From Bacteroidales bacterium (GTDB lineage Bacteria; Bacteroidota; Bacteroidia; Bacteroidales; VadinHA17), in contig JAVEYS010000004.1 of assembly GCA_034003345.1 (NCBI GenBank), positions 1,560-65,559 of the forward strand: a DNA stretch of 64,000 nucleotides, written 5' to 3'. How positions within the stretch are numbered: the stretch's first letter is position 1; each line of letters starts with the position of its first letter. Position numbers and translations under genes: made by a program. Positions 1 through 64,000 of the stretch are shown one piece after another. The notes below the pieces were generated by a model that saw only the letters and a program-made list of their open reading frames with translations, had not been told where the DNA came from and made no database searches.

Positions 1-846
1 AACAGGCACACAGCTCACGGTACCTACTTCTTTGATTATGGAAATGCATTCCTGCTTGAGGCGTCACGTGCAGATGCCGACATCACCAACGGACACGGAG
101 GCTTTCGCTATCCATCCTATGTCGAGGATATCATGGGTCCTATCTGTTTTGACTATGGGTTCGGACCCTTCAGGTGGGTCTGCTGTTCCGGTGACCCTGC
201 AGACCTGCAGAAGAGTGACTCCATAGCCGCCGGCATTCTTGAACATCTGTTGCAGGATTCTCCTGAAGAGATCAGCCAACAGCTGTCCGATAATATTCAC
301 TGGATACGCGAAGCTGCCCGTAACAGACTTGTCGTGGGTTCTCAGGCCCGCATCCTTTATGCCGATGTCCGCGGCAGGACAATGATAGCGGAAGCTTTTA
401 ACCAGGCCGTGGCCTCAGGAGAGATCAGCGGACCTATAGTCATAGGCCGTGATCATCATGACGTTTCGGGCACTGATTCGCCTTTCAGGGAGACATCGAA
501 CATTTATGACGGGTCACGGTTTACCGCTGACATGGCTGTGCAGAATGTTATCGGTGATGCCTTTCGCGGTGCCACATGGGTCTCACTGCATAACGGCGGC
601 GGAGTGGGCTGGGGTGAGGTTATCAACGGCGGTTTCGGAATGGTGCTGGATGGCACACCGGAGGCAACAAGGCGTCTCAGGTCATTGCTCTTCTGGGATG
701 TTAATAACGGCATTGCACGCCGCAGCTGGGCGAGGAACAGTGGCGCCGTAGCAGCCATGACAAGAGAGTTGGAACGCACACCGGGGCTGGTGGTCACAAT
801 GCCGGAGCAGGCTGATGAGAAGCTGTTAGACTCGGTTCTCGGTTAG
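1..846 (+). CDS. hutU: urocanate hydratase (urocanase), C-terminal ~281 aa; the 5' end lies outside the window
   Basis: Frame 1 is open from base 1. The translation contains hallmark urocanase blocks (GTYFFDYGNAFLLEA, GFGPFRWVCCSGDP, VIGRDHHDVSGTDSPFRETSNIYDGS, SLHNGGGVGWGEVINGGFGMVLDG). The ORF-track ATG at 133 is internal. Confidence 0.9.
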   Translation, partial: NRHTAHGTYFFDYGNAFLLEASRADADITNGHGGFRYPSYVEDIMGPICFDYGFGPFRWVCCSGDPADLQKSDSIAAGILEHLLQDSPEEISQQLSDNIHWIREAARNRLVVGSQARILYADVRGRTMIAEAFNQAVASGEISGPIVIGRDHHDVSGTDSPFRETSNIYDGSRFTADMAVQNVIGDAFRGATWVSLHNGGGVGWGEVINGGFGMVLDGTPEATRRLRSLLFWDVNNGIARRSWARNSGAVAAMTRELERTPGLVVTMPEQADEKLLDSVLG

Positions 847-1343
847 ATATTGTCATTAATAAGATCGGAGAGAAGGCATACAGCCATTGCAACGATACCC
901 TCTCCGCGGCCGGCGAATCCCATCTTCTCTGTAGTGGTAGCTTTAACAGAGATAGCGTCAGGTGAGATGTTTGCCACAGAGGCCATCGTGGTTCGCATGG
1001 CGTTTATGTAGGGTGCAAGTTTAGGTGCTTCCAGGCATACAGTGCTGTCTATATTCACTATCCTGTAACCTTTTTCAGAGACTAACTGCACAGTCCGTTT
1101 CAGCAGAATCTTGCTGTCAATGCCCTTGAATTCATCGGAGGTGTCAGGGAAATGGTGCCCAATGTCGTTCAGTCCCGCTGCTCCCAGAAGGGCGTCACAT
1201 ATGGCATGAATAAGTACATCACCGTCGGAATGTGCTACGGAGCCTGTCGATGAGACGATATGAACGCCGCCAAGCCACAGCTCACGACCCTCCTCAAGAC
1301 GATGGAAATCGATGCCCTGTCCTATCCTTTGATGAAGTGTCAT
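843..1343 (-). CDS. ispF: 2-C-methyl-D-erythritol 2,4-cyclodiphosphate synthase
   Basis: 166 aa. Contains IGQGIDFHRL, AHSDGDVLIHAICDALLGAAGLNDIGHHFPDTSDEFKGIDS and the C-terminal TTTEKMGFAGRGEGI block typical of IspF. Confidence 0.9.
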   Translation of the reverse strand: MTLHQRIGQGIDFHRLEEGRELWLGGVHIVSSTGSVAHSDGDVLIHAICDALLGAAGLNDIGHHFPDTSDEFKGIDSKILLKRTVQLVSEKGYRIVNIDSTVCLEAPKLAPYINAMRTTMASVANISPDAISVKATTTEKMGFAGRGEGIVAMAVCLLSDLINDNI

Positions 1344-1350
1344 TTATCAG

Positions 1351-2514
1351 TTACTTCTGGCTCAGGTTGCGCAAAGAGTCGAACTCAAAGCCAAGAGAGA
1401 ATCTCAGTGTGCGGGCCAGGGGGTTGTTCTGTGTAATAGGGACCAGATAGGAGAAATCAAGTGAGAAGACACTCATCCTGAAACCGGCACCTACTGTAAA
1501 GTATTTTTTGTTACCCTTACTTGCTGCCTCATTGAAATAACCTGTCCTCAGTGCAAACTGCTGGTTATACCAGTATTCGATTCCTATCGACTGTGTGAAC
1601 TCCTTCATCTCCTCGCTGAAGCCGCCCGGAGCATCGTAGAAAGACTGGAAAATTGCAACCGGCACTGATACGTTCGGATCCATCCCGTCAATGATATTCC
1701 TGTCAGCATCATATATCGGAGGCGTTGGTACAAGCAGCTTATTGAGGTCGAAAGAGATGGACAGGAGATTGTACTTGTCGAGATTGACTGAGAATGTTGT
1801 TCCCAGGCGCATGTTCATGGGAATGAAATCAGGATCAACGTCGGTGGTATAGCTCATTTTTGAGCCTATGTTTGAAAGGTTGAGGCCGGCTGATATGGTG
1901 CCGTCTTTCGATCCAAGATCCAGTGTTGTCGTATAGTATGCAGAGGCGTCGGCAGCGTAAGCAATACCGGCTTTCGTCTCGGTGGAGCCCACGGTTATTC
2001 CACCAGTGATATTTGAATAGATGAACCTCAGGGCCACACCCCCAGACCAGTGTTCGGAGAAGAGCCTGGAGTATGCTACGTCAATGGAGAACTCATTAGG
2101 ATTGTAATCGCGCTGATAGTTACCGTAGTCATCTGTGAACTGTATATCTCCCAGTGATGAATACATCAGGCTGGCGGCAAACACCTGCCTGCTGTCTAAC
2201 CTGTAGTACCCGGTAAGATATGCCAGGTTAATATCGGGAACAAGTGCTCTCAGCCATGGCGAGTATGACATTCCAAAACCTCCGTTGCCGTCGATGAAAG
2301 CATATTTTGCGGGATTCCAGTGCATGCTGTAAAGATCTGGTGTGGTTGCCACACCCGCGTCACCGAGAGCTCCGGAACGTGAATCAGGCGCAATAGTAAG
2401 AAAGGGAACAACAGTCTGGATAACGTTGTATGGGTCCTCATCCTGTGCTGAAAGAGGTATGGTAAATGCAAATAAAAGTAGTATCGTGCTAACAGTCAGC
2501 GCCTTGTTTTTCAT
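1351..2514 (-). CDS. porV: T9SS outer-membrane beta-barrel protein PorV (LptO)
   Basis: 387 aa with signal peptide MKNKALTVSTILLLFAFTIPLSAQ. It has the N-terminal block VVPFLTIAPDSRSGALGDAGVATTPD and a beta-barrel-like alternating pattern throughout. It sits directly downstream of porU, the known conserved arrangement. Confidence 0.85.
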   Translation of the reverse strand: MKNKALTVSTILLLFAFTIPLSAQDEDPYNVIQTVVPFLTIAPDSRSGALGDAGVATTPDLYSMHWNPAKYAFIDGNGGFGMSYSPWLRALVPDINLAYLTGYYRLDSRQVFAASLMYSSLGDIQFTDDYGNYQRDYNPNEFSIDVAYSRLFSEHWSGGVALRFIYSNITGGITVGSTETKAGIAYAADASAYYTTTLDLGSKDGTISAGLNLSNIGSKMSYTTDVDPDFIPMNMRLGTTFSVNLDKYNLLSISFDLNKLLVPTPPIYDADRNIIDGMDPNVSVPVAIFQSFYDAPGGFSEEMKEFTQSIGIEYWYNQQFALRTGYFNEAASKGNKKYFTVGAGFRMSVFSLDFSYLVPITQNNPLARTLRFSLGFEFDSLRNLSQK

Positions 2515-2578
2515 GTTGATTCAGATTCAATATTAGTGCAAATATAAAACAAAAAAAAAGGCGAGTTATTGTGTTGTT

Positions 2579-5500
2579 TTACAAAATGATGATACGGCCT
2601 GTGGCACTACTTTTTTCTCCTCCCGTGGTAACTGCTTCAACTCTCCACAGATAGAGTCCACGGGCAACCCTTCCTCCGTTTTCGTCGCACCCATCCCAGG
2701 GTATGTCCGGCAACGCGTATCCTGCACTGTTTACCTGCTCTCTGATCACCCGCACAGACCTGCCGTCAGTGCTGAAGACAGTGATGGTGATATTCATCTC
2801 TGTACCTGGTCTGTTGTGCCCGGCAGTGAATTTAGTTGAACCGGTGACAGGGTTAGGGAATGCCAGCAGGTCTGTCAGCCGGAAGATGCCGCTGGTCTCA
2901 ACCACGAACGTGATGGTTGCCACGGAGGGATTGTTAACGTTGTCCCATGCTCTCACCGAGATAGTATGCTCACCTTTCTCAGTGACAATCATCGGGTAGG
3001 TAAGGCTGCCGGAGTTGTGCACTCCGATGTCAGCTCTGAAGAGGCTGTTGAGTACCACCGCTCCTGACATGTCATCATCAAGCCAGGCAATGATGTCATG
3101 CCCTATGCCGGTACCAGTGGCATTAATGCCTGAAGGGTCACTTAGCAGCGCCAGCAGCACGGGGGAGGTGTCTGTCACTCCCCCGTCATTGAAGAGGGTG
3201 TCATTCATGAACAACCTGATGACAGGACCCTGGCTGTCATTGATGTAATTTCCCGAAAATCCTCCAACAGTTATTCCATCGAAGCTTCCGTTCATGTCTG
3301 TTATACCGTTACAGGCATAATAGCCTATTTTCCCCGGCCCCGGCGAGTAGTTTATGTCGAGGGGGACGATGAAAGAGAAGCTGAACCTGCCCTCTGAAAC
3401 AACTGTTGTTCCCCTGAAGATCACATCTCCGTTGACTGGATATGTCATCGTAGATCCCCCGTCATTGGCCAGTGTGGTTATATGTCCGGGTTTGTCGAAA
3501 ACGGCAGGTTCCACTATCCCGTTGAACCCTGTCAACAGGTTGCCGTCATTATCTTCTATATGACCGCTTATGGTTATCAGTGACAATGCTTTAAGGGTGT
3601 CTGTGGTAAACTCAACTGAGACTCCGTTGATGCTGTCTGTCACCACTCTGCCATCTACGGGCCATGCCAGCCTCAGGGCGGGGTCGCCAAGAAGCAGGAA
3701 GTTGCGCTTGTTCATGCCCGTCCCGGAGTTGATCTTTGCCAGCCTGATGATATCACCCAGTCTCATCGCCCTGCCGTCAGCAGCTATACTGAAGGCATGG
3801 TCGTATATATTTCTGTTAAGGGTGTAGTTGGGGGCCGAATAGACCACCCTGGTGGTACTCATCAGTGCTACGCCCCCGCCATCGGGGTTGAGAAGTACCA
3901 TCTCCCCGGCAGATGTTCTGGCGGATATTGTTCCTGTGCCCTGGTTGATCTCCACATCGTCAAACCTTGAGAACTCGCAGGTGGCAGTTATGAAGAGGGG
4001 GAGCATCTCCCCGTTCCTCCAGGAGTTGATATTGTCAGTGCTGATAACTCTCTCATGGGCGAGGCCTGTCTCGCTGCCATGTCCTACATAATTCATGATG
4101 AGACAGCCCGCCGCCATACGGTCATCGATAGCCTTGGCGGCATCGGGGTATGCACTGCCGGTAACGGTTGTCACCTGACGATAAGCGTCAAGATAGATCT
4201 TCTGGGTGGTTAGCGGAGGGGCAGCAGCAGTGGCGGTCTGGGAGAGACCCTCAGCATCCAGCATGTGAAGGTTGGAGTCTTCATCATCGGCCACAATGCA
4301 GAGGAGGTTACGCCATGACCCCTGTGATGACCCCCTGAGATAGGAGGCGGTCTTTCTCACCATGATGCCTGCCGAGGCTGTATCGTATGCCGGTAACCGT
4401 CCTATACCGATATCCAGGTATCCGTCGGCCTCACCCTCGCCTTCATCCAGAAGTCCAAAGAAATCATCCGAGGTGAATGAAAGTACCCCTACATGTGAGT
4501 TGACCGACTGCCAGGTAGGGATGAAGGCATTATTCTGTGGTGGCGGGGTCTTGTTTTCATAAGACCCGTCGCCGAAAAGGAGCAGGTACCGGAGTGAGGA
4601 ACCGTTACTATTGACCCTGTCATAGATCATTTTTACAAAATTCCTGATGGCGACAGCATCGGGTATGCCTCCCGAGAATTCATTGTATATCTGTTCGGGT
4701 GTCACAACAATGGAAGTGGTCCCGTCATCAGCAAGATGCAGCTCCGCAAGTCTTTCTGCATAGTTCTCAAACAGAGGATGGGTAACGATGATCATCTCTG
4801 CCCGGTCAAGCCCGTGCAGGTTCTGGTTGGAGACAGACACGGTGGTACTCAGTGGCTGTTTAAGATTACTCGTTTTAAAGGCCACGAATTTCCTGAGACT
4901 GTCAGTGGAAGCTGTGAACAGAGTGTTTCCCGAAGCGGTTGCAGTCTGGATCACTATTGGTGAGAAGGGGTCAGTCACATCCCACACCGTCAGCGACGGA
5001 GATCCCTCCACGGTAAAGCGTGTGACGGCCGCCGTTCCCGTTGTCCGGCTGTCACTGATGAAGAGCTGACTGTCGCGGTACACGAGCCTGGCTCTTGCCA
5101 TAAAATCGACGTAGTCAATATATCCTGTTGCCGCCAGATTGCCTCCTGCCTGGAAGGCAAGGGTGAAAAAGGGTGCACCGGAGGCCGGGAAGCATGAATC
5201 AGCAACCTCGCTGATTGATGCATAGATACCGTTAATGTCTGCCATACTGACAGGTGCGAGGTCTATCGTCCTGAGCTCCTCTGATCCCTGGCTGAGAGTG
5301 AAGGAGACGCCAGTGTCGGAACGACCCAAAACCCTTATCCTGTACTTTATCTTCTCTGTAAGGATCAGATCGGCAAATGGTGGTGTCACATCGTTCTGAA
5401 CGCCGGCAATCACCTGCTGGTACCATTCTCTTCCTGATTTGATAAGGTTTTTCTCATCGAGTTCATGACGGAGGGCTACATCTGTGGCAGATGAAGTCTG

Positions 5501-5989
5501 ATTGTATGACATTGCCGGCGCTGTCTCCGTCACAACCTGATCAGGCCCACCCGGCTCTGATGTGAGGAAATACCATGCCGTATCCGAATAACAGTGTCTC
5601 AGATAGTTATATGTGTCTGTATTCTTGTCATATACCATCCTGTGTGTGCCTTCGGCGTAGAAAAGCAGATAATCACCTTCATTGAAAATACCATCGGCCC
5701 CCTTTTCAGACTTTACGGCGATTTTCCTCAGGTCATCGGGGGCGCTGCCATCGTTGTAGAAAGAGAGTTGGCCTTTGTTGTTACCATAGAGTACAGCAGT
5801 GGAGGGGTCGGTAATGCCCATTGCCCTGATGCCTGTATAATCAAGCCTGTAGATGCCTTCTTCCATGACGGCTATCTTCACCCATTTCCCTGACCTGAGG
5901 ACGGATCCGGATGCATAGTCCTGCGAAAAGGCTGACATGGCCGGGAGCAGGATGATGATGGAAATGAGCAGGCTTTTCAGTTTCATCAT
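2579..5989 (-). CDS. porU: T9SS C-terminal signal peptidase/sortase PorU (C25 gingipain-like)
   Basis: About 1136 aa from the MMKLKSLLISIIILLPAMSAFSQ signal peptide; the ORF is open back to 6022. It has a C25-type core (LLLFGDGSYENK, NYVGHGSETGLAHE, FITATCEFSRFDD) and a T9SS CTD-like tail (GLYLWRVEAVTTGGEKSSATGRIIIL). Confidence 0.85.
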   Translation of the reverse strand: MMKLKSLLISIIILLPAMSAFSQDYASGSVLRSGKWVKIAVMEEGIYRLDYTGIRAMGITDPSTAVLYGNNKGQLSFYNDGSAPDDLRKIAVKSEKGADGIFNEGDYLLFYAEGTHRMVYDKNTDTYNYLRHCYSDTAWYFLTSEPGGPDQVVTETAPAMSYNQTSSATDVALRHELDEKNLIKSGREWYQQVIAGVQNDVTPPFADLILTEKIKYRIRVLGRSDTGVSFTLSQGSEELRTIDLAPVSMADINGIYASISEVADSCFPASGAPFFTLAFQAGGNLAATGYIDYVDFMARARLVYRDSQLFISDSRTTGTAAVTRFTVEGSPSLTVWDVTDPFSPIVIQTATASGNTLFTASTDSLRKFVAFKTSNLKQPLSTTVSVSNQNLHGLDRAEMIIVTHPLFENYAERLAELHLADDGTTSIVVTPEQIYNEFSGGIPDAVAIRNFVKMIYDRVNSNGSSLRYLLLFGDGSYENKTPPPQNNAFIPTWQSVNSHVGVLSFTSDDFFGLLDEGEGEADGYLDIGIGRLPAYDTASAGIMVRKTASYLRGSSQGSWRNLLCIVADDEDSNLHMLDAEGLSQTATAAAPPLTTQKIYLDAYRQVTTVTGSAYPDAAKAIDDRMAAGCLIMNYVGHGSETGLAHERVISTDNINSWRNGEMLPLFITATCEFSRFDDVEINQGTGTISARTSAGEMVLLNPDGGGVALMSTTRVVYSAPNYTLNRNIYDHAFSIAADGRAMRLGDIIRLAKINSGTGMNKRNFLLLGDPALRLAWPVDGRVVTDSINGVSVEFTTDTLKALSLITISGHIEDNDGNLLTGFNGIVEPAVFDKPGHITTLANDGGSTMTYPVNGDVIFRGTTVVSEGRFSFSFIVPLDINYSPGPGKIGYYACNGITDMNGSFDGITVGGFSGNYINDSQGPVIRLFMNDTLFNDGGVTDTSPVLLALLSDPSGINATGTGIGHDIIAWLDDDMSGAVVLNSLFRADIGVHNSGSLTYPMIVTEKGEHTISVRAWDNVNNPSVATITFVVETSGIFRLTDLLAFPNPVTGSTKFTAGHNRPGTEMNITITVFSTDGRSVRVIREQVNSAGYALPDIPWDGCDENGGRVARGLYLWRVEAVTTGGEKSSATGRIIIL

Positions 5990-6088
5990 CGCAAAGATAG
6001 TCAAGTAGGTTATCTTTGCCATCTGATTGACGCCGGCACGTGTAAAATATTACACGATCCGGATCGTTGATATTGCTGAAACATTACC

Positions 6089-7054
6089 ATGAGGCTCAGA
6101 TACAGGACTCTTTTTGCGGGATTGATTTTTACTGTTGCTGCCGTCAGCGGACAGGATACCTGGTACGGATCTGTGTCGGGTATGCAGGTTATGTATAACC
6201 CTGCCTGGGCAGGTACGGCAGAGACAGCAAGCCTCAACATATCCGCCTGCTCATTTCTTCCGGGAAACGGTTTTGGCATGAAATCGGTATATACCTCTTA
6301 TGACAGCTATATTGAAGCACTTCACGGAGGCGCAGCAATATGGATCGTCGACGATATAGCGGGCGAGGTAATGAATGATTTAAGGGGCGGAGCTTCATAT
6401 GCCTACCACTTCCGTGCCGGAAGGAACCTGTATGTTACAGCAGGCCTTAATGCGTCGCTGGTCAGCAGAGGGATCAGGTCAGGTTCTGTCATCCTTCCGG
6501 ATGACATAGATCCTTTCAGGGGGATCACGGGAGGATCATCCGTGTACCTGCCGCAGGATAACATCAATCGCTTTGATCTGGGCACAGGTATCTCATTTGC
6601 CTATGGACAATGGTACGGTGGGGCCTCGGTCATGCATCTCACACAGCCTTACCTGGGGGAGGACCCCCAGGAGTACAACAGGCTAAACCGCCTTTATACA
6701 CTGATCGCAGGAGCTACACTGAATCCCGGAGGAAGGGAGTTTTTCCTGAAGCCATCTGCTGCTTTCCTGGTCCAGGGAGATAATTTCACTCTGTATTTAG
6801 GCTCGGAGGCCAGTTATAAAGGCCTTATGCCGGGAATATCACTCTGGCATGTCAGGCACGGCTTTACTGCAGCTGAAACCTCTCTGGGATGGGAGGCCGG
6901 CCATGTAAAGATCATATTATCATATAGTTATATTCTCTCCGGAGGTGATGTATCGTTCAATGGCACGGCCATTGTGAAGGCCGGGCTGTTATTTAGTTTT
7001 AATAATGTTGAAAAAAGAAGGGTTGCCCACATAATAAACTTACCTGTTTTGTAG
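6089..7054 (+). CDS. PorP/SprF-family T9SS membrane protein (divergent paralogue)
   Basis: 321 aa with a signal peptide. An NPAWAG motif sits near the N-terminus, where the family has NPAYAG. The beta-barrel-like pattern and size match the clearer PorP/SprF paralogue at 44548. It is divergent from porU and upstream of the GldJ-like gene. Confidence 0.65.
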   Translation: MRLRYRTLFAGLIFTVAAVSGQDTWYGSVSGMQVMYNPAWAGTAETASLNISACSFLPGNGFGMKSVYTSYDSYIEALHGGAAIWIVDDIAGEVMNDLRGGASYAYHFRAGRNLYVTAGLNASLVSRGIRSGSVILPDDIDPFRGITGGSSVYLPQDNINRFDLGTGISFAYGQWYGGASVMHLTQPYLGEDPQEYNRLNRLYTLIAGATLNPGGREFFLKPSAAFLVQGDNFTLYLGSEASYKGLMPGISLWHVRHGFTAAETSLGWEAGHVKIILSYSYILSGGDVSFNGTAIVKAGLLFSFNNVEKRRVAHIINLPVL

Positions 7055-7122
7055 TTATTTTGGTGCAGAGTTTTCTGAATGAACAAAACTTACACACAAA
7101 AAATTAATTAAGTAAACCTTAT

Positions 7123-8616
7123 ATGGCTATGTATAAACTCAGAGCTTTACCGGTTTTTGTAGTTGTTGCTCTCTTCCTCTTCTCCTGCAAAGGTGGAAAG
7201 CAGGAAAATGTATCTCCGACTACTGGCTGGAGCTACAGAAATCCTAAATCAAGTGATGTCAATGATCTTGGCTACCCGATAGGGGAGGCTTCAGAGCAGA
7301 TTACCGGCCCCAACCTTGTCCTCATTGAAGGAGGTACCTTCACCATGGGAAGGGTTGAGCAGGATGTGATGTTTGACTGGAACAATACTCCACGCAGGGT
7401 CACCGTTTCCTCTTTCTATATGGATGAGACAGAGGTCACCAACCTAGATTACCGTGAATATCTCTATTGGCTGAAGAGGGTATACAGCGATTATCCGGAG
7501 GTTCACCGCCGTGCTCTTCCTGACACGCTTGTATGGAGAACCCCTCTGGCCTTCAATGAGCCCTACGTTCAGTATTACTTCCGTCATCCCTCATACAACG
7601 CTTATCCTGTTGTAGGTGTAAGCTGGCTGCAGGCCAATGACTACTGTGTATGGCGTACTGACAGGGTCAATGAACAGATACTGCTTGACAGCAAGTGGCA
7701 GGATGCAAATGTAGAGCAGTCCGGTGCCAATAACTTCAACACCGAATCATATCTTGCAGGTCAGTATGAAGGGGTTCCCGGTCAGAGGGTTGACGAGCTT
7801 CATCCGCGCGTCCGCCAGGAGGATGGTGTTCTTCTGCCACGCTATCGTCTGCCGACGGAGGCTGAGTGGGAGTTTGCCGCTTACGGCCTAAGGGGCAATA
7901 CCTTTGAAGAGAGGATCTATGAAAGAGCCATATATCCATGGGACGGTCATAACGTGCGCAACGCAGCACCCAAGAACAGGGGTGAGTTCATGGCCAACTT
8001 CGTCCGTGGCCGTGGTGACATGATGGGTGTTGCCGGAAACCTTAACGATGCAGGAAGTATCACTGTTGATGTGAGATCATACTGGCCCAATGACTACGGT
8101 CTATACTGTATGGCTGGAAATGTCAACGAGTGGGTGCAGGATGTCTACCGTCCTCTCTCATCAGATGATGTTGATATGTTCAACCCGTTCAGGGGTAACG
8201 TCTTCACAGACCTGAGGCGCGATGCCAACGGGCAGGTCGTCGAAAAAGACAGACTGGGAAGGCTTCAGATTGACACAGTCAAACCGGAGGATGTGGCTAA
8301 CAGGTTTAACTACCAGAAGTCTGATTACCGTAACTACCTCGACGGTGACGTCATCTCCAGCATATCATCCAGTCTTGAGTGGTCAGGCAATGCTGACCTC
8401 CCGCAGACAGAAAGGATGTATTCACAGAACGAGATTGACAATGACTATGTGACCCTTATTAATGATAAGGCCAGGGTCTTCAAGGGCGGATCATGGAAAG
8501 ACAGAGCTTACTGGCTCAATCCTTCAACACGCCGTTATCTTGATCAGGAGTCCTCACGTGATGACCTCGGCTTCAGGTGTGCAATGATCAGGGTGGGTAG
8601 TCCTGTAGGATTGTAA
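7123..8616 (+). CDS. gldJ: gliding-motility/T9SS lipoprotein of the GldJ/PorK (FGE-sulfatase, SUMF1) family, probably GldJ
   Basis: 497 aa with a lipoprotein signal (VVALFLFSC-KGG). It has an FGE-type domain ending GGSWKDRAYWLNPSTRRYLDQESSRDDLGFRCAM. No porL/M/N follow; murF follows instead, as I recall for gldJ in Flavobacterium johnsoniae. Confidence 0.7.
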   Translation: MAMYKLRALPVFVVVALFLFSCKGGKQENVSPTTGWSYRNPKSSDVNDLGYPIGEASEQITGPNLVLIEGGTFTMGRVEQDVMFDWNNTPRRVTVSSFYMDETEVTNLDYREYLYWLKRVYSDYPEVHRRALPDTLVWRTPLAFNEPYVQYYFRHPSYNAYPVVGVSWLQANDYCVWRTDRVNEQILLDSKWQDANVEQSGANNFNTESYLAGQYEGVPGQRVDELHPRVRQEDGVLLPRYRLPTEAEWEFAAYGLRGNTFEERIYERAIYPWDGHNVRNAAPKNRGEFMANFVRGRGDMMGVAGNLNDAGSITVDVRSYWPNDYGLYCMAGNVNEWVQDVYRPLSSDDVDMFNPFRGNVFTDLRRDANGQVVEKDRLGRLQIDTVKPEDVANRFNYQKSDYRNYLDGDVISSISSSLEWSGNADLPQTERMYSQNEIDNDYVTLINDKARVFKGGSWKDRAYWLNPSTRRYLDQESSRDDLGFRCAMIRVGSPVGL

Positions 8617-8643
8617 AAAAGAGTACAAAAGGATATATAACAG

Positions 8644-8676
8644 GCCTCATTATGAATAATAATGAGGCTTCTTTTT
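8644..8676 (+). terminator. rho-independent terminator after the gldJ-like gene
   Basis: A perfect 10-bp stem (gcctcattat / ataatgaggc) with a 5-nt loop is followed by ttcttttt. Confidence 0.55.
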
Positions 8677-8678
8677 AG

Positions 8679-9977
8679 ATGATCATGGATATTGAGAGGT
8701 TATATGAGCTCTACCGCAGCTCATCAGGTATTACCACTGACTCACGGTCAGCAGGCCGCAATCAGATTTTTTTTGCACTGAGAGGCCCAAACCATGACGG
8801 CAACAGACATGCTATCGCTGCCCTTGAAGCCGGAGCCCTGGCTGCTGTTGTTGATGATCGTTCACTGTCAGGTGAAAAGATGGTGTTTGTTGATGATGTT
8901 CTTGAGACACTGACAGCGCTGGCGGCTTTTCATCGCCGCAGGCTGACGGTGCCTGTCATTGCCGTGACCGGCACCAATGGCAAGACAACCACCAAGGAAC
9001 TCCTTACTGCAGTGCTCTCCAGGAAAGGGAAGGTACACAGTACATCCGGGAATTTAAATAATCATATAGGAGTGCCACTGACGCTCCTGAGCGCCCCCGG
9101 GGATGCCATGTTTCTGGTGGTGGAGATGGGAGCCAATCACAGGGGTGAGATAGCAGCATTATGTGACACAGCGATGCCCACGCACGGCATCATAACCAAT
9201 ATTGGGACAGCACATATTGAGGGCTTCGGGTCTTTTGACAATGTCAGAGAGGCTAAATCGGAGCTCTACCTCTGGCTCGGAGAAAGCAGGGGCACTGCCA
9301 TTTATGATGATGACAATCCTGTTCTGAACGGGATTATCTCCTTAGCCTATAAGGCTGTTCCCTATTCGTCGCCGGCAGGGCATGAGATGAAGGTCGTGCC
9401 AGCAGATGGAGACAGCATGCATCTCGCTGTCAATGCGGTGGTGGATGGGCATGAGTATCTCTTTAAGACCGCCCTGTTCGGTTCTTACAATATTGATAAT
9501 ATACGGACGGCCATGGCCACTGGACTCTTTTTTGATGTGCCCGTCGCCGAGATCATCGATGCTGTCTCTGCATACTGTCCCGCCAATAACCGGTCGCAGG
9601 TTGTTGATACCGGTAATAATATTGTGATCCGTGATGCATACAATGCCAATCCCTCAAGTATGGAGAAAGCCATTACATCATTCGCAGCAATTAGGTCAGA
9701 AAAAAAGATGGTAATCCTTGGCGACATGCTGGAGTTGGGTAGTGAGAGTGAGACAGGTCATGCCGCAGTGATCAGGCAGCTCAGCGGTCTCGGGCAAGTA
9801 AGCATTGTGCTTGTCGGTCCGCGTTTCCGGAAGGCGGCAGGTGGCTTCTCCTCCCTGCTCTTCGGATCGTCCACGGAGGCGGCTGAATGGCTGGGGTCTG
9901 AAAGACCCCGGGGGTATACTGTCCTGGTAAAAGGATCGCGGGGAATGATGCTTGAGAAAGTATTTCCTTTACTCTGA
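8679..9977 (+). CDS. murF: UDP-N-acetylmuramoyl-tripeptide--D-alanyl-D-alanine ligase
   Basis: 432 aa. It has the Mur ligase P-loop VTGTNGKTTTKELL, plus NNHIGVPLTLL and DAYNANPSSM motifs. Confidence 0.9.
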   Translation: MIMDIERLYELYRSSSGITTDSRSAGRNQIFFALRGPNHDGNRHAIAALEAGALAAVVDDRSLSGEKMVFVDDVLETLTALAAFHRRRLTVPVIAVTGTNGKTTTKELLTAVLSRKGKVHSTSGNLNNHIGVPLTLLSAPGDAMFLVVEMGANHRGEIAALCDTAMPTHGIITNIGTAHIEGFGSFDNVREAKSELYLWLGESRGTAIYDDDNPVLNGIISLAYKAVPYSSPAGHEMKVVPADGDSMHLAVNAVVDGHEYLFKTALFGSYNIDNIRTAMATGLFFDVPVAEIIDAVSAYCPANNRSQVVDTGNNIVIRDAYNANPSSMEKAITSFAAIRSEKKMVILGDMLELGSESETGHAAVIRQLSGLGQVSIVLVGPRFRKAAGGFSSLLFGSSTEAAEWLGSERPRGYTVLVKGSRGMMLEKVFPLL

Positions 9978-11135
9978 ACTACTCCTGAGAGTTATTGAGA
10001 GTATCTCAGGTCTGGTGCCTATGCGCATGCGAGGGCCCCAGATACCGAAACCTGATGATACTATCACATGTGTTTTGCCGAACCTCTTATAGCCGTGACT
10101 TAACTCAAACATTCTGTCTGTTACGAGTGTAAAGGGCCACATCTGACCATTGTGTGTATGGCCTGACATCTGCAGATCGACCGTTGTGCCTGCCAGAGCT
10201 GCCAGTCCGTATGGCTGGTGATCAAGGAGTATGAGCGGGGCAGCAGCGTCGGTAACGGAGAGGAGGCTGTCAAGTGATGCCCGTCCGTTAACCCCTCCCT
10301 GCATGGCGGTCCTGTCAGTGCGCCCTGCTATCTGCATTCCGTTGTCAAGCCTTACAACCTCATCGGAGAGCATTCTGATCCCTTTGCTTTCAATATAAGG
10401 AATAGATTTTGCGAGATCACCCATGAACTCATGATTACCTGTTATGGCAAATTTTCCATACTTCAGTTCAGGGAGGGTCAGGTATGACAGGAGGTCATCG
10501 CGGAGCACCGGTCCTATGCTACCGTCAAGCAGGTCGCCGAGGAAAAGAACAATGTCAGGCTCCTCCTGGCTGATCATCCTGGAAAGATGACGCATGCTCC
10601 TCTTGCGTATGATGCTTCCGAGATGTATGTCAGAGACAGCAACAATTTTCATGCTGTCGCTACCGTCAGTGAATCGTTTGTTAATTGTCAGGTCATATCT
10701 GCTGGTGACAGGGTTGACGGCAGTGATGAAACCTATTAAGATAAGCAAAACAGTAGTTGTTGTTACGCCTGCAAAGAGCCATAGTCTTAATCGTGGAAGG
10801 ACTTCCGCAGGAATGAGATGGAAAGGTTTCTGGAGCAGTAACAGGATATCTGCAGTGAGCCAGATGAGAAAGCCATAGAGCATAAACGCCAACCAGAATC
10901 CCCCGATGACGTTCAGGATATCGGCGAAAACATTTGTAAATGTGTGTTCAAGAATTTTTCCCAAAACAAATGTCGATGCCAGCGCCAGGAATACCACAGT
11001 AAACCATGTTGTCTGGTATCCGGCTCCGGCAAGCGCACGTCGTCCTTTCAGATAGAGGTACAGGTTTGTCAGGATATAGACGGTAAGTACTACCGTCAGA
11101 AATATTGCCATCTGCTGCTTTCTGTCTAATGCCAC
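9969..11135 (-). CDS. membrane-anchored metallophosphoesterase (YkuE-like)
   Basis: 388 aa with about four N-terminal TM helices. Calcineurin-like motifs are present: VAVSDIHLG, GDLLDG, GNHE, GHTH. An alternative start is at 11111. Confidence 0.75.
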   Translation of the reverse strand: MALDRKQQMAIFLTVVLTVYILTNLYLYLKGRRALAGAGYQTTWFTVVFLALASTFVLGKILEHTFTNVFADILNVIGGFWLAFMLYGFLIWLTADILLLLQKPFHLIPAEVLPRLRLWLFAGVTTTTVLLILIGFITAVNPVTSRYDLTINKRFTDGSDSMKIVAVSDIHLGSIIRKRSMRHLSRMISQEEPDIVLFLGDLLDGSIGPVLRDDLLSYLTLPELKYGKFAITGNHEFMGDLAKSIPYIESKGIRMLSDEVVRLDNGMQIAGRTDRTAMQGGVNGRASLDSLLSVTDAAAPLILLDHQPYGLAALAGTTVDLQMSGHTHNGQMWPFTLVTDRMFELSHGYKRFGKTHVIVSSGFGIWGPRMRIGTRPEILSITLRSSSE

Positions 11136-12151
11136 TTCAGTTCCGAGTATTTCTTTCTTCTACGTATATAATACTCTAAAATGAGGGATTTGTTCATCAT
11201 CGTGTGCGGAGTATGATACATATCAGTGTGTGGAGTGATGGCACGGTATGTCTTTATTGCTGTTCGCTGTTTCCGGAAATGGTTGTGGGCCCTGATCACG
11301 GCGGCGGCGGCAGCCCGTCCTTCCCGGAAGAGGAGTATCACTGCCGCGATCCCGTCAAGCACCTGCCTTATGAAGATGGTTCGGCGGAGGAGTCTGGAAG
11401 GCAGGTTTTTGGCCATCATTATCAAGCTATTACGAAAGTTGTAATAGGTCTTTTCCGGGGATCCGTATGCAAGTGTGCCTCCTCCAACGTGATATACCAC
11501 GGCATGAGGGAAATAGTTTATTGAGTATCCTGCATTCTGCATTCTCCAGCAGAGGTCTATCTCTTCCATATGGACAAAAAACGATTCGTCAAAACCGTCG
11601 CACTGATCAAAGGCAGAGGCCCTGACAGCCATGCATGAGCCTGAGGCCCAGAATATCTCTATTGTGTCATCATATTGCCCCGTATCCTTTTCCAGCGCAT
11701 TGAAGATACGGCCCCTGCAGAACGGGTAGCCGAGGATGTCAATGAAACCGCCGGCAGCACCTGCATATTCAAATGATGATGGATCTTTATGTGACATGAT
11801 CTTTGGCTGACAGGCTCCTACATTCGGGTACATATCCATGAAGGTAGTAATCTTTTCTGCCCATCCTTTTTCCACACTGACATCGGAGTTGAGAAGAATG
11901 AAATATTCCGCCTCAACCTCCTTCAGCGCCCTGTTGTAACCACCGGCATATCCATAGTTCCTGTCTAGTTCTATAAGCCTGATCTCCGGGTGATTTGATT
12001 TTACCCATCGAACAGAATCATCGTTCGATCCGTTGTCGGCAATAACAATCTCCGTATCACCCGAAACGGTATTCCTGATTACATCAGGGAGGAACTGTTC
12101 AAGGAATGCCCTCCCGTTCCAGTTGAGGATAACAACCGATGTCTTTATCAT
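11126..12151 (-). CDS. family 2 glycosyltransferase
   Basis: Starts MIKTSVVILNWNGRAFLEQFLP. It has ADNGSNDDS and NYGYAGGYN motifs and a downstream DxD-type region. Its ATG overlaps the upstream stop as ATGA at 12148-12151. Confidence 0.8.
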   Translation of the reverse strand: MIKTSVVILNWNGRAFLEQFLPDVIRNTVSGDTEIVIADNGSNDDSVRWVKSNHPEIRLIELDRNYGYAGGYNRALKEVEAEYFILLNSDVSVEKGWAEKITTFMDMYPNVGACQPKIMSHKDPSSFEYAGAAGGFIDILGYPFCRGRIFNALEKDTGQYDDTIEIFWASGSCMAVRASAFDQCDGFDESFFVHMEEIDLCWRMQNAGYSINYFPHAVVYHVGGGTLAYGSPEKTYYNFRNSLIMMAKNLPSRLLRRTIFIRQVLDGIAAVILLFREGRAAAAAVIRAHNHFRKQRTAIKTYRAITPHTDMYHTPHTMMNKSLILEYYIRRRKKYSELKWH

Positions 12152-13029
12152 TTTGTTTGAGGTCTTTTGTATTTCCAGCGACGATGAGACCATAGCCAGT
12201 ATTCCGGTTTGGATCTGATCACTTCTTCAAGCATAGAGACATAGCGTGAGATAATGAAGTTGGGCTCCTCCTCACGGGGGTGTTCGGTTATCAGACGATA
12301 TTCAAGCTCGTAAAACCCCCGTTTTATTTTTCTGATATGCATGAATACTACCGGCATATCATATTTTACAGCCACTTTTTCCGCACCCCGGAAAAAACCT
12401 GTATCCTGGTTCAGGAAGGTGGTCCACATGGCGTTATCATCCCGGGGAGGAGTCTGGTCAGCCACAAACCCTGACATAGTACGGATATTTTCATTTCTGC
12501 AATTGACGAGATCTCTGAGAATGTGATTCATGGGTGAGACCCGCATACCGAATTTGGTTCTTATTTTCAGCATGAACCGGTCAAAATCCTTGTTTTTAAG
12601 TGGTTTATATATTGTTATTACCTGGTGAAGTGCGGAGAGTTGCAGGGCTGAGAGCCACTCCCAATTGTTGTAGTGACTGCTGAGTGCCACAACATCGCGG
12701 CCCTCTTCAAAGAAACGGTCGACGAGGGAAGTGTCTGTGACGGTGAAACGGCGGTTTATCTGCTGCGGGCTCATGTGAATAGGTTTGAGCGTATCTATGA
12801 ATATGTCGGAGAGATGCCTGTAGACTCGTCGTCCGATCTTTTTGAGTTCTTCCGGACTCTTCTCCGGGAATGCTCTCTTCAGGTTGTTTTCGACAACACT
12901 CCGCCGGTATTTCACAACATGGTATAACAGAAGAAAAAAGATGTCTGAGATCAGGTAGAGCACTTTGAAAGGCAACAGGGTGATAATGTAGTTGAAGACT
13001 ACGAAGATTATGTAACCAGCCTTTTTCAT
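12148..13029 (-). CDS. LpxL/HtrB-type lysophospholipid (lipid A) acyltransferase family protein
   Basis: 293 aa with an N-terminal TM helix and an HX4D/E-type motif (SSHYNNWE). Size and layout fit late acyltransferases. Its start overlaps the mtaB stop as ATGA. Confidence 0.7.
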   Translation of the reverse strand: MKKAGYIIFVVFNYIITLLPFKVLYLISDIFFLLLYHVVKYRRSVVENNLKRAFPEKSPEELKKIGRRVYRHLSDIFIDTLKPIHMSPQQINRRFTVTDTSLVDRFFEEGRDVVALSSHYNNWEWLSALQLSALHQVITIYKPLKNKDFDRFMLKIRTKFGMRVSPMNHILRDLVNCRNENIRTMSGFVADQTPPRDDNAMWTTFLNQDTGFFRGAEKVAVKYDMPVVFMHIRKIKRGFYELEYRLITEHPREEEPNFIISRYVSMLEEVIRSKPEYWLWSHRRWKYKRPQTK

Positions 13030-14333
13030 TTGATTGTGTTGTCAGTCAGTTCTCCGTTCATAGAAGCGTCATTACGGGTTGTTGTAAGTCTGACCTGCCG
13101 CACTGTACCCGGGAGCTCTTTTCTCCAGGGTACCATGACCCTGATATAGTTACCCGTCAGTCCGGCAACCATGTTGTCGGAGCTTCTCTTTTCAAACAGC
13201 ACGTCATGTATCTCACCTTCGGCATTGCGCATCAGGCTCATGCGTTTACTCTCAGACAGTTTTATCAGCTTCCTGCTGCGCCGGATTTTATCCTCTTTTC
13301 GCACCTTTCCCGGCATTGTTGCTGCCGGCGTCCCCGGACGCGGTGAATAGGCAAAGACATGCAGGTATGAGACAGGCAGGCTTTCGAGAAACCGGAAGGT
13401 ATCCTCGAAATCTTCTTCAGTTTCACCCGGGAAACCGACAATAACGTCAGCTCCTATACCTGCATCAGGCATGCGCTCCTTTATTTTTATCACCTTGTCA
13501 CGGAATACTTCTCTCTTGTAGCGGCGGTGCATGAGTCCGAGTATCTTGTCACATCCACTCTGCAGAGGCATATGGATATGAGGCATAATCACCTTTTCCC
13601 TGGCAATCAGTTCTATGATGGCCTCGGTGACAAGATTGGGCTCTATTGAAGAGAGACGGAGTCTTCGAAGCCCTTTAATGCCAACGAGAGTGCTGAGTAA
13701 CTGTTCGAATGTCTCACCGGTGCTCTTTCCGAAATCGCCTACATTAACGCCAGTGAGCACTATCTCCATGACACCTGATGCAATTATTCTGTCTGCTTCT
13801 TCAACGATCTCGCTGATGAATGGGTTCCGGCTTCTGCCTCTGGCCAGGGGAATGGTACAGTAGGAGCAGTGGTAGTCGCACCCGTCCTGCACCTTGAGAA
13901 ATGAGCGTGTGCGATCTCCTGCAGACCATGATGATATGAATTCTTTGGTGTCAATGGTCTCACACGAGTGTGTCTCCGGGACTGTATGTTTGTCAACATT
14001 GTCAATATAAGATGCAATGTCAAACTTCTCATATGTACCCAGAACAAGATCAACCCCTTCTATGGCTGCCGCCTCCTCCTGCCGTAACTGAGCGTAACAG
14101 CCGACAATCGCAATAAAGGCATCAGGATTATGGTGAATGATTTTTCTTACCGTCTGCCGGCATTTGCGATCGGCCGCTTCCGTGACGGTACAGGTATTTA
14201 TCACATAGAGGTCAGCATGACTGTCGGGTGACACTCTTTCAAACCTTTCCTCCGGGAAGGTCCTGGCAATAGTGGAAGTTTCAGCAAAATTAAGCTTGCA
14301 TCCCAATGTGTGAAACGCTACTTTCTTCTTCAA
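13026..14333 (-). CDS. mtaB: tRNA t6A37 methylthiotransferase MtaB (radical SAM)
   Basis: 435 aa. It has the N-terminal UPF0004 block KVAFHTLGCKLNFAETS, the radical-SAM CDYHCSYC motif and a C-terminal TRAM-like region. Confidence 0.85.
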   Translation of the reverse strand: MKKKVAFHTLGCKLNFAETSTIARTFPEERFERVSPDSHADLYVINTCTVTEAADRKCRQTVRKIIHHNPDAFIAIVGCYAQLRQEEAAAIEGVDLVLGTYEKFDIASYIDNVDKHTVPETHSCETIDTKEFISSWSAGDRTRSFLKVQDGCDYHCSYCTIPLARGRSRNPFISEIVEEADRIIASGVMEIVLTGVNVGDFGKSTGETFEQLLSTLVGIKGLRRLRLSSIEPNLVTEAIIELIAREKVIMPHIHMPLQSGCDKILGLMHRRYKREVFRDKVIKIKERMPDAGIGADVIVGFPGETEEDFEDTFRFLESLPVSYLHVFAYSPRPGTPAATMPGKVRKEDKIRRSRKLIKLSESKRMSLMRNAEGEIHDVLFEKRSSDNMVAGLTGNYIRVMVPWRKELPGTVRQVRLTTTRNDASMNGELTDNTIK

Positions 14334-14380
14334 GACTAAACGGTTACTTTTCCGGCAACAAAAATAATAAAAAAGCCGGT

Positions 14381-15718
14381 CTAAAGCAGTCTGCTTGCCA
14401 GTTCTGCCAGGAAGCTCCTTTCACCCTTAATAAGGTGTACATGAGCGAAGAGATCGAGACCTCTCATTTTGTCAGACAGGTAACTCAGACCGTTGGACCC
14501 CGAGTCAAGATATGGTGAGTCGATCTGCTCAATATCTCCTGTAAAGATCATCTTCGTCCCTTCACCTGCCCTGGTGATGATTGTTTTAACTTCATGAGGG
14601 GTGAGGTTCTGTGCCTCGTCAACGATGAAGAAGATATTTGAGAGGCTTCTCCCCCTGATATATGCAAGTGGGGTGATGACAAGCTTCTCATCTTTGATCA
14701 TGTCATTTATGCGAATGAACTCAGGGCTCTGGGCACTGAAACGGTGCTTGATGACTGTCAGATTGTCAAACAGAGGTTGCATATAGGGATCCATCTTTTC
14801 TTTGACGTCACCTGGCAGGAAACCCATATCGCGGTTTGCAAGAGGAACTATAGGCCTTGCAAGGAATATCTGCTTGTAGCGTTTGTGCTGATGAAGCGCT
14901 GCAGCCAGGGCCAGCAGCGTCTTGCCTGTTCCTGCTTTACCCGTCAGTGACACCAATTGTATGTCAGGGTCGCAGAGAGCATCCAGGGCAAAGGTCTGCT
15001 CTGCATTGCGTGGGTCAATGCCGTAAGTGGTCTGCTTAAGCACTCTTACCAGCATTTTTGTGGCGGGGTTATAGTGCGCCAGGGCACTGGAGTTGCTGTT
15101 GCGAAGGATGAAAAAATGATGCCCCGGCTCCTGATCCTTTACCTTGAGCTCTGAGGCAGGCACTCCCTCGGCTTGCTCGTAAAGCTTATTGATAAGAGCA
15201 TGATCAATGTTCTCAATGGTCTTGATTCCTTTGTAGAGATCATCAACATTAGCCACCTTATCATTCTGATAGTCCTCGGCCCTTACACCCAGCGACTTGG
15301 CCTTCATCCTCAGGTTTATGTCTTTGGTGATAAGAACAACAGTCTTGTCCTTGTTCTCCTGCGTGATAAAATCAGCTATGGCCAGTATACGGTGATCCGG
15401 AGTCCTCTCAGGAAATGATTCAGAGACCCGGTCTGAAAACTGTTTGCCAGTCTCAATATGCAATGTCCCCAGCTTGTCTCCCAACGGAATCTTGCCCGTA
15501 AGAAGCATGTCTCCTGCAATCTTATCGAGCTCACGCGTGAACTCCCGTGCGTGGAAGTTGATCATATCATTACCGCGCTTGAACTTATCAAGCTCCTCAA
15601 GCACGACGATGGGAATGATAACATCGTTTTCCTCAAAGTTGTAAATGCATGTATAATCATGCAGTAACACGTTGGTGTCCAGGATAAAAATCTTCTTTTC
15701 TTTTGTCTTTTTCGCCAT
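14381..15718 (-). CDS. PIN-domain PhoH-like ATPase (YlaK family)
   Basis: 445 aa. The N-terminal PIN domain (FILDTNVLLHD, ITKDINLRMKA) is followed by a PhoH P-loop (LTGKAGTGKTLLALA) and GDIEQID. Confidence 0.85.
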   Translation of the reverse strand: MAKKTKEKKIFILDTNVLLHDYTCIYNFEENDVIIPIVVLEELDKFKRGNDMINFHAREFTRELDKIAGDMLLTGKIPLGDKLGTLHIETGKQFSDRVSESFPERTPDHRILAIADFITQENKDKTVVLITKDINLRMKAKSLGVRAEDYQNDKVANVDDLYKGIKTIENIDHALINKLYEQAEGVPASELKVKDQEPGHHFFILRNSNSSALAHYNPATKMLVRVLKQTTYGIDPRNAEQTFALDALCDPDIQLVSLTGKAGTGKTLLALAAALHQHKRYKQIFLARPIVPLANRDMGFLPGDVKEKMDPYMQPLFDNLTVIKHRFSAQSPEFIRINDMIKDEKLVITPLAYIRGRSLSNIFFIVDEAQNLTPHEVKTIITRAGEGTKMIFTGDIEQIDSPYLDSGSNGLSYLSDKMRGLDLFAHVHLIKGERSFLAELASRLL

Positions 15719-15846
15719 AACAGGATAAGTTTAAAGTGATGACAGCCCCGGCGCAGATGTTATCACACCAACAAAGATAGCTGCTGAGTGAACTGTCAGT
15801 GGCCACTTTTTGTAATTTTGCGAACAACCGTACAAAGGTTATCAAC

Positions 15847-17166
15847 ATGACATATACCGAGACAATAAATTACCTTTTCAGCCTCTTGCCTGCATACCAT
15901 CGTGTAGGTAAGCCTGCATACAAAGGAAATCTGGACAATACACTGGAGCTTGATGAGTACTTCGGCCATCCGCATACAAAATTCCGGACGGTACATGTGG
16001 CGGGCACCAACGGGAAGGGATCAGTTTCACATATGATAGCATCGGTGATGCAGGAGGCAGGCTACCGTACCGGCCTTTACACATCTCCGCATCTGCTGGA
16101 TTTTCGTGAGAGGATCAGGATCAACGGGAAGATGATCGGAGAAGAGTATGTTGTTGAGTTTGTGGCTGAACATGATGAGCTTATCAGAAGGATGAGACCC
16201 TCTTTCTTCGAGCTTACAGTAGCACTCGCCTTTGATTACTTCGCAAAAATGAATGTTGATATTGCCATCGTTGAAACAGGGATGGGTGGCAGGCTCGATT
16301 CCACAAATATTATTACTCCGTTGCTCTCAGTGATAACTAACATAGGACATGATCATATGGAGTTTCTTGGCGATACTCTTGGAGCTGTCGCCGGCGAAAA
16401 AGCGGGCATAATTAAAGAGGGAGTGAGTGTTATCATAGGCGAGACACAGCCTGAGACCAGCGATGTTTATCTGGCGAGGGCGGGGGCAATGGAAGCGCCT
16501 GTCTGGTTTGCTGACAGGCTATTCAGATGCAGACTCGGGAAACTGGATATAAACAGTATGACAAGGCACTTTACCCTGAAGAACCTCCAAAACGGTAATG
16601 TGTTGAGCGGAGAGACGCCACTGGGTGGGCTGGCACAACAAAAAAATATACAGACGACAGCGGCAGCGGTTGAAACACTCTCTGCCGCGCTGGATATAAG
16701 TCGCGCCAATTTAATGAGGGGTGTCTCAGAAGTGGTTGCCAATACCGGACTGATGGGCCGCTGGCAGGTGCTTGGGCGCTCGCCTCTCATGGTATGCGAT
16801 ACCGGCCATAACAGAGAAGGGCTGGAGTACGTTATCAGGCAGATCCGGGCAACGCCGAAGCATACACTGCATATGGTGATCGGTTTTGTCAGCGACAAAG
16901 ACCTGACCTCTGTGCTGCCTCTCTTCCCGCATGATGCCAGATATTACTTCACGAAGGCTTCGGTACCAAGGGCGCTGGATGAAAGGCTGCTCATGACCGA
17001 GGCCGGAAAGTATGGCCTTTCGGGCTCAGACTATCCGGGTGTTGCAGCTGCCATGATAGCAGCACAGACCTGTGCCGGACCGGAGGATATGATATTTATC
17101 GGAGGCTCAACCTTCATCGTGGCAGACGCCCTCAGATCTGATCTTGCAGGCAGCCCACAGATATGA
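15847..17166 (+). CDS. folC: bifunctional folylpolyglutamate synthase/dihydrofolate synthase
   Basis: Starts at MTYTETINYLFS (the ORF is open from 15799). It has the Mur-ligase-type P-loop VHVAGTNGKGS and IVETGMGGRLDSTN. Confidence 0.85.
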   Translation: MTYTETINYLFSLLPAYHRVGKPAYKGNLDNTLELDEYFGHPHTKFRTVHVAGTNGKGSVSHMIASVMQEAGYRTGLYTSPHLLDFRERIRINGKMIGEEYVVEFVAEHDELIRRMRPSFFELTVALAFDYFAKMNVDIAIVETGMGGRLDSTNIITPLLSVITNIGHDHMEFLGDTLGAVAGEKAGIIKEGVSVIIGETQPETSDVYLARAGAMEAPVWFADRLFRCRLGKLDINSMTRHFTLKNLQNGNVLSGETPLGGLAQQKNIQTTAAAVETLSAALDISRANLMRGVSEVVANTGLMGRWQVLGRSPLMVCDTGHNREGLEYVIRQIRATPKHTLHMVIGFVSDKDLTSVLPLFPHDARYYFTKASVPRALDERLLMTEAGKYGLSGSDYPGVAAAMIAAQTCAGPEDMIFIGGSTFIVADALRSDLAGSPQI

Positions 17167-17212
17167 CCTCGCAGACAGCCCTCAGATCTAACCTCGCAGG
17201 CAGCCCTCAGAG
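17133..17212. repeat. 25-bp tandem repeat, 3.2 copies, spanning the folC stop codon
   Basis: The units are cagatctgatcttgcaggcagccca, cagatatgacctcgcagacagccct and cagatctaacctcgcaggcagccct, then a partial cagag. The folC stop at 17164-17166 lies in unit 2. Confidence 0.85.
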
Positions 17213-17428
17213 TAATGTGCCATAAAGCTAAGTCTGCAACATCACAGCTATGTGCCCTTGCGTCAGAGGCGGACGGCAAAAAAACTTGACTTCACCTGTT
17301 TCAGAGTGTAAATTTGTTAATCATCAATGCAATAACCTGTTGAGAGACTTCAAGAGGAGAGGCCCGGTATTTCTGAAGAATAGTAGGATGTGTTTACGAT
17401 AATCTTAATAACCAGTACCTAAAAACAA

Positions 17429-18097
17429 ATGGCCATGAAAAAACCTGCACTCTTAATTACAGCTCTTTTCGTTGCTGCATTATCACTTGGCGCTCAGCCG
17501 CAACTCAAAAAAGGCAACCTGCTGCTTAGCGTCACATCAACCATCTCAATGGATGGTGCATGGGGCTCAGAACTCATGAGCCTTGGATTTTCCAACACAA
17601 AGTACAAATATGGCTCAGACCCGGCCGAGGATGCTTATAAGTGTACCCACTATAACTTATTGCCAAGGGCTGGTTATTTTGTTATGGATAATCTTGCTGT
17701 TGGACTGGAAGCAGTAATAAGTGGCTACAAAGAAAAAAGCGCCAATGATTATGATAATTATAGTGAGGCAATGATTGGCGCCGGTCCGTTTGCCAGATAT
17801 TTCTACCCTATGGAAAAGTTCTATCCATATGGAGAGATAGAGGCACTCTTCGGGTCAGAAAAATCCGGATATAATGATAACGACTATAAATCCGGTTTCT
17901 TCTTGTTCGGCATTTATCTGGGGGCTGCTGTCCCGCTTGGTGAAAAGGTGACTTTTGATACTCAGATCGGGTACACCCGTATGACTTATTCACATAAAGG
18001 AACCGGAGTGGAAGATATGGATACCAAAGAGATCACCGGCGGGGTTGTTTTAAAAATGGGATTTTCAGTTTACCTGCCGCTACCACAGAATCCCTGA
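17429..18097 (+). CDS. small outer-membrane beta-barrel protein (OmpW/OmpA-like porin family)
   Basis: 222 aa with signal peptide MAMKKPALLITALFVAALSLGAQ. Amphipathic beta strands alternate along the sequence, with aromatic girdle residues. Confidence 0.55.
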   Translation: MAMKKPALLITALFVAALSLGAQPQLKKGNLLLSVTSTISMDGAWGSELMSLGFSNTKYKYGSDPAEDAYKCTHYNLLPRAGYFVMDNLAVGLEAVISGYKEKSANDYDNYSEAMIGAGPFARYFYPMEKFYPYGEIEALFGSEKSGYNDNDYKSGFFLFGIYLGAAVPLGEKVTFDTQIGYTRMTYSHKGTGVEDMDTKEITGGVVLKMGFSVYLPLPQNP

Positions 18098-18401
18098 ACA
18101 GTAATTTTAAATGATCACTTTCGTTAATCCCCCGCAGCTTGCTGCGGAAGATGTGGCCGGGGCTTGCTCCGGGGTTAATACCATTTATTAAAAACTTAAT
18201 TCTTTTAGAAGGCTCCGTACAAGGAAATAAACCGGGGGAGGTATTATTATGCAGTAATCTCCGGGTTTGTTGTTGAAGCTTTTTTCCTAACTTAATACCC
18301 GAATATTGATCACATTAAACTCATATGTATTGGAAAAAAACACAATGATAACAAGATCAGTAATATATGGGTTCTGCTATTCGGCTGAAAATAATTTTAT
18401 T

Positions 18402-20207
18402 ATGATGAAAAGACTCGCTCTGTTAATTATGGTTGTTTCGTTTTCTCTCCTTACCCTGGATGCACAGGATGGGAAGAGACTGACTATTCTTCATACAAAC
18501 GACTTCCACTCCCATCTCCAGGGCTTTGCTCCGGAGTCAGCCTATACGCCTGGGGTGGCAGACAATGATCCCACTGTAGGCGGATTCTCCCGTATTGCCG
18601 GAATAATCACCGAAGTAAGAGCAGAGAACCCTGGCAATACATTGGTTGTTGACGGTGGTGACTGCCTGATGGGCACACTCTTCCACGCCCTGGAGCCTGA
18701 GTCGGGTTTCCAGCTCTCGCTGATGAAACAAGCCGGCTATGACGTGGTGGCTATGGGAAACCACGATTTTGACTTTGGCCCGGCTGCATATGCCGGCATT
18801 ATCAGGAAATCAGTCCAGAGGGGAGAGATACCTGTGATACTCATGGGAAATGCCATAACCGACCCGGACGATCCCGGTGATGATGCTTTTGAAGCTGTAA
18901 TGAATGACGGTCTTATTAAACGGTGGTATGTTACTGAGGTAGACGGATTAAAGATAGGCCTGTTCTCACTGCTGGGGAAGGATGCTGACAACTCTGCACC
19001 ATACGCACCGCCGGTGACTTTTGAAAAGATTGTCAGTTCTGGCAAATACCTCGTGAAAGAGTTGCAGCAGCAAGGATGTGATGTGATTATATGTCTGTCA
19101 CACAGTGGTATAGTAAAAGATAAAAAAGGCCGATGGACTGGGGAGGATGTTGAACTGGCAAAAAAGGTTAAAGGAATTAATCTCATTGTCTCCGGCCACA
19201 CACATACTCTGCTTGATCAGCCTCTGATGGTGAACGGTGTGCCGATTGTGCAGGCAGGCAGTGCAGGCATGTTTATGGGCAGGGCTGAACTTGTTGTAAG
19301 AGACAACAGCGTAAAACTTGAGACTTATGAACTCATTAAAGTGGATGATAATATAACTGCTGATAGCCTGATACAGATGGCCATTATTGAACAGGAAAAA
19401 GCTATTGACAGCATTATCCTTAAGCCACTTGGAATGGAATACTCACAACCTGTTGCTGTTACCACGTTTCCACTTGACGTTGATGAATACGGCGATATTG
19501 CAGGAAGCAATATGGGCGCAATGGTGGCTGATGCCATTTACTGTTATTTTAATAATGATGGTCCGGGAGCTGATATTGCATTGGTGGCGGCGGGTGTAAT
19601 AAGAGACCCGTTAATGCCAGGTGCTCAGTGCGTGCCGGATATCTTCAGAGTGATGTCGCTGGGATCCGGCAACGATAAGGTGCCGGGATATTCTCTTTCA
19701 AAAGTATGGGTTACAGGAAGGGAACTGAAAAATATTGCCAGGATTCTGATATTTCTGTCGTCATCAACACCCTCAAACTTCTGCTACTACTCCCATCTTA
19801 ATATCGAGTATGACCCTGATCGTTTGTTCGGCAAAGTGCGTAAAATTGAATTAACTGACCAGGAGGGGAAGGTTACGGAGGTGAATACCTCAAAGAAAGA
19901 CAAAAGGCTATATTCAATTGTTGCAAACTCATATATGCTTGACAATCTCGGGTTAATAAAGAAGAAAACATTTGGCTTGGTGAGCCTTGTACCCAAGGAT
20001 GTAAGTGGTAACCCGATTACTGATATGGATAATGCTGTTTCTGACTTCAACCCGGCCATGCCCGGGATACAGGAAGGGAAGGAGTGGCTGGCACTGGTGA
20101 GATTCATCCGGCAGTTTTCACCGGAGAGTGAGGGAGGTCTGCCGGCAATACCTGAAATGTATCGCGATCCTGCAAGATCACTTGTTCCGGTAAACAGCAG
20201 AAAGTGA
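18402..20207 (+). CDS. secreted bifunctional metallophosphatase / 5'-nucleotidase (UshA-like)
   Basis: Probable start at MMKRLALLIMVVSFSLLTLDAQ; the track ORF starts at a TTG at 18306. It has LTILHTNDFHSHL, GGDCLMG, GNHDFDFG and SGHTH metallophosphatase motifs plus a C-terminal 5'-nucleotidase-like domain. Confidence 0.75.
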   Translation: MMKRLALLIMVVSFSLLTLDAQDGKRLTILHTNDFHSHLQGFAPESAYTPGVADNDPTVGGFSRIAGIITEVRAENPGNTLVVDGGDCLMGTLFHALEPESGFQLSLMKQAGYDVVAMGNHDFDFGPAAYAGIIRKSVQRGEIPVILMGNAITDPDDPGDDAFEAVMNDGLIKRWYVTEVDGLKIGLFSLLGKDADNSAPYAPPVTFEKIVSSGKYLVKELQQQGCDVIICLSHSGIVKDKKGRWTGEDVELAKKVKGINLIVSGHTHTLLDQPLMVNGVPIVQAGSAGMFMGRAELVVRDNSVKLETYELIKVDDNITADSLIQMAIIEQEKAIDSIILKPLGMEYSQPVAVTTFPLDVDEYGDIAGSNMGAMVADAIYCYFNNDGPGADIALVAAGVIRDPLMPGAQCVPDIFRVMSLGSGNDKVPGYSLSKVWVTGRELKNIARILIFLSSSTPSNFCYYSHLNIEYDPDRLFGKVRKIELTDQEGKVTEVNTSKKDKRLYSIVANSYMLDNLGLIKKKTFGLVSLVPKDVSGNPITDMDNAVSDFNPAMPGIQEGKEWLALVRFIRQFSPESEGGLPAIPEMYRDPARSLVPVNSRK

Positions 20208-20396
20208 TCTCAGAACCCGGGGTAGGTACATTTCTTTGTCTGCTTTTATAGCTGGCATACAAGAAAAGTACCGGGAAGGCATTGCTGAGTTCATCAGCGG
20301 CACTGGTGAAATGAATCAGCTGATTGTTACTGGCAGGGTATGGTATTCCCATTATATGTATAAACGTAACCGTAATCTGAAAGGGAGAGAGCTACG

Positions 20397-21146
20397 ATGA
20401 AAATATTTTTAAGGATATTAATACTGTTTGGGACCATTATTCTCCCGGAGGTGGCGTGGACACAGGGCGATTGCAGCAGCTGTACCATCTACAGGGGTTA
20501 CATAAGCAGTGATATGCAGATGTGGAAGAGGGAGATGGCCGGGCTCCGGGAGGCCTGCCGGACGGATCCCGTGGCATGCACCCAGTTTACCCTGACTGAA
20601 GCCATGTATGGTTATATAGGGTTCCTGATCAGCGTTAACGATAAGAATGCAGCAAGACCTCTGGTTGATACCTTTGAGATGGAGATTGAACAGCTTGCTG
20701 CATACAGTGAATACAGGGCTGAGACCGAAGCCTTTCGGCTGGCACTCCTGGGCTATCGTATGGCACTGAATCCGGCAAGATCTGTCACGCTGGGCCCCAA
20801 AGCACTCAGACAACTGGAGAAGGCTATGGAGATAGGTAGCAGCTGCCCCTCCGTATGGATTGAAAAGGCAAACTCGGAATCAAATATGCCCGCCTTCGCC
20901 GGAGGGTCAGAGGAGAAGGCTGCCGCATCATTCCGGGAGGCACTGCGCCTGTTTGAGGAAGATGGAAAAATGTCAGAATGTAACTGGAGATACCTCAACA
21001 CCATTGTGCTCCTGGGCCAGCTCCTGGAAGAGATGGGAGATTATATTGGTGCACGCGATGAATACATGAGGGCGCTCACCAGAGAGCCTGATTTCAGGCG
21101 GGTCAGGAATGAGATGCTACCTCAGGTGGAGAGGAATATTAAATAA
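20397..21146 (+). CDS. hypothetical secreted all-helical (TPR-like) protein
   Basis: 249 aa with a signal peptide. The sequence is helix-rich with a TPR-like tail (GDYIGARDEYMRALTREPDF). I recognise no family. Confidence 0.5.
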   Translation: MKIFLRILILFGTIILPEVAWTQGDCSSCTIYRGYISSDMQMWKREMAGLREACRTDPVACTQFTLTEAMYGYIGFLISVNDKNAARPLVDTFEMEIEQLAAYSEYRAETEAFRLALLGYRMALNPARSVTLGPKALRQLEKAMEIGSSCPSVWIEKANSESNMPAFAGGSEEKAAASFREALRLFEEDGKMSECNWRYLNTIVLLGQLLEEMGDYIGARDEYMRALTREPDFRRVRNEMLPQVERNIK

Positions 21147-21165
21147 CTATCTGATAAAAAGCAGA

Positions 21166-21474
21166 TCATCGGATTGGCCCCAGTTGGGCCGGCGATGTGA
21201 CTGTGCCACAGCGGCAGTAAGGATGAAATACAGGGAGGAGCAGGCTCTGGAAATTCGCCAGCGTATCATTGCCGGTTATCCTGTAGAGCTTACCATGAAA
21301 CCTGAATTCATGATCGGCATCAAAGAGGATACTGTTAAGATGATCAGCTTGAGCATTGACAATCTCTTCACGCTCCTTATACATAAATACTTCAAGGAGT
21401 CGCATCTCCATCTTGTCAACTAGACTGCTCATGTCAATGGTCTTCAGCTCGAGCCGTAAGTCCTGATTATCCAT
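21166..21474 (-). CDS. hypothetical small protein (weak call)
   Basis: A 102-aa ORF convergent with the previous gene, with an AT-rich promoter-like region upstream (21475-21666). No recognisable motif. A competing + strand ORF (21109-21423) overlaps the preceding CDS. Confidence 0.3.
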   Translation of the reverse strand: MDNQDLRLELKTIDMSSLVDKMEMRLLEVFMYKEREEIVNAQADHLNSILFDADHEFRFHGKLYRITGNDTLANFQSLLLPVFHPYCRCGTVTSPAQLGPIR

Positions 21475-21666
21475 TATTTATCGCCGGATATAAGTTTATT
21501 GAGTTACAAAAAGCATCCTTTGAATTATTGTCATCAAAAATTGAAAATAATTAGTGCACCATATAAAGTAGTACATAAAACATATTCATTTCTCATATTA
21601 ACACCTGACTCAATCGCAACACTGTAAAAGAGATACTATTTTTGAGCCATATTAAAAGTTGTAAAC

Positions 21667-22407
21667 ATGAATCTGGAATTACGGGACACATTTATATTAT
21701 TATGGAAGAAATATTTCGGTGACTCGGAGCTGCCGGTAACCTTTTATTATTCATATAGCGATGGAAGTGTTCAATTTGCTGAGAAACCTAAGGGTTGGAG
21801 CTGCATAGTATGTGAGCTGGCAAAGGTCAGGAACGGAATAAGCCTCGTTTATAATGCTGAGAGAATAACCTGCGGCGGCGCCAGGAGATATCTTGGCTAT
21901 TCCGATAAAATGCGCCCGGGATTTGAACACTTTCTTTCATGCGGGAATGGGAAGACAGAGGGAGAGAGATACCTGCGGACACCAGAACTGGTGAGAGAAT
22001 TTATGAAAGCACAGAGAATCCTTCCCGTTTCAGGGATGAATATAGTCTTTAAGAGATGGGACAAGCTGGAGGAAGCAGATGAGCCGGACGTTGTTATCTT
22101 CTTTGCAACACCGGATGTTTTGTCAGGACTCTTCACCCTGGCAAATTTTGATCAGTCAGAGCCTAACGGTACCATTGCACCATTCGGGTCAGGTTGTGCC
22201 TCGATAATACATTTTCCTTTTCTTGAAGGACTGGCTGAAAGGCAGAGAGCTGTCATCGGAATGTTTGATCCCTCAGCGCGGAAGTGTGTCCCCGAAAATG
22301 TGCTCACCTTTGCACTGCCGATGAGGCGGTTTGAAAAGATGATCAGTTATATGGAAGAAAGCTTCCTTATCACAGATACCTGGACTGTTGTAAGAAAACG
22401 GCTCTGA
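21667..22407 (+). CDS. DUF169-like protein (tentative family assignment)
   Basis: 246 aa and cytoplasmic. The size and Cys/Gly blocks (ITCGGARRYLGYSD, FGSGCASIIHFP) are as I recall for DUF169. This was not verified by search. Confidence 0.5.
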   Translation: MNLELRDTFILLWKKYFGDSELPVTFYYSYSDGSVQFAEKPKGWSCIVCELAKVRNGISLVYNAERITCGGARRYLGYSDKMRPGFEHFLSCGNGKTEGERYLRTPELVREFMKAQRILPVSGMNIVFKRWDKLEEADEPDVVIFFATPDVLSGLFTLANFDQSEPNGTIAPFGSGCASIIHFPFLEGLAERQRAVIGMFDPSARKCVPENVLTFALPMRRFEKMISYMEESFLITDTWTVVRKRL

Positions 22408-22625
22408 CCCTCTTTGAGCCTATTCAGCCGCTCAGGCATACGGATTTAACAGTCAGACAATCAATATTATAGCTATGATTGGCATAACGTTGAGTTATAA
22501 CTCATGCCTGTTGATAACATTACCTGTTTGTATCAATATCTTTTGGACCGACTTGTTATTTGATAACTTTCCTCAGATTAAATTCGATCTGTTTTGAACA
22601 AGGTATCTCACATCTTCAAATTCGT

Positions 22626-23819
22626 ATGATAAAGCGATCCTTTATTTCCTTTTTGGTTCCGGCAATCCTTTTGACCGGATTATCCGGGACAGTGAACTCG
22701 CAGGGCTGGTCATTTACCACAACCTACACACAATCAGGCTGGTGCATTCCGCCAGTTTCCTCGCCGTACAACGGGATGACCTTTGCCACAAAGGATGCAT
22801 GTGACGTTGCGAGGCAGTCGGTTCTCAGTGATAACACCGACTGGTCTGTCCTTGGTGACGGCAGTTGTGTTACAGTCATTACATGTACATCATGTATGGG
22901 TTCTGATATAGGAGGTACCGCGGGTTCTTCCAGTATGGGCGGCACGGGTGTAGTCTCTCTGGAAGGCCTCCTGACCGGGAATGCATTCTTTTCTCCCCAT
23001 TCAAGCAAAGAGGTCGAGAATTGGATCTACGACTACCTTCTAATGATGAATTCAAGGGGCATACCTGTTGACGGAGTTACTCTTATCACTCCTGGCGATG
23101 TACCCAGGACAGGTAATGCTGATTTTGATAAATTTTATACCGAACAAATGTTACGGTTTGAAAAACCGGAATATGGAAGCACGGTATATCTGAATAATGA
23201 CATAAAGGGTGTGGTCGATCCGGCTGACCTTAAAGGTAATGCCAAGCCAGAACCCGGTCCTGTAGCTTTTAAAGAACCTTTGAGCCCTGAGAAACAATAT
23301 GGATTGAAATATGCAGATAAAGCCGCTCTCTTCACTGAGTCGGAAGATGGAGTCATTGACGGTAATACTGATTTTGCCCCATACATTGATTTCGCCCGGT
23401 CTGCCGCAGTATTCGGAGTGGGATTTCTTAAAAAAGGGGCAATACCTGCTATTGTGATTGTAGATATAGTAGCGGAGGATATCAAGTTAGGAACGCAACT
23501 GGTTCAAAATGCATTTATGGGTGAGAACGAACCTATCCCGGGAACGGGTGAGATAATAGTCAATTACTTAACGAACATAACGACTGATGCTGCAGGTGCG
23601 TATATCGGAGACAAAGCCGGCAATGCAGTAAAAGCACTAACTGCCAGCCATGTAGAAGGAGTGCTGGTAAGCAATGGAGTACTGCCTGGCATTGCCAAAA
23701 TCTCCGACAGGGCCAAAAATATATCCGCAGCAGCAGGCACAGAGTTTGGAGTACTGACCGGGGGCGCAGACCTCATTGGAGAATGGGGCAAAATGCAGCA
23801 GAAAATAGGTAAACACTGA
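22626..23819 (+). CDS. hypothetical secreted protein, gene 1 of a 5-gene operon
   Basis: Starts MIKRSFISFLVPAILLTGLSGTVNSQ (signal peptide). A Cys-rich N-domain carries 6 Cys within ~55 aa. The C-terminal third is Gly/Ala-rich and hydrophobic (AAVFGVGFLKKGAIPAIVIVDIV, AAGAYIGDKAGNAVKAL, GVLTGGADLIGEWG). Confidence 0.7.
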   Translation: MIKRSFISFLVPAILLTGLSGTVNSQGWSFTTTYTQSGWCIPPVSSPYNGMTFATKDACDVARQSVLSDNTDWSVLGDGSCVTVITCTSCMGSDIGGTAGSSSMGGTGVVSLEGLLTGNAFFSPHSSKEVENWIYDYLLMMNSRGIPVDGVTLITPGDVPRTGNADFDKFYTEQMLRFEKPEYGSTVYLNNDIKGVVDPADLKGNAKPEPGPVAFKEPLSPEKQYGLKYADKAALFTESEDGVIDGNTDFAPYIDFARSAAVFGVGFLKKGAIPAIVIVDIVAEDIKLGTQLVQNAFMGENEPIPGTGEIIVNYLTNITTDAAGAYIGDKAGNAVKALTASHVEGVLVSNGVLPGIAKISDRAKNISAAAGTEFGVLTGGADLIGEWGKMQQKIGKH

Positions 23820-23838
23820 AAGTGAAGTAGAGACGAGT

Positions 23839-25164
23839 ATGAAAAAGATTATTCTGCTTACAGTTTTGTGCTTCTCAGCACAACTCTTTCAACCTCTGAG
23901 TGGCCAGAAACAGCTTCCGGTTAACGATTCTCTGGGTTTTGAAGTTCTTCTGACGGACGGGATGTCCGGCAAAATAGGTTTAAAGGGTAGTTTCATCAAT
24001 TCACTTGAGATTACTCCTGAACGACTCATCTTGCTTTCAACCGGTGACCAGTATTACCTTCTGGGTTGGGGAGGAATCATACCACATGGTAGGAAAATTT
24101 CCGGAAAAATCAACTCATTTGCCCTCACAGGTGATGGGTTACTGCTTACCATAGTGGAGAATAAACTTTGTTATTTTGACTCTATGGGCAATCTGGCTGT
24201 CATGTATACACTTCCTGCAACAGGAATGACTATATCTGCCGGTAAAGATGTGATGTACCTGTTTGACAGTAACCTTGAACATAAAACGCATCCACTGTAT
24301 GTGCTTGCCCGCGGAGGGAAATATCTTAAGCTCATTGAAACTCCAGCTCCGATAACCTCTGTCGTTGAGACCGATAACTATGTTCTTTTTGCTTCAGGGG
24401 CAAATATCTATAGTATTAATGTCGAAAAGAAGGATGTCAAACTGCTTTATACCGATGAAGAGGGTAAGGAGATAAAGTCTTTGGCCTATGACAGTAGCGG
24501 CAAGTCGGTATATTTTTCCACAGCTTCATCTGTTTCTGCTATCAGGGGCTCAGACATTATTGTCATAAGTGAGAATACCGGAGGGATACTTAAATATTAC
24601 AACGGTCTCATCGTATTTAATCCGGGTATCAAGATGATGCTAAGAATAGTTGGCCTTGACGGGACACTGCCTGTGAAACCTTATGCAGAGTCCCGGGCGG
24701 CACCCCGGCCGGAGCCCCAGGAAGTCTCGAAAACGGAGCTCCCGACGGCACCCCGGACAGAGCCCGCTCAGGCAACTTCCCGGAATGAGCTCCCGGCGGC
24801 ACCCCGGCCGGAGCCCGCCCAGGCAGCTTCTCTGAATGAGCTCCCGACGGCACCCCGGACGGAGCCCGCCCAGGCAACTTCCCGGAATGAGCTCCCGGCA
24901 GCACCCCGGACAGAGGTTATTTTTCAGTCAGGCAAGCAAGATATCGAAGCCGTCACGGTACTAACTAACGCTACCGTGGCTGACCTGGTCAGAAACAATC
25001 TCTCTGATTATTTGATAAAGGACATTATCAGACGGTCGAGGGTAGAATTCATTCTTACATCTGACGCAGTAATTGAACTGTCAGGTAAAGGTGTTTCATC
25101 GGAAGTAATTCTTGAAATGAGAGAAGCAATGAAGAGACAGTCAGCTGACCGCCAGATAAAATAA
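23839..25164 (+). CDS. hypothetical secreted protein, gene 2: propeller-like repeats, Pro-rich repeats and a C-terminal 53-aa module
   Basis: 441 aa with signal peptide MKKIILLTVLCFSAQLFQPLSGQ. Recurrent beta-blade-like segments occur (YYLLGWGG, LCYFDSMGN, MYLFDS, VLFASGANIYSI, VYFSTASS). It has about 4.3 copies of a 17-aa repeat (ELPTAPRTEPAQATSRN). A 19-bp gap separates it from gene 1. Confidence 0.75.
   Translation: MKKIILLTVLCFSAQLFQPLSGQKQLPVNDSLGFEVLLTDGMSGKIGLKGSFINSLEITPERLILLSTGDQYYLLGWGGIIPHGRKISGKINSFALTGDGLLLTIVENKLCYFDSMGNLAVMYTLPATGMTISAGKDVMYLFDSNLEHKTHPLYVLARGGKYLKLIETPAPITSVVETDNYVLFASGANIYSINVEKKDVKLLYTDEEGKEIKSLAYDSSGKSVYFSTASSVSAIRGSDIIVISENTGGILKYYNGLIVFNPGIKMMLRIVGLDGTLPVKPYAESRAAPRPEPQEVSKTELPTAPRTEPAQATSRNELPAAPRPEPAQAASLNELPTAPRTEPAQATSRNELPAAPRTEVIFQSGKQDIEAVTVLTNATVADLVRNNLSDYLIKDIIRRSRVEFILTSDAVIELSGKGVSSEVILEMREAMKRQSADRQIK
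24697..24915. repeat. 51-bp tandem repeat, ~4.3 copies, GC-rich, inside gene 2
   Basis: The unit gagctcccg(a/g)cggcaccccgg(a/c)c(a/g/c)gagcccgc(t/c)caggca(a/g)cttc(c/t)c(g/t)gaat encodes ELP(T/A)APR(T/P)EPAQA(T/A)S(R/L)N. Confidence 0.9.
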
Positions 25165-25182
25165 TTTGAAATCCATAAGCAT

Positions 25183-26442
25183 ATGAGAAAATATATTTCA
25201 CTGATTATTATAGGGTTGTCCCTGATTGTCGGAGTCAGGGCTCAGACCCCGGAGACACTCACCAATAGCTCAGTGGTGAAAATGTCTAATGCGAACCTTT
25301 CAGATGAGCTGATCATTGATATGATCCGGGATTCGCCGGTCAGATTCAGTCTGGAGGATGCTGATCAAAGATCACTGAAAAATGAAGGGGTTTCTGAAAA
25401 TGTTATTAATGCGATGCTAAGTAGGGGCGAGGGTGAGAATCCGCCTGCAGTCAGCAACGCGGTGCCCTATGTTGTACCGGATGAAACCGCCTCAGTTACC
25501 CGTTCTGAAGCAGCCTCAGTTACCCGTCCTGAATCGGCAAATAAGCCCGTGACTGAATATATGCCTGCGGAAGTGGTTGATAATGTGCCCGTTGTGGCCC
25601 TAAACTATATTATCCCACTGACAGATTTAATTACATTTAATGATAAGGAATTCAGGAGCTTTGAAGCGACCCTTGTTGAATGGGATAAAAAAATACGGAC
25701 GCTCACCTCGGATGTAAACCGGGTCAAGGATCAGATGTTGCAGACAGAGAATGAGCTCAGGAAAATAAAGAATACCGGTACAGGTACATTCAGTTCAGAG
25801 ATTCTTGCACTTCAGAAGAAACTTGATGTCTACCGGAAGAACTACAGCGATTCAAAGGTCATATTGGTGTCCGGAGGAAAGAGTATGTTTAAGTGGCTGG
25901 ATTCTGAAATGGGAAACAGGGTCAGGGATCTTGGTAAGGAATACAGCTCGACAGTCCAGAGTATAATGTCTGCGGATATTAATCCGGCTACAGGCGAGCA
26001 GCCTGCTACGATGCAATTTGCCGTCAGGGAGGTTAGTGAAACCACTTCCGGATATATCGTTTATGCAACAGAATTGCTTAACTGGTATCAGAATGAGATG
26101 AAAGAGATGAATAATCTGATACAAGACTGGAACCCGCGTGTAAGCAGTGTTGTTTCCGGGGATGCCGGGCTCAAGGCTCAGCTTGACCCGCTGGAAGCCA
26201 AGCTTGAAGAACTTAAGGCAAACTCAAAGCAGAATAAGAACGAAATATCTGGCTTGAAGAAGCAGATTTCAGATCTTGAAAAAGCAAGGAAAGAGATGGC
26301 AGGCACGATGAAGGATGATGCCAAAGAACTAGCTTCGATATTGAAACAGAAAAGCCAGAATAACAAGGAATCGTTGAACCAAAGATTTGCAGATATCCTT
26401 GAGAATATCACATATTCATTTGAAGAGAAACTCAGTCTTTAA
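25183..26442 (+). CDS. hypothetical secreted coiled-coil protein, gene 3: N-terminal 53-aa module shared with gene 2
   Basis: 419 aa with signal peptide MRKYISLIIIGLSLIVGVRAQ. An ASVTR(S/P)E duplication is followed by about 300 aa of heptad-rich, K/E/Q-rich sequence. An 18-bp gap separates it from gene 2. Confidence 0.75.
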   Translation: MRKYISLIIIGLSLIVGVRAQTPETLTNSSVVKMSNANLSDELIIDMIRDSPVRFSLEDADQRSLKNEGVSENVINAMLSRGEGENPPAVSNAVPYVVPDETASVTRSEAASVTRPESANKPVTEYMPAEVVDNVPVVALNYIIPLTDLITFNDKEFRSFEATLVEWDKKIRTLTSDVNRVKDQMLQTENELRKIKNTGTGTFSSEILALQKKLDVYRKNYSDSKVILVSGGKSMFKWLDSEMGNRVRDLGKEYSSTVQSIMSADINPATGEQPATMQFAVREVSETTSGYIVYATELLNWYQNEMKEMNNLIQDWNPRVSSVVSGDAGLKAQLDPLEAKLEELKANSKQNKNEISGLKKQISDLEKARKEMAGTMKDDAKELASILKQKSQNNKESLNQRFADILENITYSFEEKLSL

Positions 26443-26448
26443 TATCCT

Positions 26449-27714
26449 ATGAAAGGAATTATGACAACAAGAACAGGTCTGAGAGAACGCATGAAATTGA
26501 CAGTATCGATGCTAAGTCTGATATTGCTCCTTCTTCCTGCCGGCGTGACAGGACACACCGGCTTTCCTGAGAAAGAGTTGCAGACCGGAGAGGAAGTGTG
26601 TCAGACTGTTTCAGGGTCTCCATCTACGGATGCGGCCAGAACCTTCCTGATCTCTGAGGATTTTAACCGTGCCGTCTCTGAATATGCACTCCTGCTAAAA
26701 AAAGACCCGACAGATGCAGTGGTTAACTCTGAATACGCCTACGCCCTGGCACTCAATGGCATTTATGATGCGGCTCTCGCCCGCCTCGACAAGGTCTGGA
26801 ATAATAATTCCAATAACCGTGAGGTAAATTATTTTACTTCACAGGTTTTTGCCCTTATGGGATATGATGCCCTGGCTACTGAATTCAGAAATCGCATAGC
26901 TGAAAAGGAAACTCCTGTCTGGATTTCATCAGCCGCCCCGTTGCTGCTCGAAAAATACAGTGACAGAAGCCCGGGAAATGACCTTTCGGGGGGCGTTGAC
27001 ATAGTGACCTTCTTCCGGAGGGCAAACAGGCTCACGGCTCAGGATTACAACCTGATGGCTATCGCTTCTTTTGAAGCTATCGTGACTGAGTACCCGGGAG
27101 AGTACCTTCCTTATCTGGGTTACAGCATTGCCCTTGAGAAGGCTGGCATCTACAGCAAATCAATACAGGCACTTGAACAGGCAATGACACTTGTTCGCGA
27201 TAAACCGGAACAGACCGAGGCTCAAAAAATGATTGAACAGCGGCTGGTGCAGGTACGAAGTAATGCCAAGGTACCTGTGAAGAGCGTAACCACTGATCCG
27301 ACCAATCTCAAACCAGCGGCTGGTGGAAAAAGAATGCTTGCTTATGCCGGAGGAATGTTTTCGAGTTCCTATATCAGCATCAATGGCAGGTTCGGGACTT
27401 TCATTTCTGACAGCGGGAGTCTTTCGGCTGACATTGGATTGGCAAAGAGCGGTGAGAGCACTTCCCTAAATCTGGGGATAATGAACTTCTACCGGCGGAA
27501 AGTTTTTGTGGCCGGATATGGTCTTAATGCTGGTCTTGGCAGTCAGGGATTGACATTATATTTTAAGATCTCAGTAGGACTGAGCTTTATGAATAAGGCC
27601 AGGAGTTCGAGCTGGGATATCTTTCTCGACGGCCAGCAGCCTATAGCTCCTTCAGGCTCAACCACAACGATGGGAATGTCTGTAGGCCGCAGTATTTATT
27701 TCGGAACCAGATGA
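26449..27714 (+). CDS. hypothetical secreted TPR-like protein with a beta-barrel-like C-terminus, gene 4
   Basis: 421 aa. Alternative starts are at 26461 and 26491. The signal peptide is MKLTVSMLSLILLLLPAGVTG. TPR-like helices are present (AVSEYALLLKKDPTDAVVNSEYAYALALNG, YLPYLGYSIALEKAG). The last ~128 aa show about 8 alternating-hydrophobic strands. Confidence 0.7.
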   Translation: MKGIMTTRTGLRERMKLTVSMLSLILLLLPAGVTGHTGFPEKELQTGEEVCQTVSGSPSTDAARTFLISEDFNRAVSEYALLLKKDPTDAVVNSEYAYALALNGIYDAALARLDKVWNNNSNNREVNYFTSQVFALMGYDALATEFRNRIAEKETPVWISSAAPLLLEKYSDRSPGNDLSGGVDIVTFFRRANRLTAQDYNLMAIASFEAIVTEYPGEYLPYLGYSIALEKAGIYSKSIQALEQAMTLVRDKPEQTEAQKMIEQRLVQVRSNAKVPVKSVTTDPTNLKPAAGGKRMLAYAGGMFSSSYISINGRFGTFISDSGSLSADIGLAKSGESTSLNLGIMNFYRRKVFVAGYGLNAGLGSQGLTLYFKISVGLSFMNKARSSSWDIFLDGQQPIAPSGSTTTMGMSVGRSIYFGTR

Positions 27715-27722
27715 TTTAAGAG

Positions 27723-28535
27723 ATGAAGAGGTTATTTATAGTAACGATAATTGCACTTTCAGTGATACAATCATGCTTCGGACAGAGCCTGATGGAAAAA
27801 CTCGTGCAATTCAGAACGGACATGATGCCGAAATACGGAACCTACTTTACCTCAGCCGATCTGGATGACGGAGACAGGTTGATACTGAAAGCAGGGATAC
27901 CCTACAGCAACCTGGCAGATGATGATAAACAGAGTATAATGGAAGTATTGCTAAGATCATGGCAGGAGCCCCTGGTAATTGTCATTTGTGAAACCCGCAG
28001 AGAGCTTTGGGGGTGGGACAGCCAGGTACGCAGCGCATCTCTCATTGATCTGTGGGACCTGAATCCTGAGCCTGTGGCCGTTGAAACCAGTACTGAACCC
28101 TCTGCAGTAGCCAGGCATCCTTGGTTCTTCTATGTTGGAAGTGCACAGCAGATCGACTCAGATAAGAATATTAACGCTGCCCTCAGTGGCAGAGTGGGGG
28201 TTTTCCTGCTTCGTAACAAATGGGATATGGCACTGACACTGTCGGAAGCAGTAGCCGGCAACTTAGAAAGTGAGGACCTCTCAATTACTACAAGCGCTGG
28301 AGTGATGAGCAAAATTTACTTCCCGATAAGGAAGTATAACATAGGCCCAAATGCCGGAGCAGAAGTAGCAGTGACCATTCCCAGTGGGGGAAAAGCAACA
28401 TTTACACCATCATTTCTTGTAGGATTGAGCTGGTATGTCGGAATCGGAAGCATGGATGTGGGACTTCGGGTAGGAAGCAATACCATGATGATGCTCGGCT
28501 ATACAGTAATTCCGAATTTTAAATTCAAAAAATAA
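27723..28535 (+). CDS. hypothetical secreted protein (possibly a lipoprotein) with a beta-barrel-like C-terminus, gene 5
   Basis: 270 aa with signal MKRLFIVTIIALSVIQSCFGQ. An N-terminal domain of about 110 aa is followed by about 140 aa of alternating-hydrophobic strands. An 8-bp gap separates it from gene 4. Confidence 0.7.
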   Translation: MKRLFIVTIIALSVIQSCFGQSLMEKLVQFRTDMMPKYGTYFTSADLDDGDRLILKAGIPYSNLADDDKQSIMEVLLRSWQEPLVIVICETRRELWGWDSQVRSASLIDLWDLNPEPVAVETSTEPSAVARHPWFFYVGSAQQIDSDKNINAALSGRVGVFLLRNKWDMALTLSEAVAGNLESEDLSITTSAGVMSKIYFPIRKYNIGPNAGAEVAVTIPSGGKATFTPSFLVGLSWYVGIGSMDVGLRVGSNTMMMLGYTVIPNFKFKK

Positions 28536-28586
28536 AATTGACTTCTTAAATGGGGTAGCGTAAATATGAACTTAAACTCAGATTAA

Positions 28587-28815
28587 TACGCAATAAAAAT
28601 CCCGGAACCAAAAAATATTCCTCTGAGTGGGAGGTTCTTTTCCAGGGTTTATGAAGGCCCATTCAAATACACAGAGATGTGGTGAAAGGATTTTTTCACA
28701 TGTTGCTGCCGAGCGGGGTATGAAGATTGGAAATGGTATGTGGTATAATACATGCCCCGGGTGCGCTAAAAAATACTGAAGAAATTATAACGTCATAGTT
28801 TGTAAAATAGGATGA
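28587..28815 (+). pseudogene. decayed 3' remnant of a small gene (family not named)
   Basis: Segment 1 reads IKIPEPKNIPLSGRFFSRVYEGPFKYTEMW and ends in TGA. After a +1 shift the reading continues RIFSHVAAERGMKIGNGMWYNTCPGCAKKY-TGA-RNYNVIVCKIG. The internal TGA at 28777 sits where relatives I recall have Gly (CPxCAKKYGKNY). No N-terminal part is present. Confidence 0.4.
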
Positions 28816-29076
28816 AAAACTTCAGGCGGGTTATCCTGATCTACATTTCCTGAAATTCCGATCTTCCCCGGTCAACATCCGGAGATATTCAGGCTGCATC
28901 GTGTATTGTATAAATATGCCTGACAGGCTGCTAAACAAACTACTATCAGTGTTCGTAGCCAATAAGCATTATGCTGTTGCCAGGAAAATGTGCCGATCGT
29001 TTAAATGTTTCTATTTCGGTTATTAGTCAATTTATTCACACAATAAGGCATAGAAAATCAGATAAATGATGTGCAA

Positions 29077-29134
29077 ACTAAGAAAATAGTCAAAAAATTT
29101 GTAAAAATAGTTGCATGACTAAGAAAGTAGTCAT
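29077..29134 (+). promoter_or_regulatory. two copies of a putative BlaI-family operator, the second overlapping a TAnnTTTG -7 box
   Basis: ACTAAGAAAATAGTCA lies at 29077-29092 and ACTAAGAAAGTAGTCA at 29118-29133. Each is an ACTA-N6-TAGT inverted repeat. The second extends to a 20-bp palindrome, ATGACTAAGAAAGTAGTCAT. TATATTTG at 29134-29141 lies 25 bp upstream of the blaI-like ATG. Confidence 0.5.
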
Positions 29135-29165
29135 ATATTTGCAATGGAGGATTGACAATATAAAG

Positions 29166-29552
29166 ATGAAAACAATGCAACTGACAAGAGCAGAAGAGCA
29201 GATAATGCAGATCCTGTGGGATTTGGAAGAAGGTCTGGTAAAGGATGTCAGGGATCAGTTTGCTGACCCTAAGCCGGCAAGGAATACTGTTTCAACAGTA
29301 GTCAGGATTCTGGAAAAGAAAGGTTTTGTGGATCATAAGTCTTATGGTAACGTCCATCTTTATTATCCGGTCGTTACCAAGGATGAGTATTCGCGGAGCC
29401 AGCTCTTTGGCCTTCTTGAAGGTTATTTTGACAACTCTTTTCCGACCATGGCATCATTCTTCGCACGTGAGAAGGATCTCACAGTGGCTGATCTGGAGGA
29501 GTTGCTTACTGAGACCATGGAGGAATTATCGGCAAGAAAAAGCAAGAAATGA
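29166..29552 (+). CDS. BlaI/MecI/CopY-family transcriptional repressor
   Basis: Starts MKTMQLTRAEEQIMQILW. A winged-helix region (ARNTVSTVVRILEKKGFV) is present, and the size (~128 aa) is typical. The stop overlaps the next gene's ATG as ATGA. Confidence 0.85.
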   Translation: MKTMQLTRAEEQIMQILWDLEEGLVKDVRDQFADPKPARNTVSTVVRILEKKGFVDHKSYGNVHLYYPVVTKDEYSRSQLFGLLEGYFDNSFPTMASFFAREKDLTVADLEELLTETMEELSARKSKK

Positions 29553-31336
29553 TGGAAGCAATAGGGCTTTATCTGGTTAAGTCAGCGGTCTGGACAACCG
29601 GTTTCGGGCTGGTGTATTTACTCTTCCTCAGGAATGAGAGATTTTTTCTTATGAACAGAATTTATCTGGTGGCAGGAATTCTGGCATCACTTATTCTGCC
29701 GTTGATATCGGTTAAATATTATGTTGATTTACCTGCCATACAGGCCGGTGTAACTGCCGGGACTTTGCGTGCGGGGATTGCAGGAGCCGGTTACGGCCAT
29801 GGCAAAATAATTTTTGCACTTTATGGCTTATGGCTTGCCGGGGTACTGTTTATGATAACCAGGTATATTGTACAGGTGGTTCCTGTACTGAAGGTAGCCA
29901 GAGATGCCAGGCCGGAACCGGGGTGTCCGGTACGGATTATACGGTCTGCTGAGTTTCCAAACTCATTTTCATTGTTCTCCTTTGTTGTTGTCAATCCTTC
30001 CGTTTCTGAGACTGAAGCAAAGGAGATATTGAATCATGAGATGGTGCATATTAGACAGATACACTGGCTTGATCTGATGCTTTCAGGTATTCTTTGTGCC
30101 GTTCAGTGGTTTAATCCTGCTGCCTGGGTCTATGCCCGGCTGGTTAGGCAGAACCACGAGTACCTGGCTGATGAGGAGGCGCTGCAGCGCACATCCGACC
30201 CGGCCGTCTACAGGGCTGCGCTGCTCAACCAGATTGCCGGCTCACCGCTGATTGATCTGGGTAATTTTTTCAGTTTCTCACTAAACAAAAAACGATTTAA
30301 CATGATGAAAAATAAAATAAGTTCACCTTACAGAAAGCTCAGGCTGCTGATCATCCTGCCCGTTGCCGCAATTGTGCTATATGCTTTTGCGGAACCGCAA
30401 TACAGGGTTAATGCTGCCGGAGATAACGCGGATGCGACCGTTGTGGCGCCATCGGCTAATAAGACAGTAATGGGTGTGGTCATGAGCGAGGATGGCAATC
30501 AGCTTGAGGGAGCCGTTATAGTGGTAAAGGGAACCACTGTTGGAACTGTCACAGACAAGCAGGGGCATTTTGCTCTTAAAGAAGTGCCCGACGATGCTAC
30601 ATTGATTGTCTCCTACGTCGGATATGAAACAGTGTCTGTCAGTGTGTCGGGAAAAGCTAAGATAAACATCACCATGAAGACGAAGAGTGTGATGATGGAA
30701 AAGGTTCAGGTAACACAGGATGCGCCGCCGCCGCCACCACCGCCATCCTCGGACATGCCATCACCACCACCTCCTCCACCTACTGCGAAGTCAATGAAGG
30801 ACGTCCTTATTGTGATTGACGGAGTGATAAGCGACAAAGATGTATCGGATATCTCTTCTGATGAGATTCAATCAATAAATGTTCTGAAAGATGAGTCTGC
30901 GGTGAAAGCCTACGGGCCCGAAGGCAAGAACGGCGTGATAGAGATCACTACAAAAAAAGCCACGGGCCCAAAGTCTGACGACGAGGTGGAAATCAGGACC
31001 ACCGGTAGAAACGAGACAGAAAAGGATGTCTTTGTGGTTGTGGAGAATATGCCTTTGTTTCCGGGTGGAGAGGAAGCCATGAAAGCCTGGATAGCAGACA
31101 ATGTGAAGTATCCTTCCGGTGCCGTAGACAATAAGATATCAGGTATTGTTTTGGTTCGGTTTATCGTCGGCGCTGATGGTAAGGTGTCAAATGTGAAGAT
31201 TACGAGATCAGCTCATCCCCTGCTCGATGCTGAAGCAGTAAGAGTTATAAAAAGCATGCCCGACTGGAAGCCGGGAACACAGCGGGGTAAACCTGTTGCT
31301 GTCAGTTATGTCGTGCCCGTTGAGTTCAGCCTTTAG
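29549..31336 (+). CDS. BlaR1-type M56 peptidase sensor fused to CarboxypepD_reg-like, plug-like and TonB C-terminal domains
   Basis: 595 aa. TM helices are followed by HEMVHIRQIHWLD (HExxH) and EYLADE. Next come a carboxypeptidase-regulatory-like fold (VMGVVMSEDGNQLEGAVIVVKGT, YVGYETVSV) and a Pro run (PPPPPPPSSDMPSPPPPPP). An INVLKDESAVKAYGPEGKNGVIEITTKK block precedes the TonB_C domain (MPLFPGGEEAMKAWI, KPGTQRGKPVAV). Confidence 0.85.
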   Translation: MMEAIGLYLVKSAVWTTGFGLVYLLFLRNERFFLMNRIYLVAGILASLILPLISVKYYVDLPAIQAGVTAGTLRAGIAGAGYGHGKIIFALYGLWLAGVLFMITRYIVQVVPVLKVARDARPEPGCPVRIIRSAEFPNSFSLFSFVVVNPSVSETEAKEILNHEMVHIRQIHWLDLMLSGILCAVQWFNPAAWVYARLVRQNHEYLADEEALQRTSDPAVYRAALLNQIAGSPLIDLGNFFSFSLNKKRFNMMKNKISSPYRKLRLLIILPVAAIVLYAFAEPQYRVNAAGDNADATVVAPSANKTVMGVVMSEDGNQLEGAVIVVKGTTVGTVTDKQGHFALKEVPDDATLIVSYVGYETVSVSVSGKAKINITMKTKSVMMEKVQVTQDAPPPPPPPSSDMPSPPPPPPTAKSMKDVLIVIDGVISDKDVSDISSDEIQSINVLKDESAVKAYGPEGKNGVIEITTKKATGPKSDDEVEIRTTGRNETEKDVFVVVENMPLFPGGEEAMKAWIADNVKYPSGAVDNKISGIVLVRFIVGADGKVSNVKITRSAHPLLDAEAVRVIKSMPDWKPGTQRGKPVAVSYVVPVEFSL

Positions 31337-31473
31337 GCTCTCAAGGAAGAAGTAACAGTACGCTGACCTGCATGATCTAAAGTACGGAGAAGGAGGCTAT
31401 GTCACAAGGTGAGTTCTCTCCCGTAGCAGTGAAAATGTAAAAGTACTTCATAGAGGGGACGAATTGTATCAAC

Positions 31474-31516
31474 AAAAAAGAGGTTGTCTCAGAATTACAT
31501 AGGGCAACCTCTTTTT
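31474..31516. terminator. bidirectional rho-independent terminator between convergent genes
   Basis: The sequence is aaaaaa-gaggttgtc, a loop, then ggcaacctc-ttttt. An A-run and a T-run flank a 7-10 bp stem. Confidence 0.6.
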
Positions 31517-31607
31517 ATTATCCTCGTCAAGCCATCATCACATCATATACTGCTGACCTTAAATATTTATAACAGAGTAATAGGGTCCCGAAGGCCGGCC
31601 TTTCCTG

Positions 31608-32462
31608 TTACTCTTTTGCATGATGAATGACAGTCTGCGGGAACGGGATCTCAATACCCTCCCTGTCAAAAGCTATCTTCAGCCTCTTGCGCAGTTCACC
31701 GGCAACCTCCCATTGTTTTAGCGGCTTTGTGTCGCCCAGTATCTTGACAACAATGGCTGAATCAGCAAATTCATTGACCCTGAGGAACTGTGGCGGCGAA
31801 ATGATGGAGTCCTTGAATGCAGGGTCATCAGCAAGCTCCATGCCAACCTTATTGATAACCTCAATAAGATGTTCAAGGTTTGTGTTGTAGCTGACACCTA
31901 AATCGATGTTCACCCTGGCGAAATCTTTTGACAGGTTGGAGACCTTGGTTATAGAGCCGTGAGGAATATGATGCACGGTGCCGTCCAGATTACGCAGGGT
32001 TGTCTTTCTGAGGCTTATATCCTGTACAGCGCCACTGAGTCCTTCGATATCCACAACATCACCTATGCGATACTGGTTTTCCAACATAAGGAAAAGCCCT
32101 GTGATGATATCTCTTATGAGGTATTGTCCGCCAAAACCAACAGCCAGACCTACTATACCGGCCCCTGCAATCAGCGGTCCTACTTCAATGCCTACTTCAC
32201 CCAGGATCATCATTAATGCAATTACGAAAATCACCATATTCAGAGCACCGGAGAAGATCCTTATGAGGGTATCTTCTCTTTTCTTTTCCGCCTCCGGTGT
32301 AGTGTTCTCATCTGATTTTACCGATATCCTTATCGCTCTTGCGATGATTCTCTGAAGAATTCTGTCGAGCAAAAATGAGATAATTACAATCAGTAAAATC
32401 CTAATTCCATGTGACAACAGCCAGGGAATTATCTGTTCGGACCATTTGCCTATTGTTTCCAT
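31608..32462 (-). CDS. MscS-family mechanosensitive ion channel
   Basis: 284 aa with three TM helices followed by the MscS beta-domain (YRIGDVVDIEGLSGAVQDISLRKTTLRNLDGTVHHIPHGSI). Confidence 0.85.
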   Translation of the reverse strand: METIGKWSEQIIPWLLSHGIRILLIVIISFLLDRILQRIIARAIRISVKSDENTTPEAEKKREDTLIRIFSGALNMVIFVIALMMILGEVGIEVGPLIAGAGIVGLAVGFGGQYLIRDIITGLFLMLENQYRIGDVVDIEGLSGAVQDISLRKTTLRNLDGTVHHIPHGSITKVSNLSKDFARVNIDLGVSYNTNLEHLIEVINKVGMELADDPAFKDSIISPPQFLRVNEFADSAIVVKILGDTKPLKQWEVAGELRKRLKIAFDREGIEIPFPQTVIHHAKE

Positions 32463-32694
32463 TATTATTGTGTTTATGTTGTGCTTGATATCAATTTTTC
32501 ATTCTCTCCGGGGGATCGTGCGCAATTTAATAATTCATAAGGGGCTGCCAAAACAGGAACACAAAAATCATTTAGCATGCTTTAAAACATGATATGAGCA
32601 TCATGAAAGCTTTTTATGGCCTGGCTGTGCACGAGGAACATTAAAAACGCTATTTTTGATAAGCTCAAAAAAAATTCAGATAAACAGAGAGATT

Positions 32695-33801
32695 ATGATC
32701 CTCTTAAACAGCGAAGTCGGGAATTATATTATCAGTAACGGGAAAAAGTATTCCTACTTTGCAGGAAACAATTACCTGGGTCTGGCCGCTCACCCTGATA
32801 TAAAGGCGGCAGTCATCAGGGCTGTGGAAAAGTACGGTGTCAACTTTGCGGCGTCGAGGCATACAACAGGGACGGCCGACCTGCATCTCGAGCTCGAAAG
32901 TGCACTGGCATCTTTCAAAGGAAAGGAGAATGCAGTTGTGTTTGCATCTGGCTATCAGGGGAACAGCATCCTTCTGGAGATACTCAAGGGCAGCTATTCA
33001 ATCGTCTTCATTGACCAGTCGGCTCATGCAAGCATAATAGCAGCCATTCCGGCCGATGTTGTCAAGGTTATGTATTATGATCACTGTGATCCGGATCATC
33101 TTGATTACCTGCTAGACTACAACAGGGGCTCCAATCCGCTGGTAGTGACTGACGGGATATTTGCCCTGTCAGGTGAGATAGCTCCTCTGGACAGAATCTA
33201 TCCGGTTGTAAAGAAACACAACGGGCTGCTTGTGGTGGATGATGCTCATTCCACGGGTGTTCTGGGAGCCACGGGAAAAGGAACTCCTGAACATTTCAAC
33301 CTTCCGGATGATGAAAAGATCTACCAGACCGAGACGATGAGCAAGGCCCTTGGAGGATATGGCGGTTTCATCTCCGGCAGCAATAGTATTACGACGTTGA
33401 TACGCAAACGCTCAGCCACATACCAGGCCTCAACAGCCCTTCCTCCTCCGATAGCAGCAGCGGGTATAGCCTCTGTGTCGATCATTCAGAACAATCCCGC
33501 CCTGCGTACAGAATTGCTCGACAAGGCATGGAGGCTGAGGGAGGAGGTAGTGGCATTGGGCTTTGAAACCAGCCATTACCGGACACCCATAATACCAATT
33601 ATCTTTGATGCTCCGGAAAAGGCAAGTGGTCTCTCCCAGTTCCTTGAGGATAACGGGGTGATAGCACCCTGCATGAACTATCCTGTCAGAAAGGAGATGC
33701 ATCAGATAAGAATAGCTGTATCTGTTATTCATACAGAACAGCAGATCAGTCAGTTACTAGAGTTGTTAAAAAAATGGAAAGATAATCATGGAAGCAATTA
33801 A
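32695..33801 (+). CDS. alpha-oxoamine synthase family PLP enzyme (BioF/Kbl/Spt-like; substrate unknown)
   Basis: About 368 aa from the ATG at 32695; the track ORF starts at TTG 32656. It has YFAGNNYLGL, DDAHSTGVLG and the PLP-lysine block TMSKALGGYGGF. Confidence 0.75.
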   Translation: MILLNSEVGNYIISNGKKYSYFAGNNYLGLAAHPDIKAAVIRAVEKYGVNFAASRHTTGTADLHLELESALASFKGKENAVVFASGYQGNSILLEILKGSYSIVFIDQSAHASIIAAIPADVVKVMYYDHCDPDHLDYLLDYNRGSNPLVVTDGIFALSGEIAPLDRIYPVVKKHNGLLVVDDAHSTGVLGATGKGTPEHFNLPDDEKIYQTETMSKALGGYGGFISGSNSITTLIRKRSATYQASTALPPPIAAAGIASVSIIQNNPALRTELLDKAWRLREEVVALGFETSHYRTPIIPIIFDAPEKASGLSQFLEDNGVIAPCMNYPVRKEMHQIRIAVSVIHTEQQISQLLELLKKWKDNHGSN

Positions 33802-34861
33802 GATCAGAGAAGTAATTATTGAGCCTGTAAATGTGCCACTTGACGAGCCGTTCAGGATAGCCATAGGAACAAAGTACAGTATTGAGAATGCTCTTGTAAC
33901 TGTTGTGCTTGACAATGGTATAGAAGGCTATGGTGAGGCAGCTCCTCTTGAGCCCATCAACGGTGAGAACCAGGCTACTGTGCTTGCTACACTGAACAGC
34001 TGCGTTGATTTCATTAAGGGTAAGGAGGTCTCAGAATACAGGGCAATCTCTGCAACCCTTCGAAGTGTGTTCTGGGCCCAGATTACTGCCCGGTGTGCAG
34101 TTGAGATGGCGCTCCTCGATGCATATGCCAAAGTATTGAATATACCTCTGTATCAGTTCTTCGGTGGCGCAGGCAACAAGGCTGAGACTGACTATACTAT
34201 TGACATTGTGCCACCGGAGACAGCAAAAGCCAATGCCGCCAGACTGGCCAGGGCCGGATATACAGTTCTTAAAACAAAGGTTGGCAAGAAGTTGACTGAT
34301 GATATCGATCGCCTTCTGGCAATAAAGGATGGCGCTCCCAACTGCGGATTAACAATTGATGCCAACCAGGGCTATTCGCCTTGCGAGGCAGTCCACTTCA
34401 TTGAAGAGATGGGGAAAAATAACATCAGGCCGATCCTTTTTGAACAGCCTGTTTCCAGGTATGACCTTCAGGGCATGCGCTTTGTCAAAGATCACACCTC
34501 TATACCTATCGCGGCTGACGAATCAGTCTTTACCAGTGCTGACGCAATAAATGTTGTCCGGACAGGCTGTGCCGATTTCATTAATATCAAGCTGATGAAG
34601 TCGGGTATTATTGAGGCGATGGATATAGCTGCCATTGCCCGGAGCGCAAATATAAAGCTTATGATCGGATGCATGCTTGAGACAAAACTGGCCCTGGGAT
34701 GTTCGGTACATTTTGCAGCCGGGATGGGTTGCTTTAGTCACATTGACCTTGATCCGCACATCGAACCAAACCTGGAACCGTTTACCGGAGGACCTGACTA
34801 CAAGGCTCCCTTCTATACACTCTCTCCGGATCTGCCGGGAATAGGTTGCAGCAGGAGATAG
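33788..34861 (+). CDS. enolase-superfamily dipeptide epimerase (L-Ala-D/L-Glu epimerase-like)
   Basis: 357 aa. It has the KxK block (VLKTKVG), metal ligands in TIDANQGY, FEQPV and IAADES, and a second catalytic Lys (INIKLMKSG). It overlaps the upstream gene by 14 nt. Confidence 0.8.
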   Translation: MEAIKIREVIIEPVNVPLDEPFRIAIGTKYSIENALVTVVLDNGIEGYGEAAPLEPINGENQATVLATLNSCVDFIKGKEVSEYRAISATLRSVFWAQITARCAVEMALLDAYAKVLNIPLYQFFGGAGNKAETDYTIDIVPPETAKANAARLARAGYTVLKTKVGKKLTDDIDRLLAIKDGAPNCGLTIDANQGYSPCEAVHFIEEMGKNNIRPILFEQPVSRYDLQGMRFVKDHTSIPIAADESVFTSADAINVVRTGCADFINIKLMKSGIIEAMDIAAIARSANIKLMIGCMLETKLALGCSVHFAAGMGCFSHIDLDPHIEPNLEPFTGGPDYKAPFYTLSPDLPGIGCSRR

Positions 34862-34900
34862 ATCTGCCGGGAATAAGTTGCAGCAGGAGATAGATCTGCC
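34829..34900. repeat. 32-bp tandem duplication, 2.25 copies, spanning the epimerase stop codon
   Basis: gatctgccgggaataggttgcagcaggagata (34829-34860) is followed by gatctgccgggaataagttgcagcaggagata (34861-34892) and gatctgcc. The stop TAG at 34859-34861 bridges units 1 and 2. Confidence 0.9.
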
Positions 34901-35836
34901 CGAAATTCTTAAGGAAAAGATTATCGGGGGGGGATTTTATTCCTCTCCTCGTCAGGAAGTATTTTGATCTGATAGGTTACACAGTAAGCAAGTTCATCAT
35001 CCCCGCCCGTTGATACTGAACACATACTCTATTACAGGGTTTAACTCAACATTGAGACTGAAGCTGATGCCATGTGCTGACATCTGACTGCCTAAGCCAT
35101 GAAGTGACCATTATTAACGCGGTCAGGATAAACAACGAAGATATCTTATTTAAATAATGGCCTGCCACTCCCGTTACATGACGGAACAGAAGGGAGAGGA
35201 GCTCTATTGTAACAGGCAGCGATTTGACCTTCATATTGATACAGGAAGGTTCTCCGGGTTGAAACCATGGATTTAAGTAGAAATTTACGTTACTGGTACC
35301 TGCGGAATTTAGCATTCTACTCTGAATCACATCTTAAGTCTGAATTTTAATCATGATTATCCTTCAGTTTGTCAAAATATAGAATTACACTGGCTATAGC
35401 ACATCAAGCCTCGTAATAGCCATAACAACAGGCAAATACGAGAAAGTATCTGCATGTAGGGCCCTTTCTCCCCGGAATACTTGTAAAAAGGAGTCATTTT
35501 TTGACGAATGACCCTGTGACGTGTCTGAGTCCCTTTGCAGGATTAGTGAACCTCCTTATAAATTTGATCAAAGGTTTTTTAATTATACCGGAAAGCCCAT
35601 ATAATGAGCTCAGGCGACTTGCGTCAGGTAGGTATGCGCCTTAAATTTGTAATGACTAATTGAGAAGACTAGTGAAGGTATTATTCCAGATAACATCATC
35701 AGAGACTGGCAGGGTTTTGATCAGGCGGCGTAAGATTGCAAAAGCTCTTCGGTGGTGGTTGCGTGAGAACGGGATAGCCTATTACTACAAGTATTTTGTG
35801 CAATAGAAGTTTAGTTAGAAACAAAAATATACAGAC

Positions 35837-36475
35837 ATGAATCCAGAAGTCACAGGTAACAGTTCAAATGCATTTGGCAAGAGATCCCTGAATCTGGTTG
35901 CTCAGGGTAGTATTTCGGCACTCGAGGCAAAGCTCCATCACCTCTTTTCGGAGCTTAATTCAGCGGTGCGTGATGACCTGATTAGTTATCTTGAAGGTAT
36001 GGGACTTGTAACTGAGCCGGCTCTGCTTGTCATCCCTTCATCAAGACACTATTTCTATAGTGCGGAGGACCTTAATGGTGTAAAGACTGTGGTCAATCTT
36101 AAGCAGCTGAACTATGTAAGGGAGATAAGGGAGTTTCTGCGTAAAGTATCAGAGATTATGCCTCAGGAGAGCAGTTTTGTGGGGTGTTTCATAGACAATC
36201 GATCACAGACCGGTTTTGCTGACAAATACAGCAATCTGCCCAGAGGCCTGTCAAAGAGGGCTGAAGCATATGAGAATGGCATTGATTCGAGGATACCTTT
36301 CATAAACCGTATGTACAGCTTCATCGATCTTAAAACCAACAGGTACCTTACAAAAAAGACAGTAACGACTCTTCTGAGGGAGAGCAACCTGGAACTGCTG
36401 GGAATGACTGAGGTTAACGGACTGACCTATTTCCATTCAAAAAAGAGAAAGGCTCAGATCGGGCTTATTGCATGA
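35837..36475 (+). CDS. hypothetical cytoplasmic protein
   Basis: 212 aa with no signal peptide. I recognise no catalytic motif. Confidence 0.55.
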   Translation: MNPEVTGNSSNAFGKRSLNLVAQGSISALEAKLHHLFSELNSAVRDDLISYLEGMGLVTEPALLVIPSSRHYFYSAEDLNGVKTVVNLKQLNYVREIREFLRKVSEIMPQESSFVGCFIDNRSQTGFADKYSNLPRGLSKRAEAYENGIDSRIPFINRMYSFIDLKTNRYLTKKTVTTLLRESNLELLGMTEVNGLTYFHSKKRKAQIGLIA

Positions 36476-36536
36476 TCATGAGAAGAACAGATAAAACATA
36501 ATATTGAATCAATAACTAAAAAAATAATTGGCTGAG

Positions 36537-37499
36537 ATGAAAAGACTAGGTTATATATTAGGAGCGCTTGTAGTGGTAGCGGCACTTTTTTCCTGCGAGC
36601 AGGATGAAAATGAAATAATGCTTAAGAAGGCAGATGCCGAAGCAGCTGTCACAACGGCACCTACTGCAACCGGTTTAAGCCCGGTGATTATTTCCGGAGC
36701 CAACAACGGCGGAAACAGAACATGTGCTGAGGTGGCTGCAGCATTCGGGCTTCCTGAAGGGTATTTTCTCTGCGGAGAGAAGATCGATTATTCAGGAGGT
36801 AAATTTATGGGTGAGTTCCCTGACGGTCTTATGGTGGACGTGCAGGATGGTAAATTTGTCTCCTTTAAAATGGAAGAGCCTCTGACGATCGGTGATAAGA
36901 AGTACATCGTGGGTGCTGTCATTGTCAAGGGCGGCAATGCTGCCAACGTATACTACTACCCGGGCGGAATAATGGAAGATAACGGTCTGGTTTCTCCTGT
37001 TAACAATTCCGGCAAGCCGGCAGGTCTGAGCAATCTCACTTTCTGCCTCATGGAGCAGCATACTGAACTGGTAATAGCCATGAAAACGTACCTTGCCAAA
37101 CCAATAGCAGGCGAACCTGTTACTTATACCAGGAAAGTGGCATGGGCCGTAAGCGATGGGCTGGGGGTAGATCCCGCACCGGATGCCCTTCACATTGGAT
37201 ATAACTATTATTATTCCGACGGTGAAAATCAATTCACCCTTATGGAGGCCACACTGTCAACCATTGTCGGACCGATAGGAACGATCAAGGCTGATGACTA
37301 CTGGGAGAATGATGTTCACTACCTGAGGGTGGTGATTACTCTCTCCAATGGCAACCTGGTATTTGACGACACTTATCTCTATGTAGGCTCCTACAAGGGC
37401 TATGAGAACAGGTACTTTACCAGCTTCCCATTCAAGGCAATAGACAAAATGGCTGAGCAGAGGGTGTTCATAATAGACTTCAGCGAGATACTGCTTTAA
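36537..37499 (+). CDS. hypothetical lipoprotein
   Basis: Starts MKRLGYILGALVVVAALFSC-EQ (lipobox-like Cys). About 320 aa, beta-rich, with 4 further Cys. I recognise no family. Confidence 0.65.
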   Translation: MKRLGYILGALVVVAALFSCEQDENEIMLKKADAEAAVTTAPTATGLSPVIISGANNGGNRTCAEVAAAFGLPEGYFLCGEKIDYSGGKFMGEFPDGLMVDVQDGKFVSFKMEEPLTIGDKKYIVGAVIVKGGNAANVYYYPGGIMEDNGLVSPVNNSGKPAGLSNLTFCLMEQHTELVIAMKTYLAKPIAGEPVTYTRKVAWAVSDGLGVDPAPDALHIGYNYYYSDGENQFTLMEATLSTIVGPIGTIKADDYWENDVHYLRVVITLSNGNLVFDDTYLYVGSYKGYENRYFTSFPFKAIDKMAEQRVFIIDFSEILL

Positions 37500-37531
37500 T
37501 AAGGTCTTAGAACACTGTTCATTTCATAGAG

Positions 37532-37568
37532 AGGCTGTCTTCATAAGGTGAGGGCAGCCTTTTTTTTA
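37532..37568 (+). terminator. rho-independent terminator after the lipoprotein gene
   Basis: The stem aggctgtc / ggcagcct is followed by a T7 run. Confidence 0.55.
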
Positions 37569-37832
37569 TTGATTTTATTCTTACCCACCCCTGCGATAGC
37601 AGTTTCCAATATTCAATTCTCTGGAAGACTAATCGACTTTTAATTCAATCTCCCCTTCTGCCATCTGCTTTCTGGCCTGATTCTCATAATGAAAACAGCC
37701 CTCACTTTTCTGCTGACCCTTGTGGGGGACATTCTGAACCTGTGAGGGCTGCTTCTTAAAAAAAAGGACCTTCGGAAATATAAAGTAATGAAATTATAAG
37801 CACCTGACAATGAAGTAATAGTCTGGTTTTGA

Positions 37833-38114
37833 CTAGTATATGATAATGAATGATAAATGGCTGAATGCTGTTGACAGAAGGGGCGACAGATTGCGGATCT
37901 GCCAATTGGCGGAGATGAACTGAGCCGCCGGCTGGCGGTGAGCACGCCAAAGGCAAACATAATGTTCAGTGTAGACGAGCCTCCATGGTCTGCCAGCGTT
38001 TGTGAAGCCTTTAGAGGCATTGTTGTGCTTACGGAGCCTCTCTTCTATATCGGATGAGTATCCGATGTAGCATTTGTTAATTTTTTCGGAGTACATAATG
38101 TATACCGAGTACAT
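37833..38114 (-). CDS. GIY-YIG nuclease-domain protein, with a C-terminal half that looks aberrant
   Basis: MYSVYIMYSEKINKCYIGYSSDIEERLRKHNN, then GFTNAGRPWRLVYTEHY, matches the GIY-YIG N-terminal half. The remaining ~40 aa do not resemble the usual Arg/Glu helix region. Confidence 0.55.
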   Translation of the reverse strand: MYSVYIMYSEKINKCYIGYSSDIEERLRKHNNASKGFTNAGRPWRLVYTEHYVCLWRAHRQPAAQFISANWQIRNLSPLLSTAFSHLSFIIIY

Positions 38115-38153
38115 AAAAACAAACCCCACGGCCATGGTGGGGTTTCTGTTTTG

Positions 38154-38228
38154 TGGGCGATGTAGGAATCGAACCTACGACCTCCTGCTTGTAAGGCAGG
38201 CGCTCTGAACCAACTGAGCTAATCGCCC
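38154..38228 (-). tRNA. tRNA-Val (anticodon TAC)
   Basis: The reverse complement folds as a canonical cloverleaf. Acceptor stem GGGCGAT/ATCGCCC, D stem GCTC/GAGC, anticodon stem CCTGC/GCAGG with loop CTTACAA, T stem GTAGG/CCTAC with loop TTCGATT. CCA is not encoded. Confidence 0.9.
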
Positions 38229-38240
38229 TATTTCAAACTC

Positions 38241-38303
38241 TGCGGTTCTACGACCCTCCCGACTGGAAGTCGGGATGCTCTGAACCAACTGAGCTAATCG
38301 CCT
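38241..38303 (-). pseudogene. truncated tRNA-like fragment: 5' acceptor strand, D arm and a TCC (Gly) anticodon arm, with no T arm or 3' acceptor strand
   Basis: The reverse complement reads GGCGATTAGCTCAGTTGGTTCAGAGC-A-TCCCGA-CTTCCAG-TCGGGA-GGGTCGTAGAACCGCA. The first 26 nt are identical to the 5' part of the adjacent tRNA-Val. No T stem or ATCGCC 3' strand follows. Confidence 0.6.
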
Positions 38304-38315
38304 GAAAAGAGACTG

Positions 38316-38323
38316 CAAATATA
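38316..38323 (-). promoter_or_regulatory. Bacteroidota -7 promoter box TATATTTG upstream of the tRNA-like fragment and tRNA-Val
   Basis: On the minus strand the sequence is TATATTTGcagtctcttttcaGGCGATTAG. This matches the TAnnTTTG consensus, with 13 nt between the box and the first base of the 26-nt tRNA-Val-identical block. Confidence 0.45.
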
Positions 38324-38612
38324 ATTTGAATTTTTTGTTACGCAATGGCCATTATTAAAATAAAAATCCGGTTTTACTTACGGATTAATTGCTCCGGAAG
38401 CAACCATCCATGACGGCTCATTGTCATGTTATTAACTCTGTTAATTATACATATCAGCAGAATGACATCAATAATTGAAATTTATATATATTAGCTATTG
38501 GTACTTTTTGACTTCTAGTGAGTTACAATTCGTTCAGGAGTGCTTTCGGATTGTTAGCTCAACTATTTGATAAATAGTGCGATATGTATTTTGGAAACCG
38601 ATCCTGACCGTT

Positions 38613-41600
38613 ATGAAACGAACCCGCCTGTTAACCATTTTCCTTGCCTTACTCCTCACACTGCCTCTGCTGACGGCTGAAGCGCAGGTGGGTCCGGGAG
38701 GTGTGGGCAGCATAACCAATACACAGCTCTGGCTCCGGTCAGACTCCCTCATATCTATCCAGCCTCTCCAGTTTGTCACAAGCTGGTACGATCTTTCCGG
38801 GCACATGCGCGACTTTGGTGCGGTGATCACGGGACAGACTGTGCCATCAGAGACCGATGATGTAATAAATGGATATTCTGCAGTAAGTTTCTCCGACCAA
38901 GGCGGTGTTGGAGGCGATTTCCTCGGGTATAACGGCTCCCTCGGTATTACTGGCTCTGATGCAGCAACAGTAGTTATTGTTGCCAGAAACACCACGGCTG
39001 CTGATGAGCAGAACGGCGGACTCTATATGGGACAGAAGAACCTTGGCGGAGTCAATGCAGTCCGGAGCTATGGACTCGAATACGCTGATGCGGTAAGGTT
39101 CAACGGTCATAGTCAGGTGTTCAACGACGGACATACGGCTGGCGACTGGAAAATAATCTATTACACTAATCCTGCCGGGGCATCCGTCTCATCATACGGG
39201 GCCTACCTGAATGGCACCCCACTTACCGGAAGCTCAGCATCCGGCTTTGTGCCTTCACTGGTATCCAACTTTGCTCTTCTGGGGGCTACTCAGATGAGCG
39301 GTACTCTCAATTCTGCAGGCTATTTCAATGGTGACATGACGGAGATAGTCGTCTTCTCTGACCAGCTTAATGATGCAGAAAGGGTTGTGCTACAGAATAA
39401 CCTTGGCGCAAAGTATCTTCTTCCCATAGCTGATGATCATTATACATGGGAGATTACTCATTCTCATGATGTCTCCGGTATTGCTGCATTTAACGGTTCA
39501 GTATTTACCAGCGCCTGGTCAACAGGTATGCTATCAGTTTCTTCCCCGACTGATCTCTCAGAGGGAGAATATCTCTTCTTTGGGCATGACAAGGCGAATG
39601 CCGGCACCTGGACCACCAATGAGGTGCCAGCGTCCGGAACTTATCGTCTGGCAAGAGAGTGGAGGATTGATGAGACAGGTGATGTCGGTACCGTAACGAT
39701 AAGCATCCCTGCAGCTTCACTGCCGGCTCTGCCGTCGGGATATCCCTTGCTGGGAATACTCACAGATGCAGACGGTGATTTCACTGCAGGTACCACCATG
39801 CATCGATTGACACTTGCAGCTGGCAGCTACAGCCTAACCCTTAATGTCACCGACGGAGATCACCTTGCCATCATCGCTTTCCGGCCTGAGGTCAACTTTA
39901 CGGTACCTTCGGCATCGGGACTGGAAAGCATTACGAATGTCACGGTAGTGGCATATCTCAACTATCCTCATACAGCAGATATCTCCTTTGACTATGCTGC
40001 CACTGGTGGTACAGCCACCTACGGCGCTGACTACACACTGATACCGGGAACAGTTGTCATCCCGGCAGGATCGGTTACAGGTTCATTTAATATTACGGTC
40101 ATCAACGATGCTCTCGTTGAGCAGAGTGAGACAATCATTACAGGTCTGTCGAATCCGTCGTCCGGACTTTCCATAGGCACTGATAACAGTTATACATACA
40201 CCATCTTAAATGATGATCATGTGTATGCCTCCTTCTCCTCGGCGACAGCCTCTGGTGCAGAAGGCAATACTCCTGGCAGCGTTACGGCCCCACAGATTGT
40301 CATCAGCGGAGGTATCATCAGCATGCCGGGCAGCCTTATCCTAATGGTAACCAACGGTACGGCATCATCGTCTGACTGGTCGCAGACAAGTAACCTTATC
40401 TCCATCCCGGCGGGCGATTATACCATACCGGTATTAATACCAATCCCGGCCTCTGTCCTCACCATCCTTGGTGATCTCATTGTAGAGAATGACGAGACCG
40501 TGAACCTTAGTATGAACACCTTTGTGACCGTGGAGGCAGGCACAATTCTCAGCTCTGTTTACACAATCCTTAATGATGACAACTCAACCGTAAGCGTTTC
40601 TGCCACCACACCTTCCGTTACTGAGGGTGGCCCAGGTGCCCCCGTGACCGGGACATTTACTTTTACGTTCACCAATCCGGCTGCTTCGGCGCGTACGGTA
40701 TCATATGCCGTCTCAGGCAGTGCCACTCCGGGCACGGATTTCAGTGCGTTGCCTGGCTCTTTTGTCATGCCTGCCGGAACAGTTACATACAGTCTCACTC
40801 TCACACCTATTGCCGACCTTGTGGTTGAGGGCGACGAGACTGTTACGGTGACAGTTACCGGTGTCTCCGGCAGCCCCGCCATTACCGTCAACGCCACCCC
40901 GGCGACAATAACCATTATTGACGACGATATACCTTCGATACTCTATTCCCCCGCTTCAGTTACCATGGCCGAAGGATCAACGGCTACCATTGAGGTGTGG
41001 CTCTCCAATCCTCCTGCGGGATCGGTAACACTGAATGTCTCAACACAGATGGCGGGACTACTGACTGTAAGCCCTCTGACACTTACATTCAACACAGCGA
41101 ACTATGCTACTCATCAGGTGATCACACTACAGGCAGCGGAGAACAATATGCTGGGTGATCAGGCTGACAATGTGATCCTGTCAGTAGACGACGCGCTATC
41201 TGATGATCCTTTTGACGCACTGTCTGATATTACAATTCCGGTTACCATTGTGAACAACGACGTGGCTGCCATAATTGTCAATCCTTCGTCTGTTACTGTC
41301 GCAGAGAACGGAACTGCAACATTCACCGTATCTCTTTCTGCTGCACCTCCTTCCGGCAGTGTTGACATCGAACTGCTCAGTAACAATACCGGAGTAGCCA
41401 CTATAGACATATCGCTGTTAACATTCGATGTTGTCACATGGAATGTTCCCCGTACGATAACAGTGACAGGGGTTAATAACAACACCCTGCCGGATGCTTC
41501 AACTACAATAAGCCTGAACGTCATTGATGCTGTTTCATATGACGGTTATGACGGTCTGACGGCATCGGTCAGCGTCAATGTAACCAATGATGATATTGCT

Positions 41601-44408
41601 GGTTTTGTTGTCAATCCCCTTTCTATCACCATTGATGAGGGAGGTCCGGCCGGTCAGTTCACAGTTGTGCTTACTGCTCAGCCCGAGACGGATGTGGTTT
41701 TTGACCTTGTGAATGCTTCACCGGTTTACACAAATCACCCGGCGCAGATCACATTCACTGCTGCCAACTGGAATGTGCCGGTGGTTGTTGATGTCACTGC
41801 CCTAGAGGATATGCTTGATACAGACAGGACAGATATCATCTCGGTAACTGTCAACCAGTCTCTCTCCGACGACAACTTCGACGGTATGGCAGCACAGGAT
41901 GTCACAGTAACGATCAATGACAATGACCCGCCGGTAATAACCGGCTGTCCCGCCGATATCATCGTCAGCAATGATCCGGGCCTCTGTTCAGCAGTTGTCT
42001 CCTGGACCCCTCCGGTCTCCACTGCATCGATGAGCTCAACCCACCTCCCGGGTGACATCTTCCCGGTAGGGTTGACCACAGTGACATATACTTCTACTGA
42101 CGTTGATGGCCTGGTCTCTACCTGTGTCTTTAGTGTAACAGTCAATGATACCGAGGTGCCGGTGGTTAATTGTTCTGATGTCACCGTCAATCTGGATGCT
42201 TCGGGTAATGCTGCTATCATTGCATCGGATATTCTGACAGGGTTACCCACTGACAACTGCTCGGTTGCAACGGTGGAGCTCAGCAGATCGTCATTCACCT
42301 GTGCTGACCTGGGCAGTGTGACAGTCACGGTAACAGTCACTGATGCCAGCGGCAACATAGCGACCTGCAGTTCGGATATTACCGTCACTGACCCGTTCCC
42401 GGTATCACTTGACGCCGGTGCTGATGCCGAGATATGCGTCACCGATGCCACATATAACATTCCGGGGGCCTCGGCTGTGAACATGAGCCTTCTCTGGACC
42501 ACTTCCGGCTCCGGCACTTTCAGTGATGCAACTATAATTAACCCGGTCTACTCCCGCGGGGCTACTGATCTTACAACAGTGACTCTGACGCTCACCGGGA
42601 ACAAGATTAACGGTTGTCCTGAGACCCTTACCGATGACATGACACTCTCCTTTGCAGATGAGCCGGCAGCTGATGCCGGTGCAGACAAGAATCTCTGTAG
42701 CGGGACTGCCGATGTGGCCCTCACAGATGCTTCAGCTTCCAACGGCACCATCGCATGGACCACCTCCGGCAACGGGACTTTTGATGATCCGGCAGCGGTG
42801 AATCCGGTTTATACTTTCGGTTCCCTGGATACCGGACCTGTCACCCTTACCATGACGGTCACGAGCACCACATGCGGGATAGTCACCGATGATGCGGTCA
42901 TCACCTTCACATCGGCCCCTGTAGCTGATGCCGGGACCGATGGTTATGTCTGCCGCTCCTCTCCCGGGTACCAGGTGACAGGAGCATCACATGGCGGTGG
43001 CACAATGTCATGGACCAGTAGCGGTAACGGGGCTTTTGACAATAACATACTTGACAATCCGTATTACACATTTGGTACTGAAGACTATGCAGCCGGATCG
43101 GTAACACTGACTATGGAGGTTGTGGGAGGAAGTACGTGCGGTACAGTCACATCATCAATGATGATCATCATAAACCCGCTCCCTGTTATTGAGGTCACCC
43201 AACTGGAGAACATAAGCTGTGCCGGACTGACTGACGGGGAGATATTCCTTGCCGCAACTGGAGGGCTGGCTCCCTACTCCTTCAGCATTGACGGAGCTCC
43301 TTTCCAGGTAACGGGTAGCTTCACAGGCCTCTCTGCTGCATCTTATGTGATTGAAGTCATGGATGACAATGGTTGTATTGCCGACACCACGCTTGAAATC
43401 ATTGAGCCTCTGCCTTTCTCCGCTACGATTGACAATACGGATGATGTAACCTGTTTTGCCGGCAATGACGGTGCCATATATGTTACTCTGGCAGGGGGTA
43501 CAGAGCCCTATAATGTGATCTGGAGCGGACCCTCTGGCTGGACTGCATCGACACCTGATATCACAGGACTGGCGGAGGGTACATACTCTCTGACTGTTGA
43601 TGATCTTAACGGCTGTGCCTCTTACAGTTTTATTGAGGTCATTACCCAACCGGACGAGATAGTGATCACCAGTGCTGTGCTCTCTGATTTTGGCGGTTAC
43701 GGTGTTATGTGTCCCGAGTCTGCCGACGGGTCAATAACTGTCTCTGTCACAGGAGGCACACCGCCTCTGGCACTCCTGTGGAACGGTCCTGACGGATTTG
43801 TCTCCACGCTGGAATCCATCTCATTCCTTACAGCTGGCACATATACACTGACAATAACTGACGGCAACGGATGTATGCACACACACGACTATATCCTGAC
43901 TGCTCCTGACGCTATGGTTCTGACCTCAGTTACGGAGCCTGCATCCTGTCCGGATAAGTCTGACGGCAGCATAGATCTGACCGTTACCGGTGGCTCAGGT
44001 ACCCTTATTTATCTTTGGGATAACGGAGTAACCACACAGGACCTTTCCGGGATACCGGCGGGTGATTATACTGTAACTGTCACCGACATCAACGGATGTA
44101 CACAGGAGCTCACTGTCACTGTTGGTGTGACAGGAATTAACTGTCTGAGGATATATGAGATCATTACACCCAACGGAGACGGCCGCAATGATACCTGGCA
44201 GCTGAGAAACGCAGAGTTGTATCCCAATGCCGAGGTCTTCGTTTACAGCCGGTGGGGTAAGCTGGTCTATCACTCGCGCAACGCTACCGATGAGTGGGAT
44301 GGAACGTATAACGGCAAGATACTGCCAAACGACTCTTATCATTATGTCATCCATCTGAACGACGGTTCTGAACCACGTACAGGTGTAATCTCAATCATAA
44401 GCAAATAA
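38613..44408 (+). CDS. giant SprB-like cell-surface adhesin with a T9SS type-B C-terminal domain
   Basis: 1931 aa from MKRTRLLTIFLALLLTLPLLTAEAQ. It has an N-terminal LamG/ConA-like region and several Calx-beta-like units (YGADYTLIPGTVVIPAGS, VEQSETI; GTDFSALPGSFVMPAG, VEGDETV). HYR-like units are present (PPVITGCPADIIVSNDPGLCSAVVSW). Three WT(T/S)SG(S/N)G(T/A)F(S/D)D modules are followed by SprB repeats (SCAGLTDGEI, GGLAPYSFS; TCFAGNDGAI, GGTEPY and others). The gliding-associated CTD is YEIITPNGDGRNDTWQLRN, then YSRWGKLVY, then WDGTYNGK (about 44142-44405). Confidence 0.85.
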   Translation: MKRTRLLTIFLALLLTLPLLTAEAQVGPGGVGSITNTQLWLRSDSLISIQPLQFVTSWYDLSGHMRDFGAVITGQTVPSETDDVINGYSAVSFSDQGGVGGDFLGYNGSLGITGSDAATVVIVARNTTAADEQNGGLYMGQKNLGGVNAVRSYGLEYADAVRFNGHSQVFNDGHTAGDWKIIYYTNPAGASVSSYGAYLNGTPLTGSSASGFVPSLVSNFALLGATQMSGTLNSAGYFNGDMTEIVVFSDQLNDAERVVLQNNLGAKYLLPIADDHYTWEITHSHDVSGIAAFNGSVFTSAWSTGMLSVSSPTDLSEGEYLFFGHDKANAGTWTTNEVPASGTYRLAREWRIDETGDVGTVTISIPAASLPALPSGYPLLGILTDADGDFTAGTTMHRLTLAAGSYSLTLNVTDGDHLAIIAFRPEVNFTVPSASGLESITNVTVVAYLNYPHTADISFDYAATGGTATYGADYTLIPGTVVIPAGSVTGSFNITVINDALVEQSETIITGLSNPSSGLSIGTDNSYTYTILNDDHVYASFSSATASGAEGNTPGSVTAPQIVISGGIISMPGSLILMVTNGTASSSDWSQTSNLISIPAGDYTIPVLIPIPASVLTILGDLIVENDETVNLSMNTFVTVEAGTILSSVYTILNDDNSTVSVSATTPSVTEGGPGAPVTGTFTFTFTNPAASARTVSYAVSGSATPGTDFSALPGSFVMPAGTVTYSLTLTPIADLVVEGDETVTVTVTGVSGSPAITVNATPATITIIDDDIPSILYSPASVTMAEGSTATIEVWLSNPPAGSVTLNVSTQMAGLLTVSPLTLTFNTANYATHQVITLQAAENNMLGDQADNVILSVDDALSDDPFDALSDITIPVTIVNNDVAAIIVNPSSVTVAENGTATFTVSLSAAPPSGSVDIELLSNNTGVATIDISLLTFDVVTWNVPRTITVTGVNNNTLPDASTTISLNVIDAVSYDGYDGLTASVSVNVTNDDIAGFVVNPLSITIDEGGPAGQFTVVLTAQPETDVVFDLVNASPVYTNHPAQITFTAANWNVPVVVDVTALEDMLDTDRTDIISVTVNQSLSDDNFDGMAAQDVTVTINDNDPPVITGCPADIIVSNDPGLCSAVVSWTPPVSTASMSSTHLPGDIFPVGLTTVTYTSTDVDGLVSTCVFSVTVNDTEVPVVNCSDVTVNLDASGNAAIIASDILTGLPTDNCSVATVELSRSSFTCADLGSVTVTVTVTDASGNIATCSSDITVTDPFPVSLDAGADAEICVTDATYNIPGASAVNMSLLWTTSGSGTFSDATIINPVYSRGATDLTTVTLTLTGNKINGCPETLTDDMTLSFADEPAADAGADKNLCSGTADVALTDASASNGTIAWTTSGNGTFDDPAAVNPVYTFGSLDTGPVTLTMTVTSTTCGIVTDDAVITFTSAPVADAGTDGYVCRSSPGYQVTGASHGGGTMSWTSSGNGAFDNNILDNPYYTFGTEDYAAGSVTLTMEVVGGSTCGTVTSSMMIIINPLPVIEVTQLENISCAGLTDGEIFLAATGGLAPYSFSIDGAPFQVTGSFTGLSAASYVIEVMDDNGCIADTTLEIIEPLPFSATIDNTDDVTCFAGNDGAIYVTLAGGTEPYNVIWSGPSGWTASTPDITGLAEGTYSLTVDDLNGCASYSFIEVITQPDEIVITSAVLSDFGGYGVMCPESADGSITVSVTGGTPPLALLWNGPDGFVSTLESISFLTAGTYTLTITDGNGCMHTHDYILTAPDAMVLTSVTEPASCPDKSDGSIDLTVTGGSGTLIYLWDNGVTTQDLSGIPAGDYTVTVTDINGCTQELTVTVGVTGINCLRIYEIITPNGDGRNDTWQLRNAELYPNAEVFVYSRWGKLVYHSRNATDEWDGTYNGKILPNDSYHYVIHLNDGSEPRTGVISIISK

Positions 44409-44547
44409 ACTGGTAACCGTTAGGAGAGATGAAACACTCAAGTTCTGAAAAGCATAACCGGGCTTCCGGGCTCAGCGAAACTGAAACCAATTGTAGCAGG
44501 ATCGCTTACATGAGTGTTATATCATACCCTATAAATCATATTTTATT

Positions 44548-45540
44548 ATGATGAAACGTTTTAGAATAATAACAGTGATTGGCCTTCTGGCGGTTATGCC
44601 TGTTCTTAAGGGACAGCAGTTCCCGATGTACAGCCAGTATATCATGAACGGCTTCCTGCTCAATCCTTCCTACGCAGGCAGCGACTATTACACCACTTTT
44701 GGCCTGACGGTCCGTGAGCAGTGGCTTCATTTTCCAAATGCTCCCGGCACCTATGCTGCTACCTTCCAGACGCGATTGCTTAATGACAGTTATATCACCA
44801 AATCGACGGCTGTAAGGAAGAGGATAGACAGGCCCACAAAGGGTGGAAGAGTGGGACTGGGAGGTTATCTCTTCTCCGACAATAACGGCATTATGCACAG
44901 AACGGGTTTGCAGATGGCCTATGCATATCATCTCCCGGTTGGAATAGACAAACAGCTCTCGTTCGGACTCTCTCTCAGTGCCTATCAGTATTTTGTCGAC
45001 ATAAACGGTGCAGTGATGCCCGATGATATCAATGACGAGTTCCTGAACAACTATGACCAGGTTGTCTATATCCCTGATGCCAACTTCGGCGTAAGCTACA
45101 TGACCAGGAGTTATTATGCAGGCTTTTCAATGACGAACCTTTTCAGGGGTGCGTTTATGATTGGAAACGGTGGAGAAAATGGCCGTTCGGAACTGGGGCA
45201 TTATTTCCTCACCGGAGGAATGAAATTTTATACCGGCTCTGACTGGATAATTGAACCGTCAGTGATGCTGAAGTCGTCAGACATGGTCTTCAAGTCCATG
45301 CAGATGGATATCACAGGCAGGGTCTATTACAAGGAGGATTACTGGCTTGGCCTCTCTTACCGGACCGGGGATGCTGTTGTTCTCCTGGGTGGACTCAAGG
45401 TCGACAGGTTTTACTTTGGGTATGCCTTTGATTTCACCCTGTCAGAGATACGCAGCTATACCTATGGTTCTCATGAGCTGACTGTTCTGGCGCGCTTCGG
45501 TGACAACCCGAGGAGATACAGGTGGATCAACAAATATTGA
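44548..45540 (+). CDS. PorP/SprF-family T9SS membrane protein
   Basis: 330 aa with a signal peptide. It carries the family signature QQFPMYSQYIMNGFLLNPSYAGSD, a beta-barrel-like pattern and the tail HELTVLARFG. Confidence 0.85.
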   Translation: MMKRFRIITVIGLLAVMPVLKGQQFPMYSQYIMNGFLLNPSYAGSDYYTTFGLTVREQWLHFPNAPGTYAATFQTRLLNDSYITKSTAVRKRIDRPTKGGRVGLGGYLFSDNNGIMHRTGLQMAYAYHLPVGIDKQLSFGLSLSAYQYFVDINGAVMPDDINDEFLNNYDQVVYIPDANFGVSYMTRSYYAGFSMTNLFRGAFMIGNGGENGRSELGHYFLTGGMKFYTGSDWIIEPSVMLKSSDMVFKSMQMDITGRVYYKEDYWLGLSYRTGDAVVLLGGLKVDRFYFGYAFDFTLSEIRSYTYGSHELTVLARFGDNPRRYRWINKY

Positions 45541-46925
45541 TGAGGTATATCACGTTGTTTTTACTTATTGCCGCAGTCTGTCTGGGCTGTGACCCGCTTA
45601 CCAATCCCGTCTCCGGCAGGCTTGCATTCTCGTCGGATACGATCTCCTTTGACACTGTCTTTTCAGGTATAGGGTCAGCAACCATGGAGTTCAGGGTCAT
45701 CAATAATGAGGAAGAGCCTCTGTCTATTGACCGTATATGGCTCGGCGGAGGTAGTGACTCGCCCTTCAGTCTTAATATCAACGGCTTACCTGCATCGACA
45801 AGCGATGATTTAATACTTGCCAGGGGTGACAGTATCTTCATCTTTGTGGAGGTGACCATTGACCCTGCAGGGGGTGATATGCCTGTAGCTGTGATCGACT
45901 CAGTGAATTTTTTATCAGGAAGATATTCTGACAGGGTTATTCTTGAGGCATGGGGTCAGGATATACGGCTTGTCGACGAGGATATTCTTACCGATGTCAC
46001 ATGGGGCGAAGGCAAGCCCTATGTGATAAACGGATCACTCTTTGTTGACACGCTGGCAACACTCACCATGAATCCGGGGACGCGGGTCTACCTTCATCAT
46101 AACGCCAGGGTCACTGTCGCAGGATCTGTCCGCTGCATGGGTCTTGCCGACAAGCGGATCACTATAGCCACCGATCGTCTCGAGGAGGAGTATACTGATG
46201 TCCCCGGTCGCTGGAAAGGGATACGGTTCCTTAACTGCAGCCGGAACAACATTCTGAATTTTACAGAGGTCAGGAATGCCGAGATAGCAGTTGAGCTCGC
46301 CGGGGAAGAGGCTTCAAGTCCTGACCTGGTGATGAACGGAGCTATGCTCATGCATAACTCGGTGGCGTCGCTGGTGGCCCGCCAGGCTGAAGTGTTTGCA
46401 GTAAATTCCGTGTTTGCACATTCAGGATTCAGCACTATCTCTCTGACCGGGGGTGGTAACTATGATTTTATCCATTGTACCATGACCGGCCGGTGGGAAT
46501 ACGGCTACAGGTCAGAACCGGTAATGTTTATTGGTCCCGGTGATGGGGATATCCCGCATGTGTCTGTATTTAATTCGGTCATTACGGGAACCCTTGATAA
46601 TGAGTTATTTATTGATGCGTCCTCGGCCGAGGCAGCATTGCGTTTCAGGGCTGACAGCTCTCTGATCATGGTTGACACCCTTGGAAGCCAATGGTATACA
46701 GGTACTCTCTTCCGTGATGTTGTTACCGGTTTGCCACCTGGTTTTATTGATGAGGCCGGTTATGATTACCGGCCTGACACACTGTCACCCCTGGTTGATA
46801 AAGCTGGCATATCGGAATCGGTGGCCTGGCCTTTTGATATCAGGAATAAACCGCGGCCCACAGGAGCAGGTCCGGATATAGGAGCGTTTGAGAGACAGCT
46901 TAAAGAATTAAGAATTAAGAATTAA
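45540..46925 (+). CDS. lipoprotein with right-handed parallel beta-helix repeats
   Basis: Starts MRYITLFLLIAAVCLGC-DP; its ATG overlaps the sprF-like TGA. It has beta-helix-type repeats (NARVTVAGSV, NNILNFTEVRNAEIAV, NSVFAHSG) and a GPDIGAFE tail motif. The last 7 codons are encoded by the heptamer array. Confidence 0.7.
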   Translation: MRYITLFLLIAAVCLGCDPLTNPVSGRLAFSSDTISFDTVFSGIGSATMEFRVINNEEEPLSIDRIWLGGGSDSPFSLNINGLPASTSDDLILARGDSIFIFVEVTIDPAGGDMPVAVIDSVNFLSGRYSDRVILEAWGQDIRLVDEDILTDVTWGEGKPYVINGSLFVDTLATLTMNPGTRVYLHHNARVTVAGSVRCMGLADKRITIATDRLEEEYTDVPGRWKGIRFLNCSRNNILNFTEVRNAEIAVELAGEEASSPDLVMNGAMLMHNSVASLVARQAEVFAVNSVFAHSGFSTISLTGGGNYDFIHCTMTGRWEYGYRSEPVMFIGPGDGDIPHVSVFNSVITGTLDNELFIDASSAEAALRFRADSSLIMVDTLGSQWYTGTLFRDVVTGLPPGFIDEAGYDYRPDTLSPLVDKAGISESVAWPFDIRNKPRPTGAGPDIGAFERQLKELRIKN

Positions 46926-46954
46926 GAATTAAGAATTAAGAATTAAGAATTAAG
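46903..46954. repeat. heptanucleotide tandem array (AAGAATT) x 7.4, left part
   Basis: Perfect 7-bp periodicity. The array contains the stop codon (46923-46925) of the upstream CDS. Confidence 0.95.
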
Positions 46955-48243
46955 GGTTGTGTGCCAAATAAAAGTTTACCCTGAAGGGTAGACAAATATG
47001 GTAAAAATTAATAGTGATTTATCTAGTATTTTTGAGATTAATCATGAAGAAAAAAATCATTAGAACTGCGCAAAAAAGTGAACGAGTTGTATTTTGCATA
47101 TGGTCATACAAAGTCTTCTATTATGGAGAAAGAAAGAGTGAGTAAGCCATTTGTAATACGTTGGACTCAGTCACCGGATCAGGATTTTTTACAAGATAAT
47201 AGAGGTTGGTTGAAAGGCAGACCAAGGTGTTTTTCTGAAGACACAGCAGATCGTGTTCAGGAGATACACAGGCAACTTAAGGACGATCCTCATAATTTTT
47301 ATATGGGTGCTACTGCGGTATTACAGGGATGGCGCAGGAGCTATCCGGAGGCTCCAGCGCCATCCTTACGGACGATAGGCAGGATCATGAAAGATCTTGG
47401 CTTAACCCAGGCTCGAAAAGGTCGCAATAAAGGAGCTGCGGCATATCTCTGCTATCCGGAGTGGACTATTTATTCTGGTCTGGGAGGCAGGGTATTAGAA
47501 GCTGATTTTATAGGTAAGAAATACATCTCTGGGCGTACTGCTCCGGTTAACTTTATTGGGTTTTCATTTAAGAAAGATCCTCGCCTTCGTTATTATAAAC
47601 GTATTGAATCACAGACCTCTGAGTATTTTATTGAACAAGCAGGTTTATTCTTTTCGAAGTTTGAAAAGCCTGATTATATCAAGATGGATAATGCTCTGAC
47701 TATGATCGGGAGTGCCTCTGGAAAAAGGAACATATCATCTGCCATGTTATTCCTGCTCAACCACCATGTTGTTCCTATTTTCGCAGTCCCGCGTAAACCT
47801 TTTTCTCAAGCTTCTATCGAAGGCAACAACAGTGTTTTTGCAAGGCTATTCTGGAACAAGAATGAGTTCTCAAGTGTGGAACAGATTGATGAGCAATTAG
47901 AGTGGTTTAATGAGTCATCACTTAAATACACAAATTATATTGCACCAGATAATAATATCAATAAACCTAAACTCAACTTCCAACCAGAAGTGATCTTCAT
48001 CCGTCAGGTTGGTGAAAAGAATGGAGTCGGGGGTATTGATGTACTTAATGAACGACTTGCCATAAACCAGGAATATATTAACTACTTTGTCCTGGCCAGA
48101 TGGTCTCTAAAAGAACAAATTCTGCGAGTATATTTTGAAAAAGAAAAATGCAGTATTTTAATAGAGGAATTCCCGTTTTTAATCAGCGGTAATTCTTTGA
48201 AAAAGATTTATGCAAAAGGTAAACTTTCATTTGACCTATAACC
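46955..48243 (+). mobile_element. 1289-bp insertion sequence with 26-bp imperfect terminal inverted repeats and one DDE transposase gene
   Basis: IRL is GGTTGTGTGCCAAATAAAAGTTTACC (46955-46980). The reverse complement of IRR (48218-48243) is GGTTATAGGTCAAATGAAAGTTTACC, matching 21 of 26 positions. ATTAAG lies immediately on both sides, consistent with a 6-bp target duplication. GC content is lower than in the flanks. Confidence 0.8.
47078..48241 (+). CDS. DDE (rve/integrase-core) transposase
   Basis: 387 aa from a GTG start. An N-terminal HTH-like region ends in VIRW. The candidate catalytic triad is D143 (LEADFIG), D204 (IKMDNA) and E248 (PRKPFSQASIEGNNSVF). An ATG at 47044 is out of frame across an A6 run. 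Confidence 0.8.
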   Translation: MNELYFAYGHTKSSIMEKERVSKPFVIRWTQSPDQDFLQDNRGWLKGRPRCFSEDTADRVQEIHRQLKDDPHNFYMGATAVLQGWRRSYPEAPAPSLRTIGRIMKDLGLTQARKGRNKGAAAYLCYPEWTIYSGLGGRVLEADFIGKKYISGRTAPVNFIGFSFKKDPRLRYYKRIESQTSEYFIEQAGLFFSKFEKPDYIKMDNALTMIGSASGKRNISSAMLFLLNHHVVPIFAVPRKPFSQASIEGNNSVFARLFWNKNEFSSVEQIDEQLEWFNESSLKYTNYIAPDNNINKPKLNFQPEVIFIRQVGEKNGVGGIDVLNERLAINQEYINYFVLARWSLKEQILRVYFEKEKCSILIEEFPFLISGNSLKKIYAKGKLSFDL

Positions 48244-48327
48244 ATTAAGAATTAAGAGTTAAGAATTAAGAGTTAAGAATTAAGAGTTAAGAGTTAAGAA
48301 TTAAGAGATAAGAGTTAAGAATTAAGA
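48244..48327. repeat. heptanucleotide tandem array (RTTAAGA) x 12, right part
   Basis: The units run attaaga, attaaga, gttaaga, attaaga, gttaaga, attaaga, gttaaga, gttaaga, attaaga, gataaga, gttaaga, attaaga. Phase and orientation match the left array. Confidence 0.95.
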
Positions 48328-48401
48328 AATAGATTATCAAGTCTTTAGATCTTAAGGTGGGGCCACTATTGGCTGGGCGACAGACTACACGACCAAAAAA
48401 T

Positions 48402-49418
48402 ATGAGAGTTACTATTAACATAGGCCTTCTTCTTATTCTTCTTCTTCTTGCATCTGCCCCGCTTGCTGAAGGGCAGGAGTTCAGCGTAATGTTTTACAAC
48501 GTTGAGAACCTGTTTGATACTTCGGATGACACTACAACAAATGATGATGAGTTCCTTCCAGCTGGAAGCAGGCACTGGACGACAGGCAGGTACAGGAAAA
48601 AGCTCAATGCTCTGGCACAAGCCATATCCGCTGCCGGTCAGTGGGAGCTGCCGGCACTGGCAGGCCTCTGTGAGGTGGAGAATGAGGCGGTGGTGAGAGA
48701 TCTTGCCTATGGTACTATACTGTCAGCAGGCAATTATGGGATTGCCCACAGGGAATCACCTGACAGGCGTGGCATAGACCTGGCCCTGCTCTATAACCGT
48801 GACCGGTGCAGGGTCATTGACGTCAGGTCATGCATACCCCAACGAACCGATGATGATCCGTTTGAGTCGAGGAATCTTCTTTATGTAAAAACGGTCACTG
48901 CCGGTGACACTCTGCATGTTATACTATGCCATTTCCCCTCTAGAAGGGGAGGGGTGCTGGCAACCGAAGGAGCCAGGGAAGAGATGGCGAGGCTTGTCAG
49001 GGTAACAACTGATTCGATTATTGCTTCGTCTGACGGAGCATCGGTCATTGTTATGGGCGATTTCAATGCCGGTGCCGATGACGGGATCATGAAGATCATT
49101 ACGGACGGCGCCCATCTCATCAATGCTGCTGCCTTCTTTCCGGCCGGCAGGGGCGGATCATACAGGTACCAGGGGACATGGGAGCTGATAGATCAGATAC
49201 TTGTCTCGTCGTCAATGACTGACGGTACCGGATCATTTCATGCTGACCTGCAATCATTCAGGCTGCCTGATGCTCCTTTTCTTCTTACTGATGACCAGGC
49301 CTACCCCGGGAAGAAACCTTTTTCAACATACAGCGGATACAGATGGGTGGGAGGTTACTCAGATCATCTGCCGGTGCTGATCACTATAGGCCATTCGTCA
49401 ACGTCACTCCGGCGTTAA
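48402..49418 (+). CDS. secreted endonuclease/exonuclease/phosphatase (EEP) family protein
   Basis: Starts MRVTINIGLLLILLLLASAPLAEGQ. It has FSVMFYNVENLFD, CEVEN, VMGDFN and a C-terminal SDHLPV motif. Confidence 0.8.
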   Translation: MRVTINIGLLLILLLLASAPLAEGQEFSVMFYNVENLFDTSDDTTTNDDEFLPAGSRHWTTGRYRKKLNALAQAISAAGQWELPALAGLCEVENEAVVRDLAYGTILSAGNYGIAHRESPDRRGIDLALLYNRDRCRVIDVRSCIPQRTDDDPFESRNLLYVKTVTAGDTLHVILCHFPSRRGGVLATEGAREEMARLVRVTTDSIIASSDGASVIVMGDFNAGADDGIMKIITDGAHLINAAAFFPAGRGGSYRYQGTWELIDQILVSSSMTDGTGSFHADLQSFRLPDAPFLLTDDQAYPGKKPFSTYSGYRWVGGYSDHLPVLITIGHSSTSLRR

Positions 49419-50816
49419 TCCAAGCTCTATCCCCTTCCTGATCATGAACTCACGGGCAGCCTCATGATCATTTGAGATAACACCGTCAAGGATGGCCTCC
49501 TTGATGGCAGATTTAATCTTTCCTACGACCGGACCGGGAGCTATTTTGAAGGTGGCGATTATCTCTTCACCATGCACAGGTGGCTGGAAGACCCGCACGG
49601 CATCTTTCTCCTCTATCTCTTTCAATTTGCAACGCAATAGAGCGAAATTATTACGGTGCTTCTTCACCTTCATCCTGTTACCGGATGTGATGTCAGCCTC
49701 GCATAACAGCATCAGGTCGTCAATATCATTGCCTGCTTCGAACAGCAGCCTGCGGATTGCCGAATCGGTCACCTCCTCCTGAACAAGGGATATAGGCCTC
49801 AGATGGAGCCCGACAAGCTTTTTTACATATTTCATCCTGTCATTAAGGGGAAGCTTAAGACGTTTGAATATTTCCGGAATCATCTTAGAGCCCAGGAACT
49901 CATGGCCATGGAATGTCCAGCCGGTCCCCGGCACGAACCTTTTTGTTGCCGGCTTGGCCACATCGTGAAGAAGGGCTGCCCATCGCAGCCACAAATCCTG
50001 GCTCTTCTCAGCCACGTTGTCAAGCACCTTAAGGGTGTGATGGAAGTTGTCCTTATGTCCCTGACCATCCTTGTCCTCCACGCCTTTCAGCCTTGATATC
50101 TCGGGCAGGATGAGACCGAGTAACCCGGTTTCTTCCAGTAAAAGGACTCCCACGGAAGGCGTTTTGGTTGCCATGATCTTGTTAAGCTCGGTGGTTATCC
50201 TCTCTGCCGATACAATATTTATTCTCTCTGCATTGCGTGAGATGGAATCCATCGTCGTGTCAGCGATTTTAAAACCCAGCTGTGCGGCGAACCTGATGGC
50301 ACGCATCATCCTGAGGGGGTCATCGCTGAAGGTGGTATCAGGGTCAAGAGGGGTTCGGATGATGCCGTTGCTGATGTCATCGATACCTCCGAATGGATCG
50401 AGAACTTCTCCCGGGTTATGTTTGTTGAGGCTGATGGCCAGAGCATTGATGGTGAAGTCGCGCCTGTTCTGGTCATCCTCCAGCGTGCCGGGCTTGACTG
50501 ATGGCTTGCGTGAATCTTCCGAATAGGATTCCTTTCTGGCCCCCACGAATTCAAGATCATAGTTGCGGTAGTGAAACATTGCTGTACCGAAGGTCTTGAA
50601 TACCGTTACCCTGATCTCAGGACTGATCTCCCTGGCTACTGCCCTTGCCATGGCAGGTCCGTCACCAAGCACTACGATGTCAATATCCTGGTCGTGGTGC
50701 TCACGCCCCATGATATGATCACGCACATACCCACCGATGACATATGCCTCTGTCTTCTCTCTGTCAGCCACATGAGCGACTATCTCAAAAATCCTGTCAT
50801 CAGGAAAAATATTCAT
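49404..50816 (-). CDS. CCA-adding tRNA nucleotidyltransferase / poly(A) polymerase family protein with an HD domain
   Basis: 470 aa. It has YVIGGYVRD, DIDIVV, RRDFTINALA and an HD region (LLHDVAKP). Confidence 0.85.
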   Translation of the reverse strand: MNIFPDDRIFEIVAHVADREKTEAYVIGGYVRDHIMGREHHDQDIDIVVLGDGPAMARAVAREISPEIRVTVFKTFGTAMFHYRNYDLEFVGARKESYSEDSRKPSVKPGTLEDDQNRRDFTINALAISLNKHNPGEVLDPFGGIDDISNGIIRTPLDPDTTFSDDPLRMMRAIRFAAQLGFKIADTTMDSISRNAERINIVSAERITTELNKIMATKTPSVGVLLLEETGLLGLILPEISRLKGVEDKDGQGHKDNFHHTLKVLDNVAEKSQDLWLRWAALLHDVAKPATKRFVPGTGWTFHGHEFLGSKMIPEIFKRLKLPLNDRMKYVKKLVGLHLRPISLVQEEVTDSAIRRLLFEAGNDIDDLMLLCEADITSGNRMKVKKHRNNFALLRCKLKEIEEKDAVRVFQPPVHGEEIIATFKIAPGPVVGKIKSAIKEAILDGVISNDHEAAREFMIRKGIELGLTPE

Positions 50817-50967
50817 AATCAGTATGACAAATTAACCTTAACCGGTGACAAAATTACAATTTATAGTATAACTTGTAGAAAAATAGATGCTCAGGTGGTA
50901 TCGGCACGGCAATTGCATAAAGTGAACAATATATGTATAAAGCTGTTAAACAATTAAAACAATAAAT

Positions 50968-51330
50968 ATGGCAGAACACTTGACAAAAGATACTTTTCTT
51001 GAGAAAGTATTTAATTATGAACAGAATAAAGAATGGAAATACGCCGGTGATAAACCATGTATAATTGATTTTTATGCCGACTGGTGTGGTCCATGCAAGA
51101 TGGTAGCACCGATAATTGAGGAGCTGTCAACGGAGTACGATGGTAAATTGTATGTCTATAAGATTGATACTGAGGCAGAACAGGAGCTTGCATCTGTTTT
51201 CGGCATAAAGAGTATTCCATCATTGTTGTTTGTTCCGATGGAGGGGCAGCCTCAGATGGCAATGGGTGCATTACCTAAGGATGTCTTTGAAAAAGCGTTC
51301 AAAGATATATTTGGAATAGAAAAAAACTGA
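50968..51330 (+). CDS. trxA: thioredoxin
   Basis: 120 aa with the active site FYADWCGPCKM. Confidence 0.85.
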   Translation: MAEHLTKDTFLEKVFNYEQNKEWKYAGDKPCIIDFYADWCGPCKMVAPIIEELSTEYDGKLYVYKIDTEAEQELASVFGIKSIPSLLFVPMEGQPQMAMGALPKDVFEKAFKDIFGIEKN

Positions 51331-51514
51331 ATTGTTGAAAATAAATTAACTTTTTTGGCTGTTTCACGAAACAATAATGTATCTTGAACGTTATAATCAA
51401 TGAAGGTAGTTTTCTAACAGAAGAGTTAGTTTTCTGGAATTTAGGTTAGGGTTTCGAGTTGAAGGCTGTTTCGAAAGAGACAGCCTTCCTTGATTCATGA
51501 CCCTTATCCTGCAG

Positions 51515-51712
51515 TCATTTCAGTTCCTCAATAATGCCGTCAATTTTCTCCTCGGTCTCCCGCAGTTTTGTGCGGCAAATTTTTATCAGTTCAGCCGCTT
51601 TTTTTACATCATCTGACAGCCTGTCTATATCGGGCTCGCCCTCCTCAATGTTCTTCAGGATAGCTTCTATGCCCTTCATGGCCTCATTGAAGCCGATCTC
51701 TTTTTTTGCCAT
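51515..51712 (-). CDS. xseB: exodeoxyribonuclease VII small subunit
   Basis: 65 aa and helical (FNEAMKGIEAILKNIEEGEPDIDRL). It lies immediately downstream of xseA. Confidence 0.8.
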   Translation of the reverse strand: MAKKEIGFNEAMKGIEAILKNIEEGEPDIDRLSDDVKKAAELIKICRTKLRETEEKIDGIIEELK

Positions 51713-51715
51713 CGT

Positions 51716-52975
51716 CTATTTATTTTTTGTTATCTTTTTTATGGTGCTGGATGCCATGCCCTCTTGAAAATGTGTTGTGATTGTGTCTCCCGGTTCCAGC
51801 TCATCTGGTGAGCGGACTATTTGTCCATTCCTGGTTGTAAGTGTGAAGCCCCGCCGCATTACGCCGGAGGGATCAAGATGTCGCATAGAGTCTTCGAGCC
51901 TGTCAGTGACCTCTTTTGCTGAACGCAGCACATTCTTACCTGAGCGGCGTAATGTCTCGATATGATATCCCAGCTTTTCGTGTTTGACCCTCACTACCAG
52001 TCTGGCTGTTGCTGCGGTGCGGTTCTGCAGGGAGGAGAGCTGCTCACCGGCGGAGTCAATGGCTTCCGTCACTGCAGATGTGAGTGACTCTGCCATTCCG
52101 ATGATTCTGTTCTCACAGTCAATGGTTCGTTCTACCAGGAAATCAGCTACAGCCGTCGGAGTCTTAAGTGACTTCCAGGCTACCATGTCAGTAACTGAGC
52201 GGTCTCTCTCGTGTCCTATGCCTGTCAGGACAGGCAGCGGGAACTGTGTCACATGGTAGGCTATCTCATAGCTGTCGAACCAGCTGAGGTCTGTGGTTGA
52301 TCCGCCGCCGCGTATTATCACTACCACATCATACCTTTCAGCCTCTTCCGATATCAGGTTCAAAGCATCGATCACGGAGCTCTCTGTCGCCTCGCCCTGC
52401 ATCACAGCCCCGAAGAGTTGTGGAATGTAGACATAACCATACGGGTTGTGTACAAGGTGATTGATAAAATCCTGGTAACCTGCTGCTCCTGATGATGAGA
52501 TAACTGCAATATGTCTGGTGTAAGGGGCAAGGGAGAGCTCGCTGTTCATGTTTATCACCCCATCCTCCGTCAGCTGTCTGATTATTGCCTCGCGCTTCAG
52601 AGCCATATCGCCGGCAGTGTAGGCAGGATCGATATCAGTCACATTGAGGCTGAGGCCGTAGAGCTCATGGTATTCGACAGTAGCCTTAAGGAGAATGGTT
52701 ATTCCTGCCCGCAGTGGTATGCCGGTGGTGGCGGTGAAGAAGGTGTTCAGGGAACGGTATTTAGAGGCCCAGATTGTTGCTCTTGCCTTTGCAGTGACCC
52801 TGCCTCCGGGAGTGTCACTGCCGGTTAGTTCAAGGTAACAGTGACCGGCCGTGTGCACTTTCATCTCGGCTATCTCTGCTACCACCCAGAAGGATTCAGG
52901 CAGGGCTTCATAGATCTTGTCACGGATGAGGCCCTGAAGCTCTGTAAGCGTTATCTTTTCAGGTGCGTTCATCAT
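51716..52975 (-). CDS. xseA: exodeoxyribonuclease VII large subunit
   Basis: 419 aa. An OB-fold N-terminus (FWVVAEIAEMKVHTAGHCYLEL) is followed by IRGGGSTTDLSWFD and TGIGHERD. Confidence 0.85.
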   Translation of the reverse strand: MMNAPEKITLTELQGLIRDKIYEALPESFWVVAEIAEMKVHTAGHCYLELTGSDTPGGRVTAKARATIWASKYRSLNTFFTATTGIPLRAGITILLKATVEYHELYGLSLNVTDIDPAYTAGDMALKREAIIRQLTEDGVINMNSELSLAPYTRHIAVISSSGAAGYQDFINHLVHNPYGYVYIPQLFGAVMQGEATESSVIDALNLISEEAERYDVVVIIRGGGSTTDLSWFDSYEIAYHVTQFPLPVLTGIGHERDRSVTDMVAWKSLKTPTAVADFLVERTIDCENRIIGMAESLTSAVTEAIDSAGEQLSSLQNRTAATARLVVRVKHEKLGYHIETLRRSGKNVLRSAKEVTDRLEDSMRHLDPSGVMRRGFTLTTRNGQIVRSPDELEPGDTITTHFQEGMASSTIKKITKNK

Positions 52976-53018
52976 ATGGGTAACTGAGGTTCAACAAGCA
53001 TTATCTTTTCCGGTGTGG

Positions 53019-54668
53019 TCATCGCCTGAGCCTTATCATTTTGAAGACTCTCTCACCCTGATCGGTCACAATCCTGAGGAGATAGACCCCCTGCCCGATA
53101 TTGTCAAGACCGTCAAGCCTTAAGGAGCGGCCAGCGAAGACAGGGTAACTCCATTCTCTGATCAGGTTTCCGCTGCTGCCGGTGAAAGTGACGTCAAGGC
53201 TTCCTGCAGGCTCACGGAACCAGAGGTTTATCTCGTCAAAGAAAGGATTAGGGCCGGCGGTCATGATCACCTCAGGCATATAGGTATGTTTCTCTTCCAG
53301 AAGCCCGAGCACTTTCAGGAAGTCAGGAAGTCCGTAGCCGTAAAGGGTGTCAGGATTATTGAACCTGTCGCTGCTTTCATGCAGGGCAGTGATGATCTCT
53401 GCCGGGGTGGCTTCCGGCACTGCCTGCATCAGTGAGGCAGAGAGACCGCTTATGACAGGGCAGGAGAAAGAGGTACCGCTGCCGGCGTACCAGAGACCCT
53501 GCTCGAGCTGTATGGGTATACCTACCCCCGGGGCAACCACGTCAGGCTTCACCTGTCCGTCAGATGAGTAGCCTGCTGACGAGAAGTCGGAGATGGTCAT
53601 ATCCTGTCTCACGGCTCCCACGCACAGGACGCTGTCGCCGTCAGAGGGTGCAATAATACGAACCCACTCCTTGTTACGCTCGTTGCCTGCGCTGGAGACG
53701 ACGAGGATACCTTTTGAGGCGGCTATATCCGCCGCCCGTGAAATGAACGTCGTATTCCCGTCCATGTCACTGAACGAGTAATCCATTGCCGGATCATCGA
53801 AAGTGTAATATCCGAGAGATGATGTGATGATATCTGCCCCGGCGCTGTCGGCATATTCGGCAGCAGCTGCCCAGTAGTCCATCTCTACAGGGAATTCTGT
53901 CTCGTCATCTTCAGTCCGGAGAAGCAGGTAGTCGGCTCCGGGGGCGGTACCGGCAATGATACCGGGAAGGCTGCCTGCCAGTATTGACATGACAGATGTG
54001 CCGTGATTATTGTAATCGTAAACATTTTCATAGCCTGTGACAAAGTCGTGAGTGGCTATGATGCCACCTCTCTGTCTCAGGGGCTCAAGCGCCTCAATGA
54101 GGTCAGCGTTGTCAAATCCCGCATCAAGTACCGCTATTGTCACATTCTTTCCCGTGAAGCCCGACTGATGCAGGATTGTTCCGTTAAGAGGGGCCCTGGG
54201 ATCAAAGGCATCAGAGTCAGCCCCAGTCTCCGTGGTTCCGTATTTGTTGTATGTTCTTTTAGCCGGGTCGGCCGGGTGTTTCTCCAGCTGGACACGACTA
54301 ATGAAGAGGAGCTGCTCCAGTTCACCTTCATTGACCGGGATGGAAGAGGTAAACAGAGCTGTGTTCATCCATTTTGAGGCACATTTATATGCCAGTCCAT
54401 ACTGGGTTACTGTAGTGATATATTGGGCGCTTACCGGGAGATCATTTATATCAGGAGCTGTGATCTCATATTTCTCTCTCCTGGCGATGGCAGCAGGGGA
54501 TAGGAGCTGTTCGGGTGTGAGGTCCCACACTGTTGCACCCTTATCATAAAAAAAGATGCGATAATAATAGAGGCTGGTCTCATCAGAGGACGACTGAGCC
54601 TGCAATGAGAGGAGGCCTGCTGTCATTGACAGAATGAATGTCGTTATTATGAGCCATAGAGATCTCAT
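53019..54668 (-). CDS. S8 (subtilisin-family) serine peptidase with a T9SS type-A C-terminal sorting domain
   Basis: 549 aa with a signal peptide. The catalytic blocks are VLDAGFD, HGTSVMS and GTSFSCP. The tail is GVYLLRIVTDQGERVFKMIRLRR. Confidence 0.85.
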   Translation of the reverse strand: MRSLWLIITTFILSMTAGLLSLQAQSSSDETSLYYYRIFFYDKGATVWDLTPEQLLSPAAIARREKYEITAPDINDLPVSAQYITTVTQYGLAYKCASKWMNTALFTSSIPVNEGELEQLLFISRVQLEKHPADPAKRTYNKYGTTETGADSDAFDPRAPLNGTILHQSGFTGKNVTIAVLDAGFDNADLIEALEPLRQRGGIIATHDFVTGYENVYDYNNHGTSVMSILAGSLPGIIAGTAPGADYLLLRTEDDETEFPVEMDYWAAAAEYADSAGADIITSSLGYYTFDDPAMDYSFSDMDGNTTFISRAADIAASKGILVVSSAGNERNKEWVRIIAPSDGDSVLCVGAVRQDMTISDFSSAGYSSDGQVKPDVVAPGVGIPIQLEQGLWYAGSGTSFSCPVISGLSASLMQAVPEATPAEIITALHESSDRFNNPDTLYGYGLPDFLKVLGLLEEKHTYMPEVIMTAGPNPFFDEINLWFREPAGSLDVTFTGSSGNLIREWSYPVFAGRSLRLDGLDNIGQGVYLLRIVTDQGERVFKMIRLRR

Positions 54669-55441
54669 TTTATGATGGTTCCGGTGATGTCGGCAATCTC
54701 TATCTTGCCTCTGTTCTTCTCCAGGTCATCGAGGAATTTTGTCTCCTGCTCTGCGAGTTTAGGGTCGGACGGGACGCCGTCCTTATAGGTTATTATCTGT
54801 TTCAGTGTGCCGTCCTCATTGAATATCATCCAGTCGCCGTACTTTAAATCCTCCCTGTATGCACCTTCGTAATAGAGCTTGCCGTTGGGGTGGTAGTATG
54901 AGAAGGGACCTTCGAGCTTACCTGCAAGATATTCGGTCCGCAGGCAGACGGAGCCGTCGGGATAGTACTGCAGCCATTCACCTGTGCGGTTCCCCGAGTC
55001 CCATGTAATCTTCTCTGCCAGGGTGCTGTCAGGATAGTATTTTGTTGACAGACCGTGTCTCAGGTCATCATGATAATACTCTTCGCTGATAAGGTAGGGA
55101 GGCTGTGTTGCCGACCAGAACTTCCACAGTCCCTCTTTTTTACGGGCCACGTACAACCCCTCGGCGGCTTTTACGCCGTCTGAATAAAAGAAGACAGCCA
55201 TCGCTTCATCCTTCTTATCGCTGTAGGTCAGTTCGGAGAGAAGAATGCCCTCTCTGGTGTATCGCTTAAAGAGACCGACAGGCTTATCGTCCTTAAAGGT
55301 GCCCTCGTACATCACCTTTCCGTTGGGATATTTCTTTACCCATGGGCCCTGTTTTTTGCCTCCGGAATCGGTCAGGTTCTGTGCAAAGGTGATGGAACTG
55401 ACCAACAACAGAGTTACTATTAAGAGAGATCGGTTGTTCAT
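54665..55441 (-). CDS. secreted MORN-repeat protein (family often auto-annotated as YwqK antitoxin)
   Basis: 258 aa with a signal peptide. It has about 8 MORN-like repeats (YPNGKVMYEGTFKDDKPVG, YPDGSVCLRTEY, HPNGKLYYEGAY). Its stop overlaps the peptidase ATG as ATGA. Confidence 0.75.
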   Translation of the reverse strand: MNNRSLLIVTLLLVSSITFAQNLTDSGGKKQGPWVKKYPNGKVMYEGTFKDDKPVGLFKRYTREGILLSELTYSDKKDEAMAVFFYSDGVKAAEGLYVARKKEGLWKFWSATQPPYLISEEYYHDDLRHGLSTKYYPDSTLAEKITWDSGNRTGEWLQYYPDGSVCLRTEYLAGKLEGPFSYYHPNGKLYYEGAYREDLKYGDWMIFNEDGTLKQIITYKDGVPSDPKLAEQETKFLDDLEKNRGKIEIADITGTIIK

Positions 55442-55723
55442 AATAAACAGTTTAGTACAAAAGTAATGAAAAGGTCTTGCATATCATCTCAACGCCACAT
55501 AAAGAAGAGAGCTGAGGGAAAGACTTAACCTGTCAGGAAAGTGCCGGAAACGGTTTGGTTTTCTTATGTAATGGAGAGCCTGCTTATCTGACCAGTAGGT
55601 TTGATATTGGCGATGACGGTCTCAGACTGGCGAAAGAAGATTTTGCGGAAACATAATATATGAATAGACTCTGTCTGTTAAAGCGTTCAAACCATCTATG
55701 CATGAATCTGCTGAGATATCTGA

Positions 55724-55764
55724 ATACAAAAGGCCGTGACTGCTTGCGCTGTCACGGCCTTTTT
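55724..55764 (-). terminator. rho-independent terminator downstream of dnaK
   Basis: A 9-bp stem (ggccgtgac / gtcacggcc) is flanked by A and T runs. On the minus strand the hairpin is followed by TTTTGTATT. Confidence 0.6.
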
Positions 55765-55784
55765 GGGTGAAATATATATAGTGA

Positions 55785-57713
55785 TTACTTGACCTCTTCG
55801 AAGTCGACGTCTGTCACCTGCTCGTCGTCGCCCTTGCCGTTACCTGCCTGGCCACCGTCGCCACCGTCAGCAGGTCCTGCCTGTGGTCCTGCCTGTGGTC
55901 CCTGACCTTCTTGTGCATGCTTGTACATATCCTCTGAGGCTGCCTGCCATGCGGCATTGATCTCTTCCAGTGCGCGGTCAATGGCTGTCAGATCCTTGTT
56001 CTTATGAGCCTCGCGTAGTTGTCCGAGGGCGTTCTCGATACGACCTTTCTTGTCTGTCGGTATCTTATCGCCATACTCCTTCAGCTGCTTCTCTGTCTGG
56101 AAGATCATGCTGTCGGCAGCGTTGACCTTGTCGGCCATCTCTTTGGCAGCTTTGTCGGAGGCCTCATTGGCCCTGGCCTCGTCGCGCATACGCCGTATCT
56201 CCTCTTCACTCAGTCCTGACGATGCCTCAATGCGTATACTCTGCTCTCTGCCGGTGCCCTTGTCTTTTGCCGAGACGTGCAGGATACCGTTGGCGTCGAT
56301 ATCAAAGGTTACCTCTATCTGGGGTATGCCACGCGGGGCTGGCGGTATGCCGTCGAGGTGGAAGCGTCCGATAGTCTTATTACCGGAGGCAATAGGCCTA
56401 TCACCCTGCAGCACGTGTATCTCTACCGACGGCTGGCTGTCGCTTGCCGTGGTGAATGTTTCAGTCTTGCGGGTAGGTATGGTGGTGTTGGATTCAATGA
56501 GTTTCGTCATGACGCCGCCCATGGTCTCTATGCCGAGTGACAGAGGTGTAACATCAAGCAAAAGCACATCCTTGACCTCGCCGGTGAGCACGCCGCCCTG
56601 GATGGCAGCGCCTACGGCTACCACCTCGTCAGGATTGACACCCTTGGATGGCACCTTGCCAAAGAACTTCTCAACAATCTGCTGCACGGCAGGGATACGT
56701 GTTGACCCGCCTACAAGCAGTACCTCGTCAATATCTGATGTTTTCATCCCTGCATCATTAAGCGCCTTGCGGCACGGCTCAATGACTGAGTTGAGGAGCT
56801 TGTCTGTCAGCTTCTCAAACTGAGCCCTTGTGAGGGTCTTTACGAGATGCTTGGGAATGCCGTTGACAGGCATGATATAGGGGAGATTGATCTCAGTGCT
56901 TGTTGTGCTTGATAGTTCGATCTTAGCTTTTTCTGCTGCTTCCTTCAGTCTCTGCAGTGCCATCGGGTCTTTGCGGAGATCTATGCCCTCCTCTTTCTGG
57001 AACTCATCGGCCAGCCAGTCGATGACCATGTTGTCAAAGTCGTCACCGCCCAGATGGGTGTCGCCGTTGGTCGATTTGACCTCGAACACACCTTCACCCA
57101 GCTCAAGGATGGAGATATCAAAGGTACCGCCACCGAGATCGAAGACAGCGATTTTCAGATCGTGTGATTTCTTATCGAGGCCGTATGCCAGCGATGCGGC
57201 GGTAGGCTCGTTGATGATACGCTTGACCTTCAGTCCCGCAATCTCACCGGCCTCTTTTGTAGCCTGCCGCTGTGAGTCGTTGAAATATGCCGGTACGGTA
57301 ATGACAGCTTCAGTGACCTCCTGACCAAGATAATCCTCAGCGGTCTTTTTCATCTTCTGGAGCACTATGGCGGAGATCTCCTGAGGTGAATAGTTGCGGT
57401 CGTCAATCTTAACCCTCGGAGTGTTATTGTCGCCGCGGATGATCTCATAGGTCAGCTTCTTCATCTCATTTGTCACTTCGTCGAAGCTCCTGCCCATGAA
57501 ACGTTTGATTGATGAAATGGTCTTGGTTGGGTTGGTTATAGCCTGTCTCTTTGCAGGGTCACCTACCTTGCGCTCGCCATTCTCAAGAAAAGCTACCACC
57601 GAAGGGGTGGTGCGTTTGCCTTCACTGTTGGGGATAACCACTGGCTCGTTGCCTTCCATCACTGAAACACATGAGTTGGTGGTTCCCAAGTCAATACCGA
57701 TAATTTTTCCCAT
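55785..57713 (-). CDS. dnaK: molecular chaperone DnaK (Hsp70)
   Basis: 642 aa. It has [19 protein letters not shown] and the full Hsp70 signature set. Confidence 0.97.
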
Positions 57714-57916
57714 TGTTATACTTGTTTTATACTTTAATTTCTTTTCTGATATCCCTTTTTATGTCAATGTTTGTGCCACAGGGTCTCCGTATGTGATATT
57801 AAGAAATTATGTCATGATTGAATGATCAGGCCGGTAGTATTGCTTTTCATGATTATGACAAAACGGCAGAACTGTGCAAAGAAAATGGATATAACACTAT
57901 TGCACTTCATATTTTG

Positions 57917-57924
57917 TAACTTTG
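57917..57924 (+). promoter_or_regulatory. candidate -7 promoter box TAACTTTG for panB
   Basis: Matches the TAnnTTTG consensus 25 bp upstream of the ATG at 57949. Confidence 0.35.
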
Positions 57925-57948
57925 CAACTGATAAAAATAAATCACAAG

Positions 57949-58764
57949 ATGGCAGCACAGAAGATTATTAAGATAGTGACCACCCATGTGCTTTACAAGA
58001 TGAAGCTTAAGGGCGAGAAGATAGCGATGCTTACCGCTTATGATTATTCTATGGCCAGGATCCTTGATGAGGCCGGAATTGATATAATTCTGGTAGGGGA
58101 CTCGGCTTCGAATGTGATGGCAGGTTTTGAGACCACTCTTCCCATCACCCTTGATAACATGATCTACCATGCTGCCTCGGTGGTCAGGGGAGTCAAGAGG
58201 GCACTTGTTGTTGTCGATCTTCCCTTTGGTACATACCAGGGCAACTCGCGCGAGGCGCTGGCATCAGCCATACGCATAATGAAAGAGACGGGTGCCGGTG
58301 CTGTTAAGTTGGAAGGAGGGCGTGAGATTGTTGAATCGATCGAGCGTATCCTGTCGGCAGGAATCCCTGTCATGGGTCATCTGGGACTTACACCGCAGTC
58401 AATACACAAGTTCGGTACCTATGTGGTACGAGCGAGGGAAGAGGAAGAGGCACGTAAGCTGAAGGAAGATGCCAGGATCATTGAGAAGGCCGGTTGTTTC
58501 GCCATAGTGCTGGAGAAGATCCCTGCTGCCCTGGCTGGCGAGGTTGCAGAGGCAGTGAAGGTGCCGGTGATAGGCATCGGAGCAGGGCCACAGGTAGACG
58601 GACAAGTGCTGGTGTTGCACGATATGCTGGGCATTAATATTGAATTCTCGCCGCGGTTCCTGAGAAGATATCACAACCTTCACAACGAGATAAAAGGGGC
58701 TGTCCAGAATTATATCAATGATGTCCGGTCGTGCGAGTTCCCTAATGAAAAGGAGCAGTATTGA
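57949..58764 (+). CDS. panB: 3-methyl-2-oxobutanoate hydroxymethyltransferase
   Basis: Starts [33 protein letters not shown]. It has [18 protein letters not shown] and GHLGLTPQS. Confidence 0.9.
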
Positions 58765-58774
58765 TATAAAGGTC

Positions 58775-58823
58775 TGAAGGTCTTGTCGGAGCGCAGCGGA
58801 GATCCTCGACTGAAAGTCAGGGC
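58775..58823. repeat. dispersed hairpin repeat, copy A
   Basis: The sequence is tgaaggtcttgtcggagcgcagcggagatcctcgactgaaagtcagggc. It shares the tgtcggagc...cggagatcc...gacNNaaagNNNggg core with copies at 62649 and 62724. Confidence 0.7.
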
Positions 58824-58971
58824 TGCCATGCGGTCTTGCAGTCTGAAGGTCATGAGGGATGACATTATAACGGGATAAAGTCTGGAATAATATGGTTGTA
58901 GGCCATAGGGTATAATAGCACAAACGAGATAACAAAAAATAATATGGCCGCAGGCCATTAAGATTATTAGA

Positions 58972-59661
58972 ATGATGACAAAAAGCCAGCCGGTAGTACT
59001 TTACGAGGACAATCATATAATCATTGTCAACAAACGTTCATCCGATCTTGTGCAGGGCGACGGCACGGGTGATGAGCCGCTGGATGATATGGTCAGGGCA
59101 TACATCAAGGAGAAGTATAACAAGCCGGGTGATGTTTTTCTGGGTGTGGTCCACAGGCTTGACCGGCCGGTGAGCGGATGTGTGGTCTATGCCCGCACCT
59201 CCAAGGCCCTGTCGCGTCTCAGTGAGCTATTCCGCACGCGTGAAGTAAAAAAATGCTACTGGGCAATTGTTACCGACCGGCCCCCGGAGGAGGAAGGCAC
59301 TCTTCGCAGCTATCTCAAGAAAAACGAGAAGCAGAATAAGTCATATGTATATGATAAGGAGGTAAAAGGTTCGAAGCTGGCTGATCTGTCGTACCGTTTA
59401 CTTGCACGTTCGGAGAGATACTACCTGCTTGAGGTTGATCTCTATACCGGCAGACATCACCAGATTAGGGCACAGCTTGCCGCTGCCGGTTGTCCGGTCA
59501 AGGGAGACCTGAAGTACGGTGCCAAAAGGTCAAACGAGGGAGGAGGCATCTCGCTCCATTCACGAAGGGTCTCGTTCGTTCACCCGGTAAAGAAGGAGGA
59601 GATAAGTGTTGTAGCTCCGTTGCCGGATGACAGGATATGGAAGCTGTTCAAAAATATCTGA
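58972..59661 (+). CDS. RluA-family pseudouridine synthase
   Basis: 229 aa. It has IIIVNKRSSDLVQ, the catalytic block HRLDRPVSGCVVYA, and TGRHHQIRAQLA. Confidence 0.85.
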   Translation: MMTKSQPVVLYEDNHIIIVNKRSSDLVQGDGTGDEPLDDMVRAYIKEKYNKPGDVFLGVVHRLDRPVSGCVVYARTSKALSRLSELFRTREVKKCYWAIVTDRPPEEEGTLRSYLKKNEKQNKSYVYDKEVKGSKLADLSYRLLARSERYYLLEVDLYTGRHHQIRAQLAAAGCPVKGDLKYGAKRSNEGGGISLHSRRVSFVHPVKKEEISVVAPLPDDRIWKLFKNI

Positions 59662-59793
59662 GGAGATTATTACATAAAAAATAAGAAGAGATACCTCTGC
59701 CGCATCTCTTCTCATACTAACCCAAAACTAACCTAAATCAACCACCTTATGAAAGCTGCTTCCCTGGTTGTTGGGTAATAGCAGCTTAGTTCG

Positions 59794-60264
59794 TTATTTT
59801 TTCATCAATATCTTGCTGGTCTCAGCAAGAATCTGGTCTGCCTCTTTTACCTTCTCCTTTGGGGCCCTGATGGTTACCTCCACGCCGTCAACCGAGATAT
59901 GGTAACGGACACCTTCCATCTCCTCCTGATCGAGGTGTATGGCCCTCATCTGACCCGATCTCATTCCCGGAGCTGCCATCTGACCAGAAAAACCCTCATC
60001 CATGCTATTCCAAACCATCCGGCTTCCAACACCCGGCTTGCGTATGATCCTTTTACCATCCCTGGTATCAATAATCAGGTTGCCTGCCTCGAATACCAGC
60101 GTGTCATTCTCAATTATGGTGGTATCTCTCGTAATGCCGTCTTCATTCACGGAGATAACGGTAATCGTCTTTTCTATCTGCTTCTTATCCTGTGCTGAAC
60201 CTGTCGCGGTGGAGAGCAGAAAGACTGCCATTATGACTGCTGTTGTTAAGAGTGATTTTTTCAT
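59794..60264 (-). CDS. hypothetical secreted protein
   Basis: 156 aa with signal peptide MKKSLLTTAVIMAVFLLSTATGSAQ. I recognise no family. It is divergent from the two-component system. Confidence 0.55.
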   Translation of the reverse strand: MKKSLLTTAVIMAVFLLSTATGSAQDKKQIEKTITVISVNEDGITRDTTIIENDTLVFEAGNLIIDTRDGKRIIRKPGVGSRMVWNSMDEGFSGQMAAPGMRSGQMRAIHLDQEEMEGVRYHISVDGVEVTIRAPKEKVKEADQILAETSKILMKK

Positions 60265-60395
60265 TTGTTCATTTCTGAATTCTGACCATACAAAAATAGT
60301 TCAAAATCACCGGTCAGGGGTTAAAGTGAGGTTAAAACTGGTTAACAAAAAGTTAAAACGGATTCCGGCTATATTTATATGTATAAATTTGCTTC

Positions 60396-61943
60396 ATGAA
60401 CAAACGGAAATTCACCGGCCTGATACTGTTAATGGGTATATCTATCGTTTTTATAATCTGGGTGCAGGTTACATGGATAAGCAATTCAGTGAGGACACAG
60501 AGCGAACAGTTTGATTTTTTTGTCATTAACAGTTTGCGAAACACCGTCAATTCGATGGAAACGAACCGTCGCATGAACTTCCTTAATGAGATGTTCATAA
60601 GAGGATATTCTGCATTGCCTCAGGCCATAAAGCGTACGGCAGAGCCAGGCATGACCGCTGAGAGTTTTACTATCCAGAGTAAGGCAACATCTGAAACGGA
60701 TTCAGTTGAGATCATTGTATCCACCAATAATAATCCCCCCGTAAAGATGAAGGTGCCACGTAATGAGGCAGAAACAATGCAGAACAGCATTGTGGTAGGC
60801 TCTGATGAATACTCGCGGTGGGTAAGACAGCAGGCGGTTGAATTCCAGTCGATGAGCAACCAGCTGGTATCTGAGATGTTTGTATGGGAGAAGAATATGA
60901 CTGTAAATAAAGAAGAGCTTCTTCATACGCTGGAGGGAGAGCTGACAGCATCGGGAATATCAACGCCTTTCGAGTTTGCATTAATAAGGGGAGACTCGAT
61001 ATTTGACGGTGTTTATTCGAAGGTTAAACCCAGGGAATTCATGGAGAGCCCGTACAGGGCCAATCTCTTTGCAGGAGGACTGCTGACAAAGGGGGAGACA
61101 GTTTCGGTGGTTTTCCCACGAAAGACAAACTATGTGCTCGGTACTATGGGACTGATGCTCGGGGGATTCGGTCTGTTCCTGCTAATAATACTTTCGACCT
61201 TCGCCCTCAGTCTCTGGTTCATTATCAGGCAGAAGAAGACTTCAGAGATGCAGGCCGACTTTATCAACAACATGACTCATGAGTTCAAGACGCCGTTAGC
61301 GACTATCTCGCTGGCTGCAGACACCATCGCTAACAACAGGGTGATTGCCGATGAAAGCAAGGTGCGTCACTTCATCAGTATGATCAAGAAGGAGAATTCG
61401 CGAATGAACAGGCAGGTTGAGACAATACTGCAGATAGCCACCCTCGACAAGCATGAGATGGATTTCGTTTTCAGTGAGACCGATCTGCATGAGGTGATCA
61501 CGCAGGCAGTGGAGACCATTGAGATACAGGTTAACGATAAGGGCGGGGTGATAAACCTTCATCTTGAGGCCGGGGAGAGCATTATTAACGGTGACAGTGA
61601 ACATTTAAGAAACCTGGTGCATAACCTGCTTGACAATGCCAACAAGTATTCCGAAGGTGCGCCTGAGATTACGCTATCCACGCACAGCAACGGTAGCGGC
61701 ATTTTTCTTGTTGTGGCTGATAAAGGTATTGGGATGAGCAAGACGGTGCAACACCGGGTGTTTGAGAGATTCTACAGGGAGACGACAGGTAATATACACA
61801 ATGTCAAGGGATTCGGATTGGGGCTGAATTACGTGAAGGCTATCACAGATGCACATGGAGGAACGGTCACTGTTGAGAGTGAGCAGGGGAAGGGAAGCAT
61901 TTTTACTGTATTTTTGCCATATACGACTGAGTCAAAGGCATGA
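60396..61943 (+). CDS. sensor histidine kinase
   Basis: 515 aa with two TM segments flanking a periplasmic region of ~220 aa. It has the H-box NNMTHEFKTPLATI, an N-box (NLLDNANKY) and G-boxes (DKGIGM, GFGLGLNYV). Confidence 0.85.
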   Translation: MNKRKFTGLILLMGISIVFIIWVQVTWISNSVRTQSEQFDFFVINSLRNTVNSMETNRRMNFLNEMFIRGYSALPQAIKRTAEPGMTAESFTIQSKATSETDSVEIIVSTNNNPPVKMKVPRNEAETMQNSIVVGSDEYSRWVRQQAVEFQSMSNQLVSEMFVWEKNMTVNKEELLHTLEGELTASGISTPFEFALIRGDSIFDGVYSKVKPREFMESPYRANLFAGGLLTKGETVSVVFPRKTNYVLGTMGLMLGGFGLFLLIILSTFALSLWFIIRQKKTSEMQADFINNMTHEFKTPLATISLAADTIANNRVIADESKVRHFISMIKKENSRMNRQVETILQIATLDKHEMDFVFSETDLHEVITQAVETIEIQVNDKGGVINLHLEAGESIINGDSEHLRNLVHNLLDNANKYSEGAPEITLSTHSNGSGIFLVVADKGIGMSKTVQHRVFERFYRETTGNIHNVKGFGLGLNYVKAITDAHGGTVTVESEQGKGSIFTVFLPYTTESKA

Positions 61944-62635
61944 AAAAAATCGCAAGGATATTTCTGGTTGAGGACGATGTGAGCTTTGGCTCCGTACTAA
62001 AATCGTATCTTGAAATAAATGATTATGAGGTTGACCTTGTTGACGATGGTAAGATAGCCGTTGACACCTTCCGCAGGGGCGTTTATGATCTCTGTATTCT
62101 TGACGTTATGTTGCCCCATGTTGATGGTTTCACTATTGCCTCGGAGATACGCATAATCAACTCCTCAATACCCATCATTTTCCTGACTGCCAAGAAGCTG
62201 AAGGAGGACCTGCTACATGGGTACGGTGTGGGGGCGGATGATTATGTAACCAAACCTTTTGACACTGACATACTCTTGTGTAAAATAAAGGCTATCATCG
62301 CCAGGAGGGACACACAGGACGGCTCAAGGGATATCTATGAGATAGGAAGATATATATATAATACCAAGCTTCGCACTCTTGCCATTGGTGACCAGGAGAG
62401 GCAACTCTCACCCAAAGAGGGGCAGTTGCTGGAGATGCTGGCACTGTCATCTAATGCACTTGTGAGCAGAGAGTCGGCACTGAAGAAGATTTGGGGCATT
62501 GATGACTACTTCACGGCGAGAAGCATGGATGTCTATATTACAAAGCTTCGTAAGTACCTTAGTGATGACCCGCAGATCATGCTAAAGAATATCCACGGCA
62601 GCGGGTTCCAGCTTATAATCGGTGAGCAGGAGTGA
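61940..62635 (+). CDS. OmpR/PhoB-family response regulator
   Basis: 231 aa. The receiver domain (ILDVMLPHVDG, LTAK) is followed by a winged-helix output domain (YITKLRKYL). Its start overlaps the kinase stop as ATGA. Confidence 0.9.
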   Translation: MKKIARIFLVEDDVSFGSVLKSYLEINDYEVDLVDDGKIAVDTFRRGVYDLCILDVMLPHVDGFTIASEIRIINSSIPIIFLTAKKLKEDLLHGYGVGADDYVTKPFDTDILLCKIKAIIARRDTQDGSRDIYEIGRYIYNTKLRTLAIGDQERQLSPKEGQLLEMLALSSNALVSRESALKKIWGIDDYFTARSMDVYITKLRKYLSDDPQIMLKNIHGSGFQLIIGEQE

Positions 62636-62654
62636 AGGAGTGAAGGAGTGAAGG
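62628..62654. repeat. 8-bp tandem repeat (aggagtga) x 3.4 spanning the response-regulator stop codon
   Basis: The sequence reads aggagtga, aggagtga, aggagtga, agg. The stop TGA at 62633-62635 lies in unit 1. Confidence 0.85.
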
Positions 62655-62693
62655 TCTTGTCGGGGCGCAGATCCTCAACTGAAAGGCCGGGAC
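62649..62693. repeat. dispersed hairpin repeat, copy B1
   Basis: The sequence is tgaaggtcttgtcggggcgcagatcctcaactgaaaggccgggac. Its first 15 nt are identical to copy A. Confidence 0.65.
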
Positions 62694-62723
62694 AGTTGTG
62701 CAGTTTAATGCGGGGTTACATCA

Positions 62724-62764
62724 TGTCGGAGCATACCGGAGATCCCTGACCTAAAGGTCGGGAC
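62724..62764. repeat. dispersed hairpin repeat, copy B2
   Basis: The sequence is tgtcggagcataccggagatccctgacctaaaggtcgggac. It contains the hairpin cctgacc-taaa-ggtcggg. Confidence 0.65.
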
Positions 62765-62876
62765 AGTCGTGCTGTTATGGGGTCATATGGGAGTATGGCA
62801 GAAACCCTGGCCGAAGAGTCGGAACGGTCATGGAGTCTCAGTTTTTTTATTAAAGGTCGAATCTTCTTCCCTTTGC

Positions 62877-63365
62877 CTACTTCTGCAGGTTGGTGCGGGT
62901 GAAGCTGAGCGGCATGAGCGACCGGCAGTTTTCCAGGATTATTACACCTGATTCACCTGCGAGGATTACCCTAAGAGGACTGTTCAGCCTCTGTTCCTCC
63001 TCAATAAGCATCTGTCTACAGTTACCGCAGGGTGGCACCGGGTCGCTGGTGGGCTTTCCATCAGCAAGTGCAACAATAGCAATTGCCGTGGCCTTTCTGT
63101 CACGGTAATTTGCTACCGTATATGAGAGTGCAGTCTTCTCAGCACAGCTTCCGGAGGGGAAAGCGGCGTTTTCAACATTAGCCCCCCTGACCACGGTACC
63201 GTCGTCAAGCAGGATGGCAGCTCCCACCATAAAATGTGAATAGGGCGCATAGGCTCCGGCAGCGGCAGATAGAGCCTCATTAACCAGGTGCCTGTCAGCT
63301 TCAGGAAGCTCATCTGCACTCTGATATTCCAGGTAAGAGATACTTAGTTCTCTCTTTTTCATCAT
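62877..63365 (-). CDS. cdd: cytidine deaminase
   Basis: 162 aa with the zinc motifs CAEKTAL and PCGNCRQ. Confidence 0.85.
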   Translation of the reverse strand: MMKKRELSISYLEYQSADELPEADRHLVNEALSAAAGAYAPYSHFMVGAAILLDDGTVVRGANVENAAFPSGSCAEKTALSYTVANYRDRKATAIAIVALADGKPTSDPVPPCGNCRQMLIEEEQRLNSPLRVILAGESGVIILENCRSLMPLSFTRTNLQK

Positions 63366-63589
63366 AATGAGATTTATTAACCAAGGTATACCGAAACGCC
63401 CATATTTTTTTTATTCCTGATGAGAGAATGTTTTCCGGGCTTGCATGCCCGTTGGTGTTTCTGGAAACATGGGTGTTTCATAAGCAATAACAGTGACATA
63501 TAGCGCAATAAAAGTAATAATATTTTTTCTCCGGCGTTAGGATTTGTAAAGGGTAATGACATTTTTATATTTTTGTCGAAACTCTTCTG

Positions 63590-64000
63590 ATGCGAAATCT
63601 TACCCGATATACATTCATACTCCTGCTTCTATTGCTTTATTCCTGCAGCTCCTCACGCAAGGTTGCAAGAAGCGTTGTCCCCTCAGGTGCCACCCCCTCC
63701 TACGCCATCAATTATCTTAACAGATATAGTGCACTGGCAGTTAGTGAGATGAGGAGGACAGGGATACCGGCAAGTATCACCCTGGCGCAGGGGATGCTCG
63801 AGTCTAATTATGGCCGAAGCACTCTGGCCACAGAGGGCAATAATCACTTCGGGATTAAATGCCACAATGACTGGAGAGGATCGAAGATCTATCATGATGA
63901 TAATCGCAAGGGAGAATGCTTCAGGTCCTACCGGTCGGCCGAGGATTCCTACAGGGATCACTCTGATTTTCTTGTCAACTCTTCCCGCTACAGGGATCTG
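63590..64000 (+). CDS. lipoprotein with a glucosaminidase (mannosyl-glycoprotein endo-beta-N-acetylglucosaminidase, FlgJ-type) domain; N-terminal 137 aa, continuing beyond the window
   Basis: It translates as MRNLTRYTFILLLLLLYSC-SSS, then GIPASITLAQGMLESNYGRSTLATEGNNHFGIKCH, then CFRSYRSAEDSYRDHSDFL. The frame is still open at 64000. It is absent from the ORF track. TATTTTTG at 63568-63575 is a possible -7 box. Confidence 0.75.
   Translation, partial: MRNLTRYTFILLLLLLYSCSSSRKVARSVVPSGATPSYAINYLNRYSALAVSEMRRTGIPASITLAQGMLESNYGRSTLATEGNNHFGIKCHNDWRGSKIYHDDNRKGECFRSYRSAEDSYRDHSDFLVNSSRYRDL

Follow-up and report, generated by a model that had tools for sequence, protein, structure and literature searches.

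What kind of system is encoded by five neighbouring genes of a Bacteroidales bacterium whose products all look exported and hardly resemble any curated family? The genes, here called g1 to g5, are five ORFs on the plus strand at positions 22626-28535 of the stretch of DNA that was analysed (64,000 nucleotides; hereafter the window), and the gaps between them measure 19, 18, 6 and 8 bp. A preliminary description of the locus had pointed to such a same-strand cluster with non-coding borders, and its coordinates agree with the ORF list. The cassette and its borders are as follows.

22408-22625, plus strand: non-coding gap of 218 bp between the DUF169 gene and g1, presumed promoter region
22626-23819, plus strand: g1, 397 aa, ATG start at 22626
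23839-25164, plus strand: g2, 441 aa
25183-26442, plus strand: g3, 419 aa
26449-27714, plus strand: g4, 421 aa
27723-28535, plus strand: g5, 270 aa
28620-28644, plus strand: terminator-like hairpin (28620-28634) with T-rich tail, a pattern match from a consensus scan

The ATG chosen for g1 matches public gene calls and the N-termini of homologues; a TTG further upstream, at 22560, is a second possible start in the ORF list. Upstream of g1, the TAnnTTT motifs of Bacteroidota type are imperfect only (22537 and 22564). At the other end, the terminator-like hairpin begins 85 bp past the g5 stop codon, and the gap between g5 and the BlaI gene spans 579 bp (called start, 29115) or ~630 bp (next ATG).

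A pattern-based scan of genome contigs returned 44 loci, all from uncultured MAGs. The order g1-g2-g3-g4-g5 was found in ~33 of these 44 species-representative Bacteroidales loci, the flanks being otherwise unrelated, and this synteny agrees with the earlier proposal that the five genes form one unit. In the window's clade, housekeeping genes surround the cassette on the chromosome in conserved order, and a four-gene version is carried by a conjugative transposon that also encodes RteC and TraQ. Searches with Pfam, NCBIfam and profiles assigned g1-g5 to no curated family beyond the generic TPR in g4; apart from that TPR, the earlier statement that the products belong to no recognisable family stands. 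We conclude that the cassette is real, conserved and so far undescribed, and that no known family or system fits it.

All five N-termini present two to five Lys/Arg followed by a 10-aa hydrophobic core (KD 2.7-3.2). This signal-peptide-like pattern is in line with the signal peptide that had been assigned to every product, and by it all five look Sec-exported. In the alignments of the g1, g3 and g5 families, a Gln directly follows the hydrophobic core with no or almost no exceptions.

The first gene encodes a putative effector, Sec-exported and made of two domains.

g1 aa 1-25, plus strand: signal peptide (alignments)
g1 aa 26-200, 22701-23225, plus strand: conserved Cys-rich N-domain (alignments)
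g1 aa ~221-397, 23286-23816, plus strand: polymorphic C-domain, probably helical (alignments)

The N-half of g1 contains five Cys and the C-half none; the latter is 26% Gly+Ala and includes a hydrophobic segment at residues 261-279 (KD 1.82), as expected from the Cys-rich domain and Gly/Ala-rich hydrophobic tail described before. The conserved cleavage site, between AQ and GW, has no Cys and, judged from this missing lipobox residue, g1 is not a lipoprotein. In Pfam and NCBIfam, g1 exceeded the cut-off of no model; its AF2 model was poor (pLDDT 44), and no toxin fold was recognised for the window's C-domain by family searches, among 34 family members or by a fold search, which came back empty. 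The N-domain family comprises 254 clusters, some of them with lipase C-termini. Since all types of the C-domain have the same length and conserve a C-terminal Trp-Gly, they are possibly one fast-evolving domain, not swapped toxin families.

The next two genes encode a propeller and a coiled coil, each with a copy of a helical module.

g2 aa 33-271, 23935-24651, plus strand: six-bladed β-propeller (AF2 model, Foldseek)
g2 aa 279-372, 24673-24954, plus strand: disordered Pro-rich linker (AF2 model, alignment)
24736-24915, plus strand: 3.5 copies of a Pro-rich tandem repeat (unit 51 bp, 17 aa) within the linker of g2 (TRF)
g2 aa 373-441, 24955-25161, plus strand: four-helix module (AF2 model, alignment)
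g3 aa 21-93, 25243-25461, plus strand: N-terminal copy of the module (hhalign)
g3 aa ~140-419, 25600-26439, plus strand: long coiled-coil-like region behind a linker (weak coiled-coil-type matches)

Residues 33-271 of g2 were modelled by AF2 as 24 β-strands with pLDDT >90, and the predicted N-domain is a closed ring of four-stranded blades, as in β-propellers. Foldseek matched the model to six-bladed propellers (probability 1.00; Pizza6, TMt 0.73), in line with the β segments that had been called propeller-like. By sequence, no specific propeller family was matched and the g2 propeller is generic. TRF also recovered the Pro-rich 17-aa repeat reported for the linker; its copy number varies within the source population (L004 is shorter by 33 aa), and among family members the linker differs greatly in length. 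Some g2 relatives are closed by a SPOR peptidoglycan-binding domain. The ~60-aa helical module that g2 and g3 had been said to have in common proved homologous in the two proteins (hhalign probability 98.7%, E 2e-16), and a module HMM found exactly two sites per cassette, while the coiled coil of g3 was borne out by weak coiled-coil-type matches only. At three loci (L019, L057 and L060) propeller and coiled coil are fused into one g2-g3 protein, which does not contain the module. These fusions show that the helical modules are dispensable once g2 and g3 are joined and, following the Rosetta stone argument, the absence of the module suggests that it is what connects the propeller of g2 with the coiled coil of g3. 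No surface-anchoring feature was found in g2, which appears periplasmic.

The last two genes share a general architecture at their C-termini.

g4 aa ~60-265, 26626-27243, plus strand: TPR region (TPR_19, PDB profiles)
g4 aa ~295-421, 27331-27711, plus strand: C-terminal amphipathic β domain (period-2 hydrophobicity)
g5 aa 21-110, 27783-28052, plus strand: small N-domain (alignment)
g5 aa ~130-265, 28110-28517, plus strand: C-terminal amphipathic β domain (period-2 hydrophobicity)

TPR_19 matched g4 with 33.6 bits (Pfam cut-off 25), and PDB profile matches of this protein were to TPR only. A period-2 hydrophobicity pattern with 6-8 segments occupies the C-terminal ~130 aa of both g4 and g5. The TPR of g4 and the amphipathic β C-termini of g4 and g5 had been anticipated; the supposed similarity of the g5 β segment to that of g4 was not upheld, there being no detectable homology between the two. 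Alignment of g5 with the window's own OMP_b-brl protein gave an hhalign E of 1.3e-3 at a probability of just 18%, and 2 of 33 g5 relatives had a single weak OMP_b-brl or PorP_SprF match. Neither β domain reached the threshold of an OMP family, and a search of g4 against OMP barrels gave nothing. We regard g4 and g5 as putative outer-membrane proteins.

Comparison of the loci uncovered a contiguous block of ~1.6 kb that swaps as a unit among genomes ~90% identical in g3, g4 and g5. Its position in the window was read off from the homologous codons (g1 ~200 to g2 ~372).

23223-24954, plus strand: polymorphic block with the g1 C-domain, spacer, and g2 signal peptide, propeller and linker (DNA identity profile)

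In the comparison of L023 with L045, DNA identity was 0.90-0.97 outside the block and 0.31-0.55 inside, with sharp breakpoints near codon 200 of g1 and codon 330 of g2. At least four types of the g1 C-domain occur in this close clade, where identity of the g2 N-terminal part was 0.75 within a type and 0.43 between types; the corresponding values for g4 were 0.75 and 0.73. Label permutation gave P = 1.5e-4 for the g2 N-terminal part and P > 0.1 for the g1 N-domain, g3, g4 and g5. The same co-variation was seen again in a second clade (L027 and L052 versus L032), and across lineages the block can be more conserved than the backbone, as in L031 versus L046 (g1 C-domain 79% identical, g4 46%). A global partial Mantel test on ranks, with the full set of 27 loci, gave no significant result (r = -0.05, P = 0.71). 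Even between types the propellers are ~40% identical, in contrast to the unrelated families typical of immunity proteins. The identity profiles show the g1 C-domain and the g2 propeller to be exchanged as a single DNA block, and their co-variation could in part reflect physical linkage within one recombination tract.

The relatives also vary in which genes they contain. Lipase_3 scored above the Pfam gathering score in g1-family members P0300, P0357 and P0312, and Mbeg1-like in P0300 and P0333; these members carry GHSLGG or GHSEGG motifs. At four loci (L055, L056, L059 and L063) g4 comes directly after a lipase-type g1, and g5 comes next if the contig extends that far; g2 and g3 are missing there, and no obvious immunity gene was found between g1 and g4. 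After a non-lipase g1, the propeller came next in every case. Another four loci (L034, L040, L044 and L047) hold pairs of a g1 C-domain-like region and a propeller without the g1 N-domain, g4 or g5. These arrangements show that g4 and g5 go with the g1 N-domain whatever the C-terminus of g1, phospholipase included, and that the g2 propeller goes only with the helical g1 C-domain. BACON-domain surface-type proteins are encoded upstream in L057, L060 and L063.

Exchange of a payload and the next downstream partner gene as a block is the classic signature of an effector/immunity pair. Together, block exchange, phospholipase forms without g2 and g3 and carriage on a transposon are features of an accessory effector-delivery system. 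We infer, tentatively and at somewhat less than an even chance, that the cassette comprises a Sec-dependent polymorphic effector, an immunity-like partner specific to it and two outer-membrane proteins dedicated to the system. Sec would carry all five proteins over the inner membrane. In the periplasm, the g2 propeller would bind the cognate g1 C-domain and keep it harmless or soluble, acting as immunity-like partner, chaperone or both; pairing between modules would tether g2 to the g3 coiled coil, and the variable Pro-rich linker would lend it reach. With g4 (TPR and β domain) and g5 (β domain) located in the outer membrane, these proteins would recognise g1 by its N-domain and either expose it on the cell surface or release it there; the C-terminal payload, here an amphipathic, partly hydrophobic helical domain and in relatives a phospholipase, would then act on membranes of competing cells. 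Diversifying selection on payload and partner would account for the block polymorphism. A bolder form of this proposal, which we consider rather doubtful, is that g4 and g5 constitute a dedicated, previously unknown export path through the outer membrane of Bacteroidota, amounting to a new type of secretion system, that recognises the Cys-rich N-terminal handle and accepts interchangeable payloads (helical membrane-active, phospholipase and others), the tethered propeller being both allele-specific immunity protein and holding chaperone. If so, it would be a new interbacterial weapon family in uncultured anaerobic Bacteroidales.

The modular co-occurrence data would also fit a surface-display or exoprotein system without antagonism, in which g1, exported via g4/g5, would be surface-anchored or released as an adhesin or membrane-active factor (in relatives, a nutritional lipase), g2 and g3 would be periplasmic chaperone and tether for an aggregation-prone helical domain, and phages or predators would drive the polymorphism. 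Lipase cassettes with neither a g2-like partner nor an evident immunity gene are consistent with this possibility, as are the BACON-domain proteins upstream of three loci and the ~40% identity between propeller types, expected of a chaperone keeping one fold. We nevertheless hold it to be somewhat unlikely, because the joint exchange of payload and downstream partner is an effector/immunity signature, one version of the cassette travels on a conjugative transposon, and phages alone do not explain why a periplasmic partner co-switches, unless binding is highly allele-specific. A role in self or kin recognition, with the g1 C-domain and g2 propeller as an allele-specific identity pair like Proteus IdsD/IdsE or Myxococcus TraA/TraB, would account for discrete allele types, for the co-switching of two adjacent putative binding partners and for a g1 C-domain without recognisable toxin fold. 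It appears very improbable: g2 has no surface anchor and seems periplasmic, Pfam and NCBIfam detected no sequence relation to Ids or Tra proteins, and the partnerless lipase that replaces the variable domain in sister cassettes fits an identity code poorly.

The preliminary description had itself favoured an assembly that spans the periplasm or is attached to the outer membrane, and had likened its logic to that of accessory modules of Tol-Pal, Bam or Lpt. As a housekeeping structure, such an assembly would use its propeller, coiled coil, TPR and pair of anchors to maintain the envelope. Much of what it built on stands, namely the single unit, the Sec-type exports and the parts list, and the housekeeping neighbourhood in the window's clade and the SPOR domain of some g2 relatives point the same way. 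The housekeeping scaffold itself is not supported: a core machine is not expected to swap an internal 1.6-kb hypervariable block between ~90% identical backbones, to exist in forms with a phospholipase payload and no g2 or g3, or to ride on a conjugative transposon, and no more than 44 loci came out of the scan, every one of them from a MAG. Domains that define Tol-Pal, Bam and Lpt are absent by Pfam and NCBIfam. Tol-Pal/CpoB does share with the cassette a β-propeller in the periplasm, a protein with coiled coil and TPR and a partner associated with the outer membrane, but the cassette stands apart by its polymorphism, its modularity and, in some cases, its mobility, and TolQ, TolR, TolA, TolB_N, PD40 and OmpA-like Pal were found neither in g1-g5 nor in the Pfam-scanned neighbours (15799-22407 and 29115-34861). 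Altogether, we judge this housekeeping explanation improbable.

The effector reading makes the cassette analogous to CDI/two-partner secretion (CdiB-CdiA-CdiI, type Vb), alike in logic and unrelated in parts. Both would pair a conserved N-terminal handle on the exported protein with a dedicated outer-membrane partner (here putative), in both the polymorphic C-terminal domain co-varies with the next downstream gene (here the g1 C-domain with the g2 propeller part), and in both, recombination replaces cassettes and has its breakpoints within the effector gene. However, g1 has only ~400 aa and the gene order differs; two small β proteins, one with TPR, stand in place of a single TpsB; and the partner is a tethered propeller of ~270 aa with a signal peptide instead of a small cytoplasmic immunity protein. 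Neither a TPS (haemagglutination activity) domain nor FHA repeats were found in g1 (Pfam/NCBIfam, E ≤ 1) or 34 family members, nor were POTRA, ShlB or the 16-strand barrel of Omp85 type in g4, g5 (Pfam, NCBIfam) and their relatives; the β regions of g4 and g5 span just ~130-140 aa.

Slam proteins (type XI secretion) combine a TPR region with a 14-strand DUF560 barrel and have a lipoprotein substrate. Like them, g4 has a TPR region followed by a C-terminal β domain and is encoded beside its presumed substrate, but its TPR_Slam match was insignificant (E 0.28), no DUF560 or barrel family was matched, the β region covers ~130 aa, and g1, devoid of a lipobox Cys, is not a lipoprotein. With T6SS Tle/Tli pairs the cassette shares a GxSxG lipase payload in sister cassettes and the idea of a periplasmic, signal-peptide-bearing partner that neutralises a membrane-targeting effector; it differs in that export would be Sec-dependent, no T6SS genes or PAAR, VgrG or Hcp were detected, the window's payload is not a lipase and g2 is missing from lipase-type cassettes. 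Sec-dependent polymorphic toxins with lineage-specific N-terminal domains (MAFB-N, Microscilla N-domain, Amoebophilus APD1/APD2) have been described, the N-domain being proposed to mediate surface anchoring, and are listed without signature neighbour genes (Zhang et al. 2012, PMC3482391). The likeness to g1 lies in the signal peptide, the conserved lineage-specific N-domain and the variable C-terminal domain; on the alignments, g1 has the conserved N-terminal region and the strain-variable C-terminal domains arising by cassette replacement that mark such toxins. Here, unlike in that class, the putative outer-membrane proteins g4 and g5 always stand beside the N-domain. Finally, Pfam and NCBIfam found no T9SS sorting domain (CTD, Por_Secre_tail, CHU_C) in g1-g5; T9SS components lie elsewhere in the window, as a true CHU_C cargo protein (38577-44408) and PorP/SprF (44548-45540).

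An ORF scan delimited the five genes of the cassette (g1 to g5, window positions 22626-28535) as follows.

Genes of the cassette
22626-23819, + strand: g1, 397 aa
23839-25164, + strand: g2, 441 aa
25183-26442, + strand: g3, 419 aa
26449-27714, + strand: g4, 421 aa
27723-28535, + strand: g5, 270 aa

The tight same-strand spacing noted in the preliminary description was confirmed, with gaps of 19, 18, 6 and 8 bp, as were the non-coding borders of 218 bp upstream and 579 bp downstream (~630 bp to the next ATG). The start of g1, the ATG at 22626, is also the one used where identical metagenome contigs have been annotated publicly, and it agrees with the N-termini of homologues. Beyond the 218 bp, the upstream neighbour of g1 is a DUF169 gene, and g5 is followed by a BlaI/BlaR1-TonB_C pair. 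A promoter search upstream of g1 returned only imperfect Bacteroidota -7-like motifs. At the other end, the ~580 bp after g5 (28536-29114) lack both a called gene and an Rfam match, their only feature being a terminator-like hairpin at 28620-28634, 85 bp 3′ of g5. The neighbouring pair (29115-31336) consists of a BlaI-type repressor and of a BlaR1 (M56) protein with CarboxypepD_reg and TonB_C domains fused to it; it stays close to the cassette across the window's clade, with intervening genes sometimes inserted. A TPR protein of 249 aa with a signal peptide, encoded two genes upstream of the cassette (20397-21146), is syntenic in the close clade at 58-69% identity and is missing from distant cassette loci.

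All five products carry the signal-peptide-like N-termini previously ascribed to them, with 2-5 basic residues followed by a strongly hydrophobic 10-mer. In the g1, g3 and g5 families, a fully or almost fully conserved Gln stands after the hydrophobic core, as is usual at signal peptidase I sites in Bacteroidota. The g1 protein contains five Cys in its conserved N-half and a Gly/Ala-rich C-half without Cys. Its AlphaFold2 model was unusable (pLDDT 44) and produced no Foldseek match at E<1; DUF4941 was rejected as its family because the weak match (E 0.008) was present in 1 of 34 family members only. For g2, AlphaFold2 with a 40-sequence alignment confidently recovered the suspected propeller, residues 33-271 forming 24 β-strands with pLDDT >90, followed by a disordered linker (279-372) and four helices that make up the C-terminal module. 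Foldseek matches were six-bladed propellers in general, including the designed Pizza6 (TMt 0.73), Bacteroides hybrid two-component sensor propellers, lactonases and Kelch domains, so that in this fold search g2 is a generic propeller with no specific family standing out and no functional clue. The reported Pro-rich 17-aa repeat lies in the linker (51-bp unit, 24736-24915). Another contig of the same population in the metagenome (L004:1346-2572) carries the g2 allele of window 23839-25164 with a 33-aa deletion in this repeat as the only difference; therefore, linker length varies within the population.

Profile-profile comparison likewise recovered the helical module common to the g2 C-terminus and g3 (~21-93) with 98.7% probability (E 2e-16). 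Outside the module, g3 gave only weak, coiled-coil-type matches. A 24-bp tandem repeat at 25482-25533 (2.2 copies, 89% match) encodes an ~8-aa ASVTR-containing motif in the g3 linker between module and coiled coil. The TPR repeats described in g4 were matched by TPR_19 above the Pfam cut-off. The last ~130-140 aa of g4 and of g5 each contain 6-8 stretches of alternating hydrophobicity; the claim that these β segments resemble each other did not hold, as no homology was detectable between them. Both scored below the threshold of every outer-membrane-protein family and, when compared with the OMP_b-brl protein of the window, g5 showed weak similarity and g4 none.

Searches of Pfam, NCBIfam and PADLOC found no relatives of g1, g2, g4 and g5 except generic TPR in g4, and only coiled-coil noise for g3, while PDB sequence and profile searches with the g1, g2, g4 and g5 families yielded generic TPR at most. 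In mobile-element databases, plasmid records contained no g4 relatives and phage records no g1 relatives. A T9SS cargo reading of the five products was rejected because all of them lack a CTD. Full-text literature searches found no description of this cassette, and nothing resembling it is mentioned in a review of Bacteroidales antagonism from 2025. Homologues formed 59 clusters for g2, at least 184 for g4 and 38 for g1, unnamed or called 'TPR repeat protein'. Scanning one genome per species, we found 44 loci, all from metagenome-assembled genomes of uncultured carriers and nearly all labelled Bacteroidales or a family thereof (Rikenellaceae, Lentimicrobiaceae and Prolixibacteraceae among them). 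The order g1-g2-g3-g4-g5 was intact in ~33 of the 44 loci despite unrelated flanks, which upholds the proposal of a single unit and argues from gene order that the five genes are a genuine functional unit.

Inside this conserved arrangement, one block is polymorphic. The N-half of g1 (aa 26-200) is conserved and the C-half splits into discrete types; we refer to the Cys-rich N-domain as g1N, to the exchangeable C-domain as g1C and to the g2 propeller as g2N. The g3, g4 and g5 genes track each other (Spearman 0.76-0.79, all 27 loci). Within the close clade (12 closely related loci), propeller identity was 75% between loci with the same g1C type versus 43% otherwise, whereas the corresponding values for g4 were 75% and 73%. 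When the type labels were permuted, the propeller reached p 1.5e-4 and the g2 module 3e-4, versus p >0.1 and differences of 0.02-0.03 for g1N, g3, g4 and g5. At the DNA level, the loci L023 and L045 were 90-97% identical upstream, over most of the g1 N-half, in g3, g4 and g5 and downstream, and 31-55% identical over one contiguous ~1.6-kb stretch running from ~g1 codon 200 to ~g2 codon 330. The pattern recurred in a second clade (L027 and L052 versus L032). Between L031 and L046, g1C was 79% identical and g4 46%, that is, the block was far more conserved than the backbone, which points to its lateral exchange between lineages. The global rank-based partial Mantel test of g1C against g2N over all 27 loci was not significant; g2N identity plateaus at ~40-45% between distant lineages, and the signal stands out clearly only when closely related loci are compared, with the backbone held constant. 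Part of the co-variation could reflect linkage within one recombination tract. A smaller variable patch lies within the conserved g1N (window 22737-22835, g1 aa ~38-70), where L023 and L045 show a DNA identity of 0.63-0.70 versus >0.9 around it, corresponding to two alternative first Cys loops (SGPGPCIPY / T-GSCIPY).

The g1 profile matched 254 clusters at 50% identity, many of them proteins of 480-694 aa that match in the N-domain only. Lipase_3 (P0300, P0357, P0312) and Mbeg1-like (P0300, P0333) domains scored above the Pfam gathering score, and the four lipase-type g1 proteins, annotated at source as 'Phospholipase-like', have intact GHSLGG or GHSEGG motifs. When the contigs of lipase-type and other g1 proteins were searched with HMMs from our own alignments, g1 of the lipase form (L055, L056, L059, L063) had g4 as the next gene and then, on contigs that extend further, g5, without g2 or g3, while in every non-lipase case the propeller gene came next. 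A four-gene form (L058), with g1, a propeller-only g2, g4 and g5, resides on a conjugative transposon whose genes TraQ_transposon and RteC (L058:1-1078) adjoin the cassette. Conversely, a Prolixibacteraceae-type pair-only form (L034, L040, L044, L047) places a g1C-only protein beside a propeller-only g2, together with a different long TPR protein and without g1N, g4 or g5. Thus, g1N goes with g4 and g5, and g1C with the propeller. This survey shows g1 to be a two-domain protein with an exchangeable C-terminus in a conserved cassette, its g1N in obligate association with g4 and g5 and its g1C in obligate, co-switching association with the propeller. Such co-occurrence across cassette forms argues for functional coupling of g1C and propeller.

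The module HMM found exactly two matches per cassette, at the g2 C-terminus and the g3 N-terminus, and no other match in the window or any locus compared. In three loci (L019, L057, L060) g2 and g3 are fused into a single protein in which the coiled coil follows the propeller directly, with neither module present. This loss is Rosetta-stone evidence that the modules normally hold g2 to g3, and the comparison shows a predicted link between both proteins through them. In two g2 homologues (P0039, P0051) the helical module is followed by an additional SPOR (peptidoglycan-binding) domain at the C-terminus, which hints that the g2-g3 unit may lie near the cell wall.

The preliminary description had proposed an envelope assembly comparable in logic to Tol-Pal. 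This interpretation is partly supported, in that the cassette is a novel, conserved, envelope-associated system. A housekeeping scaffold agrees with the parts list and is at odds with the block polymorphism, the payload exchange and the mobility of the cassette, for which polymorphic effector delivery is the better reading. In such a system, g4 and g5 would be outer-membrane proteins that dock or export g1 via g1N, the propeller, acting in the periplasm as chaperone or immunity-like partner, would bind its cognate g1C, g3 would tether the propeller, and the payload (the g1 C-terminal domain) would have other cells' membranes as its target. The leading alternative is surface display without antagonism, in which g2 and g3 would serve as a dedicated chaperone and phages would drive the polymorphism. 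Even a non-toxin cassette would define a new conserved envelope module, and would leave the predicted protein-protein pairs g1C-g2N, g2C-g3N and g1N-g4/g5.

Outer-membrane export in Bacteroidota is known to occur mainly through T9SS, and antagonism through T6SS, BSAPs and bacteroidetocins; the chance that g4 and g5 represent a new route of export across the outer membrane is a real one. The parts of the cassette are new and its logic is familiar. The logic is that of CDI/two-partner secretion, in which a handle is matched to an outer-membrane partner and an exchangeable payload to its cognate, although the defining domains of that system are all missing here. The Sec-dependent polymorphic toxins with lineage-specific N-domains of Zhang et al. 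(PMC3482391) follow this logic too, but again the defining domains are missing; that class was reported to have no signature neighbour genes, whereas here g1N is always accompanied by g4 and g5. If effector delivery is the right reading, the cassette would represent a compact three-to-five-gene Sec-dependent system running CDI logic on unrelated parts, and would offer for study an N-terminal export handle and two candidate outer-membrane components, all of them new, as well as a natural series of matched and mismatched payload-propeller alleles for specificity tests. Because many g1N proteins have long unannotated C-termini, g1N would also be a marker for finding new effector domains.

Further genes accompany the divergent cassettes. 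Of the three lipase-type cassettes whose contigs extend downstream, two are followed by a DUF5106 protein (L056:5304-6182, L063:6694-7527); its C-half is thioredoxin-like (Thioredoxin_8 and AhpC-TSA, both below cut-off), and it might form disulfides in the Cys-rich g1N or be the missing immunity gene. A BACON-domain protein, of which the window has none, lies directly upstream of g1 in three divergent cassettes (L057:15-614, L060:3999-5546, L063:399-2777), and a HigB toxin with an HTH antitoxin follows one of them (L060:11654-12317). Elsewhere in the window, the same organism carries T9SS-linked genes, namely a 1943-aa SprB/Calx-beta/HYR adhesin with a CHU_C sorting domain (38577-44408) followed by a PorP/SprF gene (44548-45540), as well as a Peptidase_C25 (gingipain-family) protein (2579-6022, - strand) and a tRNA gene (38154-38228, - strand).
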